The notes under the pieces: generated by a model
What the model saw: only the letters and a program-made list of their open reading frames with translations
The model's database searches: none
Told to the model about the DNA's origin: nothing
Assembly: GCF_963921235.1 (NCBI RefSeq)
Contig: NC_086107.1
Coordinates: 113,524,001 to 113,588,000, forward strand
Direction: 5' to 3'
Origin: Mobula hypostoma
Taxonomy: Eukaryota
Length of the DNA stretch: 64,000 bases
Program-made: the position numbers and the translations under genes
Shown: piece by piece, positions 1-64,000 of the stretch
Numbering within the stretch: the first letter of the stretch is position 1
Layout: every line of letters begins with the position of its first letter

Positions 1-571
1 TTCTCGCCTTTCAAACTGCACCACGCAGAAATCTCCGGGAACATTTACGATGACCAATTAAGCTACTAACCAGTACGTCCTTTGACTGTGGGAGGAAATG
101 GATCACCCGTGGACACGGGGAGGACGTACAGACTCCTTGTGAAGGACACAGGAGTTGAACTCCGAACTCTGATGCCCCGGGTTGTAGTCACATTGCACTA
201 GCTGCCAGGCTAGCAAGGCACCCTGTTTACATCCCATTGATGGGTTTGCTACTTGCTAACTCCTGTTACACTCTCCACAAAAGCTTGGTCCAGCTTCGAG
301 CTTTGTTGGGGAGTGGGGTGAAGATGAAGTAGGAAGTGCGTTGGAGCAGGAAGTAAGATGCAGACTAGAAACATAGAAATATAGAAAATCTACAACACAA
401 TACGGGCCCTTCGGCCCACAAAGTTGTGCCAAACATATCCCTACTTTAGAAATTACTAGTGTTACCCATAGCCCTCTAGTTTTCTAAGCTCCATGTACCT
501 ATCCAAAAGTCTCTTAAAAGACCCTATTGTATCCGCCTCCACCACCGTTACCGGCAGCGCATTCTACTCAC

Positions 572-880
572 TAGAGAAACACCTCGTACTCTGCTTGGGT
601 GATTACAACCCGACGGCGTGAACACTACATTGTCTAGCTTCAGGTAATTGCCTCTGTTCCTTTACTCTCTCCTCCAGATCTACCCTGTTCCTCCTACAGA
701 CCCCCTCACCCCGTTTCTTCCCCCACTTCACCTGCCTATCGCCCAGAGACTCCTCCTACTTGGCCCCCCCATCCTCCCACTGTTCTCATCTACCTCCCTC
801 CCTCCCTTATTTGATTCTGTGCTCCATTGCCCTCTCCAACGAGACTTCACCTCCACCTACCACCTCCCAGCCCCGCCTCG
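572..880 (+). mobile_element. Degenerate Penelope-like 3' fragment
   Basis: Similar to the GIY-YIG C-terminal coding end followed by the pyrimidine-rich tract seen in the other copies. Confidence 0.5.
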
Positions 881-3124
881 AGAGAGGCTGGAAATGTTGA
901 GCGACACTCGAAAACTTCTGCACACGTACCGTGGAGAGCATTCTGACTGGCTGCATCACCAGCAGAGATGGTGGGGGGTGGGGGGAGCTACTGCACGGGA
1001 TGAAGGAGCTGACAAGATAATTAGTCTGCTCCGTCATGGGCACCAGCCTCCATACCTTCAAGGAGCAGTGCCTCTGGGAGGCAGTGTCTGTCATTAACGA
1101 CCCCCAACACCCAGGACGTGTCCTCTTCTCATTGCCACCATCAGGGAGGAGGCACAGAAGCCTAAACACACACACATGCACAACGATTCAGGAACAGCTT
1201 CTTCCCCTCTGCCATCCAATTTCTGAATGGACATTGAACCCATGGACACTACCCCACTACTTTTTTGTATTTCTGTTTGTTTACAGTACTTATTTTAACT
1301 TAACTACTTCATAGACATATATATAATTACTGTAATTCAGTTTTTTTTCCTATGTTTATCACCATTGCATTGTACTGCTGCTGTAAACTTCACAAATCTC
1401 ACGACATATGCCAGTGATATTAAACCCAATTCTCGTTCTGATTCTGATAAAATGCTGGAGGAACTCAGGGTCAGGCAGCATCTAAGGAGGGAAATAAACA
1501 GTCGGGACCCTTCATGAGGACTTCTGAAGAAACATAAATCAGAATTATGAAGACCCTGTTGAAAAAGGTCTCAGCCTGAAACGTCGACTGACTATTCCTC
1601 TCCACAGATGCTGCCTGACCTGCTGAGCTCCTCCATCTGTCAGTCACCCGGATAACCACCTCTTGGTCCTCCACTATGCCTCCACCTCCATCTATCAGTC
1701 CTGATGAAGGATCTTGGCCCAAAATGTTGACTGTCCATTTCTCTTCACAGTTGCTGCCTGTCCCACTGAGTTCCTCCTGCATATTGCAGCAAGTTCCCTG
1801 CCTCTTATTGATAAGCCGACAAACGGTCATGGAAAATGTATTGTCTAAGCGTATGGCATCGCAAGCCAGTGAGAGTGTGGCACACGGACGCTTCCCACCT
1901 TCTGTGGGTAGTTGACCTTTACGTTTCTCAGTTGTGCTTGCCCTAGGGGTACGAATGTGGCTTCTATTTTTACCGGTGACCCATGTCCTGCACACACTCC
2001 ACTTGCTAAGCGTTCGTATCTATCTGCAAGACCACGCTGATGGCCGGGGTTTCCAGGAGAGCAGGCTGCAGATTGGACAGTGGTCACCTCTTCCTCTCCC
2101 CAGCCCAAGACTGCTAAAGCTAAAAGAACTTGTTTCGGCTTGTGGGACCTTTGCACGCATACAAACTGGCTGCCCCACCCCTCCCTTCCCTCTCCTTCAA
2201 TGGTTCCATTTAATATCAGAGAGAGGATACAGTGTACAACCTTTCACAGCCATCCATGAAAACAGAAGAGTACTCCCTAAGAGTGAATGAATGTGAAACT
2301 TCAGAACCCCAAAGCCCCCCCACGCAGAAACAGCAGCAAAGGATCTGCCTTCCCCCCTCCCCTGTCATTTACTTCAGCAAGAAGCATCAGTATTCCCACC
2401 GCCCACCAAACAAGCAAGCAATAGCAAAGCCCCCAGAGAGAGACTACCATCTGCAGTGCAACAAAAACTAATTGTTCACCAACAATTCGACAAGTGCGGT
2501 CTGACCAACGCCTTATAAAGCTTTCATCCTTGCTCTTCAAAGATTCAAAGTACATTTATTATCAATGTATACAGAATACAACTCTAAGGTTCTAGTCCTC
2601 TCAAAATGAATGCCAACGTTGCATTAACCTCTCTTACCACTGACTCAACTACAAATTAACCTCTAGGGAATTCCCTAAATTTTCTCCCCGTTTAGAAAAT
2701 AGTCTATGCCTTTATTCCTTCTACCAATGTGCATGACCATACACTTTCCTATACTATATTCCATCTGTCACTTCTTTGTCCATTGCCCCAATTTGTCTTT
2801 CTGAAGTCTCCATGCTTCCTCAATACGATTCGTCCCTCCATTTACCTTTGCATCATCCGCAAATATGGCCACAAAGCCATTATTCCGTCATTCAAATAAT
2901 TGACATACTGTATAACCCAACACAGACCCCTGCGGAACACCACTAGTCACCAGCAGCCAACCAGAAAAGGCCCAATTTATTCCCACTCTTTGCCTCTGCC
3001 AGTCAGTCAATCCTCTATCCATGCTGGATTTGTTCCTGTAATACAATGGGCTCTTATCTTGTTAAGCAGCCTCATGTGCAGTACCTCGTCAAAGATATTA
3101 TGTGCAGGTAACACACATAATCTG

Positions 3125-3696
3125 CACTCAGTGGCCGCTTTATTAGGTACACCTGTATGCCAGCTCATTACTGAAAATACCTAATCAGCCAATCATGTGC
3201 CAGTAACTCAATGCATAAAGGCATTCAGAATTGGTGAAGAGGTTCAGTTGTTGTTCAGGCCAAACATCAGAATGGGAAAGAAACGTTATCTAAGTGATTT
3301 TGACCGTGGAATGATTGTTGGTGCCAGATGGGGTGGTTTGAGTATCTCAGAAACTGCTGATCTCCTGGGATTTTCATGCACAGCAGTCTCTAGAGTTTAC
3401 AGAGAATGGTGCGAGAAACAAAAAAAATCCAGTGAGCAACAGTTCTGTGGGTGAAAACCCCTTGTTAATGAGAGAGGTCAGAGGAGAATGGCCAGACTGG
3501 TTCAAGCTGACGGGAAGGCGTCAGTAACTCACATAACCACACGTTACAACAGTGGTGTGCAGAAGAGCATCTCTGAATGCACAACACGCCGAATCGAATC
3601 TTGGTGGACAGGCTACAGCAGGAAAAGACCACAAACATACACTTAATGGCCACTTCATTAGATACAGGAGGTTCCTCATAATAAGGGCACTGAGTA
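3125..3696 (+). mobile_element. Internally deleted Tc1/mariner element; other copies at 31350-31801 (-) and 37250-37797 (+)
   Basis: TIR CACTCAGTGGCC(A/G)CTTTATTAGG; paired-like HTH remnant LSDFDRGMIVGAR...SISETADLLGFS. Confidence 0.85.
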
Positions 3697-4224
3697 TAAA
3701 TGGTACATTAATAATACAAGACATGGAAGAGGAAAAAAAGACAGAAAAAATATAATCACTAATATTGATCAGAAAAGTACCCTTATCTCTAAGGAATACC
3801 ACTTTCCCCATTCTAAACTTGACTACTTAACTTGACTCCATATTGTCTGTCATTTGGTACTCATGCTTTTGATGTTCCTAGAACATTGAACATTGCAGAA
3901 CAATACAGGCTCTTTGGCCCACAAAGTTGTGCTGAATATTTAGCCTACTAACCCTTTCCTCCCCCATAGCCCTCAATTTTTTCTTCATCCATATGCCGTG
4001 TCATATGATGTAGGCAATCATGGTCTTTCCCTGACCATAAGTTTTCTACAGAAGTGGCTTGCCATTGCCTTCTTCTGGGCAGTGTCTTAACAAGATGGGT
4101 GACCCGAGCCATTATCAATACTCTTCAGAGATTGTCTGATTGGTGTCAGTGGTTGCATAGCCAGGACTTGCGATCTGCACCAGCTGCTCATACGACCATC
4201 CACCACCTGCTCCCAAAAGTATCA

Positions 4225-4745
4225 GACTCCACCACCACCCCTGGGAGTGCATTCTAAGCATTTACCACTGTCTGTGTTAAAAATCTGCCTCTGACATCTC
4301 CCCTAAATTTTCCTCCGCTCACCTTAAAAGGACGTCCTCTGGTATTAGGCATTACCACCCTGGGAAAAAGTCTCTGGCTGTCCACTTTTTCTGTGCCTCC
4401 TAGCATCTTGCACACCTCTATCAAGACACCTCTCATCCTCCTTTGCTCCAAACAGAACAGCCCTAGCTCACGCAGCCTTCCCGTAGAACAGAAAGTTTCT
4501 AATCCAGGGAGAATCCTGGTAAATCTCCTCTGCACCATCTTTAAATCTCCCACATCTTTCCTATAATGAGGTGACTGGAACTGTACACAAAGTTCCAGGT
4601 GTGCTCTAACCAGGGTTTTATAGAGCTGTAGCATTACCTTGGGGCTCTTGCACTCAATCCCCCAACTAATGAAGGCCAACACACCACGTACCCCAAGCCA
4701 CCTCTCATCTTCCTTCACTCCAAAGAGAACAGCCTTTGCTCGCTA
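4225..4745 (-). mobile_element. CR1 3' fragment
   Basis: LYKTLVRAHLE...VQRRFTRILPGL remnant ORF. Confidence 0.85.
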
Positions 4746-6017
4746 AAACTACCTTCTGTTAACATCACTGATTTTGTGGCATCTTATCAGCAGTTGGTGA
4801 GACCTGGTGTGAAGATCAGCTAGAGATTTGGTTGGATGACAGAATGGGTATAAGGGCTGTAGGTTCACCTCCTATACTTGGTCACCACTGTTCCCTCTGA
4901 GCTGCCTGGTAGCTGAAATGCTCCCGCACACATAGCATATGCTGCCACACAGCTAAAATTTTCTTTCATATGTTAATTGTGAAATACCCTCTAATTGATT
5001 ATGAATTAATGAATATAATCCATAAATTGTATAAATAATAAACATACCATAACCTTTACTTTCAAAAAATTTAGAGCTTCAACATACTTACATTATCAAA
5101 GTTTCAATTTACAGCACTGTTAAAAATTTCAACAATAAACACAGAATGGAATTCGGTAGCTCATTGTTAATAGACTGCCAGTCTGCTGACTGCCAATACT
5201 AAGTTTAAAGGTTTATGAAACATGAAAGATTTTTGTAATGTATTTCATTTTAGCCTTCAATTAATCATTATAATCAAAAGTGTGTTCATACTATGCATAT
5301 TACAAAAAAAACATTTAAGGTGTCACACGGTTTTCAGGCTGTGTGAGTATTTCCTGCTCAGAACAGTGTTCAGTCTGCACAGCTGACCAATGGACATAGC
5401 TGGAAGGTGGGGAGTTGGTGAAGGTGGGATGTACTCTCTGCTCCATTAGACTGTGAGTTACACCTGGTGTTGTGGGGGAGTTGACACAGCTCTTAAATTG
5501 GGAATGGCATAGCCTCACATTTCTTTGAGACCTGGAAGAGGCCATTCGGTCTTTCAAATCTATACCGGCTCACTGAGGATTCTCATCATCCTACTCCCCT
5601 GCACCCTATTCTCTCTCACACACACACACCCATCACAACAGGCTCTGCTGCCTCCAACCTAATTTATAACCTACACAACATGCAAAATGCAGGAGGAACC
5701 CAACAGGTCAGGTGGCATCTATGGAAATGAAAACATGGAATAAACAGCTGACTTTTTGGGCTGAGATGACCTGATGTTTCTCAGCCTGAAACTTTAACTG
5801 TTTATTCCTTTCCATAGACACTGCCTGAGCTGCCGAGTTCCTTCAGCATTGTGTGTGTGCGTATGCGTGTTGCCCTGGGTTTCAGCACCCGCAGAGTCCC
5901 TGGTGTTTATGAGGGAAATAAACAGTCAACGTGTCAGGCCGAGACGCTGCAGAAGCTCGTGTTACGACTTCACAGTGGTTGATTATTTTGGACTGTGGGG
6001 GGAAACCAGAGCATCTG

Positions 6018-6140
6018 ACACACAGACACACTCACTCACACATACACACAGACACACTCTCACTCACACACACACTCACTCACACACGCACAGACACTCA
6101 CTCACACACACAGCCACACAAACACACAGACACACACACA
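6018..6140. repeat. Imperfect (CA)n microsatellite
   Basis: Seen directly. Confidence 0.9.
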
Positions 6141-6739
6141 AATGCTGGGGGAAATCAGCAGGCCAGGCATCATCAATAAACAGTCCATATGCACGTCCTC
6201 CTTGTGGAATGTGCGGATTTCCTCCGGATACTCCGTTTTCCTCCCACACTCCAAAGCTGTACTGCTTAATAGGGTAATTGGTCATTGTAAAGTGTCCCGT
6301 GATTAGGTTGGGGCCAAATCGGGGTTGTTGGGGGTTGCTGGGCGTCTCGGCTTAAAGGGCTTATTCGGTGCTGTACCGGCTAAGTAAAACTAAACTAAAC
6401 TAAAATAAAAGATTTTGGAGCCGAGACCGGGGAATTGTGTTTCTGATGCTCTGAATCAGTGCAGAGAAGTTCGGAATGGGGAAAGAGTCTGGGGGGGGGG
6501 GTCCTGGTCTAGTCCTTACCCTAATTCTTACGTTGGGTGCACGTCTTCGATTGGACTAACTCTGACCCAGGAGGCTGGCCGGTGCAAGATAGCACCGTGA
6601 CTACGGTGGGCGGCAACATGGGACAATTATTCGCAGACCATAAACACAGGAAAAGCCTGCAGACGCTGGAAATCCAGAGCAACACGGGCAAAATGCTGGA
6701 GGAACTCAGCAGGCCAGGTGAAGGGGGGTCTCCGCAGGC

Positions 6740-7400
6740 AACGAGTTAAACGCGAAGGGGAGAGAAATTGCGGAATGACATTCTCGGGATCTCGAGTGCC
6801 GTCTAAATCCCGCAGGCTGCCACCTAACCTGATAGCTAACCTGGTTTTTCAGTGAAATCTGCGGTCGGAACTATGAGTGACAAATTCCATGTCCATCGTT
6901 ACCGCGGAGTTCATATTCGCAGCTTTTAGGGAACCAGGTACCGGTTGCGTCAGAATTTACGCAATTCAAGGGGAAGGATGTGGCTAACGCTATTAGAATC
7001 ACCGAGTAATTTCCACTCAGAAAGGTCAGAAAAAAAAACCCGATCATTACAGAGGATTCAGTCTCGCCAGAAGGGCTACAGCAACAGACGCTCGGTATCT
7101 CGACTCTGCTCCGAATCGGGGTACCGAGAGCGGGGTCTCACATCCGCGTGGAAAAGGGGCCGATGAGATACTGTGATTCGGGGTAACAGGGGCGGGTCAG
7201 TGCAAGGACTGGCTCCCCGGCTCTCTGCACCCCCCCCATCAAATCCCCATCCTCCCCACCCCTCACAGAATGCTTCTGTGTCCCAGAAACGAACCGGCCC
7301 GTCCGCTTCCCCCTCCACAGACGCTGACTGACCCTTCAGCAGAGGAATCTTTTGCCCCATCCCAGAGCGAGTACCACGCCAGAACCAGCTCCACCCTCCT
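6740..7400. promoter_or_regulatory. CpG-enriched unique region, possible promoter
   Basis: Visibly higher CpG density than the flanks, GC box GGGGCGGG near 7188, not a recognisable repeat. Confidence 0.35.
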
Positions 7401-7829
7401 GCCCTGGGTAGGAGCAGAACCATGGTTGAGTACCATAAGAGCAATATCGAGTGGAGATGGACTCTTCGGCCCATCTCAACCATGCCAACCCTTTGTGTTT
7501 GCTTATTTATTTCTTGAGATACGGTGCAGTCCTTCAAGCCAAACAACCTGGCAGCCCTCTCTTTAACCCTAGCCTAATCATGGACAATTTAGAATGACCA
7601 ATTAGCCTGCTAACTGTCTTTGGACCGTGGGAGGAGATGGGAACACCCGGAGGAGGCCCAGACATTCCATACAGTTAATGTAGGACTGAACTCCGAACTC
7701 CAATGCCCAGAGCTGTAGTAATGTCACATTGACCGCTACGCTACCGTGGCCTCCCAGCAACCATCTCCGACCTCCAACCTCCCCTCCTCGGCTAGTTCCC
7801 CTCGCCCGCATTTGGCTGAGGTTCCTCCA

Positions 7830-8065
7830 AGCATCATAGCGGTCAGTACAACGCATTACGGCCCCAGCGGCTCGGGTTCAATTCCCGCTGCTGCCTGCGA
7901 GGAGTTTGTACGTTCTCCCTGTGACCGCGTGGGGCTCCTATGGGTGCTCCGGTTTCCTGCCACAGTCCAAAGACGTAGCGGTTGGTAGATTAGTTGGTCA
8001 CATGGGTGTGATCGGTCAGCACGGGCTCGTCGGGCCAGAAGGGCCTGTAACCATGTTGTACCTCT
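7830..8065 (+). mobile_element. V-SINE (HE1-like); many copies, e.g. 1-222, 6190-6410, 7490-7750, 30866-31160, 34330-34590, 42540-42785
   Basis: B box GGTTCAATTCC followed by the V-domain GGGTGCTCCGGTTTCCT(C/G)CCACAGTCCAAAGAC. Confidence 0.8.
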
Positions 8066-8249
8066 AATCCAAGTGTCTTTTAAATGTTGTTGTTATCTCT
8101 ACTTCAGCCACATCCTCTGGCCGCCAGCTCCGTTTACCCACCACCCTGTGTGTGAACAAATTCCTCCTCAGGTCTCCCCTCTCTCACCTTCAACCTCTAC
8201 CCTCCAGTTCTTGCTTAGGGAAAACGACTCTGTATTGGAGTCAAAGATT

Positions 8250-8750
8250 CATAGAACACCGCAGCACAGAAACAGGCCCTTCAGCCCATCTAGTCCATGC
8301 CAAGCTTGTTACTCGGCCTAGTCCTGTCGATCCGCACCCAGTCCATAGCCCTCCATGCCCTTCCCATCCATGTAGCTATCCAAATCTTTCCTAAATATGG
8401 AAATGGAACCCGCATCCATCACTGCCACTGGCAGCTCGTTCCACACTCGCACCACCCTCTGAGAGAAGTTCCTCCTCAGGTTCCCCTTAAACATTTCACC
8501 TTTCACACATAATCTATGACCTCTAGCTTTCGTCTCATCCAACCTCAGTTTTAAAAAAAAAGCTGCTAGCATTTACCCTGTCTATACCCCTCATAATTTT
8601 GTATGCCTCTATCAGATCTCCCCTCACTCTCCTACCCTCCGGGAAATAAAACTCTTACCTATACAACCTTTCTCTATAACTCAGACCCTCAAGTCCCGGC
8701 ATCATCTTTGTAAATTTTCTCTGTACTCCTTCAATCTTACTGATATCTCT
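8250..8750 (-). mobile_element. CR1 3' fragment
   Basis: RGHRL...FSQRVVRVWNELP remnant. Confidence 0.8.
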
Positions 8751-9126
8751 GTTGTATTCTACTGTCTTCAGTTATAAAATGTCACCCTTCTGTCTGGTTG
8801 CTCCATGGATGCCCTCTCCCACCATCCCAGCCTCTGGGATCTCCCCCAGCATTAGACCCTTGGAGATCTTAGCATTTTGGCAGTTCTTTCTCCCTACCAC
8901 TTCTGCTCTATCCTGGCTAGATTATGCTTTATTGGAATCAGACTCTGGTAGGTCCTGGTATTCCTGCTTCCCCCACCATCCAGGCTGTGCTCTCTTCTCA
9001 CAGTTGCCATCAGCAAGGAGGTACAGAAGCCTCAGGGTCAAGAACAGATATTACACCTCAACCATCAGGCTTCTTCCTGAACCAGAGGGGATAACTTCCC
9101 TCAACTCTGAACTGTTCTCACAACCT

Positions 9127-10722
9127 TAAGGCAACTGTTAGTCTTGCGAGACCATGGATCTGTGCCTGGAAAGTCTTCACTCTCCAGGGCGCAGGCCTGG
9201 GCAAGGTTGTATGGAAGACCTGCAGTTGGCCCCTGCTGCAAGTCTCCCCTCTCCACGACACTGATGTTGTCCAAGGGAAGGGCAAAGGCCAATACAGCTT
9301 GGCACCAGTGTCGTCGCAGAGCACTGTGTGGTTAATTGCCTTGCTCAAGGACACAACATAGAAACATAGAAAATAGATGCAGGAGTAGGCCATTCGGCCC
9401 TTCGAGCCTGCACCGCCATTTATTATGATCATGGCTGATCATCCAACTCAGAACCCTGCACCAGCCTTCCCTCCATACCCCCTGATCCCCGTAGCCACAA
9501 GGGCCATATCTAACTCCCTCTTAAATATAACTAATGAACTGGCCTCAACTGTTTCCTGTGGCAGAGAATTCCACAGATTCACCACTCTCTGTGTGAAGAA
9601 GTTTTTCCTAATCTCGGTCCTAAAAGGCTTCCCCTTTATCCTCAAACTGTGACCCCTTGTTCTGGACTTCCCCAACATCGGGAACAATCTCCCTGCATCT
9701 AGCCTGTCCAATCCCTTTAGGATTTTATACGTTTCAATCAGATCCCCCCTCAATCTTCTAAATTCCAACGAGTACAAGCCCAATTCATCCCGTCTTTCTT
9801 CATATGAAAGTCCTGCCATCCCAGGAATCAATCTGGTGAACCTTCTTTGTACTCCCTCTATGGCAAGGATGTCTTTCCTCAGATTAGGGGACCAAAACTG
9901 CACACAATACTCCAGGTGTGGTCTCACCAAGGCCTTGTACAACTGCAGTAGTACTTCCCTGCTCCTGTGCTCAAATCCTCTCGCTATAAATGCCAGCATA
10001 CCATTCGCCTTTTTCGCCGCCTGCTGTACCTGCATGCCCACTTTCAATGACTGGTGTATAATGACACCCAGGTCTCGTTGCACCTCCCCTTTTCCTAATC
10101 GGCCACCATTCAGATAATAATCTGTTTTCCTATTTTTGCCACCAAAGTGGATAACTTCACATTTATCCACATTAAATTGCATCTGCCATGAATTTGCCCG
10201 CTCACCCAACCTATCCAAGTCACTCTGCATCCTCTTAGCATCCTCCTCACAGCTAACACTGCCACCCAGCTTCGTGTCATCCGCAAACTTGGAGATGCTG
10301 CATTTAATTCCCTCATCCAAGTCATTAATATATATTATAAACAACTGGGGTCCCAGCACTGAGCCTTGCGGTACCCCACTAGTCACCGCCTGCCATTCTG
10401 AAAAGGTCCCGTTTATTCCCACTCTTTGCTTCCTGTCTGCTAACCAATTCTCCATCCACATCAATACCTTATCCCCAATACCATGTGCTTTAAATTTGCA
10501 CACTAATCTCTTGTGTGGGACCTTGTCAAAAGCCTTTTGAAAATCCAAATATACCACATCCACTGGTTCTCCCCTATCCACTCTACTGGTTACATCCTCA
10601 AAAAATTCTATGAGATTCGTCAGACATGATTTTCCTTTCACACAACACACTGCCTTGGCTGAGGATCGAACTCACGACCTTCAGATCGCGAGCCCAATGC
10701 CTTAACCACTTGGCCACGTGCC
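9127..10722 (-). mobile_element. tRNA-derived SINE split by the CR1 insertion
   Basis: Minus-strand A box TGGCCAAGTGG and B box GTTCGATCC at about 10660-10717; body resumes at 9127-9358; TSD CACAACCT. Confidence 0.75.
9359..10639 (-). mobile_element. Young 5'-truncated CR1 LINE with an open RT C-terminal ORF (9448..10650)
   Basis: DFQKAFDKVPH, GVPQGSVLGP and FADD; octamer tail (TATGTTTC)n; flanking duplication ACACAACA. Confidence 0.93.
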
Positions 10723-13700
10723 CACAACCTAGAGGCTCATCATCATCAGAGACCCCCACCACCCAGGCCATGCTCTCTCCTCACTGCTATCATCAGGACA
10801 AAGGTGCAGGACCCTAATGTCCCAACACCATTAGTTTCAGGAACAGTTATTACCCTTCAACCATCCGGCTCCTGAACCAGAGGAGATAACCTCACTCAGC
10901 TACATTTGTCACATCACTGAAGATGGTAAGACCACAAGGCATAGGAACAGCCTATCGCATCTGCTCTGCCATTCCATCATGGCTGATTTACTATCCCTCT
11001 CAATCCCATAACCTTTGATGCCCTGACTAATTGAGAATCCATCAACCTCCACTTTAAATACACTTCATGACTTGGCCTTCACAGCCGCTGAACTGTTCCC
11101 ACAAGCAATAGGCACATTTTCAAGGACTCGTAAACACATTTGCCTATTACATATTGATTATTATTATTTGTTTTTATTTTGAGTTTTTCTAGCTTTGTAT
11201 TTGCACGGTTTGTTGTATTTTACACGCGGGTTGTTTGTCCATCCTGATGGGTGCAGTGTTTTGTTGATTCTGCTGTGTTTCTTGTATGTATTGTGAACAC
11301 CTGCAAGAAAAGAAATCTCAGGATTGTGTATGGAGATATACACTATATCTACTTTGATAATAAATTTACTTTGCATTTTGAACTTCTCTCCCCCCCCGCA
11401 GCAGTTGTCTCCAACCTCCGTCCTGCCCCCTCCATTCCAACTTGCTCCATCTGCCTCCCATGTCCCTTTCTGTCTGCTGACTCACTGCTCTCCCTTCCCC
11501 GACCTGCCCAACACCTTTCACCCCTCCTCAGTCCACCAATCACCTCCTGCCTCATCACAGCCCCCTCTTCCTCTTCATACTGATCGTCACCCATCTCCAC
11601 TCTTGGTGCTCATGTAGGGTTTCGACCCAAAATGTTGGCAATTAGAGTGCTAGAACTAGAGCCTTGCAGCACAAGAACAGGCTATTTGGCCCAACTCACC
11701 CATGCTGGCCAAGATGACCGCTAAAGCTGGTCCTATTTGCCTGTCTTTGATCCATAACCTTTTTTTGCTCTTTCCTATCATGTACCTCTCCAAATGTCTT
11801 TTAAGTGTTGTTAACGTACCTGCCTCAACATCTTCCTTGTTTCATCTGCAGACCACCCTTTGTATGAAAATTGCCCCTCTGGTCTTTTCCCCCTCATTTC
11901 AAACCCTCTGGTTCTGGATTCCCCAACCCTTGGAAAATGACACTGTGTTTTCAACCTGTCTACGCCCCTATGATTTTACACACCTGTCAAGCCTGCACAG
12001 GTAGGCATCTCCCAGTCTCCGCCCAGCTAACTGGAGCTACCTGCCACTCGTTTCCAGCTCATCACCTGCAGCCTATTTAAACCCAGCTGTCATCCACAAC
12101 CCACTTTCCCTCATCGAACCAGCCAGTCTTACTCCGAGCCTTCAGTTACCTTGTTGCTTTGTCACGTTTAAGATTAGTTCTCTTTTGTTTAGTGGCCTCC
12201 TCATGGCTGGGATGGAAACACCCGTGCTTTTCAACGAAAAATCCTACAAAAGGTAGTGGATTCAGCCCAGTACATCATGGGTAAAGCCCTCCCAACCATT
12301 GAGCACATCTACATGAAATGCTGTCATAGGAAAGCAGCGTCCATCATCAGAGATTCCCACACCCAGGCCATGCTCTTTTCTCACTGCTGCCATTGGGTAG
12401 AAGGTACAGGAGCCTCAGGACTCGCACCACCAGGTTCAAGAACAGTTACTACCCCTCAACCATCAGGCTCTTGAACAAAAGGGGATAACTACACTCACTT
12501 GCCCCATCATTGAGACGTTCCCACAAACAGTGAACTCACTTTAGGGACTCTTTATCTCATTATCTCGTTCTCATTATTTATTTCTATTTATTTCTATTTG
12601 CATTTGCACAGTTTGTTGTCTTCTGCACTCTGGTTGATCTTTCATTGATCCTGTTACAGTTAATATTCTACAGATTTGCTGAGTAAGCCCACAGGAAAAT
12701 GAGTCTCAGGGTTGTATATGGTGACATGAATGTATTTTTGGTGACATGAATAAAATTTACTTTGAACTCTGAACTTTGAAAAACCTGCCTCTCAGGTCTC
12801 CTTGAAATCTTTCTTTCCCTTCTCACCTTATACCAGTGTCTTCTAGTTTTAGACTCCCACCCCTCCCCCACCCTGGGATAAAGACTGTGATTATCTATGC
12901 CCTCCCCTATGAATTTATACACCTCTATACGTTCATCCCTCAGCCTCCTACACTCCGACCTATCCAGGTTTTCATTCAAACTCAAGATCTCTACTGCCAG
13001 TAACAGCTCGAGAATCTTTTCTGTGACTCTTCCGTTTAGTGACATCCTGGCTTTTCCCGGGTCACCGGAGATGCTCACAAAGTGCTGTCTTACCATGACT
13101 GGAGAACCTGTAACATGACTTCTTCACCCTCTATATACCTGAGTCTCCACTTTCAGGGAATTGGGTAGCTGTGCCCTTGGGTCTCTAAGTAAGGAAGGGC
13201 ACTTTGACAAACGTCTATATATGTGTACTGGAGAGTATATTGACTGCCTGCACCACAGTCTGGCTTGGAAATAACAATGTCCTTGAACAGAATATCCTGC
13301 AAAAAAATAGTGGATATGGCCTAGCCATCATTGTAAAGCCCTCCTCACCATTCAGCACATCTACATGAAACGCTGTCGCAGGAAAGCTGCGTCTATCATC
13401 AGAGACCCCCACCACCCAGGCCATGCTCTCTTCTCGCTGCTGCCATCAGGAAGAAGGTACAGGAGCCTCAGGACTCACACCACCAGGTTCAGGAACAGCA
13501 ACTACCCGTCAACCATCAGGCTCTTGAACCAAAGGGGATAACTTCACTTAACTTCACTTGCCCCATCATTGAAATGTTCCCACAACCAATGGACTCACTT
13601 TCAAGGACACTTCATCTCATACTAATAATAAATAAATAAGCAATATATATTTGTTTTTGCGCAGTTTGTTGTCTTTTGCACTCTAATTGAGCGATCAATT

Positions 13701-15553
13701 TTCATTGATTCTGTTATGGTTATTATTCAATAGAGCTACTGCGTATTGAACAAGAAAATAAATCTCAGGGTTGTATATGGTGACATATATTCACTTTGAT
13801 TTTAAATTTACTTTGAACTTTGAATGAATATCGAGTATTTGAGGCCAGAAGTGCAAAGCGTAAATGTGAGACTCTCTCCCAGCTCCTTTCCAATGAATTA
13901 CCCCTTAGAGAAGCCCAGGATGGCTTTCTGGATCTCATTATCGCAAGAGATTCTGAAAATCCAGAGCTACACACAACATGGAGGAACTCAACATGTCAAG
14001 CAGAATATGAAAACGCAAACATGATGAAGTCTGCAGAGGCTGGAATTTCAAGCAACACACATAAAAATTGCTGGTGAATGCAGCAGGCCAGGCAGCATCT
14101 CTAGGAAGAAGTACAGTGGACGTTTCGGGCCGAGACCCTTCATCAGAATACCTCATATTCCATCTACTTAGCCTCCTTGTATTCTCACCTGCTATCATCT
14201 CCCTCTGGTCCCTGTCCTCCTTCCCTTTCTCCCGTAATCCACGCTCCTCTCCAATCGGATTCCTCGTCCTCCAGCCCTTTACCTTTCCCACACACCTGGC
14301 TTCACCTATCACCTTATAGGTAGCCTCCTTCCCCACCCCCCACCTTATTTTATTCAGGCATCTTCCTCCCTTCCCTTTCAGTCTCAGTGAAGGTCTCGAC
14401 CTGAAAGTGTATATTCATTTCCGTAGATGCTGCCTGACCTGCTGAGTTCCTCCAGTATTTTGTGTGTGTTGCTCAGGATGTTCAATCAGATGGATGAAAG
14501 AAAAATGGAGGGTTATGTAGCAGGGAAGGGTTCGACTGGTCTTGGAGTAGGTTATAAAGCTGGCACAACATGATGGGCCGAAGGGCCTGCACTTTGCTGT
14601 AGTGGGCTCTGTTCTATGCTCTAGTTTGGCGTCAGGTTAAAGTCAGGATCCAGGCAGCCGAGAGAAGAAGCTAAATCTGGGTCAGAATTACATCCAGCCA
14701 ACAAGCTGTTAAAAAGTTATAACCCCTTTCATTCAATTTAGAAGAAAAATTACTAATTTACCGGATCTTCTGGTGTGCACTGTGGTTCGTCAGGACATTG
14801 TTGTGGTTGCATTTGCTTCCAACGGGGTTTTTTTATAACTATGTTTTAATATTTCACAACACTGCAAACTCCTGTGTCAGTTTCAGTTTGCGTAGTCAGC
14901 TGAAATACGTCCAGAAAATGCGGCGCGCTGATTGATCGGAAGTTTCCCTCGGAAGACCAATCAGTACTGGGATGGATTGATAAGGAACAGCTTCTCCCTG
15001 ATTGCTATTGGGCTCCTGATCCATTTGCCTTTTCCACGTCCCCTTCCCAGTGGCCCTTGGTCTCGTCAATCTACTCCTTCTTGTCTTTCCGCTACTGTCA
15101 TGTTTCCATTTTGACTCTGCAACTCTTCGGTCTTTAGTACAATTTTCACACGGTTCTGCTCTTCTGCACTTGTCACCGTATTTACTATCATCGTGCACAC
15201 AGCGCACTCTGCGAGTTTCATGCGAGCAAGGAATTTCACCGCACCGCAGTGTACCGGACACTAAACTGGTCCGGATCTGAATCTGATTGCCCTTCGAGGA
15301 TAAGCTTGTCAGCCTGTCCCCAGCTGGAGGTCAAAGGGGATTTGGGACAAGGTCAAATGATCCAGGAGATGCTGGGAACAAACGCCTGAAGAACCGGTGT
15401 TTTAGGAATAGCTTCTTACCCTCCGCCATCAGATTTCTGAACAGCCCATGAACACTATCTCACTATTCCTCTATTGCACCAGATACTTACAGTATCTCTC
15501 TGTCTCTATATCTGCCTGCATGCCCATCTCTCTGTCCATCTATCCATGAAAAA

Positions 15554-15633
15554 CAGGGGTTCCCAACCTTTTTTATGCTTTGAACCAATGTCATTAAGCA
15601 AGGGACCAGTGGACCACAGGTTGGGAACCCCTG
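15554..15633. mobile_element. About 80-bp hAT MITE; related copies at about 18540, 22450, 38270 and 63100
   Basis: TIR CAGGGGTTCCCAACC...GGTTGGGAACCCCTG. Confidence 0.75.
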
Positions 15634-18600
15634 GTCTAAAGAAACACACGAAAAAATGCTGGAGGAACTCAGCAGGTCAGGCAGCATCTTTGGAGAGGAA
15701 TAAACTGTTGATATTTCAGCTGAGACCCTTCATCAGCTCCTGACCTGTTGAGTTCCTCCAGCATTTTGTGGGTGCTTCTCTGGATTCCCAGCATCTGCAG
15801 AAGCGCTTGTGTCTGTCTGTCTGTCTCTGTCTATCTATCTATCTATCCATCCATCCGTCTGTCTGTCTGTCTTCATGTCTATATGCCTGCCTGTCTGTTT
15901 ATCTAAACACAAAATACTTCATCCTGACGAAGGGTTCTGGCCTGAAACGTCGACCGATCTTTTCCACGGATGCTGCCCGACCTGCTGAGTTCCTCCAGCG
16001 TGTTGTGAGTGTTGTCTGTTTATCTATCTATCCAGCTAAAGGAGCATACACAAAATGGTGGAGGGACTGAGCAGGTCAGGCAGGATCTATGGAGAGAACT
16101 AAGGAGTCGACATTTTACCTGAGACCCTTCATCAGGACTGACCTGCTGAGTACATCCCGTGTTCTTTGCATGTTCCTCTTTCTCTGCATCTGCATCTGCA
16201 GAATCTCGCATCTGTCTATCCATCTATCTATCTTTATACCTGCCTGCCAGTCTGTCTATCTATCCAAAGGGACACATAAAATGCTGGAGGAACTCAGCAG
16301 GTCAGGCAGCATCTATGGGGAGTGTCTGCAGCATTTTCTGATTTTACTTCAGATCTTTGGCATCACCCCCACCATCGACGTTGGGCGCCCAGAGGAGGCA
16401 CTCTACCCCAGATGCCCAGATACTCCTGGTCGAGGACTGAGCAAAGGCATCTGGAGAAGGATCCCCTTCCAACAGAGTACGAGGGCACTGCGCTACGTGA
16501 ATGCCAGTAGGAGCACACCAGCTCAGCAACGACGTGCTAGATCAGTTGTCAGACACATCCTACTCCAGTCCTGGGACAGTCTGTGCATCCCACACCTCAG
16601 ACCTGCACGTGTTTGTACACGTCTTTGTGTGAGGGTGTGTGTGTGAGTGTGAGTGAGTGTGAGTGTGAGTGAGTGTGTACAGGTGCACCTAATAATCAAC
16701 GATTAATCAATTGTAAGTGTCTGATGTGTTGCAGTAACAGTGCAGGACAGGACATAAATGATGCTATAAGTTAAAAAAAAATTAACAGTATATGAGAGGA
16801 ATAACATAAACATCTGATAGGTCTTGAGCCTGTAGCTGAGGACCAACTGTAACCTCTACCTTCATTAGAAACACATCTACGAATTATACCCACGCAGTTA
16901 TTAATGACCCACACCGACAAGCAAGCAAGCTTCAGTGGCTGTCAGCTCGGCATCTGACTCTCCAGCTACACCTCTGCGACACGGCAAGCAGCCTTCAGAA
17001 ATGCAGCCCGTCTTAAGCAAACAAAAGGAGAAATGCATAGTCACCTCCTGGAACTCGTCAGCGGACCCAGCAGCGAGGCGTGTGACAGGAGGCAGAGGAT
17101 GAACTGAGTACTGCCTGAGACCTGAGGCAACTCAGACAGAAGCCTCACAGGATGTCAGGCAGAGAGCGCATAACCTCAGTCTGTGGTGTCTCTCAGAGAA
17201 GCCACCTCCCGTATGACAGAGATGTGTAGTAAAAGCATTGTGGATGGAGTGGCTAAAAATCATTTGTAGGTGGTACTGCGCTGATCAGGAAGGTGAAAGG
17301 TAGCATTTCCTTTTGACAGAACACACACTAACAAATGGAGGAACTCAGCAGGTCAGGCAATGTCTATGGGGGAGACTAAACAGTCGATGGGCTGAAAAGG
17401 AAAGAGGCAGAAGCCAGTATAACAAGATAGGCTTCTTCTCCCCTTCCTCTCCAGTCCTTATGAGGACTGTGTTGCTATCATACGGTATACAGGGTGATAT
17501 TCTCTCTCCACAGAAGCTGCCAGAACAACTGAGTATTTCCAGCAATTTGTTAGATTCACAGCATCTGTTAGATCTTCATCATAGGCACACAGAACCTGTT
17601 AGAAGGACACAAGAAATAGGAGCGGGTGTTGGCCATCTTGCCCGTTGAGCCTGGTCCATCATTCAATAAGATCATGGCTGATCAGGGCATGTACCTGCTT
17701 TTTCCTATAATCCATAAATCCCCCTGCTATGTAAAAACCTAACTGTGTCTTAAATATAATAATGAGTTACTTCTCCTCAACCATCAGGCTCTTGAACAAA
17801 AGGGATAATTACACCCACTCGCCCATCATTGAAGTGTTTCCACAACCAATGATCTCACTTTAAGGACACTTTATCTCATTATCTCATATTCTCGTTATTT
17901 ATTGCTATTTATTTATATTTGCATTTGCACAGTTTGTTGTCTTCTGCACTCTGGTTGATCTTTCATTGATCCTGTTATAGTTACTATTCCATAGATCTGC
18001 TGAGTATGCCCACAGGAAAATGAAACTCGGGGTTGTATGTGGTGACATATGTGTACCTTGGTAATAAAATGCACTTTGAACTTTTGAAATATATCTGATC
18101 AGGCAGCCTCTACCTTTTCCTGGGCAGAGAATTCCACAGTTTAACTATTCTCTGGAAAAATATCCTTCTCATTTCCATCCTAAATCTATTCCCCCAAATC
18201 CTGAGGCTGTGTCCCCTAATTTCGTCTCACCAATCAGAAAAAAAACAACCTTGCTGCCTCCATTCTCTTCCATAATTTTATACATTTCTATAAGATCCAC
18301 TCTCATTTTTCATCTCCCGCGTTAGGAACATCAAAAAAGTGATGGCACAATTAGCGTAATGCTAATACGGTGCCATTGACCAGGGAGCGACTCAATAGAA
18401 ACCCCGGGGACAAATATTTTTTACACACTATGGGTGGTGTCAATGTGCAATGAGCTGCCAGAGGAAGTGGTTGAGGTAGGTACAATAACAACTTATAAAA
18501 GACAGCTGGACAGAGACGTATGTCGGAAAGGTTTACAAGAAGGGTTCCCAACCTTTTTTGTGCCATGGACCAATGCCAGTAAGCAAGGGATCCAGGTTGG

Positions 18601-19250
18601 GAACCCCTGACTTGGAAGGTTATGGGCCAAATTTTGGCAAGTTGAGTCATAGTGAAGTACAGCACAGAATCAGGCCCTTTGGCCCATCTAATCCATGCCT
18701 AAACCATTTAAACTTCCTATTCCCATTAACCTGCACTGAGACCATAGCCCTCCATATCCCCACAATCCAAGTCTCTATCCAAACTTCTCTTAAATGTTGA
18801 AAACGAGTTTGAATGCACCATTTGTGTTGGCATCTCATTCCACAGTATCATGACCCTTTGGGTGAAGAAGTTTTCCCTATGTTCCCCTCAAATTTCTCAC
18901 CTTTCACCCTTAACTCATGACCTCTGGTTGTAGCCCCACCCAAACTCAATGGGAAAAGCCTGCTTGAAGTTTAGCCAAACTATACCCCTCATAATTTTGT
19001 ATACCTCTATCAGAATTCCCCTCAATCTTCTACATTCCAAGGAATACAGTCCTAACCTATTCAATCTTACCTTATAACTCAGGTCCTCCAGATCCAGCAA
19101 CATCCTTGTGAATTTTCTCTGTACTCTTTCAATCTTGTTTACATCTTTCCTGTAGGTAGGTGACCAAACCTGCACACAAGAATCCAAATGAGGCCTCACC
19201 AATGTCTTATACAACTTCAATATAAGATCCCATCTCCTGTACACAATAAA

Positions 19251-19477
19251 CAACACACATCAAAGTTGTTGGTGAACACAGCAGGCCAGGCAGCATCTCT
19301 AGGAAGAGGTGCAGTCGACGTTTCAGGCCGAGACCCTTCGACTAGTCCTGACGAAGTGTCTCGGCCTGAAACGTCGACTGTACCTCTTCCTACAGATGCT
19401 GCCTGGCCTGCTGTGTTCACCAGCAACTTTGATGTGTGTTGCTTGAATTTCCAGCATCTGCAGAATTCCTGTTGTTT
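19251..19477. mobile_element. Head-to-head (palindromic) Penelope-terminus element inside a CR1
   Basis: About 90-bp inverted arms (caacacacatcaaagttg...caactttgatgtgtgttg) with hammerhead motifs at the centre. A similar element lies at 48117-48365. Confidence 0.75.
19343..19380 (+). ncRNA. Hammerhead ribozyme motif at the centre of a palindromic Penelope-derived element
   Basis: UAGUC-CUGACGA-AGUGUCUCGGCCU-GAAA-CG-UC-GACUG; core intact, stem II imperfect. Confidence 0.55.
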
Positions 19478-20989
19478 CCTGTACTCAATACATTGATTTA
19501 TGAAGACCAATGTGCCAAAAGCTTTCTTTACCTGTGACGTCAATTTCAATGAATTATGTACCAGTATTCCCAGATACCTTTGTTCTACCACACTTCTCAG
19601 TGCCTTTCTGTTCACTGTGTAAGACCTACCCTGGTTGGTCCTATCAAAGTACAAAACCTTCCACTTGTCTGCCTTAAATCCATCTGCCATTCCTTCTGCA
19701 AACTACAATAATCTTCCTCACTGTCCCCAATCTTGATGTCACCCTACAATCATTCAGATCGTTGATATGGATGGCAAATAACATCGGACCCAGCGCCGAT
19801 TCCTGTGGCACTTCACTAGTCACAGGCCTCCAGTCAGAGAGGCAACCCTCCACTACCACTCTCTGGCTTCTCCCACAAAGCCAATGTCTAATCCAATTTA
19901 CTCCCTCATCCTGAAACTTCCTGACCAGCCTCCCACACAGCAGGGACCATATTGATGTCCATGTAGACAACATACACTGCCTTGCCTCCATCCACTTTCC
20001 TGATAATGTCTCTGAAAAACTCCATAAGATTGATTAGACATGAGCTATCGTGCACAAAGTCAAGCTGACTACCTGTAATCGGTCCAAGTCTGTCCAGGAA
20101 CCTTCCCACAACTGACGTCAGCCTCACCAGCCTATAATTTCCAGGTTCATGTTTAAAGTCTTTTTAAACAGCAGAACAACTTGGTTATCCTCCAGTCCTC
20201 TGGTACCTCTCCTGTCGCTAAGGATGTTTTACATATCTCTGCTGAGGCCCTGGCAATTTCAGCAGTTGCCTCCAGTAGGGTCCAGAAGACTAGACTGATT
20301 GAGACATCTCATTCGGCATGGACTTGTTGGGTCGAATGGTCTGTTTCTAGGCTGTAGGACTCTATGGCTCTATAATCTAAATTATAACTCTATAACTCTA
20401 TAATCGAAATTATGACTCTATGACTCTATAATCTAAATTATGCCTAAATTATTTTTTCATTTTTTGAGCAATGCAGCACAAAGTAAAACCTCTGGGCCCT
20501 TCAAGCTGCACCACCCTAGCAAGCCCACAGCCCCGATTTTAGCCCACCCGGATCATGGGACAATTTACAATAACTAGCTAACCTGCCCGGGATGTGTTTG
20601 AACTGAGGGAGGAAACTCACGCATTCCACGGGGAGGACATAAAGTCTTCTTATAGAGGACGCTGGAATTGACCTCTGAACTCTGAACTCTGGAACATCCC
20701 AAGCTGTAATAGCATTGCGCTAACTGCCACACTTCCATGGGGCCCCAACAAGACAGTGAAGAGAAAAAGAAGACGGCTAAAACCAGACATTAATGCAAAA
20801 ATAAAGAGCCAATCAGAGACAAGTCCATGATGGTGGAAGAGATGGTCTGTAGTATTGCGTTACTGTGGTAGGCTCATGTTTGTGCATGCCATTTCAAGAA
20901 GCTGATGATTGCAGGAAGGTAGCTGTTGCTGAACCTGTTGGTGAAGGACTTCTGGCTTCTATACCTCCACCTGATGGTAATGGGTGATG

Positions 20990-22620
20990 ATCATTCAGTG
21001 TCCACCCATTTCAATTCGACTTCCCATTCCCATTCTGACATGTCTGTCCATGGCCTCCTCTACTATCATGATGAGGCTAAACTCAAGTTGGAGGAACAAC
21101 ACCCTATATTCAGTCTGGGTAGCCTCCAACCTGATGGCATGAACATCAATTACTCTAACTTCCAATAATGGCTGCCCCTCCCGCCGCCTTTTTTTTCCCA
21201 TTCCCCATTCTGGTTACCTCTCACCTCTTCTCTTCTTCTCACTAGCCCACCACTTCCCTTTGGTTCCTCTTCTCCTTCCTTTCTTCCATGGTCCATTGTC
21301 CTCTCCCTTTCTCTTCACCATTTACACCTCGGACTTCAACTACTGCACAGAGTCTTGTCATCTTCATAAGTTTTCTGATGACTCTGCCATAGTTGGATGC
21401 ATCAGCAAGGGAGATGAGGCTGAGTACAGGGCTACGGTAGGAAACTTTGTCACATGGTGTGAGCAGAATTATCTGCAGCTTAATGTGAAAAAGACTAAGG
21501 AGCTGGTGGTAGACCTGAGGAGAGCTAAGGTACCGGTGACTCCTGTTTCCATCCAGGGGGTCAGTGTGGACATGGTGGAGGATTACAAATACCTGGGGAT
21601 ACGAATTGACAATAAACTGGACTGGTCAAAGAACACTGAGGCTGTCTACAAGAAGGGTCAGAGCTGCCTCTATTTCCTGAGGAGACTGAGGACCTTTAAC
21701 ATCTGTCGGACGATGCTGAGGATGTTCTACGAGTCTGTGGTGGCCAGTGCTATCATGTTTGCTGTTGTGTGCTGGGACAGCGGGCTGAGGGTAGCAGACA
21801 CCAACAGAATCAACAAACTTATTCGTAAGGCCGGTGATGTTGTGGGGATGGAACTGGACTCTCTGACGGTGGTGTCTGAAAAGAGGATGCTGTCTAAGTT
21901 GCATGCCATCTTGGACAATGTCTCCCATCCACTACATAATGTACTGGGTGGGCACAGGAGTACATTCAGCCAGAGACTCATTCCACCGAGATGCAACACT
22001 GAGTGTCATAGGAAGTCATTCCTGCCTGTGGCCATCAAACTTTACAACTCCTCCCTTGGAGGGTCAGACACCCTGAGCTAATAGGCTGGTCCTGGACTTA
22101 TTTCCTGGCATAATTTACATTTAACTATTTAATTATTTATGGTTTTATTACTGTTTAATCATTTATGCAACTGTAACGAAAACCAATTTCCTTCGGGATC
22201 AATAAAGTATGACTATCTATCTATCTATCCAATTCCTTCTTCTTCAGCCCTATACATCTTCCACCTATCTCCTCCCAGCTTACTCTATCCCCTCTCCCCC
22301 ATCCACTTACCTTCCCCCTCACCTGTTTCACCTATCACCCACCAACCTGCACACTTCCCCTCCCTCCATTCCGACTTCTTCGTCCTTCCTTTCCAATCCT
22401 GACGAAGGGTCTTGGCCCAGAACATCAACTGTTCATTCATTTTCATAGATCAGGGGTTCCCAATCTTTTTTATGCTAAGGACTCCTACCATTAACTGAGG
22501 GGTCTACGGACCCCAGGTTAGGAACCTCTACCATACATGCCACCTGACTTGCTGAGTTCCTCCAGCATTTTGTCTGTGTTACTCAAGAATTCCAGGGTCT
22601 GCAGAATCCCTTGTGTTTAT
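20990..22620 (+). mobile_element. Penelope-like 3' fragment interrupted by a Rex/Babar LINE and a hAT MITE
   Basis: HFNSTSHSHSDM...KLEEQHPIFSLGSLQPDGMN at about 21000-21168; the terminal repeat resumes at about 22225 with a decayed hammerhead near 22395. Confidence 0.75.
21301..22216 (+). mobile_element. Rex1/Babar-type LINE 3' portion (RT end plus DUF1891-like region), ORF open
   Basis: KFSDDSAIVG, LNVKKTKELVVD, YKYLG and LYFLRRL; 3' end GATCAATAAAGTATGACTAT. A shorter minus-strand copy lies at 26530-26932. Confidence 0.85.
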
Positions 22621-23489
22621 AATCTGGTGGAGGAATTTAGCAGGTTGAGCAGCATCTGTGGGGGGAAAGGAATCTTGGCAGGTTGGCGCGTGCGCAGCTC
22701 TCCGGTGAAAAATGATATCGTATCCATTAAATAGGGGCCGTGGACAATTCTGATTTGATGGAGACGGACGTGAAAGCACAGAGGAACATCTGGAGAAATT
22801 TCTGAAACATCGGTTCGCTGCTGTCATTACTGCGCGGTTGGGAATCTTCCAGAGGGAAGGCCTCAAAATCCCAGGCTTTGCCTGCTGTTGGCTACCGAGA
22901 TTGAGGTCGAATCATTCAGACAGAGATGGCGCTTGGTACTCGGTGTTGGAGAACTGATCAGAGGCTCAAAGTTTTCGGATGACTCAGAGTCGGACCGTGG
23001 TCAGGTATGGCAGGGAGAGTTTTTCTTCCTTCTCCCGTCTGCATGAGATGTGGGACATTTGAGAGACTTTGAACTTTACTGTGCTCATGGACTTCTTCAT
23101 CAAGTTATGGTATTGTTGCACTGTTGTAACTATATGTTATAATTATGTGGTTTTTGTCAGTTTTTTCAGTCTTGGTCTGTCCTGTGTTTTGTGATATCAC
23201 ACCGGAGGAAATATTGTATCATTTCTTAATGCATGCATTACTAAATGACAATAAAAGAGGACTACGTGTCCTCATAATCTAATCTAATTGTTGATGTTTT
23301 GGGTTGAAACTCTGCATTGACCTGAAATATCAACAATTCCTGTTCTCCCACAGATGCAGTTGCCCTGACTGAGTTCCTCAGGCAGATTGTTTGTTGCTTT
23401 AACAGCTCAACACCACCACTGTCAGGAAAGATGTGGAAGTACAACCAGTCATCAGCCTTCTTAACTGATGAAATAACAAACTGTCTAGA

Positions 23490-24050
23490 ATCATAGAAAA
23501 GTACAGGACAGAAACATGCCCTTTGGCCCATCAAATCCACACTGATCCATTTAAACTGCACTGGGACCAGAGCCCTCCATACCCCTACCATCCATGTACC
23601 TATCCAAACTTCTCTTAAATGTTGAAATCGAGCTCACATCCACCACTTGTGCTGGCAGCTCATTCCACACTCTCATGAACCTCTGAGTGAAGAAGTTTCC
23701 CTCATGTTCCCCTTAAACTTCTCACCTTTCACTCTTAACCCATGACCTCTAGTTGTAGACCCACCCAACCGCAGTGAAAATCTCATTTACCTTATCTAGA
23801 TTTGTCCCTCATAATCTTGTATATCTCTATCAAATCTCCTCTCAGTCTTCTACATTCCAAAGAATAAAGTCCTAACCTGTTCAGTCTTTCCTTATAACTC
23901 AGGTCCTCTAGGCCCAGCAACATCCTTGTAATTTTCGATGTACTCTTTCAACCTTGTTTACATCTTTCCTGTAGGTAGGTGACCAAAACTGTACACAATA
24001 CCCCAAATTAGGCCTCACCAATGTCTTGTACAACTTCAACATAACATCCC
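23490..24050 (-). mobile_element. CR1 3' fragment
   Basis: [19 protein letters not shown] remnant. Confidence 0.8.
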
Positions 24051-27000
24051 ATCTCCAGTTTCGAACATTTCCTCTCTCCCAGCTCAGAACACTGACCCCA
24101 ACATCCCGCACCACCATGCCACACCCTACAAGAATTTAGTTACAATAATACAATATCTTCATGAAATAATTATAAAGGACAACTTAGTTCAAAGTATTAT
24201 ATAGAAACAATAAAATGGCCTAGTGTGGGGGTTAATACCGAAAATCAAAGCCCGAAATTTGATCAGAGGTGATGGGTGCTACACTAGCGTGTTTACAGTT
24301 CGGGGCATCAGAGTTCAGAGTTCAGAGTTCAGTTCTGGTGCCAGAGCAAGAGTTAGTTAAAGTAGATTGTAGATTTGGACTCTAATTCAGATTTATGATG
24401 TGCTCTAGTTCTGGTCTCTCTTTCTTGTTACTACCTTTGGGCGATATTTGAATCGAGGCAGCCTGCGCAGATAATGAACACGGAGCTGAACTAGGCCTCC
24501 ACAAACAAGAGAAAATCTGCAGACGCTGGAAATCCCAGCGACACACACAAAATGCTGGAGGAACTCAGCAGGCCAGGCAGCATCTGGCAAGAGCACAGTC
24601 GATATTTTAGGCTGAAACCCTTCCACGGGGCTCTTTGCCTTTTGATTTTGTGTTTTATATTCTGTGTTTTCGCTCTTTTTCGTCGCAATTTGCTCGTGAT
24701 GGGGAGGAGGAGGTTTTGGTGGTTGATGTTTTTCTTTGGGCAGGTTCCATGGTTCTTATTTTGTGACTGTCTGTGAGGACGACAAATCTCAGGGTTGTAT
24801 ACTACATACATACTTCGATAAGAAATGTACTTCAAATCTTTGAATCTGTAAGGAGTCTCTGTACGTCCTCCCTGTGGAATGCGTGTGTGTCCTCCCACAG
24901 TCCAAAGATGTAGGTTAACAGGTCATTGTAACTTGTCCCATTGTTAGGTTAGGGTAAAATCAGGGTAGTTGGGATTTGCTGGGCGGCACGGCTTATAGGG
25001 CCAGAAGGGCCTGTTCTGTATCTTTAAATAAATGAAATAAAAAGACCAGAAGGTGAAGCCTGTTGACCGAGGCCTTGGGTCTATGAGTCCAATGTCCACT
25101 GGAGACTCGAGGATCTGCGGCCTGTCGTGGGGCTGAAGGACTGTGTGGGTGGTTGGGAGGGAGGAAGGGGAGTTTTGTTCTGTGAACATGGTGAACATGC
25201 TATGTTGGCACCAGAATCTGTGACCATATTTGTGTGCTGGTTTTTCAAAGGTTCAAAGATTCAAAGTACATTTATTGACAAAGAATGTATGCATTATACA
25301 ATCCCGAGATTTGTCTGAGATAGCCGGTCAAGATGGTGCCGGTGAATAACGCTTCCTCAGGCGACATCTCCAGGTAGTCCACAAAACTCTCTTTTTCACT
25401 TCTTCGATGTCTTCTTTTCATTTGCAATGTGTTTCTGAAACTGTTGGAGCCTGCAATTTGCAGTTTGGAGATTGACTGAGCAATCTAGCGCTTCGCTGTC
25501 TCAGAGAAACTTCCAAGAGGGGAGGATCCTGATTGGCTGACTCATGTTCTAAGTTGGACAACATGGCTCCTTATCTTTAGCCGAAGCCGAAACATTCTTC
25601 CCAGCATGGCACACAGCTTTTACGGAAAACTGCTAATATAAACTACCTCACAGCATCGCATTGGAATATTAACCAGGGAATTACATGTTTCAGAGAGAAT
25701 GGAACACACAGTGATCTCTGTTTATGCTCTCCGCAGTAAGTTCAAGGCACGAGACATGTCAGATGCTGGAATCTGCAGCAAAGAACAATCTGCTGGAGGA
25801 GCTTTGTGTTTGGGCAGGGGAATATTTTGGGTCTTGGTACACAGTTTCAAGCAGAAACATCAATGGTTCCTTTCCTCACGTAGATGCTGCTTGACCCGCT
25901 GGGTTCTCCCAGCAGCTGGTGTATCACTCCGCAGTAGTGTAATGTAATCTCGTCCAACAACGAGAAATTGGACCTGAAGCTGGTGTATCACTCTGCAGAA
26001 GTGTAACGGGTGCGACCCAAACTCGTCCAACAACGAGAAATTGGACCTGAAGGTTCGAGAAAGAGGCATAAAACTTGTAGCTTACTCAGTGTGACAAGAG
26101 AGGAAAACGATCAAGAAAGACAAGCCAAGAGAACGAAAGAAAAGACATGTTCTGTGGTCGTCTCAAACTGAGGCAAGAGAAAACAAAAATTACAGTGATA
26201 AACGATTGATAAAACCACCAGATTCAGTTAGCATTAGATACCTGTGGTGACCTATGAGGGTAACACACACAAAATGCTGGAGAAATCGGCAGGTCAGGCA
26301 GCATCTATGGAGGGGAATAAACAGTGAATAATTCAAGACCCTTCATCAAGACTGGAAACAAGGGGGGCAGAATGCCAATTAAGAAGGTAGGGAGAAAGGT
26401 GATAGGCAAGACCTGTTGAGGGGGAAGGTAGGTGAGAGAGAAAGGGGAGATGAGGTGACAAGGGGAGGTGATAAGTAGAAGAAATAAAATGCCGTACAAG
26501 AAGGAATTTGATAGGAGATGGGATGGACAGTCATAGTCATACTTTATTGATCCCGAGGGAAATTGGTTTTCGTTACAGTTGCACCATAAATAATTAAATA
26601 GTACTAAAACCATACATAATTAAATAGTAACATGTAAATTATGCCAGGAAATAAGTCCGGGACCAGCCTATTGGCTCAGGTTGTCTGACCCTCCAAGGGA
26701 GGAGTGTAAAGTTTGATGGCCACAGGCAGGAATGACTTCTTATGACGCTTAGTGTTGCATCTCGGTGGAATGAGTCTCTGGCTGAATGTACTCCTGTGCC
26801 CACCCAGTACATTATGTAGTGGATGGGAGACATTGTCCAAGATGGCATGCAACTTGGACAGCATCCTCTTTTCAGACACCACCGCCAGAGAGTTCAGTTC
26901 CATCCCCACAACATCACCGGCCTTACGAATGAGTGAGGTGAGGGGAAGGGGAAAGGAAGAAGTGAGTGGGCCACTGGAAGACAGGGTGATGTCAGAAGTG

Positions 27001-27359
27001 GGAAGGAACTTGGGCCTCAAATGATGCTTATATGGAGCAACTGCTTTCTTTCGAGGATTTTGCCAAGGGCTCACGCCCAGAGGGAGGGAGAAGAATTTTG
27101 TTCTTCCACACTCTAGCCAGCAAGCCAGCCTTTCACAGCCACCTGGGGCTCTTGAGATGTGTGGCCAAGTGCTCTTTCTTAGGGTCAGTGCCTGTGGCTA
27201 GAGTCCAAACACCTCTGCCAAGACTGAAATGTCAGGCCAAAGTCTTTAATAGACCGCAGACCAAAAGGTGTTACCTTGCAGAGCAGCTGAACAGATGAAT
27301 GCAAGGCTTTGCCTTGCTGTGAAGATTAACAAGGTTGGAAGGGAAGAAATCTCTTCTGC

Positions 27360-28420
27360 TATTCCAGAAGGAGTTCAAACTGGAAAAATGTGAAGTGATT
27401 CACTTTGGAGGTTTGAATTTGAAGGAAGAATAAAGGGTTAAAGGTAAGATCTTTAGCTGTGTGGAGGAACAGAGTGATCTTGGGTCCACGTCTATAGATT
27501 ACTGTACAAGTTGATAGGACGGCTGAAAAGGCATATGATGGGTTGGCCTTCATTGGCCGAGGGACTGAGTTCAAGACTCGTGAGGTAATGTTGGAAGGCC
27601 TCGATAGAGTGGATGTGGAGAGGACGTTTCTATGGTAACTGTGTTGTTCTGCTGAACATTGTGGGCATGCTATGTTGGCGCCAGAATGTGTGACAACACT
27701 TGCACCTGCAGCCGGCACATCTTACGGTTGTATTGGTTGTTAACACAATGCACTTCACTGTATGTTTCCATTAGATCGGAGGACATAAGAGCAGAATTAG
27801 GCCATTTGGCCCATTTCAACATGGCTGACCCCTCAGCCCCAATCCCCTGCCTTCTCCCTGTATCCCCTCATGCCCTGACTAATCAACAATCTATCAACCT
27901 CTGCCATAAATATACCCAATGACTTGGCCTCCATGGCTGCCTGGAGCACCAAATTCCACACTCTGGCTAAAGAAATTCCTCCTTGTCGCTGTTCTAAAAG
28001 GACACCCCTCTATTCTGAGGCTGTGTGCTCTGGCCTTAGACTCCCCCACCCTGGGAAACATCCTCTCCACATCAACTCTGTCCAGGCCTTTCAACATTTG
28101 ATAGGTTTCAATGAGGTCACCCCTCATTCCACTAAATTCCAGTGAACAGAGGCCCACAGCCTTCAGTTGCTGCTCCTATAGTAACCATTTCATTCCCAAA
28201 ATCTTTCTCGTGAACCTCCTCCGAACCCTTTGGCAACGACTACCACAGATTCATCGCTCCCTGGCTGAAGTAATTCTTCCTTATCTCAGGTACCTGAGCA
28301 GCAGAGCAGACTTGATGGATCAAATGGCCGACGTCTTTCATTCCCAGGATCATTCTTGTGAAACCTCTGGACCCTCTCCAGGTCAGCACATCCTTCCTTG
28401 GGTATCGGGCCCAAAATGGC
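27360..28420. mobile_element. Cluster of CR1 fragments in both orientations
   Basis: [19 protein letters not shown] and related remnants. Confidence 0.75.
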
Positions 28421-28632
28421 CAAAGAGGCAGCAGAGGAGAAGCCACAAAGAGAAAGATCTGAGGAACTCTTTGGTTAGGGAGGAGGATGAATGGGGCGGG
28501 ATCACAAGCGGCAGATTTGGTTGGGGGTCTGAGGTGTCATCGGTGGAGGGTGAGGGGTCGCGTGTGATAGCTGGTGGTGTGGGTGAGAACCTACATCATG
28601 TTGCCCTACTGCCTTGAGCATATTGTAATAGG

Positions 28633-29213
28633 TCTGACTGGGTCTGCACGGTGCTGTGCTGGGGTTATGGGATCTGCTGGTGTTAAATCTGCTTTGTTGG
28701 TAATGATGAGGTCTGATGGGACTATTAGAGCTCTGCTGGGGATAATTGTGTTCTGTTGGGATTGATTGAGCTCCATAGATGATGCTGTTGGGGTTGATGA
28801 TGCTCTTGTGCTCTTGCTGGGGTTAATAATACTCTGCTGGGGTTGATGGTGCTCTGTTGGGATTAATGGGATCTGTTGTGGTTGATGAGATCTCCTGGGT
28901 TGGCAGATCTCTGCTGATATTGATGGGATATGCTGGGGTTAATGGTGCTCTGCTGGGATGATGGTGCTCTGCTGGGATGATGGTGCTCTGCTGGGGTTGA
29001 TGAGAAATGCTGGAGTTGATGGGGCTCTGCTGGGGTTTTTTTGTGCTCAGCTTGGATTAATGGACCTCTACTGGGATTAGTGGTGATCTGCTGGGGTTGG
29101 GGGGATCTGATAGGGTTGATGGAATATGTTGCTATTGATAGTTCTCTGCTCAGTTGAATAGTGCTCTGCTGGAGTTGATGGGACCTGCTGGATTCGATGG
29201 TATCTGCTGGGTA
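28633..29213. repeat. Degenerate minisatellite, about 19-bp unit (TCTGCTGGGGTTGATGG(T/G)N), about 30 copies
   Basis: Repeated TCTGCTGGG...TTGATGG blocks visible by eye. Confidence 0.85.
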
Positions 29214-30072
29214 GTGAGTATTTTAAATTATCTTCTGCTCAATAAAAACAGATGAAAAAGCGAGATATAAAGTTTCAGCAGCATAAAAACTGTCATCACT
29301 GGGAGCCTCACTTTCCTCCAGTAAGGCTTTACTGAACTGTGCAAATGTTCTGAGCATATATACAGTATATAGCCAGAGTGCCTAAGACTTTTGCTCAGTA
29401 CTGTAGTAAGTTTATATATCGCACTGTACTGCTGCAAAAAAAACCACCTTTCATGCCATGTGTGAGTGATGATAAACCTGATTCTGACATGGCTCTCTAT
29501 TGTGGACTGAGAGTGGGAAGGGAGCAGGGAGAGGGGAATCATGGTTGGGAAAAGGGGGAGGGAGTGGGAAGCACCGGAGAGACATTCGGTAATGATCAAT
29601 AAGCCAATTGTTTGGAATCAAATGAGCTTGTCTGGTGTCTCTGGGCTGGGTGTGTCTGTACCCTTGCCACCTCCTGCCCCGCAACTCCTTCTCTGCCACC
29701 TGTCCCCATACCCCTCCCATAGCGCCCCACCCTCACCATTCCCAACATCCTTTGCTCCCGCCAGATTTACAAACTCGCTCTCCGTTCCACGTTGACAGGC
29801 ACAGACATATATTTATGTCAGATATTAAATCCTTACTAAAAATAAAGGGCTTCGGATTACTTTCCCCGACTGGGTATGAGGACTAATTTTCACTTAGTCC
29901 AGTGGTTTAACGGGAATGAGCCCTAGAGCAGTGGTAACTTTGTTTCACGGTTTCTGGCAAGGATTCCTCATTTCCATTCCCAATGTACGGAATCTCCCTC
30001 CGCCTGGAAGAGAGCTCTCCACCATTCACATCCCGCCCACAGCCCAGTACATTCCAAATTTAAGTTCCTATT

Positions 30073-30616
30073 GAAACATAGAAACATAGAAAATAGGTGC
30101 AGGAGTAGGCCATTCGGCCCTTCGAGCCTGCACCGCCATTTATTATGATCATGGCTGATCATCCAACTCAGAACCCCGCCCCAGCCTTCCCTCCATACCC
30201 CCTGATCCCCGTAGCCACAAGGGCCATATCTAACTCCCTCTTAAATATAGCCAATGAACTGGCCTCAACTGTTTCCTGTGGCAGAGAATTCCACAGATTC
30301 ACCACTCTCTGTGTGAAGAAGTTTTTCCGAATCTCGGTCCTAAAAGGCTTCCCCTTTATCCTCAAACTGTGACCCCTCGTTCTGGACTTCCCCAACATTG
30401 GGAACAATCTTCATGCATCTAGCCTGTCCAATCCCTTTAGGATTTTATACGTTTCAATCAGATCCCCCCTCAATCTTCTAAATTCCAACGAGTACAAGCC
30501 CAGTTCATCCAGTCTTTCTTCAGGAATCAATCTGGTGAACTTTCTTTGTACTCCCTCTATGGCAAGGATGTCTTTCCTCAGATTAGGGGACCAAAACTGC
30601 ACACAATACTCCAGGC
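30073..30616 (-). mobile_element. CR1 3' fragment, near-identical to the 9359-9915 segment
   Basis: Same sequence and tail, with a 20-bp internal deletion near 30520. Confidence 0.9.
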
Positions 30617-32013
30617 TGAGTAATCGATTTCATGAACATCACTGAAGGATTTAACCCGTCATGTATTCATGATTTAACCCATCGTGTATTCATGTTTCCT
30701 TGTTGGCTTCTCCCCTCCTCTCATCCATAAAACCACAAGACCTAGTAGCAGAATCAGGCCATTCAGCCCATCGCGAATGCTCTGTCATTCCATCATGACT
30801 GACTTATTATCCCTCTCAACCCCATTCCTCTGCCTTATCCCTGTTACCGTTGACACCCTTACCCGTGGCACGGCATAGTAGCATAGTAGTTGACACAATG
30901 ATTTACAGTACAGGAGACACGGGTTCAATACCCGCCGTTGCCTGTAAGGAGTTTGTACGTTCTCCCCGTGACCATGTGGTTTTCCTCTGGGTGCTCCCGT
31001 TTCCTCCCAAGGTCCAAAGATGCACTGGTTGGTTGGTGAATTGGTCATTGTAAATTGTCCTGTGATCAGGCTAGGGTTAAATCAGGGGATTACTGGGCGG
31101 TGTGGCTCGAAGGGCTGGCAGGGCCTGTTCTGCACTGTATCTCAATAAATAAATAAATAAGATTAAGAACCTATCAAACTCTTCTTTAAACATACAGAAT
31201 GTCTTGGCCTCCACAGCCATCTGAGGCAATGAATTGCACAGATTCACCACCCTCTGATGAAAGAAATTCCTCCTCATCTCTGTCCTAATGGGACGTTCCT
31301 CTACTCTGAGACTGTCCCTCTGGTCCTATGTCCATCCACTTCACGGTTCCATGTGTCGTGCGTTCAGAGATGCTCTTCTGCACACCACTGTTGTAACAAG
31401 TGGTTATTTGAGTTACTGTCACCTTCCTGTCAGCTTGACCCAGTTTGGCCATTCTCCTCTGACCTCTCTCATTACCAAGGCAGTTTATGCCCACATAACT
31501 GCCGCTCACCGGATTTTTGTGTTTCTCGCACCATTCTCTGTAAACTCTAGAGACCGTTGTATGTGAAAATTCCGGGAATTTTCTGAGATGCTCAAACCAC
31601 CCCGTCTGGCACCAACAATCATTCTACGGTCAACGTCACCTTGATCACATTTCTTCCCCCCTTCTGATGTTTGGTCTGAACACCAAGTGAACCTCTTGAC
31701 CATGTCTGCATGCTTTTATGCATTGAGTTGCTGCCACATGATTGGCTGATTAGATATCTGCATTAACAGACAGGTGTACCTAATAAAGTGGCTACTGAGT
31801 GTGTGCGTCACCACATACTACCTTGAGGTGTGATTTCTTGCAAGTATTTACAAGAAAATAAAGAAATACAATAGAATTTATGTAAAACTGTGTGTCTCGC
31901 CACAGTTCAAGCAAGAGTCCTGAGGGAACCTACCAGGTTGGAAAACACGAGTAGAAGAAGAGAGGTTATGCTTGTGGGTTACCAGTACTAAACGGCAGCT
32001 TATTTTCAAGTGA

Positions 32014-32019
32014 TTTATT
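32014..32019 (-). promoter_or_regulatory. Candidate distal poly(A) signal of CSF2RB (3' UTR about 3.6 kb)
   Basis: Minus-strand AATAAA at the end of a unique AU-rich stretch (about 32000-32250) that looks like a 3' UTR end. Confidence 0.4.
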
Positions 32020-35000
32020 GGAGCATTGTACAAAATCTGTGACATTCTTCAGGTACTATCTTTACAACTTGTAAAACACAAACTGAATTTGTTAATATTT
32101 ATAACATACATCAAACTTTACTGTCTATTAAAATTACATTTTCAAATATAGATATTGCTGTATGAAACTGACAAATTAGCAATAATTAACCATTCTCAGA
32201 ATTACAAGAATAAATTTTGTTCCCACAAGTTTTCAATAATTTGTCATTCAAGCCCAGAGCTACGAGTATGTGGGTTAGTTGTACTCAGAGACAAAGAACA
32301 CTTCAAAGAGACGTAGAACACTTCAGCACAGAAACAGACACGTCGGCCCATCCAGCCCACGCTGGACTGTTAACCCACCTACTCCCGTTGACCTGCACTG
32401 ACACCATAGCCCTACTCACTCAAAATTCTCTCAAATATTGAAATCAAACCCACATCCACCACTTGCGCCAGCTGCTCGTTCCACACTCTCACCACCCTCT
32501 GAGTGAAACAGTTCCCCCTCGGGTCCTCTGAGACACTTCACCTTGCACCTTTAACCTATGACCTCCAGATCTGGTCTCACCCCAACCTTAGCATGGAAAA
32601 AGGCCTATTTGCATTTACCCAATCTATACCTTTCGTAAATGTGTATACTTCTGTCAAATCTCCACACATCCTCCTACGCTCCAGGGAATAAAGTCCGAAT
32701 TGAAAATTATGGCGAGGTTCAGGAAAAAATGGAAAACAGAACAAGGCAATAAGTTTTGAGGCTTTGTTACTTGAGGCAGAGTAGAGCATATTTGGAGTAC
32801 TGGTCATCCCACTATAGGAAGGGTGTGGAGACCTCGGAGAGTGTGCTAACGAGGTTTACCAGGATGTTGCCTGGATTAGACAGTTAAAGCTACAAGGAGA
32901 GGGTAGACAGACTCTGAACTGAGGAATGGTCTGCGAGATTAAAGACAATCTCTTTGTTATTTCCATCTGCCTGTCACCCCTCCTCACTTGGGTCAACCTA
33001 TTGCTTGCTGGTTCTTGCTCCACTCCTTCCCCTCACCTCTCGACAATTTTAAAAGATTAGCTTTATTTGTTACATGTACGTACATCGAAACAGCGAAGTG
33101 CTTCACATCATAAGCATGGGAAAGTCTGCAGAGGATGGAAATCCAGAGCAGCACAGACAAAATGCTGGAAGAACACAGCAGGTCAGGCAGCATCTACGGA
33201 AACGAAGAGATCGTCAATGTTTCGGGCCAAGGCCCTGCTTCAGGAATGGAAAGGAAGGGAGAAGATGCCCCAGTAAAAATGTAGGGAGAGGAGAAGGCGG
33301 CTGGCTGGAAGGCGACAGGTGAAGCCAGGTGGGTGGGAAAGGTAAAGGGCTGGAGAAGAAGGAATCTGATAGGAGAGGAGAGTGGATCACTGGAGAAAGG
33401 GAAGGAGGAGGTGATAGGCGAGTGAGAAGTGGTAGGAGGCCAGAGTGAGGAGTAGGAGAGGGGAGGGAGAGAGAAATTGCCTGAGGCTGTGCCAGAGGGC
33501 AACACACAAGTCCATGCTTCCGGTGCCAAAATATCATATTCACAACTTATTAAACCTAGCCCTTCCTTCTTCGGAATGTAGGAAGAAACTGTAGCACCTG
33601 GAAGAGACCTGCGGAGTCGCGGGGAAAACATACAAAGCCCTTACAGACATGTTGGGAATTGAACAGCAAACCCCCTGGGTAGAATTTTAAATAGAGCAGG
33701 CATATTTCCCCTGATGAAAATATCAAATACTAGAGGTAATAGCTTATGTGGAAGGGGAAAAGTTTAAGGAAGATGTGTGGGACACGTTTTCTTTTAGAGA
33801 GTGTTGGCTGCTTCAAATCCAGGAGGGATTGTTGGAATTGGTTGTTTTTATGCTTTAGTAAGGTGTAAGTTGAATTAATGATTTGTTAGCAATTCTAGTT
33901 TACTCGAAGTTCTTAACTTGTATATTTTCACAATATGTAGTTTTGCCTCCCTCTACTGGTGGCAAAGCAGTACAGCAGTCACATAACAATTTATCACCTT
34001 TTCATTTTCCATTGGCCAAGTGTTAGCATACAACTGACTGTGTATCTTTTAATTGGCCCTTTGTTCATCTCAGGAATTTGCCGTAGCTCAGTATACAAGT
34101 GGCAGTCTGCAAAAATTGGCATCTTATCTTTGTCTTTGCCTTAGGCTTTGTCTCTTCAGTCTCATGTTCTGTTCCTGGTTTTTGTTTAAACTATAAAATA
34201 GGTGACCGTGAAGCAACAAGTTTTCACTCATTCTTGAACTCTTAAAAGAACCTGGAACCCGGGGACGAAAAATTACCAGAACCCACAGGCGGTAGCAGGG
34301 TACGGTGAGACAGTTATAAGGCTTTTTGACTGGCACATCGGGTGGCATAGTGCCTCACAGTACCAGCAACCCGAATTCAATTCCCACCGCTGCCTGTAAG
34401 CAGTTTGTACGTTCTCCCCGTGACCGCATGGGTTTCCTTCGGGTGCTCCGGTTTCCTCCCACAGTCCAAAGACCTACTGGTTGGTAGGTTAATTGTAAAT
34501 TGTCCTGTGATTAGGATATGATTAGATCAGGGCGTTGCTGGGCAGCATGGCTCGAGGGGCAAAAGAGCCTATTCTGCACTGAGCCTCAACAAAAATGAAA
34601 TGTGCAGGGAATGGAGGGATAGGGATCTTCTGCAAGCAAAGGGGTTTAGTTTAATTAGAAGTTGTAGACCTTTCCTGTGTTGTACTGATCTGCATTCTAT
34701 CGTCACCCCAGCAGTGATCTCATCATCACTGAGACCAGAGCAATGGGCCCGTAACCTGGTTACCACACTGGGACCAGACCATACCTCTCTGAGGCCTTAT
34801 CTACACTGCACCCTCGAGAGTGGTAACGCTCTCAACCATCGCACGGACTGATGAAAAGTTCAGATTCAGATTTATAGCTTGCGCGTACAGTGAAGCGCGC
34901 CTTTTGTGTTAATGACCAGCACACCTAAGGATGCGTTTGGGGCAGCCCGTAAGCACCGCCACACATTCAAACGCCGGCGTCGCTGGCCCACAATACTCGG

Positions 35001-35458
35001 CAGAACAACAGCACCAAAACCAAATGAGACGACAACCGCAAAACAAGACATTTCCCCCCCTCCCACACCCCCCCCTCCACCCACCCATTCACTCAAACTG
35101 GCAGGCCTTCAGCTCCAGGACAAGCCGTATCTGGGCCCCTAGTCCTTTGCCCCCGAATCTCAGACTTGCAGGCATCAAGCCCCCAACTTTGGACTTCACC
35201 CCAGGACTTATCAATCACAAGTTTGACCTCTGGGTCTCGACTTCTGGACTCGCACGGACCACCGACCCCATTGACCTGGGTGGGTCACACCCTCGTGAGT
35301 CCGGGCTACACCCAGGACTCGACACTTGGGCCCTGCGGCCTGAGACCAACTTTCACTGACCTGGTCTCCTCAGCGCTGGCCAACTCAACCTCCGGGTTCG
35401 CTGATGTTCGGCCGCAGAGCACCCCATCCTGACCTCCAATTCCTGCCTAGAATCATTA

Positions 35459-35464
35459 TTTATT
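35459..35464 (-). promoter_or_regulatory. Candidate proximal poly(A) signal of CSF2RB
   Basis: AATAAA on the minus strand about 130 nt after the stop codon. Confidence 0.35.
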
Positions 35465-35593
35465 GCCCTTGACCGTTATCGAACCCCATCCCTGTTCCTA
35501 AAATCCTAACCCCAAAACCATTTGAGTTCAAACTTGAGAGAGGGGCTAGTTAACAAGCTTCACACACAGTCGCCCCTCTCGTGGCTCACTGAA

Positions 35594-36869
35594 CTATTTA
35601 ATTAAGGTTGCACAGTTGACTGTGTGATCAGGAATACGAGGGAGCTCTGACAGGGTTGACAGCATCTGCTGGGGTTGATGGGATCTGCTGGGGTTGATGA
35701 GGTGACACTTTCCTCCGGAAGTCCCAACATCCGTTGGCACGTTTCTGGTTTGTGGGAGATGGTGGGAAGTTGACTTTTGTGATTCCATTGGTCTTGGAAG
35801 GAAGCAATAATCTCCGATTTGTTGGAAGTGAATGGGTTTGGCTCCTTGCTGGTAAAGAATGACCTCTGGGGTCTCACTGTTCTCCGTGTCGGTGAGAGGG
35901 GGCTGCCCTTGCTCCTTGCCCAGCAGCTTCTGACAGTCCATTTGGTGCTTGGGCAAGGAATGTCCTTCTGGAGAGTGGCTGATATCCATAGTTTGAGTCG
36001 AAGGGTGGTACCCCAGCCCCAGGTGAGAATCAGCCAGGAGGCTTTGGACTTTGAGCTCGGTGGCTGTGGGGAGTGTGGGGGCCATTTTCACGTGACTCTC
36101 TTCCCCCGGAGGACTCAGCACGTAGCCACTACAAGTTGCTGGCCAGGGTGCGGCCGTGGGATGGTCCTGTGAGGCCAGGCTTGCGTCCTGGGTGCTTTTA
36201 CCCTCCCACGTTGAATCCTTGCACTCTGGCCCATGACTGGACGAGGTGACCTGCAGGCTGGCCGCGCCTGAAACTGGCCGGGAGACGCCCGTGCCTTTCA
36301 CCTGAAGGTCACTGGCGGCAGCGTCCAGCACAGGCGCGCGGGCAGAGTCGGCGGGCGAGGAAAACGTGACGTAGCTGGAACCGGAGTCGTGCGGCGGCTG
36401 GACTGGTTTCTCACCGGACAGTGCCCCCGCGTCCGTGTGGAGATAATAACCTGGCGCCTTTGACACCGCGGGAGGATTCAGGACGTAAGCATTGGAAGGC
36501 ACAGACGGGGTCGGCTTGGCACCACTCTGATCTGTTGCTGCTGCCCCTTCCGAGGGGAGCTTCACGTAGCCGGGAGCGTCCGGCCCTCGCCTGAAATAGT
36601 TCGCATTTTTGCTGGTCGCTGTCTTTATTTCCGTAAGAACGGTCAGGAAGGAAGAAATATCTTGACAATTGAACAAATAGGGGCCATTGTAGTTTGCTGG
36701 CTCACTCTGTGACACCTGGGGCTCAGGGTAGTCTGCTCCAGTAGTCAAAGATGTTCCCGTCTCTGGTGATAAACCCCGGTACCCTTCCTCTTGCTTGCCG
36801 CTCCGGCTTATCACGGGGGAAGAAGAATGGTCCTGTTTCTCCTCCTTCGCGGGGTATTCAGCTTTTATC
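35594..36869 (-). CDS. CSF2RB: CSF2RB-like last coding exon, about 424 aa cytoplasmic tail
   Basis: Acceptor attgttctgcag, phase 2, inside ORF 35594..37045. Carries beta-c hallmark motifs NGPYL, GYVKLP and QQIGDYCFLP. Confidence 0.95.
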
Positions 36870-37954
36870 CTGCAGAACAATAGGGTAGAAAACTTAGTAA
36901 ATCTTTGCCACAAGTTGCCAATAATTCTGATATCTACAATTTTGTCTCTCCTGCTCGGTAACGTTATTGCAGATTGTTGGTGAGGACGCATTGTGTTCAG
37001 ATTTGATCTCTCTGCTGTAGGGAAGATGCCACCAAGCTGGAACAAGAGTTCAGAGGAGATTTTTACAAGGATGTTGTCAGGCCCAGGGGGACTGAGTTAT
37101 GGACAAAGGCTGAGCATATTTGGACTTTTTGTGCTGGAGCCTGGGAGAATAAGGGTGATCTAATGGAGGTATAATAAGACCACAAAGGGGGCAAAGCTAG
37201 GCTGAACGCACACAGTCTTTTTCTCAGGGTTGGAGAATCAAGAACTAGACTCTGTGGCCACTTTATTGGTTACACCGGTACACCAGCTCGTTAATGCAAA
37301 TATTTAATCAGCCAATCATGTGGCAGCAACTCAATGCATAAAAACATGCAGGCTTGGTCAAGAGGTTCAGTTGTTGTTCAAATCAAGCATCAGAATGGGG
37401 AAGAAATATGACTTTGACTGTGGGATGATTGTTGGTGCCAGATGAGGTGGTTTGAGTATCTCAGAAACTGCTGATCTCCTGGGATTTTCACACACAACAG
37501 TCTCTAGAGTTCACAGAGAATGGTGCGAGAAACAAAAATAACAGCCAGTGAGCGGCAGTTCTGTGGGTGAAAATGCCTTGTTAATGAGAGAGGTCAGAGG
37601 AGAATGGCCAGAGTGGTTCAAGCTGACAGGAAGGTGACAGTAACTCAAATAACCACACGTTACAACAGTGGTGGGCAGAAGAGCATCTCTGAATGCACAA
37701 CACATCAAACCTTGAAGTGGATGGGCTACAGCAGCAGAAGACCAGGAACATACACTCAGTGGCCACTTTATTAGGCCCAGGACGTACCTTTGAGTGTAGG
37801 CTGAGGACGGGGGTGGGGGGGGGGTCGGGTGGCAAATTTAATAGAAACCTGAGGGACACTTTTATCTCCTAGGGAGTGGTCATTACATGGAATGAACTTC
37901 CAGAAGTGTTTGAGACAGGTACATTAACACCATTTAAAAGGTACTTGGACAGGT

Positions 37955-38225
37955 CCCAGTCCTCCAGACTCAAGGGGTTCAACTCAGGGTTAGCAACCCT
38001 GACTGGCCAAACAAAACTGTTGCTGAAACAGCGATGAAGAACTTTTCTCCATCTGGCTGCACTGAAGGGTGGAGGAAACATGGCAGACCAAAGACAACTT
38101 GGCGCCGTACAGTAGAGACAGAAATGAGGACCCTGAGCCACACCCGGGACATGATAGAGGAGGTGGCCAAGGACAGACAGAGATGGACGACCTTCATTGC
38201 TGCCCTAAACGACAGTGGGGTAAGG
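37955..38225 (+). mobile_element. RTE-clade LINE remnant
   Basis: GRPKTTWRRTVE...AKDRQRW, typical of the RTE ORF C-terminus. Confidence 0.75.
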
Positions 38226-38446
38226 GACAGACCACTGGCCAGGTACATAGACAGGAAAGGTAGAGAGCTCAGGTTCCCAATCCTTTACTTAATGCTATTG
38301 GCCCAGGGTACAAAAAAGTTTGGGAACCCCTGGAAGTACATTTTTCGAAAATTTTCCCTTTAGTGGAGCTCTGGTACAAAGTTTAAAACAACATGGCGGG
38401 CGTTGTCTGCCCGCTACACGGAACCTGGAGTGAATCAGGGACCTAC

Positions 38447-38559
38447 CTTGGGATAACCTGAGTAGAGACAGTGGTCGATTCCGCGGCCACCAGTTTGCAG
38501 ATGCTGCCTTCTTCCAAAGTCACCGGCTCTATGGCTGCCGGAGGTCTCAATGGGCTTGG
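38447..38559 (-). CDS. CSF2RB: CSF2RB-like penultimate exon (PSPLRPPAAIEPVTLEEGSICKLVAAESTTVSTQVIPR)
   Basis: Strong acceptor cctttccctttcag and donor gtaggt; 113 nt, phase 0 to 2, exactly bridging the Box1 exon and the last exon. Non-repetitive sequence. Confidence 0.8.
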
Positions 38560-38584
38560 CTGAAAGGGAAAGGATTAGACAGAT

Positions 38585-39180
38585 GTTATCAGGCTGGTTA
38601 AAGTTGTCTTACCTGGAGGAGGTAGTGGGGATAAGCTCCCACTACCTATTAAATGCTCCCAATCGTGTGTATCTCAAACAGCCTCTGACAACCGAGTCCA
38701 GCTCCTGGCCTTCACGTGTGGCTTAGAACTGTTTCTACTGACAGGAGAAGGGGCAAAGACGGGTTACTGGTGCCTCAAAGCCAGTCACTTCGGGCAGATA
38801 GGGCTCGTCAGCCGTGGTTGGCAGCTCGTCTGGCAGAAGGAAAACGCTGATCTCAAGCCTCCTTTCCTTTGCGCCTATACCCACTCATGGGGACGGCTTT
38901 GGGAGTAAACATCAAGGAAAAATACAGAGCTAGAATCGCTAAGGCAGCCTTATGTTGAATTCAGTGCTGACCAGTAACTCCTGCAACACTGCTGGTGCCA
39001 AACTGTATCGGTCTCTGCCGTTCCTTTGGGTTCATCAGATACGTGGAGATGGGGAGCTTGCTGCATGGGCGCCAGCTTGCTCTCCGTATCGTACCGCGCT
39101 TGCTTGTGTTTCATCTGGACAGCTAGGATGCAACATCCACGGTCAACCACGGCCAATGGAGGGCCACTAACAGGCTGCAC
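38585..39180 (+). mobile_element. RTE-type 5'-UTR-like repeat; partial minus-strand copy at 57945-58125
   Basis: Two homologous copies; GAAGGAAAAC motif and a structured 5' region. Confidence 0.5.
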
Positions 39181-40201
39181 TGAGGCACAGCTGCGTGTTC
39201 CAAGAAGTGTGGGGTGGGCCGGGCAGGCGACCTCCTGATCAGTATGTTCCTGAACCTGGACACCTTCAAAGTTCAAAGTAAATTTATTATTAAAGTACAT
39301 GTGTGTGTCACCATATCCTGCTCTGAGATTCATTTTCTTGCAGGCATTCACAGTATAACAGAGAGATACAATAGCATCAATGAAAGACTACACACAAATG
39401 AAGGCCGACAAGCAAATAATATGAAATAGAATACAAAAAAGACCAATGGTGGAAGCACAAGACAAACAAATAACTAATACTGAGAACGTGAGTTGTAAAG
39501 TCCTTGAAAGTGAATCTATAGGTAGCGGAATCAGTTCAGTGTTGAGATGAGTGAGTGAAGTTATCCACACCGGTTCAGGAGCCTGATGGTTGAGGGGTGG
39601 TGACTGTTCCTGAATCTGGTGGTGGTGCGGGGTCCTTGATGATGGACGCTGCTTTCCTGCGACAGCGCTCCACGCAGATGTGCTCAACTGGCGGGGAAGC
39701 CTTTGCCGCGATGGAGTGAGCTGTGTCCACCACTCTTTGTTGGCTTGCCCGCTCACGGGTACGGACAGTGGGCAGTTGGGGGCTCTGCCTGAGCCAGCTG
39801 CTTGTCTCTCTCTCCTGGGCATCCATCCATGCTGGCCTGTCCCCGGAGAGGGAGCACACATTGTCCATGGGTACGAAGGGGGCCTTCTGATGGTTGCTAC
39901 AGGTGTACAAATGTATTCAAGGCTGAGTGTTTTATAGTTCGTAAGTCGTGTGAATTGTGTAGTATTTATTTATCTTACTTTCAGATACAGAACAGGCCCT
40001 TTGGCTCTTCGACTCACGCCGCTAGTAACTCACTGATTTAACTCTAACCTAACCACAGGACAATTTAACAATGACCAAATTACCTACTAACTGGTACATC
40101 TCATGACTAAACACAAAATAATCTGCAGATGCTGTTGTCAAAGGAACACTCACAATGCGCTGGAGGAACTCAGCAGGTCAGTCAGCATCAGTTGAAAAGA
40201 T

Positions 40202-40239
40202 TAGTCGACGTTTCGGGCCGAAACCCTTCGTCAGGACTG
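40202..40239 (-). ncRNA. Minimal type-I hammerhead ribozyme motif, sense to the CSF2RB pre-mRNA
   Basis: Minus strand reads CAGUC-CUGACGA-A-GGGU(UUCG)GCCC-GAAA-CG-UC-GACUA; predicted cut between 40207 and 40206. Confidence 0.72.
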
Positions 40240-41212
40240 AAGGAAGAACTTTGGGGAGGGTTTGAAGAATGCTGGTAGTTGAAAAAAACGGTGATTTGAA
40301 AGACAAAGGGATGGGGGAGGGGAAGCATGGAGGTGATTGGCAGGAGAACAATGCGCAGTAGTAGGAGGCGGAACTATGAAGGAGGTGATGTGAAATAGGG
40401 ATAGAGGAAGGGAGGGGGAGGGAATTACTGGAAGTATTATCTTATGACTGTGGGAGGAAACTGGAGAACCCGGAGGAAACCTGTGCATTCCGCGGGGGGG
40501 GGGGAGGGGGGCGGACATACAGACTCCTTGCAGAGGATAACAGATTTGAATTCTGAACCCCTGACACCCCAAGCTTCAGTAGCATCGCAGTAGCATACCA
40601 CTGTCATAATATGATGCTGAAATCACTAAATAAACTTCCTTTGGAAGGAGAAAAGGACTGTGGGCTCCGGGTGTTCGTGGGCTGACAAGTCACCAGGTGA
40701 GTAACCTCTCTGAGATTCCACTCTGTCACTGATAAAGCAGTGGGTGCCCGTACTCAGGTCCAAAACAGTTGGCCTCAGTCACTTCGTCATTAGACGTAGG
40801 CGAGAGAGAGGAAACGGGAGCAGATTATTGACTACAGCAGGAGGAAAACGGAGGTTCACGAGCCGTCCTAATCAGGGGATCAGAGGTGGAGAAGGTTACT
40901 GACTTCGTGTGTGTTATCACTCGGAGGACATGCCCTGGGCCCAGCACATACGGAGAAAGTGCTGCAGCACCTCTACTCCCTCAGAAGTTTGCAGAGATTC
41001 AGCACGACGTTTAAAACTTTGACAAACTTTTACAGGTGTGTAGTGGAGAGCCTATTGACAGGCTGCATCACGGCCTGAATGGAAATGCCTTTGAACAGAA
41101 AATCCTACAAAAAGTAGTGGATACGGCCCGGTCAATCACGGACGAAGCCATCCCCACCACTGAACACATCCACGTGGAGGTGGAGTGTTGTTTTAGGAAA
41201 GTAACTTCCATC

Positions 41213-41775
41213 CCCTCTGTCCGCCACAACAGACAGGATCTCCCGGTAGCCACCCACTTCAACTCTGCTTCCCACTCCCATTCAGATATGTCCATACATG
41301 GCCTCCTCTACTGCCACGATGAGGCTAAACTCAGGTTGGAGGAGCAACACCTCATATACCGTCTAGGTAGTCTCCAGCCCCTTGGTATGAACATAGAGTT
41401 CTCCAACTTCCAGTAATTCCCTTCCCTTCCTTCCCCCTATCCCTATGTCACTCTGCCCCCTCCCCCAGCTGCCTATCACCTTCCTCATGGTTCCGCCTCC
41501 TTCTACTACCCATTGTGTTTTCCCCTATTCCTCCTTCACCTTTCCTGCCTATCCCCTCCCTGCCTCCCCTACCCCACCCCTTTATCTTTCCCCTTACTGG
41601 TTTTTCACCTGGAACCTACCAGCCTTCTCCTTCCCACCCTCCCGCATCTTCTTTATAGGGCCTCTGCCCCTTCCCTCTTCAGTCCTGACGAAGGGTTCCG
41701 GCCCGAAACGTCGACTGATCGTTTCCACGGATGCTGCCCGACCTGCTGAGTTCCCCCAGCGTGTTGTGAGTGTTG
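41213..41775 (+). mobile_element. Penelope-like element 3' fragment (GIY-YIG C-terminus plus terminal repeat) inserted in a Rex/Babar fragment
   Basis: PVATHFNSASHSHSDM...RLEEQHLIYRLGSLQPLGMN; flanking duplication CTTCCATC at 41205-41212 and 41776-41783. Confidence 0.85.
41680..41717 (+). ncRNA. Minimal type-I hammerhead ribozyme motif in a Penelope terminus
   Basis: CAGUC-CUGACGA-A-GGGU(UCCG)GCCC-GAAA-CG-UC-GACUG: 5-bp stem I, intact core, predicted cleavage after 41712. Confidence 0.75.
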
Positions 41776-43269
41776 CTTCCATCATCAGGGACCCTCCCTC
41801 CCCCACCACCACCCAGGACATGCTCTCTTCTCACTGATGCCATCAGGAAGAAGGTAACGGAGCCTCAGGACCCACACCGCCAGGCTCAGGAACAGTTATT
41901 ATCCCTCAACAATCAGGCTCCTGAACCAACGGGGATAACTTCACTCAACTTCACTCAACCATCAACACAGCCTCTGGACTCACTTTCAAGGTCACTTCAT
42001 CTCAAGTTCTCGATATTTATTGCTAATTTATTATTATTAATTCTTACTTTTTCTTTAGTATTTGCACAGTGTGTTGTCTTTTGTGCATTGGTTGTTTGTC
42101 TGTCCTGTAGGGTGCTGTCTTTCACTGATACTATTGCATTTCTTTGTTCTACTGTGAATGCCAGCAAGAAAATGAATCTCAGAGTGACATTTAATTTGAA
42201 CCTTGAACTTTGAGTATGTCCTTGTGGCTCTTTGAGCCACACCACTCCAACAACCCCACAATGCCGATTAACCCAAGCCTAATACAGAGGAGATGTCGGG
42301 GTAAGTTTTTTTATGCAGAGCGTGGTGAGTGCGTGGAATGGGCTGCCGGCAACGGTGGTGGAGGTGGATACGATGGAGTCTTTTAAGAGACTCCTGGATA
42401 GGTACACGGAGCTTAGTAAAATAGAGGGCTACGGGTAACCCTAGGTAATTTCTAAGTAAGTACATGTTCAGCACAGCATTGTGGGCCGAAGGGCCTGTAT
42501 TGTGCTGTAGGTTTTTTTCTATGTTTGTATGTTTCTATGTTTCTAATCACGGGGCAATTTACAAAGAACAATTAATCTACCCGGTGTGTCTAATTTACAA
42601 AGAACAATTAATCTGCCTGGTGTGTCTTTGGACTGTGGGAGGAACCCTGAGCACTTGGGGAAATCCCATACATTTCGAAGGGAGGATGTACGGAGACTCC
42701 CTACAGAGGGTGCGGGATTGAACTCTGATCCCCAGTGCCCCGAGCTGTAACAGTGTTGCGCCAATCACTACGCCACTGTGGCGCCTATTTATATACCGTG
42801 TATGCAACTGTATATCACATATACCATTCTGGTCACTGCTTTATAGGGAGGCTGTCGAGGATTTGGAGAGGGTGCAGAAGAGGTTTACCAGGAAGTTGCC
42901 TGGTTTAGAGAGTATGCGTTATCATGAAACGTTGGACAAACTGGGGGTTGTTTCTCTGGAGCACCGGAGGCTGAGGGGAGATCTGATAGAGGTTTATAAG
43001 ATTATGAGAGGCAAAGTTAGAGTAGACAGGGAGTATCTCTTTCCCAGGTTGGGAAAACCAGAGGGCATGCTTTGATGGTGAGAGGGGGTAATTTTAAAGG
43101 AGATGTGAGAGGCAGGTTTTCTTACAGAGGGTGGCTGGAATACGCTGCCTGGAATGTGGTAGAGGCAGAAACGTTTGGGACTTTAAGCGACGTGGACTTT
43201 CCCTTGGCAGCCTGGAGTCCCCACGCTGGATAAACCATGGGGTCCCCTGGTGCTTTGCAAGACTTTTAC

Positions 43270-43339
43270 CTGTGTTCCCAAGTGGAAGAGTTTACTCTTG
43301 GCAGGGTCCGGAATGCTTTCCAACCACAACCTCTTCTTC
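43270..43339 (-). CDS. CSF2RB: CSF2RB-like Box1 exon (RKKRLWLESIPDPAKSKLFHLGTQ)
   Basis: Acceptor ctttgcggcag and donor gtaaaa; 70 nt, phase 2 to 0. JAK-binding Box1 W-x-x-x-IPDP-x-KS (human WEEKIPNPSKS). Confidence 0.93.
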
Positions 43340-43691
43340 CTGCCGCAAAGAGAACAAAATAAAAACCATGATAAGAAGCTGGCGTTTGCAAGATCCATCA
43401 CTGCAGTCCAAGGAGTTACTGACATCATCACAGACATGGGCTGCTTGGTGCACCTACTCTGTCCTGCTGCTTATAGTCCTAGTGAGCATCTTCCGTGCTT
43501 TGATTGTGTTGTAAGGACTTACTTTTATTCTCTCTCTTCACTTTTGGTACTATTTATGTATTTTATCTTCTGTGTGATGTCTACACCTATAAAGAGTCAC
43601 AGACACAGGCCCTTTGGCCCATCTAGTCTGTGCCGAACTGTTATTCTGCCCAGTCCCTGCTCCTAGACCATTGCCTCCATACCCCTTCTAT

Positions 43692-44132
43692 ACATAGAAC
43701 ATAGAACAGTACAGCACAGTACAGGCCCTTCGGCCCACAATGTTGTGCCGACCCTCAGACCCTGCCTCCCATATAACCCCCCACCTTAAATTCCTCCATA
43801 TACCTGTCTAGTAGTCTCTTAAACTTCACTAGTGTATCTGCCTCCACCACTGACTCAGGCAGTGCATTCCACGCACCAACCACTCTCTGAGTAAAAAACC
43901 TTCCTCTAATATCCCCCTTGAAATTCCCACCCCCTCCCTTAAAGCCATGTCCTCTTGTATTGAGCAGTGGTGCCCTGGGAAAGAGGCGCTGCCTATCCAC
44001 TCTATCTATTCCTCTTATTATCTTGTACACCTCTATCATGTCTCCTCTCATCCTCCTCCTCTCCAAAGAGTAAAGCCCTAGCTCCCTTAATCTCTGATCA
44101 TAATCCATACTCTCTAAACCAGGCAGCATCCT
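43692..44132 (-). mobile_element. CR1 3' fragment with open C-terminal ORF
   Basis: LGLYSLERRRMRGDMIEVYK...FFTQRVVGAWNALP; octamer tail. Confidence 0.88.
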
Positions 44133-44939
44133 GACATGATGTCATTATGTTGCCTATCGTATGATGTAGGTGATCATGCTCTTTCCATAACCATGATCGT
44201 TCTTGGCAAATTTTCCTACAGAAGTAGTTTGCCATTGCCTTCTTCTGGATGTTGTCTTTACAAGACGGGTGACCCCAGCCATTAGTAACACTCTTCAGAG
44301 ATTGTCTGCCTGGCATCAGTGGTCGCATAACCAGGACTTGTGATGTGCACCAGCTGCCCATACGACCATCCTCCACCTGTTCCCATGGTTTCACGTGACC
44401 CTGAATGGGGGCGGGGGGTTAAGCAGGTGCTACACCTTGTCCAAGGGTGACCTGCAGGCTAGCAGAGGGAAGGAGCACCTCACACCTCCTCCGGTAGAGA
44501 CACATCTCCATCCCACCACTCTCCCATACATGTACTTATCCAAATTCTTTCAAACGTTGCAGTCAAACCCACACCCTCCAGCTGTTCCACACTAACATCA
44601 GCCTCTGAGTGAAGACACCGCCCTAAAATATTTCACCTTCCACCCTTAATCTATGACCTCTAATTCTAGTCTCACCCACCCTCAGTGGAAAAAGCCAGTT
44701 TGCATTTACCCTGTTTATAACCCTCATTTTATTGTGTGCCTCTATCAAATCTCCCCTCATTCTCCTACGCTCCAGGGAATAAAGTTCTAACCTACTCAGT
44801 CTTTCCCTATAGCTCAAGTCCTGGCAGCATCCTTGTAAATTTTCTCTGTACTCTTTCAATCTTACTGATATCTCCCCTGTAGGTAGGTGACCAAAATTGT
44901 TCAAAATGTACCAGATTTAGCTTCACCAATGTCTTATAC

Positions 44940-45612
44940 GCTACCTTGCGAAAGTCTTGAGCACATATACATAGCTCGGGTGCCTAAGACTTTTTGCACG
45001 GTACTGTATTTGTCGACGTGGAGCAGAGAGCGAGTTTGTGAATCTGGCTGGAGCGAAAGATGTTGGGAATGGCAAGGGTAGAGTGTCGCAGAAGGGGTGT
45101 GGGGCAGGTGGCAGAGTGGGGGTGCCGGGGGCAGTGGAGGTGGCAGTGTGGCACAGTTGCAAACACACCCAGCCCCGAGACACCAGGCAAGGTCATTTTA
45201 ATTCTAATGTTTTTCTGGCATTCACTCTTTGGGGTTTTTCCCTCTCTGTTTGGTGGATGTCTGCAAAGAGTAAGAATTTCAGGTTGTATACTGTATATAC
45301 TCTCTGATATTAAATTGAACCCTTGAACCATTGAATTGGTTTATTGATCATTACAGAATGCCTCTTGGTGCTTCCCGCTCCCTCCCCTCTCCCTTCCCCT
45401 TTTCCCAATCATGATTTCCCCCTTCCCACTGCCAGTCCACACTAGAGACCCAGATCAGAATCAGGTTTATCATCACTCACATACGTCATGAAATTTGGTT
45501 TTTTTTTTGTGGCAGCAGTACAGTGCAATACATAAAATTACTACAGTACCGTGCAGAAGTCTTAGGCACCCTAGCTATAGATATGTGCCTAAGACTAATA
45601 CACATTACTGTA
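44940..45612. mobile_element. Non-autonomous Tc1-like element; inverted partial copy at about 29335-29800
   Basis: Terminal repeats resembling CAGTACTGTGCAAAAGTCTTAGGCAC and a shared internal sequence. Confidence 0.6.
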
Positions 45613-45784
45613 TAATTCCAACATAACATCTCAACTCCTGTACTCAATGTCCATCATTTATGAAGGCCAACATGTCAAGAGTTCTCTGTCTACTTGTGAA
45701 GTCTGTGAAATGCCTGTGATTGTACCTCTGCCTCACCATTACTGTCCGTACGACAACCAACTTCACTTGAATTGGTGACATTAC

Positions 45785-45869
45785 CTTTTCACCTGCAGGA
45801 AGACGACGGGAGCAATGATGAAGAAAAGTGCTATCAGGCTGCAGGCCACAATAATGGGGATTTCCTTAT
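45785..45869 (-). CDS. CSF2RB: CSF2RB-like transmembrane exon (DKEIPIIVACSLIALFFIIAPVVFLQVKR)
   Basis: Acceptor tttccttag and donor gtaa; 85 nt, phase 1 to 2. About 22 hydrophobic residues followed by basic residues. Confidence 0.92.
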
Positions 45870-46485
45870 CTAAGGAAACAAGGAACACATTGTTCACCAC
45901 CGTGACGTTGTTAAGTAATACACAATCTGTACTGGCCAGGTGACGATAAACACAATCGTGTGGAAAAACAACGAACAATGTTTTTAATCAGGAAAACTCA
46001 GCAATGCCTCTACTTTCTGAGGGGGCTGAGAAGCTGGACTATGCACATTTATACTCACATCATTCTAAAGATGCGCTGAAGAGAACATCCTGCATCGTAC
46101 TGGGAACTGCATCTACAACTCTACAACAGGTACTCAAAACTGCCCAACGTATCACCGACATCAGTCTACCCACTATCATGGACATAAATACAGAAAGCTG
46201 CTGGGAAAGGGACAGTAACATCATGAAGGATCCCACCCACCCTGCTCATGGATTGTTTGTCCCACTCCTGTCAGGGAGGAGGCTACGTAGCCTCCACGCC
46301 AGGACCACCAGACTCAAAAACAGTTACTTTCCCCAAGCAGTGAGGCTGATCAACACCTCCACCCACTAACCCACCCCTCCACACCCACCCCCACCACTAC
46401 CCATTTCCTGTCAGTCACCCTATGTGCAGACACACTTGTGTCTAGTGTCACTTTATGGACATACAATCGATCAATGTGTATAATC

Positions 46486-46588
46486 CAGACATCCCACCTC
46501 TCCCGGAAGTTCCGGGAGTCTCCTGCATATTAATAGTGGCTCCCTGATGCCCGCAAGTTATATACAATATCACGGAAATCAATTTTTT

Positions 46589-46645
<57 letters not shown>

Positions 46646-46982
46646 TCTGCCATGGCAGAATGTTCCAAAAAAAAGAAAATATAAAACGTACGTCACCCCA
46701 GACTACACTAAAGTGTACCCCTGCCTAATAGGGGTCAAAAATAATGACAGTGTTGCGCACTGCACTGTTTGCAACAGTGACTTTTCTATTGCCCGTGGTA
46801 AGTTAAGACTGTAAAAGACATGTTGAGGTGAGTTTAACAGTCATTCGTTCATTAGCATAGCTAACGTTATTTAAACTAGCTGGCTGGCTGCTCAGGAGCT
46901 ACTCTATTGCAGACATCCCACCTCTCCCGGAAATTGATGCTGCTACCTCCCTGAAATGAGTTTTTGCAGGGTGGCATGTCTG
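46486..46982 (+). mobile_element. Deleted hAT element with zinc-finger remnant
   Basis: TIR CAGACATCCCACC...GGTGGCATGTCTG; AHCTVCNSDFSI remnant; contains (GA)n. Confidence 0.65.
46589..46645. repeat. (GA)n microsatellite
   Basis: Seen directly. Confidence 0.95.
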
Positions 46983-46993
46983 ATAACCTAATT

Positions 46994-48495
46994 CGGCGGT
47001 CCCCAACCACCGGGCTGCGAGGAAACGATAGGAGTCAGCTGCGCCTTTCCTCGTTCCCCGTCACGCAGTGTTGAGCCATTACGCACACAAGATCTTTACC
47101 CGAGTGTCATCCATGTCATCGCGGGAAGGAGATCAACTCCTCGAGCTTGTGACAACGGGCTGAAAAGTATGTTTGATATAACATCTCTGCCGGCATTCCG
47201 GATCAAAGTCAAGGCTAAATATCCTGAGATAGCCACGAAAGCACTGAAAACGTTGCTTCCATTTCCAACATATCTCGGCAATGAATGTAACGAAAACTAA
47301 ATTGCGGAACAGACTGGACATAAGGAACCCCCTTCGAGTATCGCTGTCTCCCATCACCCCTCGACGGCACCTTGTTGCAGGAAAACAAGCCCAGGGCTCC
47401 CACTGATTCAGCGATATTGGTGTGTTGCAATGATTTTATATGTTAATACAGGGAAAATATGTGCTGTGTGTTTAATATCCAAACATTACTTAAAATGTTA
47501 TGATGCTATTGACTTATAAGTGACGTATATAACCATATAACAATTACAGCACGGAAACAGACCATCTCGGCCCTTCTAGTTATACTCTATTCTTGGCTGG
47601 TGCAACTGTAACGAAACCCAATTTCCCTCGGGATCAATAAAGTATGACTATAGTCCGTGCCCAACGCTACTTCCACCTAGTCCCACTGACCTGCACTCAG
47701 CCCATAAACCTCCATCCCTTTCCTGTCCATATACCTATCCAATTTTTCTTCAAATGATAACATCGAACCTGCTTCTGCCACTTCTACTGGAAGTTCGTTC
47801 AACACTTACTTCCAGCTCCCTGGTCTTCCCCTGATAATTGACTTATCACTATATTCATGCGAGGAAAATATGCGCTGCGTGTTTAATGTTAAATTCGTTA
47901 GATAAACCCTTTTAGAAACGAAATTGAGTGTATTAGCCGTTTATCACCTATATTCCACTCGTGATTAACACCCTCCCCCCGAACAGAATCGCCAAAAACG
48001 ATTTATAGACAAAAATCAGCACGTACACGCATAGCGTTACGCATGCGCACTGGTGCCCGCGCAAGGCTTCATGGCCATTGTAGTCTTATTCCGGGTAACC
48101 ACAACTTATTGGACTGAAACAACAGGAATTCTGCAGATGCTGGAAATTCAAGCAACACACATCAAAGTTGCTGGTGAACGTAGCAGGCCAAGCAGCATCT
48201 CTAGGAAGAGGTGCAGTCGACGTATTTGACTGAGCCGCATCCTTCATCCTGACGAAGGGTTTCAGCCTGAAACGTCGACTGTACCTCTTCCTAGAGACGC
48301 TGCCTGGCCTGCTGCGTTCACCAGTGTTGCTTGAATTTCCAGCATCTGCAGAATTCCTGTTGTTTACGTATTTGACTGCTTCTCTTGTCCGTTAGCAACC
48401 CTACGCGCCCCCCCCCCCCACCGGGGTCAGCCAGTCCGCAAGAATATTGTCAATATTAAACCGGTCCGCAATGCAAAAAAGGTTGGGGACCCCTG
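46994..48495 (+). mobile_element. hAT-Charlie deleted element with nested insertions
   Basis: TIRs CGGCGGTCCCCAACC and GGTTGGGGACCCCTG; perfect 8-bp TSD ACCTAATT; dimerisation-domain remnant KYPEIATKALKTLLPFPT...QAQGSH. Confidence 0.88.
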
Positions 48496-48624
48496 ACCTA
48501 ATTTATGCATTTATATTTATTCTGTTTTTTATTATTGTGTTCTTTATCTTTTCTGTGTTTTTATGTGCAGCATCAGATCTGGAGTAACAATTATTTTATT
48601 CTCCTTCACAGTTGCGTACGGGAG

Positions 48625-49287
48625 ATGGAGAGGAGAAGATGGCGGCGCGACGCAGCTCACAGCGGCCTCTTCGGTGGTGATGTCTGTTATCTGTCAAGTA
48701 GGGGACCGTGCACAATTCTGATTTGATGGAGACGGACGTGAGAGTACGGAGGAACATCTGGAAAACTTCTGGAATGCCCGCTTTGCTGCCGCTGCTACTG
48801 TGTGGTAACCGGAATCTCCGGAGCTGAAGACCCCGAAATCCTCGGCTTTGCGTGTTTCAGCGGCCGGGGCGAGGTCGAAGGTGCTCGGCAGAGGATGGCG
48901 CTCGGGAGGCTGTATCGGAGAGGCTGGTCGGAAGCTTGGAGTTTTCGGACGGATGGTCTCAGGGTCGGCTGCTTCCAAGGCATCGGCAAGTTGACGGGGA
49001 GTTTCTCCCTTTTGCCGCCTGCTATCGGGGACTCGGGAGTCAATCAACTTGGGGACTTTTGAGACTTTTTCTACAGTGCCCGTAGTTTGTTCTTCATCAA
49101 ATTATGGTATTGCTTTGCACTGCTGTAACTATATGTTATAATTATGTGGTTCTGTCAGTGTTAGTCTTTGGTCTGTCCTGTTTTCTGTGATATCACTCTG
49201 GGGAAACATTGTATCATTTCTTAATGCATGTATGCATTTCTAAATGACAATAAAAAGAGGACTGAGTGTTCTCATAATCTAATCTAA
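48625..49287 (+). mobile_element. Non-autonomous retroelement with AAGATGGCG 5' end and (AATCT)n tail; relative at 22680-23285
   Basis: Two homologous CpG-rich copies ending AATAAAA...CATAATCTAATCTA; no ORF. Confidence 0.65.
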
Positions 49288-50357
49288 AAAAAAGACATTA
49301 AACAGTCTTGTATCTTACTATTTATATGAACCCAGATCTGTAGGGCTGTTCATGGAGTTTGCCTGCCTGTAAAAAGCACTCTGTTTAAAGCTCTATCACT
49401 GGAAGAACATGCCAAGTGTGAAGAGGGAATGATCCGAAGTCTCTGCAGAAATGCCACATCCCTACTGATTCCTGGGATCCCTCACCCCATGGCCAGGCAG
49501 AGTGGGGAAGGAGACTTAGGATGGATATTCCAGCATCAAGGTCACGAGCCAGTAAGCTGCAGGACCCACCTAGGCAGTGGAATGAGTCCACCCTGTCCGA
49601 GACCACTCAGCCCATCACGCATAGCATGTCCCCTCGCTCCGTGGAAGACTCTGTGGTCCCCGTACTGTCCCCATCAACCACTTCGTAATCTGGAGACTTG
49701 GCATGGAAGCAAGTCATTCTCAGTGGCAAGGGGCAGCAGAAGGAGAAGATTGGCAACGAACATAGCCCAAGGTTGTCTATCCTACACCCTGTTATACCCT
49801 TCCCTGTCAGAACCTTATTGCATTATTAGACCATACGACACAGGAGCAGAATTAAACCATTCGACCCATTGAATCTGCTCTGCCATTCCATCATGCCTGA
49901 TTTATTTTCCCTCTCAACCCCATTCTCTTGCCTTCTCCTCATAATCTTTGACGCCCTGGCTAATCAAGAACCTATCAACCTCCGCTTTAAATGTACTCAA
50001 TGACTTGGGCTCCACAGCTGCCCGTGGCAATGAATTCCACAGATTCACCACCCTCTAGTTAAAGAAATTCCTCCTCATCTCTTTTCCAAAGGAACATCCT
50101 TCTATTCTGAGGCTGAACCTTCTGGTCCCAGACTCCCCCACTATAGGCAACATCCTCTTCACGTCCATTCTGTCTAGGCCTTTCAATATTCTGAAAAGAC
50201 TTTGAAAGTCACTGTAGCCTGGGGAGGACTTTCGGGTCATCAAGGGAATGGCGGCGTAAGGAAAAGGTCTCTCGACAAAAAAGAAGGTAAACTGCCCCAA
50301 AATCGAATTTAGACAAATACTTAATATTGCATAACTATATTAATAAAAGGGGCAAGG

Positions 50358-51344
50358 ATGATGTCTAAGAACAAGAATAAAAAGTCCGCTCTGAAGGCTG
50401 ATAAACATAAAGAGATGCAGCAAGGCGAAGGGCCTAGCTCCCCCACGGCAAGCCAGGACGGAGATAATGAGGGGGAATCGGTGACTTTGTCTTTGATTCT
50501 CGGAGAGATTCGCGAGTTCCGACAAGATAACAGCAAACAGCTGGAAGATATTAAAGGAGAAATAGTAAAAACTAACTCGCGGATAGATGAAGCCGAAGTG
50601 AGGATTGTTGGAATTGAAGAGAAGCTACAAAATGCCGAGGAAGTGATAGCAGAAATGCTGAAGCTACAAGACCAACTCCAGTGGAAACTAATAGATCAAG
50701 AAGGCCGCTCGAGAAGGGAAAATGTGAGGATCTACGGAGTTCCCGAAGGAACCGAAGGTAAACCCGGATTGATGATTCCCTTCGTGGAGAAGCTGCTTAG
50801 AGAGAACCTTGATATACCGGCCGCAAAAGACCTACAGATAGAAAGGGCTCACCGTGCGTTGGCACCACAGTCTCCGGCAGGCACCCAGCCCAGATCGATT
50901 CTGATCAGATTTCTCAGTTACAGAACGAAGGAAGAGGTGCTTAAAAGAGCATGGCAAAAGAAAGGTTTCATGTGGAACAACTGCAAAATCAGTTTAGACC
51001 ACAACTACGCACCGGGGATTCTTGCCGGACGGAAAGAATATACGGAAACACGGAGAGTCCTGAAGGAAAACAACATCAGATTCCAGACCCTGTATCGAGC
51101 TCGGCTGAGAGTCTTTTACTACGAAGGGACAAAAACTTACGCTACGGTGGAGGAGGCAACGTCGGACCTGGCGGACCGGGGACTACCTATTAAAGTTATC
51201 ACCCAACCGGAGTCGCTACTGGAGAGGATTCGGCAGAAGTCGTGGCAGTTAGTGGGGCGAGGACGCTCCACTCGAACCAGTGTGTCAAACTACAAGGAAA
51301 AGCTGCAAATATTCAGACGCGAATGTACAGAGAATACGGATTAA
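50358..51344 (+). CDS. L1 ORF1p (coiled coil plus RRM/Transposase_22-type domain), intact, 328 aa
   Basis: Motifs EGRSRRENVRIYGVPE, IERAHR and PRSILIRFL are typical of L1 ORF1. Confidence 0.9.
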   Translation: MMSKNKNKKSALKADKHKEMQQGEGPSSPTASQDGDNEGESVTLSLILGEIREFRQDNSKQLEDIKGEIVKTNSRIDEAEVRIVGIEEKLQNAEEVIAEMLKLQDQLQWKLIDQEGRSRRENVRIYGVPEGTEGKPGLMIPFVEKLLRENLDIPAAKDLQIERAHRALAPQSPAGTQPRSILIRFLSYRTKEEVLKRAWQKKGFMWNNCKISLDHNYAPGILAGRKEYTETRRVLKENNIRFQTLYRARLRVFYYEGTKTYATVEEATSDLADRGLPIKVITQPESLLERIRQKSWQLVGRGRSTRTSVSNYKEKLQIFRRECTENTD

Positions 51345-51706
51345 TTAAGAGAAATGACTGAAAAGAGTAAATCGGACTTAAAAGTAAAATGAAAACTGGT
51401 AACTGAAAATAATCTAGGCGGAATAACTTGAATGATAGCAATATGGTCGAGACATAAATAGGAGAAAATTCTCTATGATTACTCAAACTGCTGAGGGCCC
51501 TCTAACACAGGGTGAAGATAGAGGTTATCCCTCTGAACTGAGGCGGGTCGGTGCTCAGGCCTCACTGTGGGAAGTCGGGGAAAATTTTCAAATGTTATAC
51601 GTTCAGAAATGTCTAGGGTGTGGTTATATGTCTTGGTTTACTGTTGAGAAGGGATTGCTTACTGTTTGGTTAGAAAAGGAGAGTGCTTTTTTTCTACTAG
51701 AGAAAA

Positions 51707-54700
51707 ATGCAAACTGAATTGGTAAAAATAATTTCCAATAATGTTAATGGGGTTTTGAATCCAATTAAAAGAAATAAGATTATGTCTAAATTGAAAAAAG
51801 AGAGGGCACAAATAGCTTTCCTCCAGGAAACACATATGAGCCAATCTGAACATGGAAAATTAAAAAGAATGGGCTTTAAGCATGTATTTTATTCATCATA
51901 TAAATTGAGTCACAAAAGAGGGGTAGCTACTTTAATATCAAGTACTCTTAATTATGAACATATTTCAGAGACTAGAGACAAAGAAGGACGGTTTGTAAAA
52001 ATCACAGGAAGAATAGAAGGTACAGAAATAACATTGCTGAATGTTTATGCTCCTCCAGGTAGTGAATGGTCATTTTATAGACACATTTTTGACCTAATGG
52101 TCAGTTCTCGAGGGGTAGTAATTTGTGGAGGGGATTTTAATATTAGATTAAATCCTATATTAGATTCTTCAAGAATAGTTACTCAGAATAAACCTCTGAC
52201 TCGGAAAGTGAATTCATTGATGGAGGAGTTGGGAATTATAGATGTCTGGAGGGAATTACACCCTACTAGTAAAGATTATACATATTACTCTTTCCCTCAT
52301 TCAGCCTATTCAAGGATAGACTATTTCTTTATCTTTAATACAGATAGACTCAGGATAAAAAACTGTAATATTGCAACAATTGATCTGTCGGATCATAGCC
52401 CAGTCTCTATGTCTCTAAACCTGGAAAGGAAAATGAGGAAAACACTATGGAGGCTAAACTCACATATACTTAATAACCCAAAAGTAATGGAGAGATTAAG
52501 GGGAGAAATCAAAGAATATCTAGACCTTAATGACACGGGAGAAACATCACCAGTGATTTTATGGGATACATTGAAAGCTGTATTGAGAGGGAAAATTATT
52601 TCCATTACTACTCACATGAAAAAAATCAATGCACAAAAATTAGCAGACCTTCAAGGAAAATTAAAACAACTTCAAGTTGGAGATAGCAACAAAAGTAATT
52701 CAAATCGAAAACAGGAAATTAGGAAATTGCAAAGTGAAATTGATGATATTTATACGTTGGAAACTCAAAGAAATTTTCTTTACCTGAGACAAAAGAATTA
52801 TGAAGTAGGAGGTAAATCAGCTAGATTATTAGCATATAAATTACGAAAACAACAAGCAGACAATACAATTCATAAAATAAAGAATCCAAAGACAAAGCTT
52901 GTGGAGAGTACAATAGGGAAAATTCAAGAGGGTTTTGAAACGTATTATCGAGAGCTGTACTCCCAACCCCGGGCCCCCAGTGAGCCCTATATAGACAGTG
53001 TATTGAATTTTTTAGATCTACCTAAACTTACAGATTTACAAAATGAAAGTTTATTAGAACCAGTAACTGTCAAAGAACTGAACGTGGCCATCTCTAGGTT
53101 AAAGGCTGGAAAGTCCCCGGGTTCTGATGGGTTTACCTCAGAGTGGTACAAGTCCCTGAAGACACAGTTAGCCCCATTACTACTTAACACCTTTAATTGG
53201 ATCTTGCAGAGAGGAGAAACTCCACCTTCCTGGAGAGAAGCGATTATTTCAGTTATTCCTAAAGAGGGTAAAGATAAACTAGAATGTGGCAATTATCGGC
53301 CAATTAGTGTTCTTAATTTAGATTACAAACTATTTACATCTATATTAGCGCGCAGATTGGAAAAGCTTTTACCTGGCCTAATCCATTTAGACCAGACTGG
53401 ATTTATTCAACAAAGACAAACACAGGACAACATAAGGAGAACTCTGCACATATTAGAACAGGTTAATAAGAACGAGACAGAGACAATGGTAGTAGGATTG
53501 GACGCTGAGAAAGCTTTTGATTCGCTTAGTTGGGCATTCCTATACAGAGTGTTAGGAAGATTCGGCTTTCAAGAAAGGTTTATTAAAGTAATTCAGACTC
53601 TGTATGACAGCCCAACAGCCCAAATTAAGATAAATGGGGACCTCTCTGACTCCTTCATTTTAGAGAGAGGCACTAGACAGGGATGCCCAATTTCTCCTCT
53701 CCTTTTTGCACTATATATTGAACCACTTGCCCAACTAATAAGACAGAGCGAAATTGTAAAAGGTATCAAGGTGGCAGGGATTGAACAGAAAGTGGCGTTA
53801 TTTGCAGATGATGTTTTGGTCTATCTGAGTGAACCAGAAAAATCATTTATAGGATTGTTTACACTGTTGGATGACTTTGGAAAATATCAGGTTATAAAAT
53901 AAATGTAAAGAAAACGCAGGTTATGTCCCTAAATTATACACCATCCAAAAAATTGCAGGATACATACGATCTTAAGTGGGAAGCTAAATCATTAAAATAT
54001 TTAGGAATAACCCTGCCGAAGGATCTTTCAACACTGTCACAGGTAAATTATGGGCCATTAATCTCAGAGATAAAAGCAGATATGCATAGATGGAATCTTA
54101 TCCCCTTTTTAAGTTTAAATTCAAGGATAAATACTATAAAAATGAATATTCTTCCTCGGTTATTATATCTTTTCCGTACTTTACCAGTGGAGGTGGATGA
54201 TAATCAATTCAGGGAATGGGACAAATGGATTTCCCGCTTCATTTGGCAAGGAAGGAAACCTAGAATTCGATATAACACCTTACAGTTAGGGAAAGAAAGA
54301 GGAGGTATGGTTCTTCCTTGCCTGAGAAATTATTTTTATGCCTCATAGATAACCCCTCTGTTATATTGGTGTAATAGGGAATATAAGGCTAGATGGAAGG
54401 AAATAGAATTTGGATTAGTTGACAGTTTTCCTCTTCAGGCCTCAATAGCTGACAAAGGATTGATGGCCCAGTTGGAAAAATTTAATAATGCTTGGATAAA
54501 TCTTACATTAAAAGTATGGCAGAAGGTGGTTAATTCATGTGGAATTAATAACATGCTAAAACTCTTTAGATGGTGTGCATATGATACCGAATTCTTTCCC
54601 AACAGAGGAGATAAAAGATTTGAGCTATGGATAAAGAAAGGTCTTACAACCTACCTCTCATTTATAGATAAAAGAGTATTACAAAGTTTCCAAATCCTGC

Positions 54701-55495
54701 AGGACAAACATGGCCTAGAACATAATGACTTTTTTAGGTACCTTCAAATACGAAACTATGTTAACCAGAGTTGTAGATATACAGACCTATCAACAGTAGA
54801 ATTAAGAATTTTTCAAGATTCTGAATTTGGCTTGCAGTTTAATACCTAGTAAATCAGTTTCTCGCCTATATAATGCACTCTCCCATGCTAAAAATGTAAA
54901 TACACTGTATATTAAAGAGAAGTGGGAGAAAGAAGCGGGGTTGGTACTTTCAGAGGAGGCTTGGGGGGAAATCTGCAGCTTTCAATGGTCCTCGACTAAT
55001 TCTTTGACTTGGAGAGAACATTGTTGGAAAAACATTATAAGATACTTCAAGACCCCATATCAGGAAAAATATAAAGATACAAATGTGATGTGTTGGAGAA
55101 GGTGCGGCTCCAAGGAGGCAAATCATTTTCATATTTTCTGGGATTGCCCTAAATTAAGTCTATTTTGGGAAGGTATTCATAGAACATTAGTTAAGGTACT
55201 TAGGTCCCAGATACCTCTGAACTTTGAGACGCTCTATTTGGGGCATGTATTGTTCCTTGAACAGAAGGAAGATATAAAGTTGCTGCAGGCCCTCTTAGCG
55301 GCAAGTAAGAAATCAATCACTAGAAAATGGCTAAATCCAATACCACCTACATTAGAAGATTGGTACGAAATTATCTTGGAAATATTTAAAATGGAAAAGT
55401 TGACCTACTCCCTGAGAACTCAAAAAGAAACATTTTATCAAATCTGGAATAAATGGATTGAATATATAACCCCAATGCGAGCAGACTTTAGATGA
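51707..55495 (+). pseudogene. L1 ORF2 (APE endonuclease, RT, CCHC), disrupted
   Basis: LQETH, GGDFN, SDH, NYRPIS, GTRQGCP, FADD and CWRRC...HIFWDC are present. Frameshift near 53882, in-frame TAG at 54346-54348, second frameshift near 54805. Confidence 0.92.
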
Positions 55496-56058
55496 CTCTC
55501 CTAATGATTTATATTGCTCTTCTCATCAACACAGTAATATTGCTAACGTAAGCACCCCTAGTCTAAATGTTTGTTGTTTTTTTTGGAAAATAGAGAATTA
55601 TCACAAGTAAAGGGAAAGATTTGGGAAAGGGATTAAAAAAAAATGAAAAAATTAAGTAAATAAGTACATAGGGATTGGATAATTATGTCTGCGGGCAGGA
55701 ACAAGCACGAACAAATTGGGATATAAACACCTACAATGGTTGGTATATAGGCTTGTATGCAACATTTTGGACCAGTGGAAATGGTCCAGAAGGGTTGTAT
55801 GGAAACTATTATTACCATTTTTCTTAACAACTAATTTCATTACTTAGCCTAATAGGTTAGATTTACTACAGTACATAATTATCTATTTAAATGTTTATTT
55901 TGCATTTATATCATCTCAATGTGTACTTAAGAATGTATAAATAATTGTAGTTTTATACATATAAAAAAATGGAAAAGGTTATATGTGTGAAAAAAGTACA
56001 TGATAATTGTGAACTCCTTATCCAAATAAAAATAATATTAAAAAAAAAAGAAAGTTAC

Positions 56059-56654
56059 TGTAGCCTCCTGGTAAGCCCCAGGCTCGCTTTCGTCTAGGGG
56101 GATCAGCCTTCGGCCCCGCCAAACTGGGTAATCAAGTTTGTGTGGATGCTGTGTGATGTACCCCACACCGCCAATTAACAGACAGCACACAATGTACGAT
56201 TTACAGATTACACTTTATAGATCTTACTGGAACTATGTAATTAACAGAGATACTATATAAAAGGAAAGTAAAAGGCGCCCAACTTATCAAAGTTCAACCA
56301 CTTCATGCACAACCGTTGGAGCTCACGGACTCCCTTTTGCTGATCCTCCTTCGCTAGTCACCCCCAGGGCCCCCGCCCCGAGCCCAGGCCCAGCGGGTCC
56401 GGCCACCGTCTCCTCAAAGCCACGTCTTCTCTCTTCATCCTCCTCGTACCTTCTCCCCCCGAGCCCACGAAAACTAACAGCTTTCACACAGACGGAAAGA
56501 GTAGCATCTACCCCAATTGGTTAGCAAATGAATACAATGCCCGTTATCAGTAATTATAACCCAAACTGGCTGCTACTGTTAACTCAGCAGTTAACATTAC
56601 AGAGAAGCCATTTTATTAGCCTTAGCAGTAACATAAAAGAAGAAACCCCTTACA
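56059..56654. mobile_element. Solo LTR, 596 bp
   Basis: TGTA...TACA termini flanked by a 4-bp direct repeat TTAC (56055-56058 and 56655-56658). Confidence 0.7.
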
Positions 56655-56844
56655 TTACCAACTAACAAAGGTAAGGGTATTTAGATTGCCACTGTAATTT
56701 TTAGAAGAAATGGAGTGCTACAGCAAGGAAACAGGCCCCTTGGCCTATCCGGTCCAAGTCATTCTGATCTTCTACCTAGTCCCATCACCTTACACAAAGG
56801 TCATATCCCTCTGGACCCACGTATCCATCTAAACTTTGACGCAC

Positions 56845-57031
56845 CTGGGCCAGTGCTGAGCTGCACAGTCGAACTCCAATCACTCCAGGGTCCCTCGTAG
56901 CAGTCACCTTCATTTGGGTTGCAGTACACCTTTGCTCGCATTCGAACTACGTACCCGCTGGACGGTTCCAGGGAGTGTTTTGGCAGGATGAATGACCCAG
57001 TGTGCTGGGGAATCTTCCTCACCTTGGAATC
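56845..57031 (-). CDS. CSF2RB: CSF2RB-like exon, domain 4 second half with WSXWS (DSKVRKIPQHTGSFILPKHSLEPSSGYVVRMRAKVYCNPNEGDCYEGPWSDWSSTVQLSTGP)
   Basis: Acceptor ctcttctag and donor gtgcgt; 187 nt, phase 0 to 1. Carries the WSDWS class I cytokine receptor motif, LEPS-x-x-Y and R-x-R. Confidence 0.95.
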
Positions 57032-58414
57032 CTAGAAGAGGGAAATCCAATGACGTTAACCTTCACCGTGGTAGAAACAGCCCGTATAGACACATTTCAT
57101 CCAAATAAATCCTCAAATCTCTGTTAGCGATCGTAACCTTCTCTTCCCTCCACTTCTTTGTCAAGGAAGACAAAACGATGAGGCAGATCAATAGGGTGAA
57201 TGCATGCAGGGATTTTCCCCTCAGCTTGGCTGAATTTGGAACCAGAGGTCACAGGTTAAGGGTGAAAGGTGAAGTATTTAAAGGAACCTTTTTCTTTCAG
57301 AGGGCGGTGTGAGTGTGAGATGAGCTGCCAGCAGATGGATGTTCAGTAATAATACTTAAGAGAAGGTTGGATAGGTACATTGATGAGATGCCAATGGAGG
57401 ACAGGAAGATGGGACTCAGCAGAAAGCTAGACTGACACAGGCCGGATGGGCTAAAGGGTCTCTCTTCTCTTGATCACCCAGCCTCTCCTACATCCACAAA
57501 AGTCCCCCCCTCCCCCATCACTTAGTTTCTTCCTCCTTCTCCACCCACTCCATCTGCTTGTCACCTGCACACTCTCCCCACTGGGTCCTCTCCCTTAACT
57601 ATTCTCCCCTCCCCTATTTGGCTCCATTCTCCACCTGACTATCCCGTCAGATTCCACCATCTTCAGCCCTTTTTGTCAGCTCCCAGCCTCAGTCATTGTT
57701 CCCACACTCCCAAGCATCCATCCAAGGACCCACACCCTCCAGCCCATGCTCACTTCTCCCTGCTGCCATCAGGAAGGAGGCACGGGGGCCTCGGGTCCCT
57801 CATTGGCAGTTATTACCCTTCAACCATCAGGCTTTTGAACCAATGTGGAGAACTTCACTCAAACTCAACACTGAACTGTCTCCACAATCCATGGAGAGGT
57901 AATGGCAAGCAGGCAGAAGAATGGGGTTGAGGGGGGGATGGCTCTGATCCTCCTCCTGTCAATAGAGATGGTACTGCAGGGCTTAGTAGCTAAGACACAC
58001 GTGAAGGCCAGGAGGTAGACTTGGCCGTCAGAGGTTATTTGAGCTCCATGCCATTGGGAACATCTAATAAGTAGTGGGAGCTTGTCCCCATTACCATCCC
58101 CTGGCTATAACAACTTTAAGGAGCCAAATAAATAAATAAACTTCACAGTTTCACCACCTTCCAGCTAAAGAAATTCCTCCTCATCTCTGTTCTAAAAGAA
58201 CATCCTTCTATACTGAGGCTGCACCCCCAGGTCCTGGACTTCCCCAACAGTAGGAAACATCCTCTCCGTATCCACTCAGGCACACATGATTTCCACTACC
58301 ATATGCATAAATCCACAGAGCTGCTTGCGCACGCGCACTTGCACTTGCTGATAGAGACGGGGGTGGTGGGGCACATCTGGTTTGCAGAGTGACTGGCGTC
58401 TGGTTTTAACATAC

Positions 58415-58551
58415 CTCCCAAGATGCATCCTCCTTCTTGTAGTTGATCTCGTAGTTTAACTTGTACAGATTGGTGGTGGTGTTCCATTCCAGCTGAAATC
58501 TCCCGTCAGCCAACTCCTTTGACTTCAAATTGAAAGGGGCGATTGGTTTAA
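58415..58551 (-). CDS. CSF2RB: CSF2RB-like exon, domain 4 first half (IKPIAPFNLKSKELADGRFQLEWNTTTNLYKLNYEINYKKEDASWE)
   Basis: Acceptor ttgtttattag and donor gtatgt; 137 nt, phase 1 to 0. FNIII pattern P-x-N-L...L-x-W...YEI-x-YK...W. Confidence 0.92.
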
Positions 58552-59840
58552 CTAATAAACAAAGGATCATAAGTAAGGATTTAATCGATCCACCTATCTC
58601 CCTATCTCCTTCTTCCTTTCTTTTGATTTAGCACGGAATCGGCCCTTCACACCGCCCAACGATCCCCACAATTCAACCCTGACCAATTAATGTACCAACT
58701 GGTACGCCTTGGACTGTGGGAGGAGACTGGAGCACCCGGAGGAAACCCGGTGTCAGTTGCTGGTTGGCATGGCTCGAAGGGTCAGAAAGTCCTATTCTGT
58801 GCTGTATCACACAATAAATAAATAAACTAAAGGAAGGGTTAGGCCACCCAGCCCATCAGGCCTACCCCACCATTCAATATGATCATGGCTGACCAAAGTT
58901 CAAAGTTCAAAGTAAATTTATTATCAAAGTACATATATGTCACCTTGAGATTCATTTTCTTGCAGGAAAATAAAAAAAAATATAGAATTTTATGACTGAA
59001 GATTGAATAGGTTAAGATTTATTCCCTGGAATGTAGAAGACAGCGAGGAGATTTGATAGTGGTATACAAAATTATGAGTATAGACAGGGTAACTGCAAGA
59101 AGGTTTTTCCACTGAGGTTGGGTGGGATGACAACCAGAGGTCATGGGTTAAGGGTGAAAGGTGAAAAGTTTAAGGGGAACACGAGGGGAAACTTCACTCA
59201 GAGGCTCGTGTGGGCATGGAACGAGTTGCCAGCACAAGTGGTGGATGCGAGCTCGATTTCAATGTTTAAGAGAAGCTTGGGTAGGTACAAGGACAGTAGG
59301 GGTATGGAGGGCTATGGTCCCAGGGCAGGTCAATGTGAGTAGGCAGCTTAAAAGGTTCAGCATGGTCTAGATGGGCCAAAGGGCCTGTTTCTGTGCTGTA
59401 CTTTTCTATTTCTCTCTGAGTCTACGGAGCATCCCCACTGCAACAACGTGGGAGTTGATAAATCTCTGTATTCCTTGTTCTGACCAGGAACATCTCCAGT
59501 GACTGCAAAGATAAAGATTGGCTTTATGTGTCACACGTACATTGAAAAGTACAGAGCATCAACAACCCAACACAGCCCGAGGATGAGCTGGGGGCAGCCC
59601 GCAAGGGTCTCCATGCTTCTGGCAACAATATAGCTTTCCCACAACTCACTAACACTAACCTGTCCCTTGGAATGTGCAAGGAAACCGGAGTGCCCGGAAA
59701 AATCCCGGACAGTCACAGGGAGAACGCACAGTACAAACCCCTTACAGATAGTGATGGGAATTGCGCCCCAATCTTACAGCCGGCGCATACAGCATTACGC
59801 TAAGCGTTACGTCACCCTGACAGCTTGTGAGTGAACTCAC

Positions 59841-59998
59841 TGTTTTTATAAGGCTTGTATCTCATCGATTGCTCTTTGAGCTTCAGGAACACCTCGTATT
59901 TCTCCAAGCCCTCCTGGTTAGGCACAGCTATGTTACAACGATGAACCGTGAGGTGTGGGTAAGTGCGGACTATCTCGGATGGCTGGCATTCCTGCGTC
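59841..59998 (-). CDS. CSF2RB: CSF2RB-like exon, domain 3 second half (TQECQPSEIVRTYPHLTVHRCNIAVPNQEGLEKYEVFLKLKEQSMRYKPYKN)
   Basis: Acceptor ccttcccag and donor gtgagt; 158 nt, phase 2 to 1. Cys pair matches beta-c EEECSP...HHCQIPVP. Confidence 0.92.
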
Positions 59999-60099
59999 CT
60001 GGGAAGGAAGAAAGGTTCTAATTAATGAGAAGCTCTGTGTTGTCCTTGTACACAACATGACCAAGCGGCTAAACCTTGCTGAGTTTGACATGACCAGGA

Positions 60100-61075
60100 C
60101 AATGGATTACCAAAGTACATGAGATGACACCCTGAGATTCATTTTCTTCTGGGCATTCTCAATAAATCCATAGAATAATAACCATAAATTGGGCGTTCAG
60201 TCAATGATAAACAAATAAGCAATACACATCGAGAACATGAGATGAAAGTGAGTCCCTTGGCTGTGCGAACAGTTCAGTGATGGGGCAAGTGAAGTTGAGT
60301 GAAGTTATCCCCTCTGGTTTGAGAGCCTGATGATTGAGGGGTGATAGCTGTTCTTGAACCTGGTGGTGTGAGTCCTGAGGTTCCTGTACCACCTTCCTGA
60401 TGGCAGCAGTGAGAGGAGAGCACGACCTGGATGGTGGGGATTCCTGACGATGGATACTGCTTTCCTGCGACAGTGTTTCATGTAGATGTGCTCAACGGTG
60501 GGAGGGCTCTACCCGTGATGAGCTGGGCCCCGTCCACTACTTTTTGTACAATTTTCCATTCAAGGGCATTGGTGTTTCCATAGCAGGCTGTGATGCAGCC
60601 AGTCAGTTTACTCTCCACTGCACAACTATGGAAGTTTGTTAAAGTTTTAAATGTCATGCTGGATCTTCGCAAACTCCTAAGGAAGTAGAAGTGCTACTGT
60701 ACTTCCTTCGTAATTGCACTTACAGACTATGCCAGGACCGGTCCTGTGAAATAATAACAAGGAGAAGTTTAAAGTTGCTGAGCCTCTCCACCTCTGATTC
60801 CCTGAAGAGGAGTGGCTCACGGACCTCCGCCTTCCTTCTCCTGAAGTCCATCAGCTCCTTGGTCTTGCTGACATTGGGCAGGAGGTGGTTGTTGTGGCAG
60901 TGCTCGGCCGGATTTCCCACCTCCCTCCTGTATGCTGATTCGTCACCACCTTTGATCCGGCCAACGACGGTGGTGTGGTCAGCAAACCTGAACATGGCAC
61001 TGGAGCTGTGCTTAGCCGCGCAGCGTGAAGTGAGCAGAGCCGTAGCAGAGCTAAGCACACAGCCTTGTGGTGCAC
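60100..61075 (-). mobile_element. Older Rex/Babar-type LINE fragment; related pieces at about 930-1446, 12200-12780, 13200-13820, 39250-39730, 40820-42210 and 46070-46480
   Basis: FADHTTVVG, NVSKTKEL and ESKLTGCITACYG remnants with shared 3' UTR. Confidence 0.75.
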
Positions 61076-62357
61076 CAGATCCCCCGTCTTTCTACGTGTG
61101 ATGATTCAAGTGCTTGTATATGGTAAATGTTGTGGGCGCACCTGCCGCCACCCTCTCAGGCAGTACTACGATATCCCGAGGAACTTCACAGAAACATCAA
61201 ACAGTATCAAAGAAAGGCTACAGACCGGTGTAGATGACCGAAAGGCAGCTTTTGAGGATCTTCTAAAAAAGAAGATAGGAGAGAGGAACTGGTGATGTTT
61301 AGAGATTGAATTCCAGGGCTGTGAGCCCGGGCGGCTGAAGGCAAGGCTACCAGAAGAAGGAATTAAATGCTGGAATATTCAGGAGGCCAGATTCGAAGGC
61401 ATGCTCCGATTTCCTCCCACATCCCAAAGATGCACCGGTTTGTATGTAAATCTGTCCCGTGGATGTAATCGGGTGGCGCAGGCTCGTTGGGCCAGAAGGG
61501 CCCCTTACCGTGCTGTATCTCTATAAAAAACAAAATTAAATGAAATCATAGAGTCTTTCAGTGCAGGAACTGTCCCTTCAGCCGAACTGCTCCTTGCTGA
61601 CCCAGATGGCCTTCCAAGCTGGTCCCACTTGCCTGTGTTTGGCCAATTCCCTTCCCATGGAGCTATGGTCTTTTGGTGGAAGCAGATAGTAAGAGGTATT
61701 TAGGCAGGGGATGGGGAGATTGGGATCGTATGCAGACACATGGGATTGGAATCAGGATCAGCAAGACATGACGGGCTGAACGGCCTGTTCTTGTGTTCTG
61801 CAATTCGGGATCCTTTACTCCCGGTTGAAGAAAGGTCAGTGAGCCCCCTGTTGGGTAAAGGTAACACCAACATCAGCCTGGAAAAATCCAACAAAACTGG
61901 GAAGAGGCAGCTGATGCCCCTGGAGGAAACCCTGTTCAAGAGGGAGCTGAGCTACATGAGGGCGACGTCCGCTGGGCCACAGAGAACAAGCGGCGGCTGC
62001 GAAAGGGGAGACTGAGCAATCACAATCACCAATCACAGCCGCCACTTACTCTAGCTCGCACTGCATCAGAACACGTGGAACCCAGGTTGGCCTCTACGGC
62101 CACCAATAGACAGCCCCTTATGAGAACATCACCCTCGACTCGAGTGATTTCATTACCACTACATTCCAAGCATCTCAACCAGCACTGGATACAGTCATAC
62201 CTCTGGAACTTTTTCAAGAGCAGGGAGGCAATGGTTGATGGGGAAAGGCGAGCTGAATCACCTGCCCCCACTCTGGATGGTCTCTGATCTTGTATGATGA
62301 AGGACGTTTGGGGAGGGGGGTGGGGGTCGTGACCAAATTCGGAGCCAATGTACTTAC

Positions 62358-62490
62358 TCGTTGGCCTTTCCGTAGTGGAGACTGAAGGCGAAATATTTAC
62401 TGGACTCCTTCAACACCTCCCAAGTGCATTCAATCTGCTGGATCCCGTCGTAGGAACACTGCAGATTTCGTGGCATTATCTTGGCTTCCT
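62358..62490 (-). CDS. CSF2RB: CSF2RB-like exon, FNIII domain 3 first half (EEAKIMPRNLQCSYDGIQQIECTWEVLKESSKYFAFSLHYGKANE)
   Basis: Acceptor ccttccacag and donor gtaagt; 133 nt, phase 1 to 2. Resembles human beta-c EAQPQNLECFFDG...SCSWEV. Upstream exons are outside the window. Confidence 0.92.
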
Positions 62491-63349
62491 CTGTGGAAGG
62501 GAGAGGGCAGGTTGTTAGCATCAGATCGCGGGGCAAAGTCTCATTTTGAAACCTGCTCACTGAGGTGGCTTTCCGTCTCCGCAGCGCAGATTTAACCTTC
62601 GGCCAGCAGGGGGCAGAGCAGGCCCTCTCTCCCTCACATTGTTTCCCAGCTAAAGATTCACTTTATTTGTCACACGTACGTCGAAACATTGAAACATACA
62701 CTGAAGTGCATCACTTGCGTGAGCGACCAACACAGCTGAAGGATGTGCTGGGGTAGCCTGCAAGCGTCGCCAGGCTTCCGACACCAACATAGCATGTCCA
62801 CAATTTACTAACCCGAACCCGTAAACCTTTGGAATGTGGGAGGAAACCAGAGGACTCAGAAGAAACCCCAGCGGTCACTGAGAGAACGTAGAAACTCCTT
62901 ACAGTCAGAGGTGGGATTTGAACCCTGATCTGCCGATCTCAGGTGACATAGTGTGTTAACGCTAACCGCTAAGCTATTGTGCCCTAGTCCGCTATAGCTT
63001 TCAGATTACAGGGCAGATGGGATTGATGAAAAAGCATTGATGGGATGGGCCCACCGGCCTCCTATCATGTTGTAAGAGAATATGAAATTCCCCTTGAATC
63101 AGGGGATCCTAACCTGGGATCCACGAACCCCTCAGTTAATGGAAGGGGTCATGGCATGAACAAGACTGGGACCTCCTGCGTTAAATGGACCTTCACATAT
63201 TATTTATTTACTTGGAGATACAATGCAGCACAGCCCATTCCAGTCCTTTGAGCCATGTTGTTCAGCAATCCCCTCGAAACCCCCATTTAACCCTAACCTA
63301 ATCACAGGACAATTTACAACCACCAATTGACCTACCTGCTACCTTTTTT

Positions 63350-63885
63350 AAGACCATAAGATAAAGAAGAAGAATTAGGCTATTTGACCCATCGTGTCTG
63401 CTCCACCATTTCCCTCTCAGCCCCAATCTCCTGCCTTCCCCCCCAATATACCTTCATGCCCCAACTAATCAATAATCTATCAACCTCTGCCTTAAATATA
63501 CATAAAGACTTTGCCTCCACAGCCACCTGTGGCAATGAATTCCACTGATTCACCACTCTCTGGCTAAAAAAATTCCTCCTCATCTTCATTCTAAATGGAT
63601 GCCCCTCTATTCTAAGGCTGTGGCCTCAAGTCTTAGACTCGCCACCACAGGAAACATCCTCTCCACATCCACTTTCACTATTCGATAGGTTTCAATAAGA
63701 TCCCCCTTCATTCTTCTGAATTCCAGTGAGTAGAGGCCCAGAGCCATCAGACACTCGTCATGCGATATGCCTTTCGATCCCGGAATCATTTTCGTAAACC
63801 TCCTTTGAACCCTCTTCAATGTAAACATATCCTTTCTTAGATTAGGGGCCCAAAACTGCACACAATATTCCAAGTGAGGCCTCAC
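63350..63885 (-). mobile_element. CR1 3' fragment
   Basis: [14 protein letters not shown] remnant. Confidence 0.85.
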
Positions 63886-64000
63886 TTTTGAAGAATGGGA
63901 GAAAGACCCACCCATTCCTCAGGGAGTATGTTCAGAAGATGCTAGGGTTGAACTCTGAACCCCAACGCCCTGAGCTGTAACAGCGTCACGCTAACCACAA

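What the first reader, a model, noticed from the sequence alone, without database searches (positions are those of the whole stretch)
40202..40239. Intact hammerhead ribozyme motif in the sense orientation inside a CSF2RB intron
Seen: the minus strand reads AGUC-CUGACGA-A-GGGU(UUCG)GCCC-GAAA-CG-UC/GACU. This is a complete hammerhead core with stem I, a UUCG-capped stem II and a vestigial palindromic stem III (ACGU). It lies in the intron between the Box1 exon and the next exon, so it is transcribed with the receptor. Known: Penelope-like elements carry minimal type-I hammerheads that often cleave as dimers, and an extra A after A9 is tolerated in a natural viroid hammerhead. Inference: it could cut the pre-mRNA co-transcriptionally and affect splicing or output of the signalling tail.
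Basis: partly seen in the sequence, partly recalled or inferred. Interest (0 to 1): 0.8.

Follow-up and report, generated by a model that had tools for sequence, protein, structure and literature searches.

The report
Retroelement hammerhead copy in receptor intron
The hammerhead ribozyme motif is really there, but it is one of many thousands of copies left by a Penelope-like jumping gene, a kind already described, and nothing suggests that it controls the receptor gene it sits in.

Summary
Window 40203-40238 (minus strand) reads exactly as described: a complete hammerhead core, 4-bp helices I and II, an extra A after A9 and a palindromic ACGU in place of helix III. It lies in sense orientation in a 4,710-nt GT-AG intron (38560-43269) of an elasmobranch CSF2RB orthologue, between the Box1 exon and the next exon.

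It is not gene-specific. It belongs to a 328-nt, 5'-truncated copy (40108-40435) of a Penelope-like retroelement (PLE). The exact 35-mer occurs 1,275 times in the 3.48-Gb genome. A slightly looser 28-mer occurs 57,002 times, equally on both strands. Longer copies carry a reverse transcriptase plus GIY-YIG endonuclease ORF ending about 300 nt upstream of the motif.

All its features match the published "min-HHR" of PLEs (Cervera & De la Peña 2014). Those are inactive as monomers and only weakly active as dimers.

Here no second intact sense copy lies in the part of the gene that the window holds. The predicted fold pairs the catalytic core. An antisense copy in the same intron can form a duplex of -173 kcal/mol. 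Spliced contigs show that the intron is removed normally.

Verdict: an ordinary, young retroelement fragment. Regulation of the receptor is unsupported.

The parts
40203..40238 (-). Minimal type-I hammerhead motif (min-HHR). Helix I is 40238-40235 with 40206-40203. Core CUGACGA is 40234-40228. The extra A is 40227. Helix II GGGU/GCCC with loop UUCG is 40226-40215. GAAA is 40214-40211. The palindromic CG is 40210-40209. U16.1 is 40208 and C17 is 40207. The predicted cut lies between 40207 and 40206.
40108..40435 (-). A 5'-truncated copy of a Penelope-like retroelement. It holds only the non-coding 3' region: about 200 nt of pyrimidine-rich sequence, the hammerhead, a 3' module of about 70 nt and a terminal tail of about 40 nt. 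It is in sense orientation to the host gene.
   Evidence: 40 scored places of 2,145 candidates match query positions 6-333 at 95-97% identity. Searches give the module alignment and the 3' ends.
41216..41778 (+). A second copy of the same element, antisense to the host gene. It keeps the last 66 codons of the endonuclease ORF (to 41416) and an intact hammerhead at 41685-41712.
   Evidence: 56 of 66 residues identical to the C-terminus of the element ORF of locus L011.
40141..40242 (.). One arm of an inverted repeat with 41677-41778 (102 nt, 89% complementary, 1,434 nt apart). In the pre-mRNA the hammerhead can pair with the antisense copy, which is transcribed first.
   Evidence: pair I1; predicted duplex energy -173.2 kcal/mol.
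38560..43269 (-). Host intron of 4,710 nt with GT..AG ends. It lies between the Box1 exon (43270-43341) and the next exon (38446-38559) of the CSF2RB orthologue.
   Evidence: joint 38559|43270 in one contig each of X2, X3 and X4.

Best explanation
The motif is the hammerhead of a Penelope-like retroelement (PLE), Neptune-like by its CX4CXXC linker. It was carried into this intron as part of a 328-nt, 5'-truncated insertion (40108-40435, minus strand). In the element's own life cycle such minimal hammerheads are thought to act as domain-swapped dimers in tandem or multimeric element transcripts, possibly helped by the element's protein. That part comes from the literature and was not shown here. 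At this locus the copy is a single, young, neutral passenger. As a monomer it has no helix III, it has no partner hammerhead in cis, and it is expected to be spliced out and degraded with the intron. No effect on CSF2RB output is expected.
For: Shown here:
- Copy number. The pattern CTGANGAAGGGTYTCGGCCYGAAACGTC has 28,458 forward and 28,544 reverse matches in the genome, with 0/0 in the control. The exact 35-mer has 649+626 matches, control 0. A profile of the roughly 115-nt module hit 39 times in 200 kb of arbitrarily placed loci and 26 times in the window.
- Retroelement anatomy in the first 20 pattern loci on contig C1. Upstream extents vary from 0 to more than 1,200 nt. The 3' ends lie at about +97 or about +137 from the hammerhead start, and 10 of 22 copies carry the extra tail of about 40 nt. 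An inverted partner abuts the copy in 5 of 20 loci.
- Coding region. In 7 of 7 long C1 copies examined, chosen for upstream extension of at least 465 nt, an ORF with CKRNKCYTC...GVIYCVRCSRCGLLYIGETRRRLGDRFAEH ends 299-333 nt before the hammerhead. Pfam gives GIY-YIG at E 1.9e-4 and 6.1e-4 and RVT_1 at E 2.4e-5 on a 745-aa ORF. All three scores lie just under Pfam's curated cut-offs.
- Youth. This copy is 95-97% identical to its 40 best-scoring relatives.
- Neutral decay. Of 65 profile hits, 32 have an ungapped hammerhead segment and 14 of those are intact. Losses are concentrated at CpG sites: identity 0.66 at CpG columns against 0.90 at non-CpG columns.
- Folding. Helices I and II alone score -7.9 kcal/mol. 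The minimum-energy fold scores -11.9 and pairs G5-G8 with C15.2-C17 at probability 0.98 or higher. The double hammerhead scores -14.7 against a dimer minimum of -28.7. The z-score is -0.89.
- Splicing. Contigs join 38559 to 43270.

From papers:
[quoted passage not shown] Monomers showed no cleavage and dimers showed low cleavage.
- PMC8557442 (passages) describes 5' truncation, inverted 5'-truncated partners and a 30-40-bp tail.
- PMC2995048 (passages) reports that a slow intronic hammerhead did not impair splicing in vivo.
Against: No cleavage assay or end-mapping data exist for this RNA. Thermodynamic folding does not model hammerhead tertiary contacts. The hammerhead of an Anolis Poseidon element cleaved only when the element's protein was added (PMC11167929, passages), so inactivity of monomers in protein-free assays is not decisive in vivo. 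Non-CpG hammerhead columns are more conserved than the rest of the module (0.90 against 0.815). Both intronic copies keep all 5 CpGs in a genome window with CpG observed/expected 0.41. I attribute this to selection on source elements and to youth, but constraint at this locus is not formally excluded. Covariation gave no support for the fold in either direction. No Rfam family matched. The reverse transcriptase and GIY-YIG Pfam scores are below the gathering cut-offs.
Confidence: 0.88

Rival explanations
1. The sense-oriented hammerhead cleaves the nascent CSF2RB pre-mRNA in the intron. It would act as a monomer helped by cellular or element-encoded proteins, or as a dimer with another element transcript in trans. 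That would lower or tune production of mRNA encoding the signalling tail.
For: The catalytic core and helices I and II are intact and in sense orientation. Intronic ribozymes can tune expression: the Cpeb3 ribozyme is an example (PMC10919898, abstract and passages). A PLE hammerhead was activated by the element's protein in vitro (PMC11167929, passages). Element-derived sequence is abundant among the laid contigs, although depth there cannot be interpreted.
Against: There are 1,275 identical 35-mers on both strands, so the motif is not specific to this gene. There is no helix III. No second intact sense copy lies in the roughly 28 kb of the gene inside the window: the only other minus-strand hit, 48262-48151, has a broken core. 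The competing fold pairs the core. An antisense copy lies 1.4 kb upstream in the same intron. Published monomers did not cleave and dimers cleaved only weakly (PMC4209133). Slow intronic hammerheads did not impair splicing (PMC2995048, passages). The cut site is only 1,647 nt from the 3' splice site. Spliced contigs exist. The Anolis study found no RNA-seq reads ending at its hammerhead site (PMC11167929, passages).
Confidence: 0.04
2. The relevant feature is not the ribozyme but the inverted pair of element copies (40108-40435 minus, 41216-41778 plus). In the intron RNA they would form a long double-stranded stem. Such a stem could be edited, could slow or alter splicing locally, or could feed small-RNA pathways.
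For: The arms are 102 nt long and 89% complementary, and further arms flank them. The predicted duplex energy is -173.2 kcal/mol.
Against: Both arms lie in one intron, so no exon is looped out. Contigs show the normal exon-exon joint. The differences listed mix many repeat copies and give no evidence of editing. Inverted element pairs are common in this genome, so this is again generic.
Confidence: 0.08
3. The motif only resembles a hammerhead. It would be a conserved 3'-UTR element of this retroelement family with another role, for instance recognition by the reverse transcriptase, and it would never cleave.
For: No Rfam hammerhead model matches even at E up to 10. There is no covariation above shuffles: 151 of 500 shuffles reach the observed share of paired cells, and only 1 cell changes on both sides. 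The predicted fold is a plain hairpin. PLE clades without hammerheads proliferate well, and hammerhead mutants did not affect insertion in vitro (PMC8557442 and PMC11167929, passages).
Against: Every invariant core position is present together with four independent, non-obligatory signatures of published PLE hammerheads: the extra nucleotide after A9, G10.1-C11.1, palindromic 15.2-16.2, and a location in the terminal non-coding region of a PLE (PMC4209133). Core mutants abolished cleavage and the compensatory double mutant partly restored it in a vertebrate PLE hammerhead (PMC11167929, passages). The core is kept between subfamilies whose flanks differ.
Confidence: 0.07

Closest known systems
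Minimal hammerheads (min-HHR) in the terminal repeats of metazoan Penelope-like elements (Cervera & De la Peña 2014, PMC4209133; Xena, Poseidon and Neptune elements of fishes)
   Same: A type-I motif with a full catalytic core. Helix I is short (4-6 bp). There is an unpaired nucleotide between A9 and 10.1, and a G10.1-C11.1 pair. Helix III is absent and replaced by a palindrome (A-CG-U). The motif lies in the non-coding end of an element that encodes reverse transcriptase plus GIY-YIG endonuclease. Most copies are single, truncated and dispersed, some in nearby opposite-strand pairs, and they form large consensus families.
   Different: The host is an elasmobranch and the sequence family is different. 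Helix II is 4 bp here, against the 7-8 bp reported for Schistosoma. Copy number is much higher: 57,002 strict matches against about 4,000 in coelacanth and about 9,000 in Xenopus tropicalis in that paper. Cleavage was not tested here.
Non-LTR retrozymes of animals (tandem type-I hammerhead repeats that give circular RNAs; PMC7229834, search listing and abstract only; bioRxiv 10.64898/2026.07.22.740005, Results part 1 of 2 read)
   Same: A type-I hammerhead with a weak palindromic helix III, related to PLE terminal regions, and found in non-mammalian vertebrates including a cartilaginous fish.
   Different: Retrozymes are head-to-tail tandem arrays. This locus holds a single copy with an inverted neighbour. 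Genome-wide only 30+28 same-strand pairs lie at a spacing of 278-308 nt.
Conserved intronic ribozymes of vertebrate genes: HH9/HH10 hammerheads of amniotes (De la Peña & García-Robles 2010, seen only as a reference entry; content recalled) and the Cpeb3 HDV-like ribozyme (PMC10919898)
   Same: A self-cleaving motif in sense orientation inside an intron of a protein-coding gene. This is the proposed precedent for cleavage that competes with splicing.
   Different: Those are single-locus motifs conserved across species and active as monomers. This one is a young multi-copy repeat without helix III. No Rfam family matched, and Rfam's hammerhead families (recalled to include HH9 and HH10) are among those searched.
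Viroid hammerhead with an extra nucleotide after A9 (De la Peña & Flores 2001, as cited in PMC4209133)
   Same: An extra unpaired nucleotide between A9 and G10.1.
   Different: That one is a type-III hammerhead of a plant viroid with a proper helix III. It shares only this one feature.

Membership tests
Hammerhead ribozyme (general) | Invariant core: C3 U4 G5 A6 N7 G8 A9, G12 A13 A14, A15.1/U16.1, H17 | tested here: met
   CUGACGA ... GAAA ... U C. Coordinates are given under parts.
Hammerhead ribozyme (general) | Helices I and II flank the core | tested here: met
   AGUC/GACU and GGGU/GCCC, 4 bp each. Helix I is 6 bp in the sister variant at 41681-41716.
Hammerhead ribozyme (general) | A closed helix III within one molecule | tested here: not met
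   A15.1 and U16.1 enclose only 2 nt (CG). Only an intermolecular ACGU/ACGU helix is possible.
Hammerhead ribozyme (general) | Match to a curated Rfam hammerhead covariance model | tested here: not met
   No match at gathering score in the window. No match at E up to 10 in 39900-40540.
Hammerhead ribozyme (general) | Covariation supports helices I and II | tested here: inconclusive
   on 27 copies: 88.5% of cells paired, a value reached by 151 of 500 shuffles, and 1 change on both sides. The copies are recent relatives decaying neutrally.
Hammerhead ribozyme (general) | Site-specific self-cleavage after H17 | not testable with these tools
   The laid runs are contigs, which cannot show RNA ends.
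min-HHR of Penelope-like elements | [quoted passage not shown] | tested here: met
   A at 40227. The feature is listed in PMC4209133.
min-HHR of Penelope-like elements | G10.1-C11.1 pair | tested here: met
   G 40226 pairs with C 40215. The commonest genomic variant has G-U there (GC 15, GU 9).
min-HHR of Penelope-like elements | Palindromic 15.2-16.2, with or without loop 3 | tested here: met
   A-CG-U at 40211-40208.
min-HHR of Penelope-like elements | Lies in the terminal non-coding region of an element encoding reverse transcriptase plus GIY-YIG endonuclease | tested here: met
   Family level. Locally, the sister copy follows the last 66 codons of the endonuclease ORF. The Pfam scores are just under the curated cut-offs. 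This copy is itself truncated just before the ORF's stop codon.
min-HHR of Penelope-like elements | PLE insertion hallmarks: variable 5' truncation, inverted 5'-truncated partner, 30-40-bp tail at one end | tested here: met
   The hallmarks are as described in PMC8557442 (passages).
Gene-specific conserved intronic ribozyme (HH9/HH10 or Cpeb3 type) | Single-locus motif conserved in orthologous introns | tested here: not met
   The motif is multi-copy: 1,275 identical 35-mers. The copy is 95-97% identical to dispersed relatives. Orthologous introns of other species could not be examined.
Non-LTR retrozyme | Head-to-tail tandem repeats, each unit carrying a hammerhead | tested here: not met
   No adjacent same-strand copy lies at this locus. 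Only 58 unit-spaced pairs exist genome-wide.

The most novel reading that the evidence does not exclude
The genome holds tens of thousands of intact PLE hammerheads, presumably about half of the intronic ones in sense orientation. A vertebrate PLE protein has been reported to switch on its element's hammerhead. Bursts of PLE expression could therefore cause protein-assisted or trans-dimer cleavage of many host pre-mRNAs at once, this CSF2RB intron included. That would couple retroelement activity to host gene output.
Probability: 0.04. Interest if true: 0.6.

Novelty: new member of a known kind. Interest (0 to 1): 0.12.

Why it matters
For the receptor gene it matters little, because the motif is best read as a passenger in an intron. 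The wider observation is modestly useful. This elasmobranch genome carries an exceptionally large and young family of Penelope-like-element hammerheads: 57,002 strict matches, and by extrapolation from a 200-kb sample several hundred thousand copies of the 3' module. Elements of this family also have long open reading frames. The species would therefore be a good natural system for an open question: whether such minimal hammerheads cleave in vivo, and whether intact sense copies in introns are selected against.

Tried and rejected
- Rfam. No match in the whole window at gathering score or around the motif at E up to 10.
- RNA evidence. The look-up of sequencing runs listed no RNA holder. The four runs laid are contigs, so they cannot show RNA starts or ends, and no place where molecules begin or end was listed. 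This says nothing for or against cleavage at 40207/40206. Depth over the repeat bins sums many copies and was not interpreted.
- Covariation on 27 genomic copies was uninformative.
- Other hammerhead families. A generic min-hammerhead descriptor run over all held sequence found no second family to compare helices with.
- Gene identity by solved structures gave only weak class-I cytokine receptor hits, E 0.011 and weaker, and nothing for the tail. Pfam found nothing on the tail or the Box1 ORF. Identity was settled.
- Discrete element idea. I considered that the constant match limits 6-333 show a discrete 328-nt non-autonomous element. I rejected this, because those limits are imposed by the query copy's own ends, and longer copies would give the same limits.
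- Single inverted duplication idea. I considered that the two intronic copies and the outer inverted arms (I2, I3, I5) are one inverted duplication. The outer arms are LINE-like fragments arranged differently on the two sides, so independent insertions are as likely. This is left open.
- Lünse et al. 2017 (PMC5785218) is not held. Its content is known to me only through the review PMC6765202.
- The search of earlier findings found nothing for this genome or this sequence.
- The supplements of PMC4209133 (alignments, accession lists) were not opened. They may list cartilaginous-fish examples.

Full report
**The observation.** The minus strand of the window at 40238->40203 reads AGTC-CTGACGA-A-GGGTTTCGGCCC-GAAA-CG-T-C-GACT. 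It holds every invariant hammerhead position (C3-A9, G12-A14, A15.1, U16.1, C17). Helices I and II have 4 bp each. One extra A follows A9. Helix III is missing; in its place A15.1-C-G-U16.1 forms the palindrome ACGU. The predicted cut lies between 40207 and 40206.

**The gene context.** The 500-aa minus-strand ORF at 35594-37096 finds 'cytokine receptor common subunit beta' of elasmobranchs. The best hit has E 1.6e-151 and 68% identity to a stingray protein. tblastn with that protein places eight exon pieces on the minus strand, including the WSDWS exon (57028-56846), the Box1 exon (43341-43255) and the tail (36871-35657). Contigs from 3 of 4 runs laid, all from one study, join 38559 directly to 43270. 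The skipped 4,710 nt start with CT and end with AC on the + strand, which is GT..AG on the minus strand. The motif thus lies in sense orientation in the intron 38560-43269. It is 3,063 nt from the 5' splice site and 1,647 nt from the 3' splice site. The intron is removed normally in at least some transcripts.

**It is a repeat.**
- The 28-mer, with up to 3 mismatches, occurs 6 times in the window on both strands, against 0.00 expected from 100 shuffles.
- In the window's own 3.48-Gb genome, CTGANGAAGGGTYTCGGCCYGAAACGTC has 28,458 forward and 28,544 reverse matches. The backwards-read control has none.
- The exact 35-mer of this copy, allowing Y in loop 2, occurs 649+626 times, control 0.
- A profile of the roughly 115-nt module around the motif hit 39 times in 200 kb of arbitrarily placed loci and 26 times in the 64-kb window. 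By extrapolation this means several hundred thousand module copies genome-wide.
- A generic min-hammerhead descriptor run over 325,858 held bases found 18 hits, all of this family, and none in the reversed control. Of those 18, 13 lie in loci that had been chosen because they held the pattern.

**What the repeat is.** I took the first 20 pattern loci on contig C1, which hold 22 hammerheads.
- The copies share sequence for a variable distance upstream, from 0 to more than 1,200 nt.
- Downstream they end at one of two points, about +97 or about +137 from the hammerhead start. Ten of the 22 carry the extra 40 nt.
- In 5 of the 20 loci an inverted copy abuts the 5' side.
- All 7 long copies examined have an ORF that ends 299-333 nt before the hammerhead. 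These 7 were chosen for upstream extension of at least 465 nt. The ORF contains ...YPCKRNKCYTCP...GVIYCVRCSRCGLLYIGETRRRLGDRFAEH...LEEQHLIFRLGSLQPDGMNIDFSNF.
- Pfam reports GIY-YIG at E 1.9e-4 (22.1 bits, cut-off 22.6) and at E 6.1e-4. On a 745-aa open frame lying head-to-head with a truncated copy it reports RVT_1 at E 2.4e-5 (24.6 bits, cut-off 29.6). These scores are slightly under the curated thresholds.
- Taken together, the features are those of Penelope-like elements as described by Craig et al. 2021 (PMC8557442, passages): reverse transcriptase followed by a C-terminal GIY-YIG endonuclease, 5' truncation, inverted 5'-truncated partners, and a 30-40-bp tail at one end.
- The CX4CXXC linker before the endonuclease suggests the Neptune-type group. 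This is a sequence observation; no phylogeny was made.

**This copy.** Window 40100-40440 (minus strand) matched 40 scored places, of 2,145 candidates, at 95-97% identity over query positions 6-333. The insertion therefore spans 40108-40435. It holds only the non-coding 3' region, and it belongs to a young subfamily. Two of its features are traits of a sub-subfamily rather than changes that arose at this locus:
- The UUUCGG loop occurs in about 15 of the first 100 listed matches.
- GACUAAUC, which gives a 4-bp helix I, occurs in 40 of the first 100 listed matches. The other 60 have GACUGAUC, which gives a 6-bp helix I.

A second copy of the same subfamily lies 1.4 kb away on the other strand (41216-41778). 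It keeps the last 66 codons of the endonuclease ORF, with 56 of 66 residues identical to a C1 copy. Its hammerhead at 41685-41712 is intact.

**Comparison with what is known.** Cervera & De la Peña 2014 (PMC4209133; I read parts 1-2 of 4 of the text) defined 'min-HHRs' in the terminal repeats of all Penelope-like elements they examined.
- These include the Xena, Poseidon and Neptune elements of fishes, with about 4,000 copies in coelacanth and about 9,000 in Xenopus tropicalis.
[quoted passage not shown] All three are present here.
- They also report single dispersed copies, nearby copies on opposite strands, no detectable cleavage by single motifs, and low cleavage by dimers or trimers.
- The review PMC6765202 (passages) gives the same picture and cites Lünse et al. 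2017, which I could not read.
- A 2024 study of an Anolis Poseidon element (PMC11167929, passages) found cleavage only in the presence of the element's protein, no effect of hammerhead mutants on insertion in vitro, and no RNA-seq reads ending at the cleavage site.

**Can this copy act on its host transcript?**
- As a monomer it has no helix III.
- A dimer needs a second copy on the same strand. Within the part of the gene that the window holds, the only other minus-strand hit (48262-48151) has a broken core.
- Genome-wide, same-strand pairs at unit spacing are rare: 58.
- Predicted energies do not favour the active fold. Helices I and II alone score -7.9 kcal/mol. The minimum-energy fold scores -11.9 and pairs G5-A6-C7-G8 with C15.2-G16.2-U16.1-C17 at probabilities of 0.98 or higher. 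The domain-swapped double hammerhead scores -14.7 against a dimer minimum of -28.7. The 50-nt region is no more stable than its shuffles, z -0.89.
- The antisense copy is transcribed first. It can pair with the hammerhead region over 102 nt at 89% complementarity, with predicted energy -173 kcal/mol.
- Published work summarised in PMC2995048 (passages) reports that a slow hammerhead placed in an intron did not reduce splicing in vivo, whereas a fast HDV ribozyme did.
- None of this is a cleavage assay, and nearest-neighbour folding ignores tertiary contacts.

**Selection.** Among the 65 profile hits, 32 have an ungapped 36-nt hammerhead segment. Of these, 14 keep the core and at least 3 bp in each helix, and 9 also keep the CG palindrome. 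Decay is concentrated at CpG sites: column identity is 0.66 there against 0.90 at other hammerhead columns. This fits neutral decay in a CpG-depleted genome (CpG observed/expected 0.41 in the window). Non-CpG hammerhead columns are more uniform than the rest of the module (0.90 against 0.815). I read this as conservation of the motif among source elements whose flanks differ. Pair counts on 27 copies show no covariation beyond shuffles.

**Verdict.** The motif is a real, intact-looking minimal hammerhead of the Penelope-like-element kind, in the place and orientation stated. It is a young retroelement fragment among tens of thousands of the same kind. The idea that it regulates the receptor has no support here, and several lines of evidence count against it. 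The kind is already described. What is new is only its occurrence and very high copy number in this elasmobranch genome. Other windows of this scan, from other genomes, gave similar Penelope-type hammerheads that were also judged a known kind. I did not use those as evidence.

Noticed in passing
window 19249-19443 and 48151-48331: Head-to-head (foldback) pairs of the same 3' module, with the hammerhead region at the centre of the palindrome. This matches the inverted 5'-truncated partner described for Penelope-like elements. In both places the core on the inner (minus-strand) arm is not intact.
   Followed up: partly
window 39321-39916 (-), 40832-41210 (+), 41790-42184 (+): LINE-like coding fragments with the C-terminal motifs ...VVDTA.SI...RKAASIIKDP.... 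The plus-strand one seems to be split by the Penelope-like copy at 41216-41778. One fragment gives a weak Pfam hit to ALKBH8_N (E 0.0049, below cut-off).
   Followed up: partly
window 38446-38634: The tblastn match to the stingray protein runs to 38634, but spliced contigs put the exon boundary at 38559. The protein match over-extends into the intron.
   Followed up: yes
window 42556-42627: A tandem duplication of a 36-nt unit, 94% identical, inside the same intron.
   Followed up: no
window about 15800-15923; locus L013 around 1460-1630: Copies of the element abut microsatellite-like runs: (TCTG/TCTA)n in the window and CA/TACA-rich sequence in L013. This fits the reported insertion bias of Penelope-like elements toward microsatellites (PMC8557442 passages).
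   Followed up: no
window, whole: The module is denser in this window (26 hits in 64 kb) than in the arbitrarily placed sample (39 hits in 200 kb).
   Followed up: no
locus L021 2792-5029 (-): A 745-aa frame without stops, containing the reverse-transcriptase region, lies head-to-head with a 5'-truncated copy. This suggests that the family was active recently.
   Followed up: partly

What the first reader, a model, noticed from the sequence alone, without database searches (positions are those of the whole stretch)
41213..41775. Penelope 3' end linking a GIY-YIG remnant to a perfect hammerhead: the source of the ribozyme family
Seen: the Penelope endonuclease C-terminus, a pyrimidine tract, then CAGUC-CUGACGA-A-GGGU(UCCG)GCCC-GAAA-CGUC-GACUG at 41680-41717. 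Stem II loops differ between copies (UCCG, UUCG, CUCG) while the pairing and core are retained, as expected for selection on structure in active parent elements. This copy is inverted relative to the 40202 copy 1.4 kb away in the same intron, so the two could base-pair in the pre-mRNA and mask the sense ribozyme (inference).
Basis: partly seen in the sequence, partly recalled or inferred. Interest (0 to 1): 0.7.

Follow-up and report, generated by a model that had tools for sequence, protein, structure and literature searches.

The report
Truncated Penelope retroelement with minimal hammerhead
This is a cut-short copy of a very common jumping gene in a ray's genome, carrying a small self-cutting-RNA motif already known from such elements; it is an offspring of the family, not its source, and nothing found suggests it affects the gene it sits in.

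Summary
The sequence is as described. 41213-41775 is a 563-bp, 5'-truncated insertion with an 8-bp target-site duplication. It holds the last 66 codons of a Penelope-like (probably Neptune) GIY-YIG endonuclease, an 82% pyrimidine 3' UTR, a hammerhead motif (41680-41717) and a 58-nt tail. The motif is not a 'perfect' hammerhead: helix III is only the ACGU palindrome, i.e. the dimer-dependent minimal hammerhead described in Penelope-like elements in 2014. Its monomer is predicted to fold into a core-occluding rod. Family-level origin from Penelope ends is right; this copy is a dead daughter with private substitutions, and only 3 of 33 termini in the window share its tail type. Among 18 aligned copies no pair shows a compensatory change. 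RNA-type contigs place both copies in one spliced intron (38560-43269) of a minus-strand CSF2RB-like gene, so this copy is antisense. Co-folding predicts it fully pairs with the 40202 hammerhead, but 31 of 33 termini have an inverted neighbour within 1.6 kb, and spliced mRNA is present. The scan has noted this family many times elsewhere in this genome. New member of a known kind; low interest.

The parts
41205..41212 (+). Left target-site duplication (CTTCCATC)
   Evidence: three paralogous copies of the host LINE in the window carry the site once, uninterrupted
41213..41416 (+). 5'-truncated remnant of the PLE ORF: C-terminal 66 codons of the GIY-YIG endonuclease (second His, conserved Glu and Asn; GIY/YIG triplets missing), stop TAA 41414-41416
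   Evidence: other copies continue upstream in frame from 41211 (loose ends)
41417..41679 (+). Pyrimidine-rich 3' UTR (263 nt, 82% C+T)
   Evidence: aligns with gaps to the 40109-40438 copy (66% over 373 columns including the terminus; alignment)
41680..41717 (+). Minimal type I hammerhead motif: helix I 5 bp (6 with 41679/41718), core CUGACGA, unpaired A, helix II 4 bp with UCCG loop, GAAA, ACGU palindrome in place of helix III; predicted cleavage after 41712
   Evidence: definition from PMC4209133
41718..41775 (+). 3' tail of the element; ends 63 nt past the predicted cleavage site, as does the 15917 copy; predicted imperfect hairpin
41776..41783 (+). Right target-site duplication (CTTCCATC)
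40109..40438 (-). Inverted sister copy: last codons of the endonuclease, shorter UTR, minimal hammerhead 40239-40202, tail about 35 nt longer; 11-bp TSD with one mismatch; sense to the host pre-mRNA
38560..43269 (-). Host intron (4710 nt) of a CSF2RB-like gene, holding both copies
   Evidence: spliced joint in runs X4, X2, X6; gene identity
41093..41895 (+). Older dispersed LINE-type 3' remnant into which the element inserted (flanks examined: 41093-41212 and 41776-41895)
   Evidence: 5 and 8 blastn hits in the window, 3 places where both flanks are contiguous; LINE label is by inference

Best explanation
A dead-on-arrival, 5'-truncated insertion of a high-copy Penelope-like retrotransposon (probably Neptune clade) of a ray. 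Inferred mechanism, from the PLE literature: the parent's RT-endonuclease protein nicked the target with an 8-nt stagger, began reverse transcription inside the element's RNA 63 nt downstream of an UNCLEAVED hammerhead (a second start about 35 nt further on gives the longer tail of the sister copy), and stopped after 563 nt, inside the endonuclease coding region. The hammerhead is the minimal type I form that works, slowly, only as a dimer in tandem parent elements and possibly with protein help. Here it is single, antisense to the CSF2RB-like pre-mRNA and decaying; pairing with the 40202 copy is a by-product of repeat density. Shown: TSD, truncation, protein kinship, motif anatomy, intron and strand, two tail lengths. 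Computed: monomer rod, inter-copy duplex. Inferred: clade, insertion mechanism, inactivity.
For: 8-bp TSD and three empty-site paralogues; 76-95% identity to the C-terminus of ray RT+GIY-YIG proteins whose linker reads C-x(3-4)-C-xx-C (diagnostic per PMC8557442 passages); family contigs run on upstream from 41211 (9 contigs in X4, 5 in X3) and differ from this copy in 96-100% of depth at 41482, 41571, 41647 in all 4 runs; motif fits the min-HHR definition, single motifs inactive in vitro (PMC4209133); 3' ends at +63, +63 and about +98 match the 30-40 nt optional tail and internal RT start (PMC11167929); 33 termini in 64 kb, mostly decayed, 53 of 139 differences being CpG-type transitions; monomer rod -16.4 vs open core -12.4 kcal/mol, active dimer -23.7 vs two monomers -32.8; intron is spliced out in two organisms.
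Against: This is the best-preserved hammerhead in the window (1 of 13) and the 40141/41677 pair is the second-strongest of 28 inverted pairs; three young copies would give an inverted pair this close in only 7% of random placements. Nearest-neighbour energies omit core tertiary contacts. No cleavage was measured; no genome was available, so copy number, orthologous presence and strand bias were not tested. Neptune versus Nematis was not tested by phylogeny.
Confidence: 0.86

Rival explanations
1. Selected antisense mask: the 41213 copy, transcribed first in the minus-strand pre-mRNA, pairs with and silences the sense 40202 hammerhead, protecting CSF2RB transcripts from cleavage.
For: Same intron, antisense copy 5' of the sense copy; co-fold of 40100-41790(-) gives 249 inter-copy pairs and P>=0.94 at 39 of 40 positions 40240-40201; 88 of 99 terminal bases identical; these are the only two descriptor-passing motifs in the window.
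Against: 31 of 33 termini have an opposite-strand terminus within 1.6 kb; random placement gives 0.32-0.54 per copy; the 40202 monomer is itself predicted to be a core-occluded rod with no intact same-strand partner in the part of the gene inside the window; single min-HHRs were inactive in vitro.
Confidence: 0.04
2. This copy, or its own subfamily, is the source of the whole hammerhead family in the window.
For: It links endonuclease, UTR and the most intact hammerhead in one piece; its 66 codons are open.
Against: No RT, no tandem partner, TSD at the truncation point; private substitutions against family contigs; only 3 of 33 termini share its tail type by inspection; a second endonuclease-linked copy at 21002 is only 135 of 167 bases identical and has a different UTR.
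Confidence: 0.03
3. In the parent elements the motif is kept mainly as a protein-binding or RT-positioning structure, with little or no catalytic role.
For: Integrated copies carry the uncleaved motif plus 63-98 nt; in the anole element hammerhead mutants did not affect insertion in vitro (PMC11167929); core no better kept than the tail; no covariation.
Against: All catalytic core letters are intact in 7 of 13 spanning copies across tail types; protein-assisted cleavage was shown for the anole element; an unchecked scan note (e1-7790562) reports a 63-bp insertion starting at the predicted cut.
Confidence: 0.2
4. The 41680 motif is active at this locus, on plus-strand transcripts, by dimerising in trans with the many family transcripts.
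For: All motif elements intact; family sequence is very abundant in the contigs laid (summed depth about 7,000-25,700 over 41180-41747 against 12-181 on the host exon; paralogues summed, RNA status a guess).
Against: The host gene runs on the minus strand; no plus-strand transcript of this locus is shown; dimer is 9 kcal/mol less stable than two monomers by nearest-neighbour energies.
Confidence: 0.04

Closest known systems
Minimal hammerheads (min-HHR) in the pseudo-LTRs of metazoan Penelope-like elements (Cervera & de la Pena 2014, PMC4209133; main-text parts 1-2 of 4 read, supplements term-searched, file 1 not searchable)
   Same: Type I topology, 5-bp helix I, unpaired base between positions 9 and 10.1, G10.1-C11.1, palindromic 15.2-16.2 with no helix III loop; mostly single, dispersed with truncated PLEs; opposite-strand pairs nearby already noted there.
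   Different: Helix II is 4 bp (the paper's Schistosoma examples have 7-8); host is a ray, and no shark, Callorhinchus or Leucoraja entry was found in the 2 supplement files searched.
Neptune-clade EN+ PLEs (Craig et al. 2021, PMC8557442, passages read)
   Same: C-terminal GIY-YIG endonuclease with CCHH residues and CX2-5CxxC linker in the near relatives; inverted 5'-truncated arrangements; optional 30-40 bp tail.
   Different: This copy holds only the last 66 codons; clade assigned by linker motif plus the report that only Neptune and Poseidon were detected in the vertebrates sampled (bioRxiv 10.64898/2026.07.22.740005, passage), not by a tree.
Poseidon element PAc of Anolis (Frangieh et al. 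2024, PMC11167929, parts 1-2 of 4 read)
   Same: Insertions carry the uncleaved hammerhead and end at two sites 30-40 nt apart downstream of it.
   Different: Different clade (no linker Zn finger in Poseidon); activity was measured there, not here.
Non-LTR retrozymes (bioRxiv 10.64898/2026.07.22.740005, part 1 of 5 and passages read)
   Same: Type I hammerhead, PLE-derived, reported in one chondrichthyan.
   Different: Retrozymes are tandem arrays with at least two consecutive hammerhead units; this is a single copy with ORF remnant.

Membership tests
EN+ Penelope-like element | C-terminal GIY-YIG endonuclease after an RT in one ORF | tested here: met
   Remnant matches the C-terminus of ray proteins with RT-like N-part and GIY-YIG match; met through relatives, the copy itself has only the last 66 residues
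EN+ Penelope-like element | Hammerhead in the terminal repeat, sense to the ORF | tested here: met
   41680-41717 on the ORF strand, 263 nt after the stop
EN+ Penelope-like element | Optional 30-40 bp tail; inverted 5'-truncated arrangements | tested here: met
   3' ends +63, +63, about +98 in 3 TSD-bounded copies; tail-to-tail inverted termini at 19249-19444 and 48150-48331
EN+ Penelope-like element | Tandem full-length arrangement with pseudo-LTRs (active form) | tested here: not met
   tblastn with two ray PLE proteins finds only two short endonuclease remnants in the window; expected for a truncated daughter, so it bears on activity, not on origin
Neptune clade | CX2-5CxxC linker and CCHH residues | tested here: met
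   Present in P0002, P0005-P0008, P0010; outside the remnant except the last His
Neptune clade | RT phylogeny with reference clades (Neptune vs Nematis) | not tested
   No labelled reference sequences were fetched
Minimal type I hammerhead | Core CUGANGA / GAAA / UH, helices I and II, palindromic 15.2-16.2 | tested here: met
Minimal type I hammerhead | Covariation among family members | tested here: inconclusive
   0 of 9 pairs with a two-sided change in 18 window copies; small sample of decayed daughters, so low power
Minimal type I hammerhead | Self-cleavage as a dimer | not testable with these tools
   Needs an assay; contigs cannot show RNA ends
Canonical (monomer-competent) hammerhead | Stable helix III; match to Rfam hammerhead models | tested here: not met
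   No helix III loop; no hammerhead among 4 Rfam matches at E<=1; monomer MFE pairs core with CGUC
Non-LTR retrozyme | Tandem array with two or more consecutive hammerhead units | tested here: not met
   Single TSD-bounded copy; nearest same-strand termini are kilobases away

The most novel reading that the evidence does not exclude
In genomes loaded with hammerhead-bearing Penelope ends, intact sense-strand intronic motifs persist preferentially where an upstream antisense copy sequesters them in a long duplex, so inverted pairs such as 41213/40202 in CSF2RB are a selected host safeguard (and possibly an A-to-I editing or splicing-modulating substrate), layered on a built-in self-masking rod fold that the element's protein must open.
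Probability: 0.04. Interest if true: 0.6.

Novelty: new member of a known kind. Interest (0 to 1): 0.15.

Why it matters
Little as a locus: it is one clean specimen of a known kind of element. It is useful as an anchor that ties a very abundant ray repeat to a Neptune-type PLE, and its two tail lengths repeat the internal-initiation signature shown biochemically for a Poseidon element. I found no paper on chondrichthyan PLE hammerheads in three targeted searches (listings only), so the family may be undescribed in detail, and a high-copy family would allow a statistical test of whether PLE hammerheads cut in vivo. If masking were selected, it would show hosts neutralising parasitic ribozymes with antisense copies, which would be new.

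Tried and rejected
No whole genome was held, so genome-wide consensus, copy count and R-scape-scale covariation were not possible. Pattern scans found 0 matches in metagenome contigs and genome contigs; protein-alignment scans confirmed 0 of 36 (metagenome) and 0 of 32 (viral) candidates, so covariation rests on window copies only. Rfam at E<=1: no hammerhead. Pfam on the remnant: none; a weak E=0.15 match on the longer 41015-41413 frame was ignored as noise. RNAalifold on the 18 copies predicted no pairs. A tail hairpin (5 pairs) showed no covariation, 71% of cells paired, below shuffles. Run search: no RNA holder listed on record; the runs laid are contigs guessed to be RNA and cannot show ends, strand or editing; no piled-up ends were listed, which says nothing on cleavage. 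Sequence look-up in earlier findings: nothing. Lunse et al. (PMC5785218) could not be read; only its title in a reference list and a review's summary were seen. I considered the 41015-41413 frame as a LINE-PLE fusion ORF and rejected it: its first half resembles another LINE remnant and the frame continuity across the TSD is incidental. Of the 34 profile hits two pieces of one interrupted copy were merged (33 termini); 18 of 33, chosen by eye as reaching into the hammerhead, were aligned; the other 15 are tail-only, internally deleted or weak, so the aligned set leans towards better-preserved copies.

Full report
Observation. The 38-nt motif is at 41680-41717 as quoted. A loose core pattern occurs 8 times in the window against 1.95 expected, with 0 of 100 shuffles reaching 8. 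A strict descriptor (core, helix II of 4 bp or more, helix I of 4 bp or more) passes two sites only, 41685(+) and 40234(-), against a mean of 0.01 in 100 shuffles. Upstream lie 263 nt of 82% C+T and an open 66-codon frame, 41216-41413, ending in TAA.

The insertion. CTTCCATC flanks the element at 41205-41212 and 41776-41783. The two flanks are contiguous, with the site once, in three other copies of the same older repeat in the window. So 41213-41775 is a single 563-bp insertion into an older repeat, which I take to be a LINE 3' remnant (inference).

The protein. The 66 residues found 12 proteins among 15 candidates, all from myliobatiform rays (Hypanus, Mobula, Hemitrygon), at 76-95% identity; several are host-gene models with a piece of this element attached. 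The longer ones contain RT-like sequence, a C-x(3-4)-C-xx-C linker, then the GIY...YIG region with CxxC. Five of 7 scanned match Pfam GIY-YIG weakly, below the curated cut-off. The remnant itself has no Pfam match and begins after both triplets. Craig et al. (PMC8557442, passages) give the linker motif as present in Neptune and Nematis and absent in Penelope/Poseidon; a 2026 preprint (10.64898/2026.07.22.740005, passage) lists Hydra, Naiad, Neptune and Poseidon as the groups it detected, the first two only in a coral. Neptune is therefore the likely clade; no tree was built. The species of the window was not determined.

Daughter, not source. The window has only two endonuclease remnants and no PLE RT. 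Contigs from other family members run on upstream from 41211 (9 in X4, 5 in X3), in letters that I read as the preceding endonuclease codons, and differ from this copy in 96-100% of depth at 41482, 41571 and 41647 in all four runs; 41423 differs in two runs only, and 194 further rows were not shown. A profile built from 11 window copies finds 34 hits, 33 termini after merging one interrupted copy. By inspection only three (41677, 40141, 15918) share this tail type. A second endonuclease-UTR-hammerhead copy at 21002-22583 is 135 of 167 identical over the coding part and has another UTR.

The ribozyme. After GAAA come only C, G, then UC: helix III would be two pairs with no loop. This is the minimal hammerhead of Cervera and de la Pena (PMC4209133, parts 1-2 of 4), in which the ACGU palindrome pairs between two copies; their single motif showed no cleavage and dimers little. 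A review passage agrees (PMC6765202). Rfam reports no hammerhead in the window. The monomer's predicted MFE (-16.4 kcal/mol) extends helix I by pairing core GACG with CGUC; the open-core fold is -12.4 and has probability 0.0008 as an exact structure. The cleavage-type dimer scores -23.7 against -32.8 for two monomers. These energies ignore tertiary contacts. With 100 nt of natural context the helices are not even the MFE (z -0.87).

Selection on structure. In 18 of 33 termini aligned, 82% of cells pair (helix II 93%, helix I 71%), no pair of 9 has a two-sided change, and 383 of 500 shuffles pair as well; RNAalifold predicts nothing. Core columns match the majority in 173 of 193 cells (89.6%), above loop II (71.8%) and the linker (69.4%) but not above the downstream tail (470 of 545, 86.2%; Fisher p=0.26; without CpG columns p=0.12). 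Seven of 13 spanning copies have an intact core; only 41680 has everything. Of 139 differences from it, 53 are CpG-type transitions. The test has low power, since these are decayed daughters.

Tail signature. The 41680 and 15917 copies end 63 nt past the predicted cut; the 40202 copy ends about 98 nt past it (boundaries; one search gave 97 with the end set at 40110). Frangieh et al. (PMC11167929, parts 1-2 of 4) showed for an anole PLE that RT starts internally at two sites that define a 30-40 nt optional tail, that uncleaved RNA is the main template, and that its hammerhead cleaves only with protein and is dispensable for insertion in vitro. The three ends here fit that scheme (inference, n=3).

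Host gene and masking. The exon at 35597-36868(-) matched 15 of 7999 scored candidates, best 68% to Hypanus cytokine receptor common subunit beta, 14 of them named as that receptor or IL-3 receptor beta-like. Eight exons lie on the minus strand from 62500 to 35657; the 5' part of the gene is outside the window. Contigs in X4, X2 (organism A) and X6 (organism B) join 38559 to 43270 and 36868 to 38446 with minus-strand GT-AG ends; X3 shows neither. Both copies are thus in one 4710-nt intron; 41213-41775 is antisense and is transcribed first, 40109-40438 is sense. Folding 40100-41790(-) gives 249 inter-copy pairs and P>=0.94 for 39 of 40 positions across the sense motif; the termini are 88 of 99 identical. 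It is not special: 31 of 33 termini have an opposite-strand terminus within 1.6 kb (many through the element's own inverted insertions), random placement gives 0.32-0.54 per copy, and 28 such pairs exist, this being second strongest. Against my reading, three young copies would be this close and inverted in only 7% of placements. The sense motif has a 4-bp helix I, is itself predicted to be a rod, and has no descriptor-passing same-strand partner in the window. Spliced mRNA exists; its efficiency cannot be read from contigs.

Novelty. Kind, anatomy and even opposite-strand pairs are in the 2014 paper. Three searches for chondrichthyan PLEs gave 0, 2 and 1 listings, none on this subject by title or abstract start; the 2014 supplements searched had no shark entry, one file was not searchable, the preprint's supplements are closed and Lunse et al. 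could not be read, so a prior description of this family cannot be excluded. The scan's own notes list 61 look-up matches in this genome, including the 40202 copy; these are unchecked and not counted as support. Verdict: new member of a known kind, interest 0.15.

Noticed in passing
window 21002-22583 (+): Second, older endonuclease-UTR-hammerhead copy with a different UTR, split by a roughly 900-bp LINE piece (about 21325-22230) and by a short insert in the tail (about 22450-22525).
   Followed up: partly
window 19249-19444, 48150-48331, 5678-5859, 15639-15779, 1447-1636: Termini in back-to-back inverted pairs a few bases apart, the inverted 5'-truncation pattern of PLE insertions; 19249/19343 forms the strongest predicted duplex in the window.
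   Followed up: partly
window 41685-41712 and sister copies: Core GACG can pair with the CGUC at the cleavage site, giving a self-occluded rod as monomer MFE in 4 of 4 natural copies folded; could explain a need for protein help.
   Followed up: partly
window 41730-41760 (tail): The 32 columns of tail downstream of the hammerhead are as conserved across tail types as the catalytic core (86% vs 90%); a candidate protein-binding or RT-positioning signal, without covariation.
   Followed up: partly
older copies, e.g. window 14377-14474 (+), 33147-33248 (-), 26260-26355 (-): In older tail types the linker reads as a pyrimidine run followed by AG then ATG, resembling a 3' splice site before a start codon; the young type at 41718-41733 lacks the AG.
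   Followed up: no
window 50325-55495 (+): Long L1-like element with ORF1 (339 aa, weak L1 RBD-like match) and a broken ORF2 (endonuclease and RT domains), antisense within a CSF2RB-like intron.
   Followed up: partly
window 35594-62500 (-): Eight exons of a CSF2RB-like gene; the last exon encodes over 400 residues and is 68% identical to the Hypanus protein. One run (X3) has a contig reading from the last exon into the preceding intron to 36950.
   Followed up: partly
proteins P0002, P0003, P0009, P0011-P0013: Several ray gene models (named DIPK1C, ATP synthase C3, VKORC1L1, ABHD14A, LAMP3, ULK1 isoforms) include pieces of this endonuclease: exonisation or annotation artefacts.
   Followed up: no
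window 10657-10717 (-): Weak tRNA-like match (27.6 bits, below the gathering score), probably a SINE head.
   Followed up: no
window 6132-6190 (-): A short terminus whose homology seems to begin at GACTG, the first letters after the predicted cut, followed by an internal deletion; boundaries not established.
   Followed up: no
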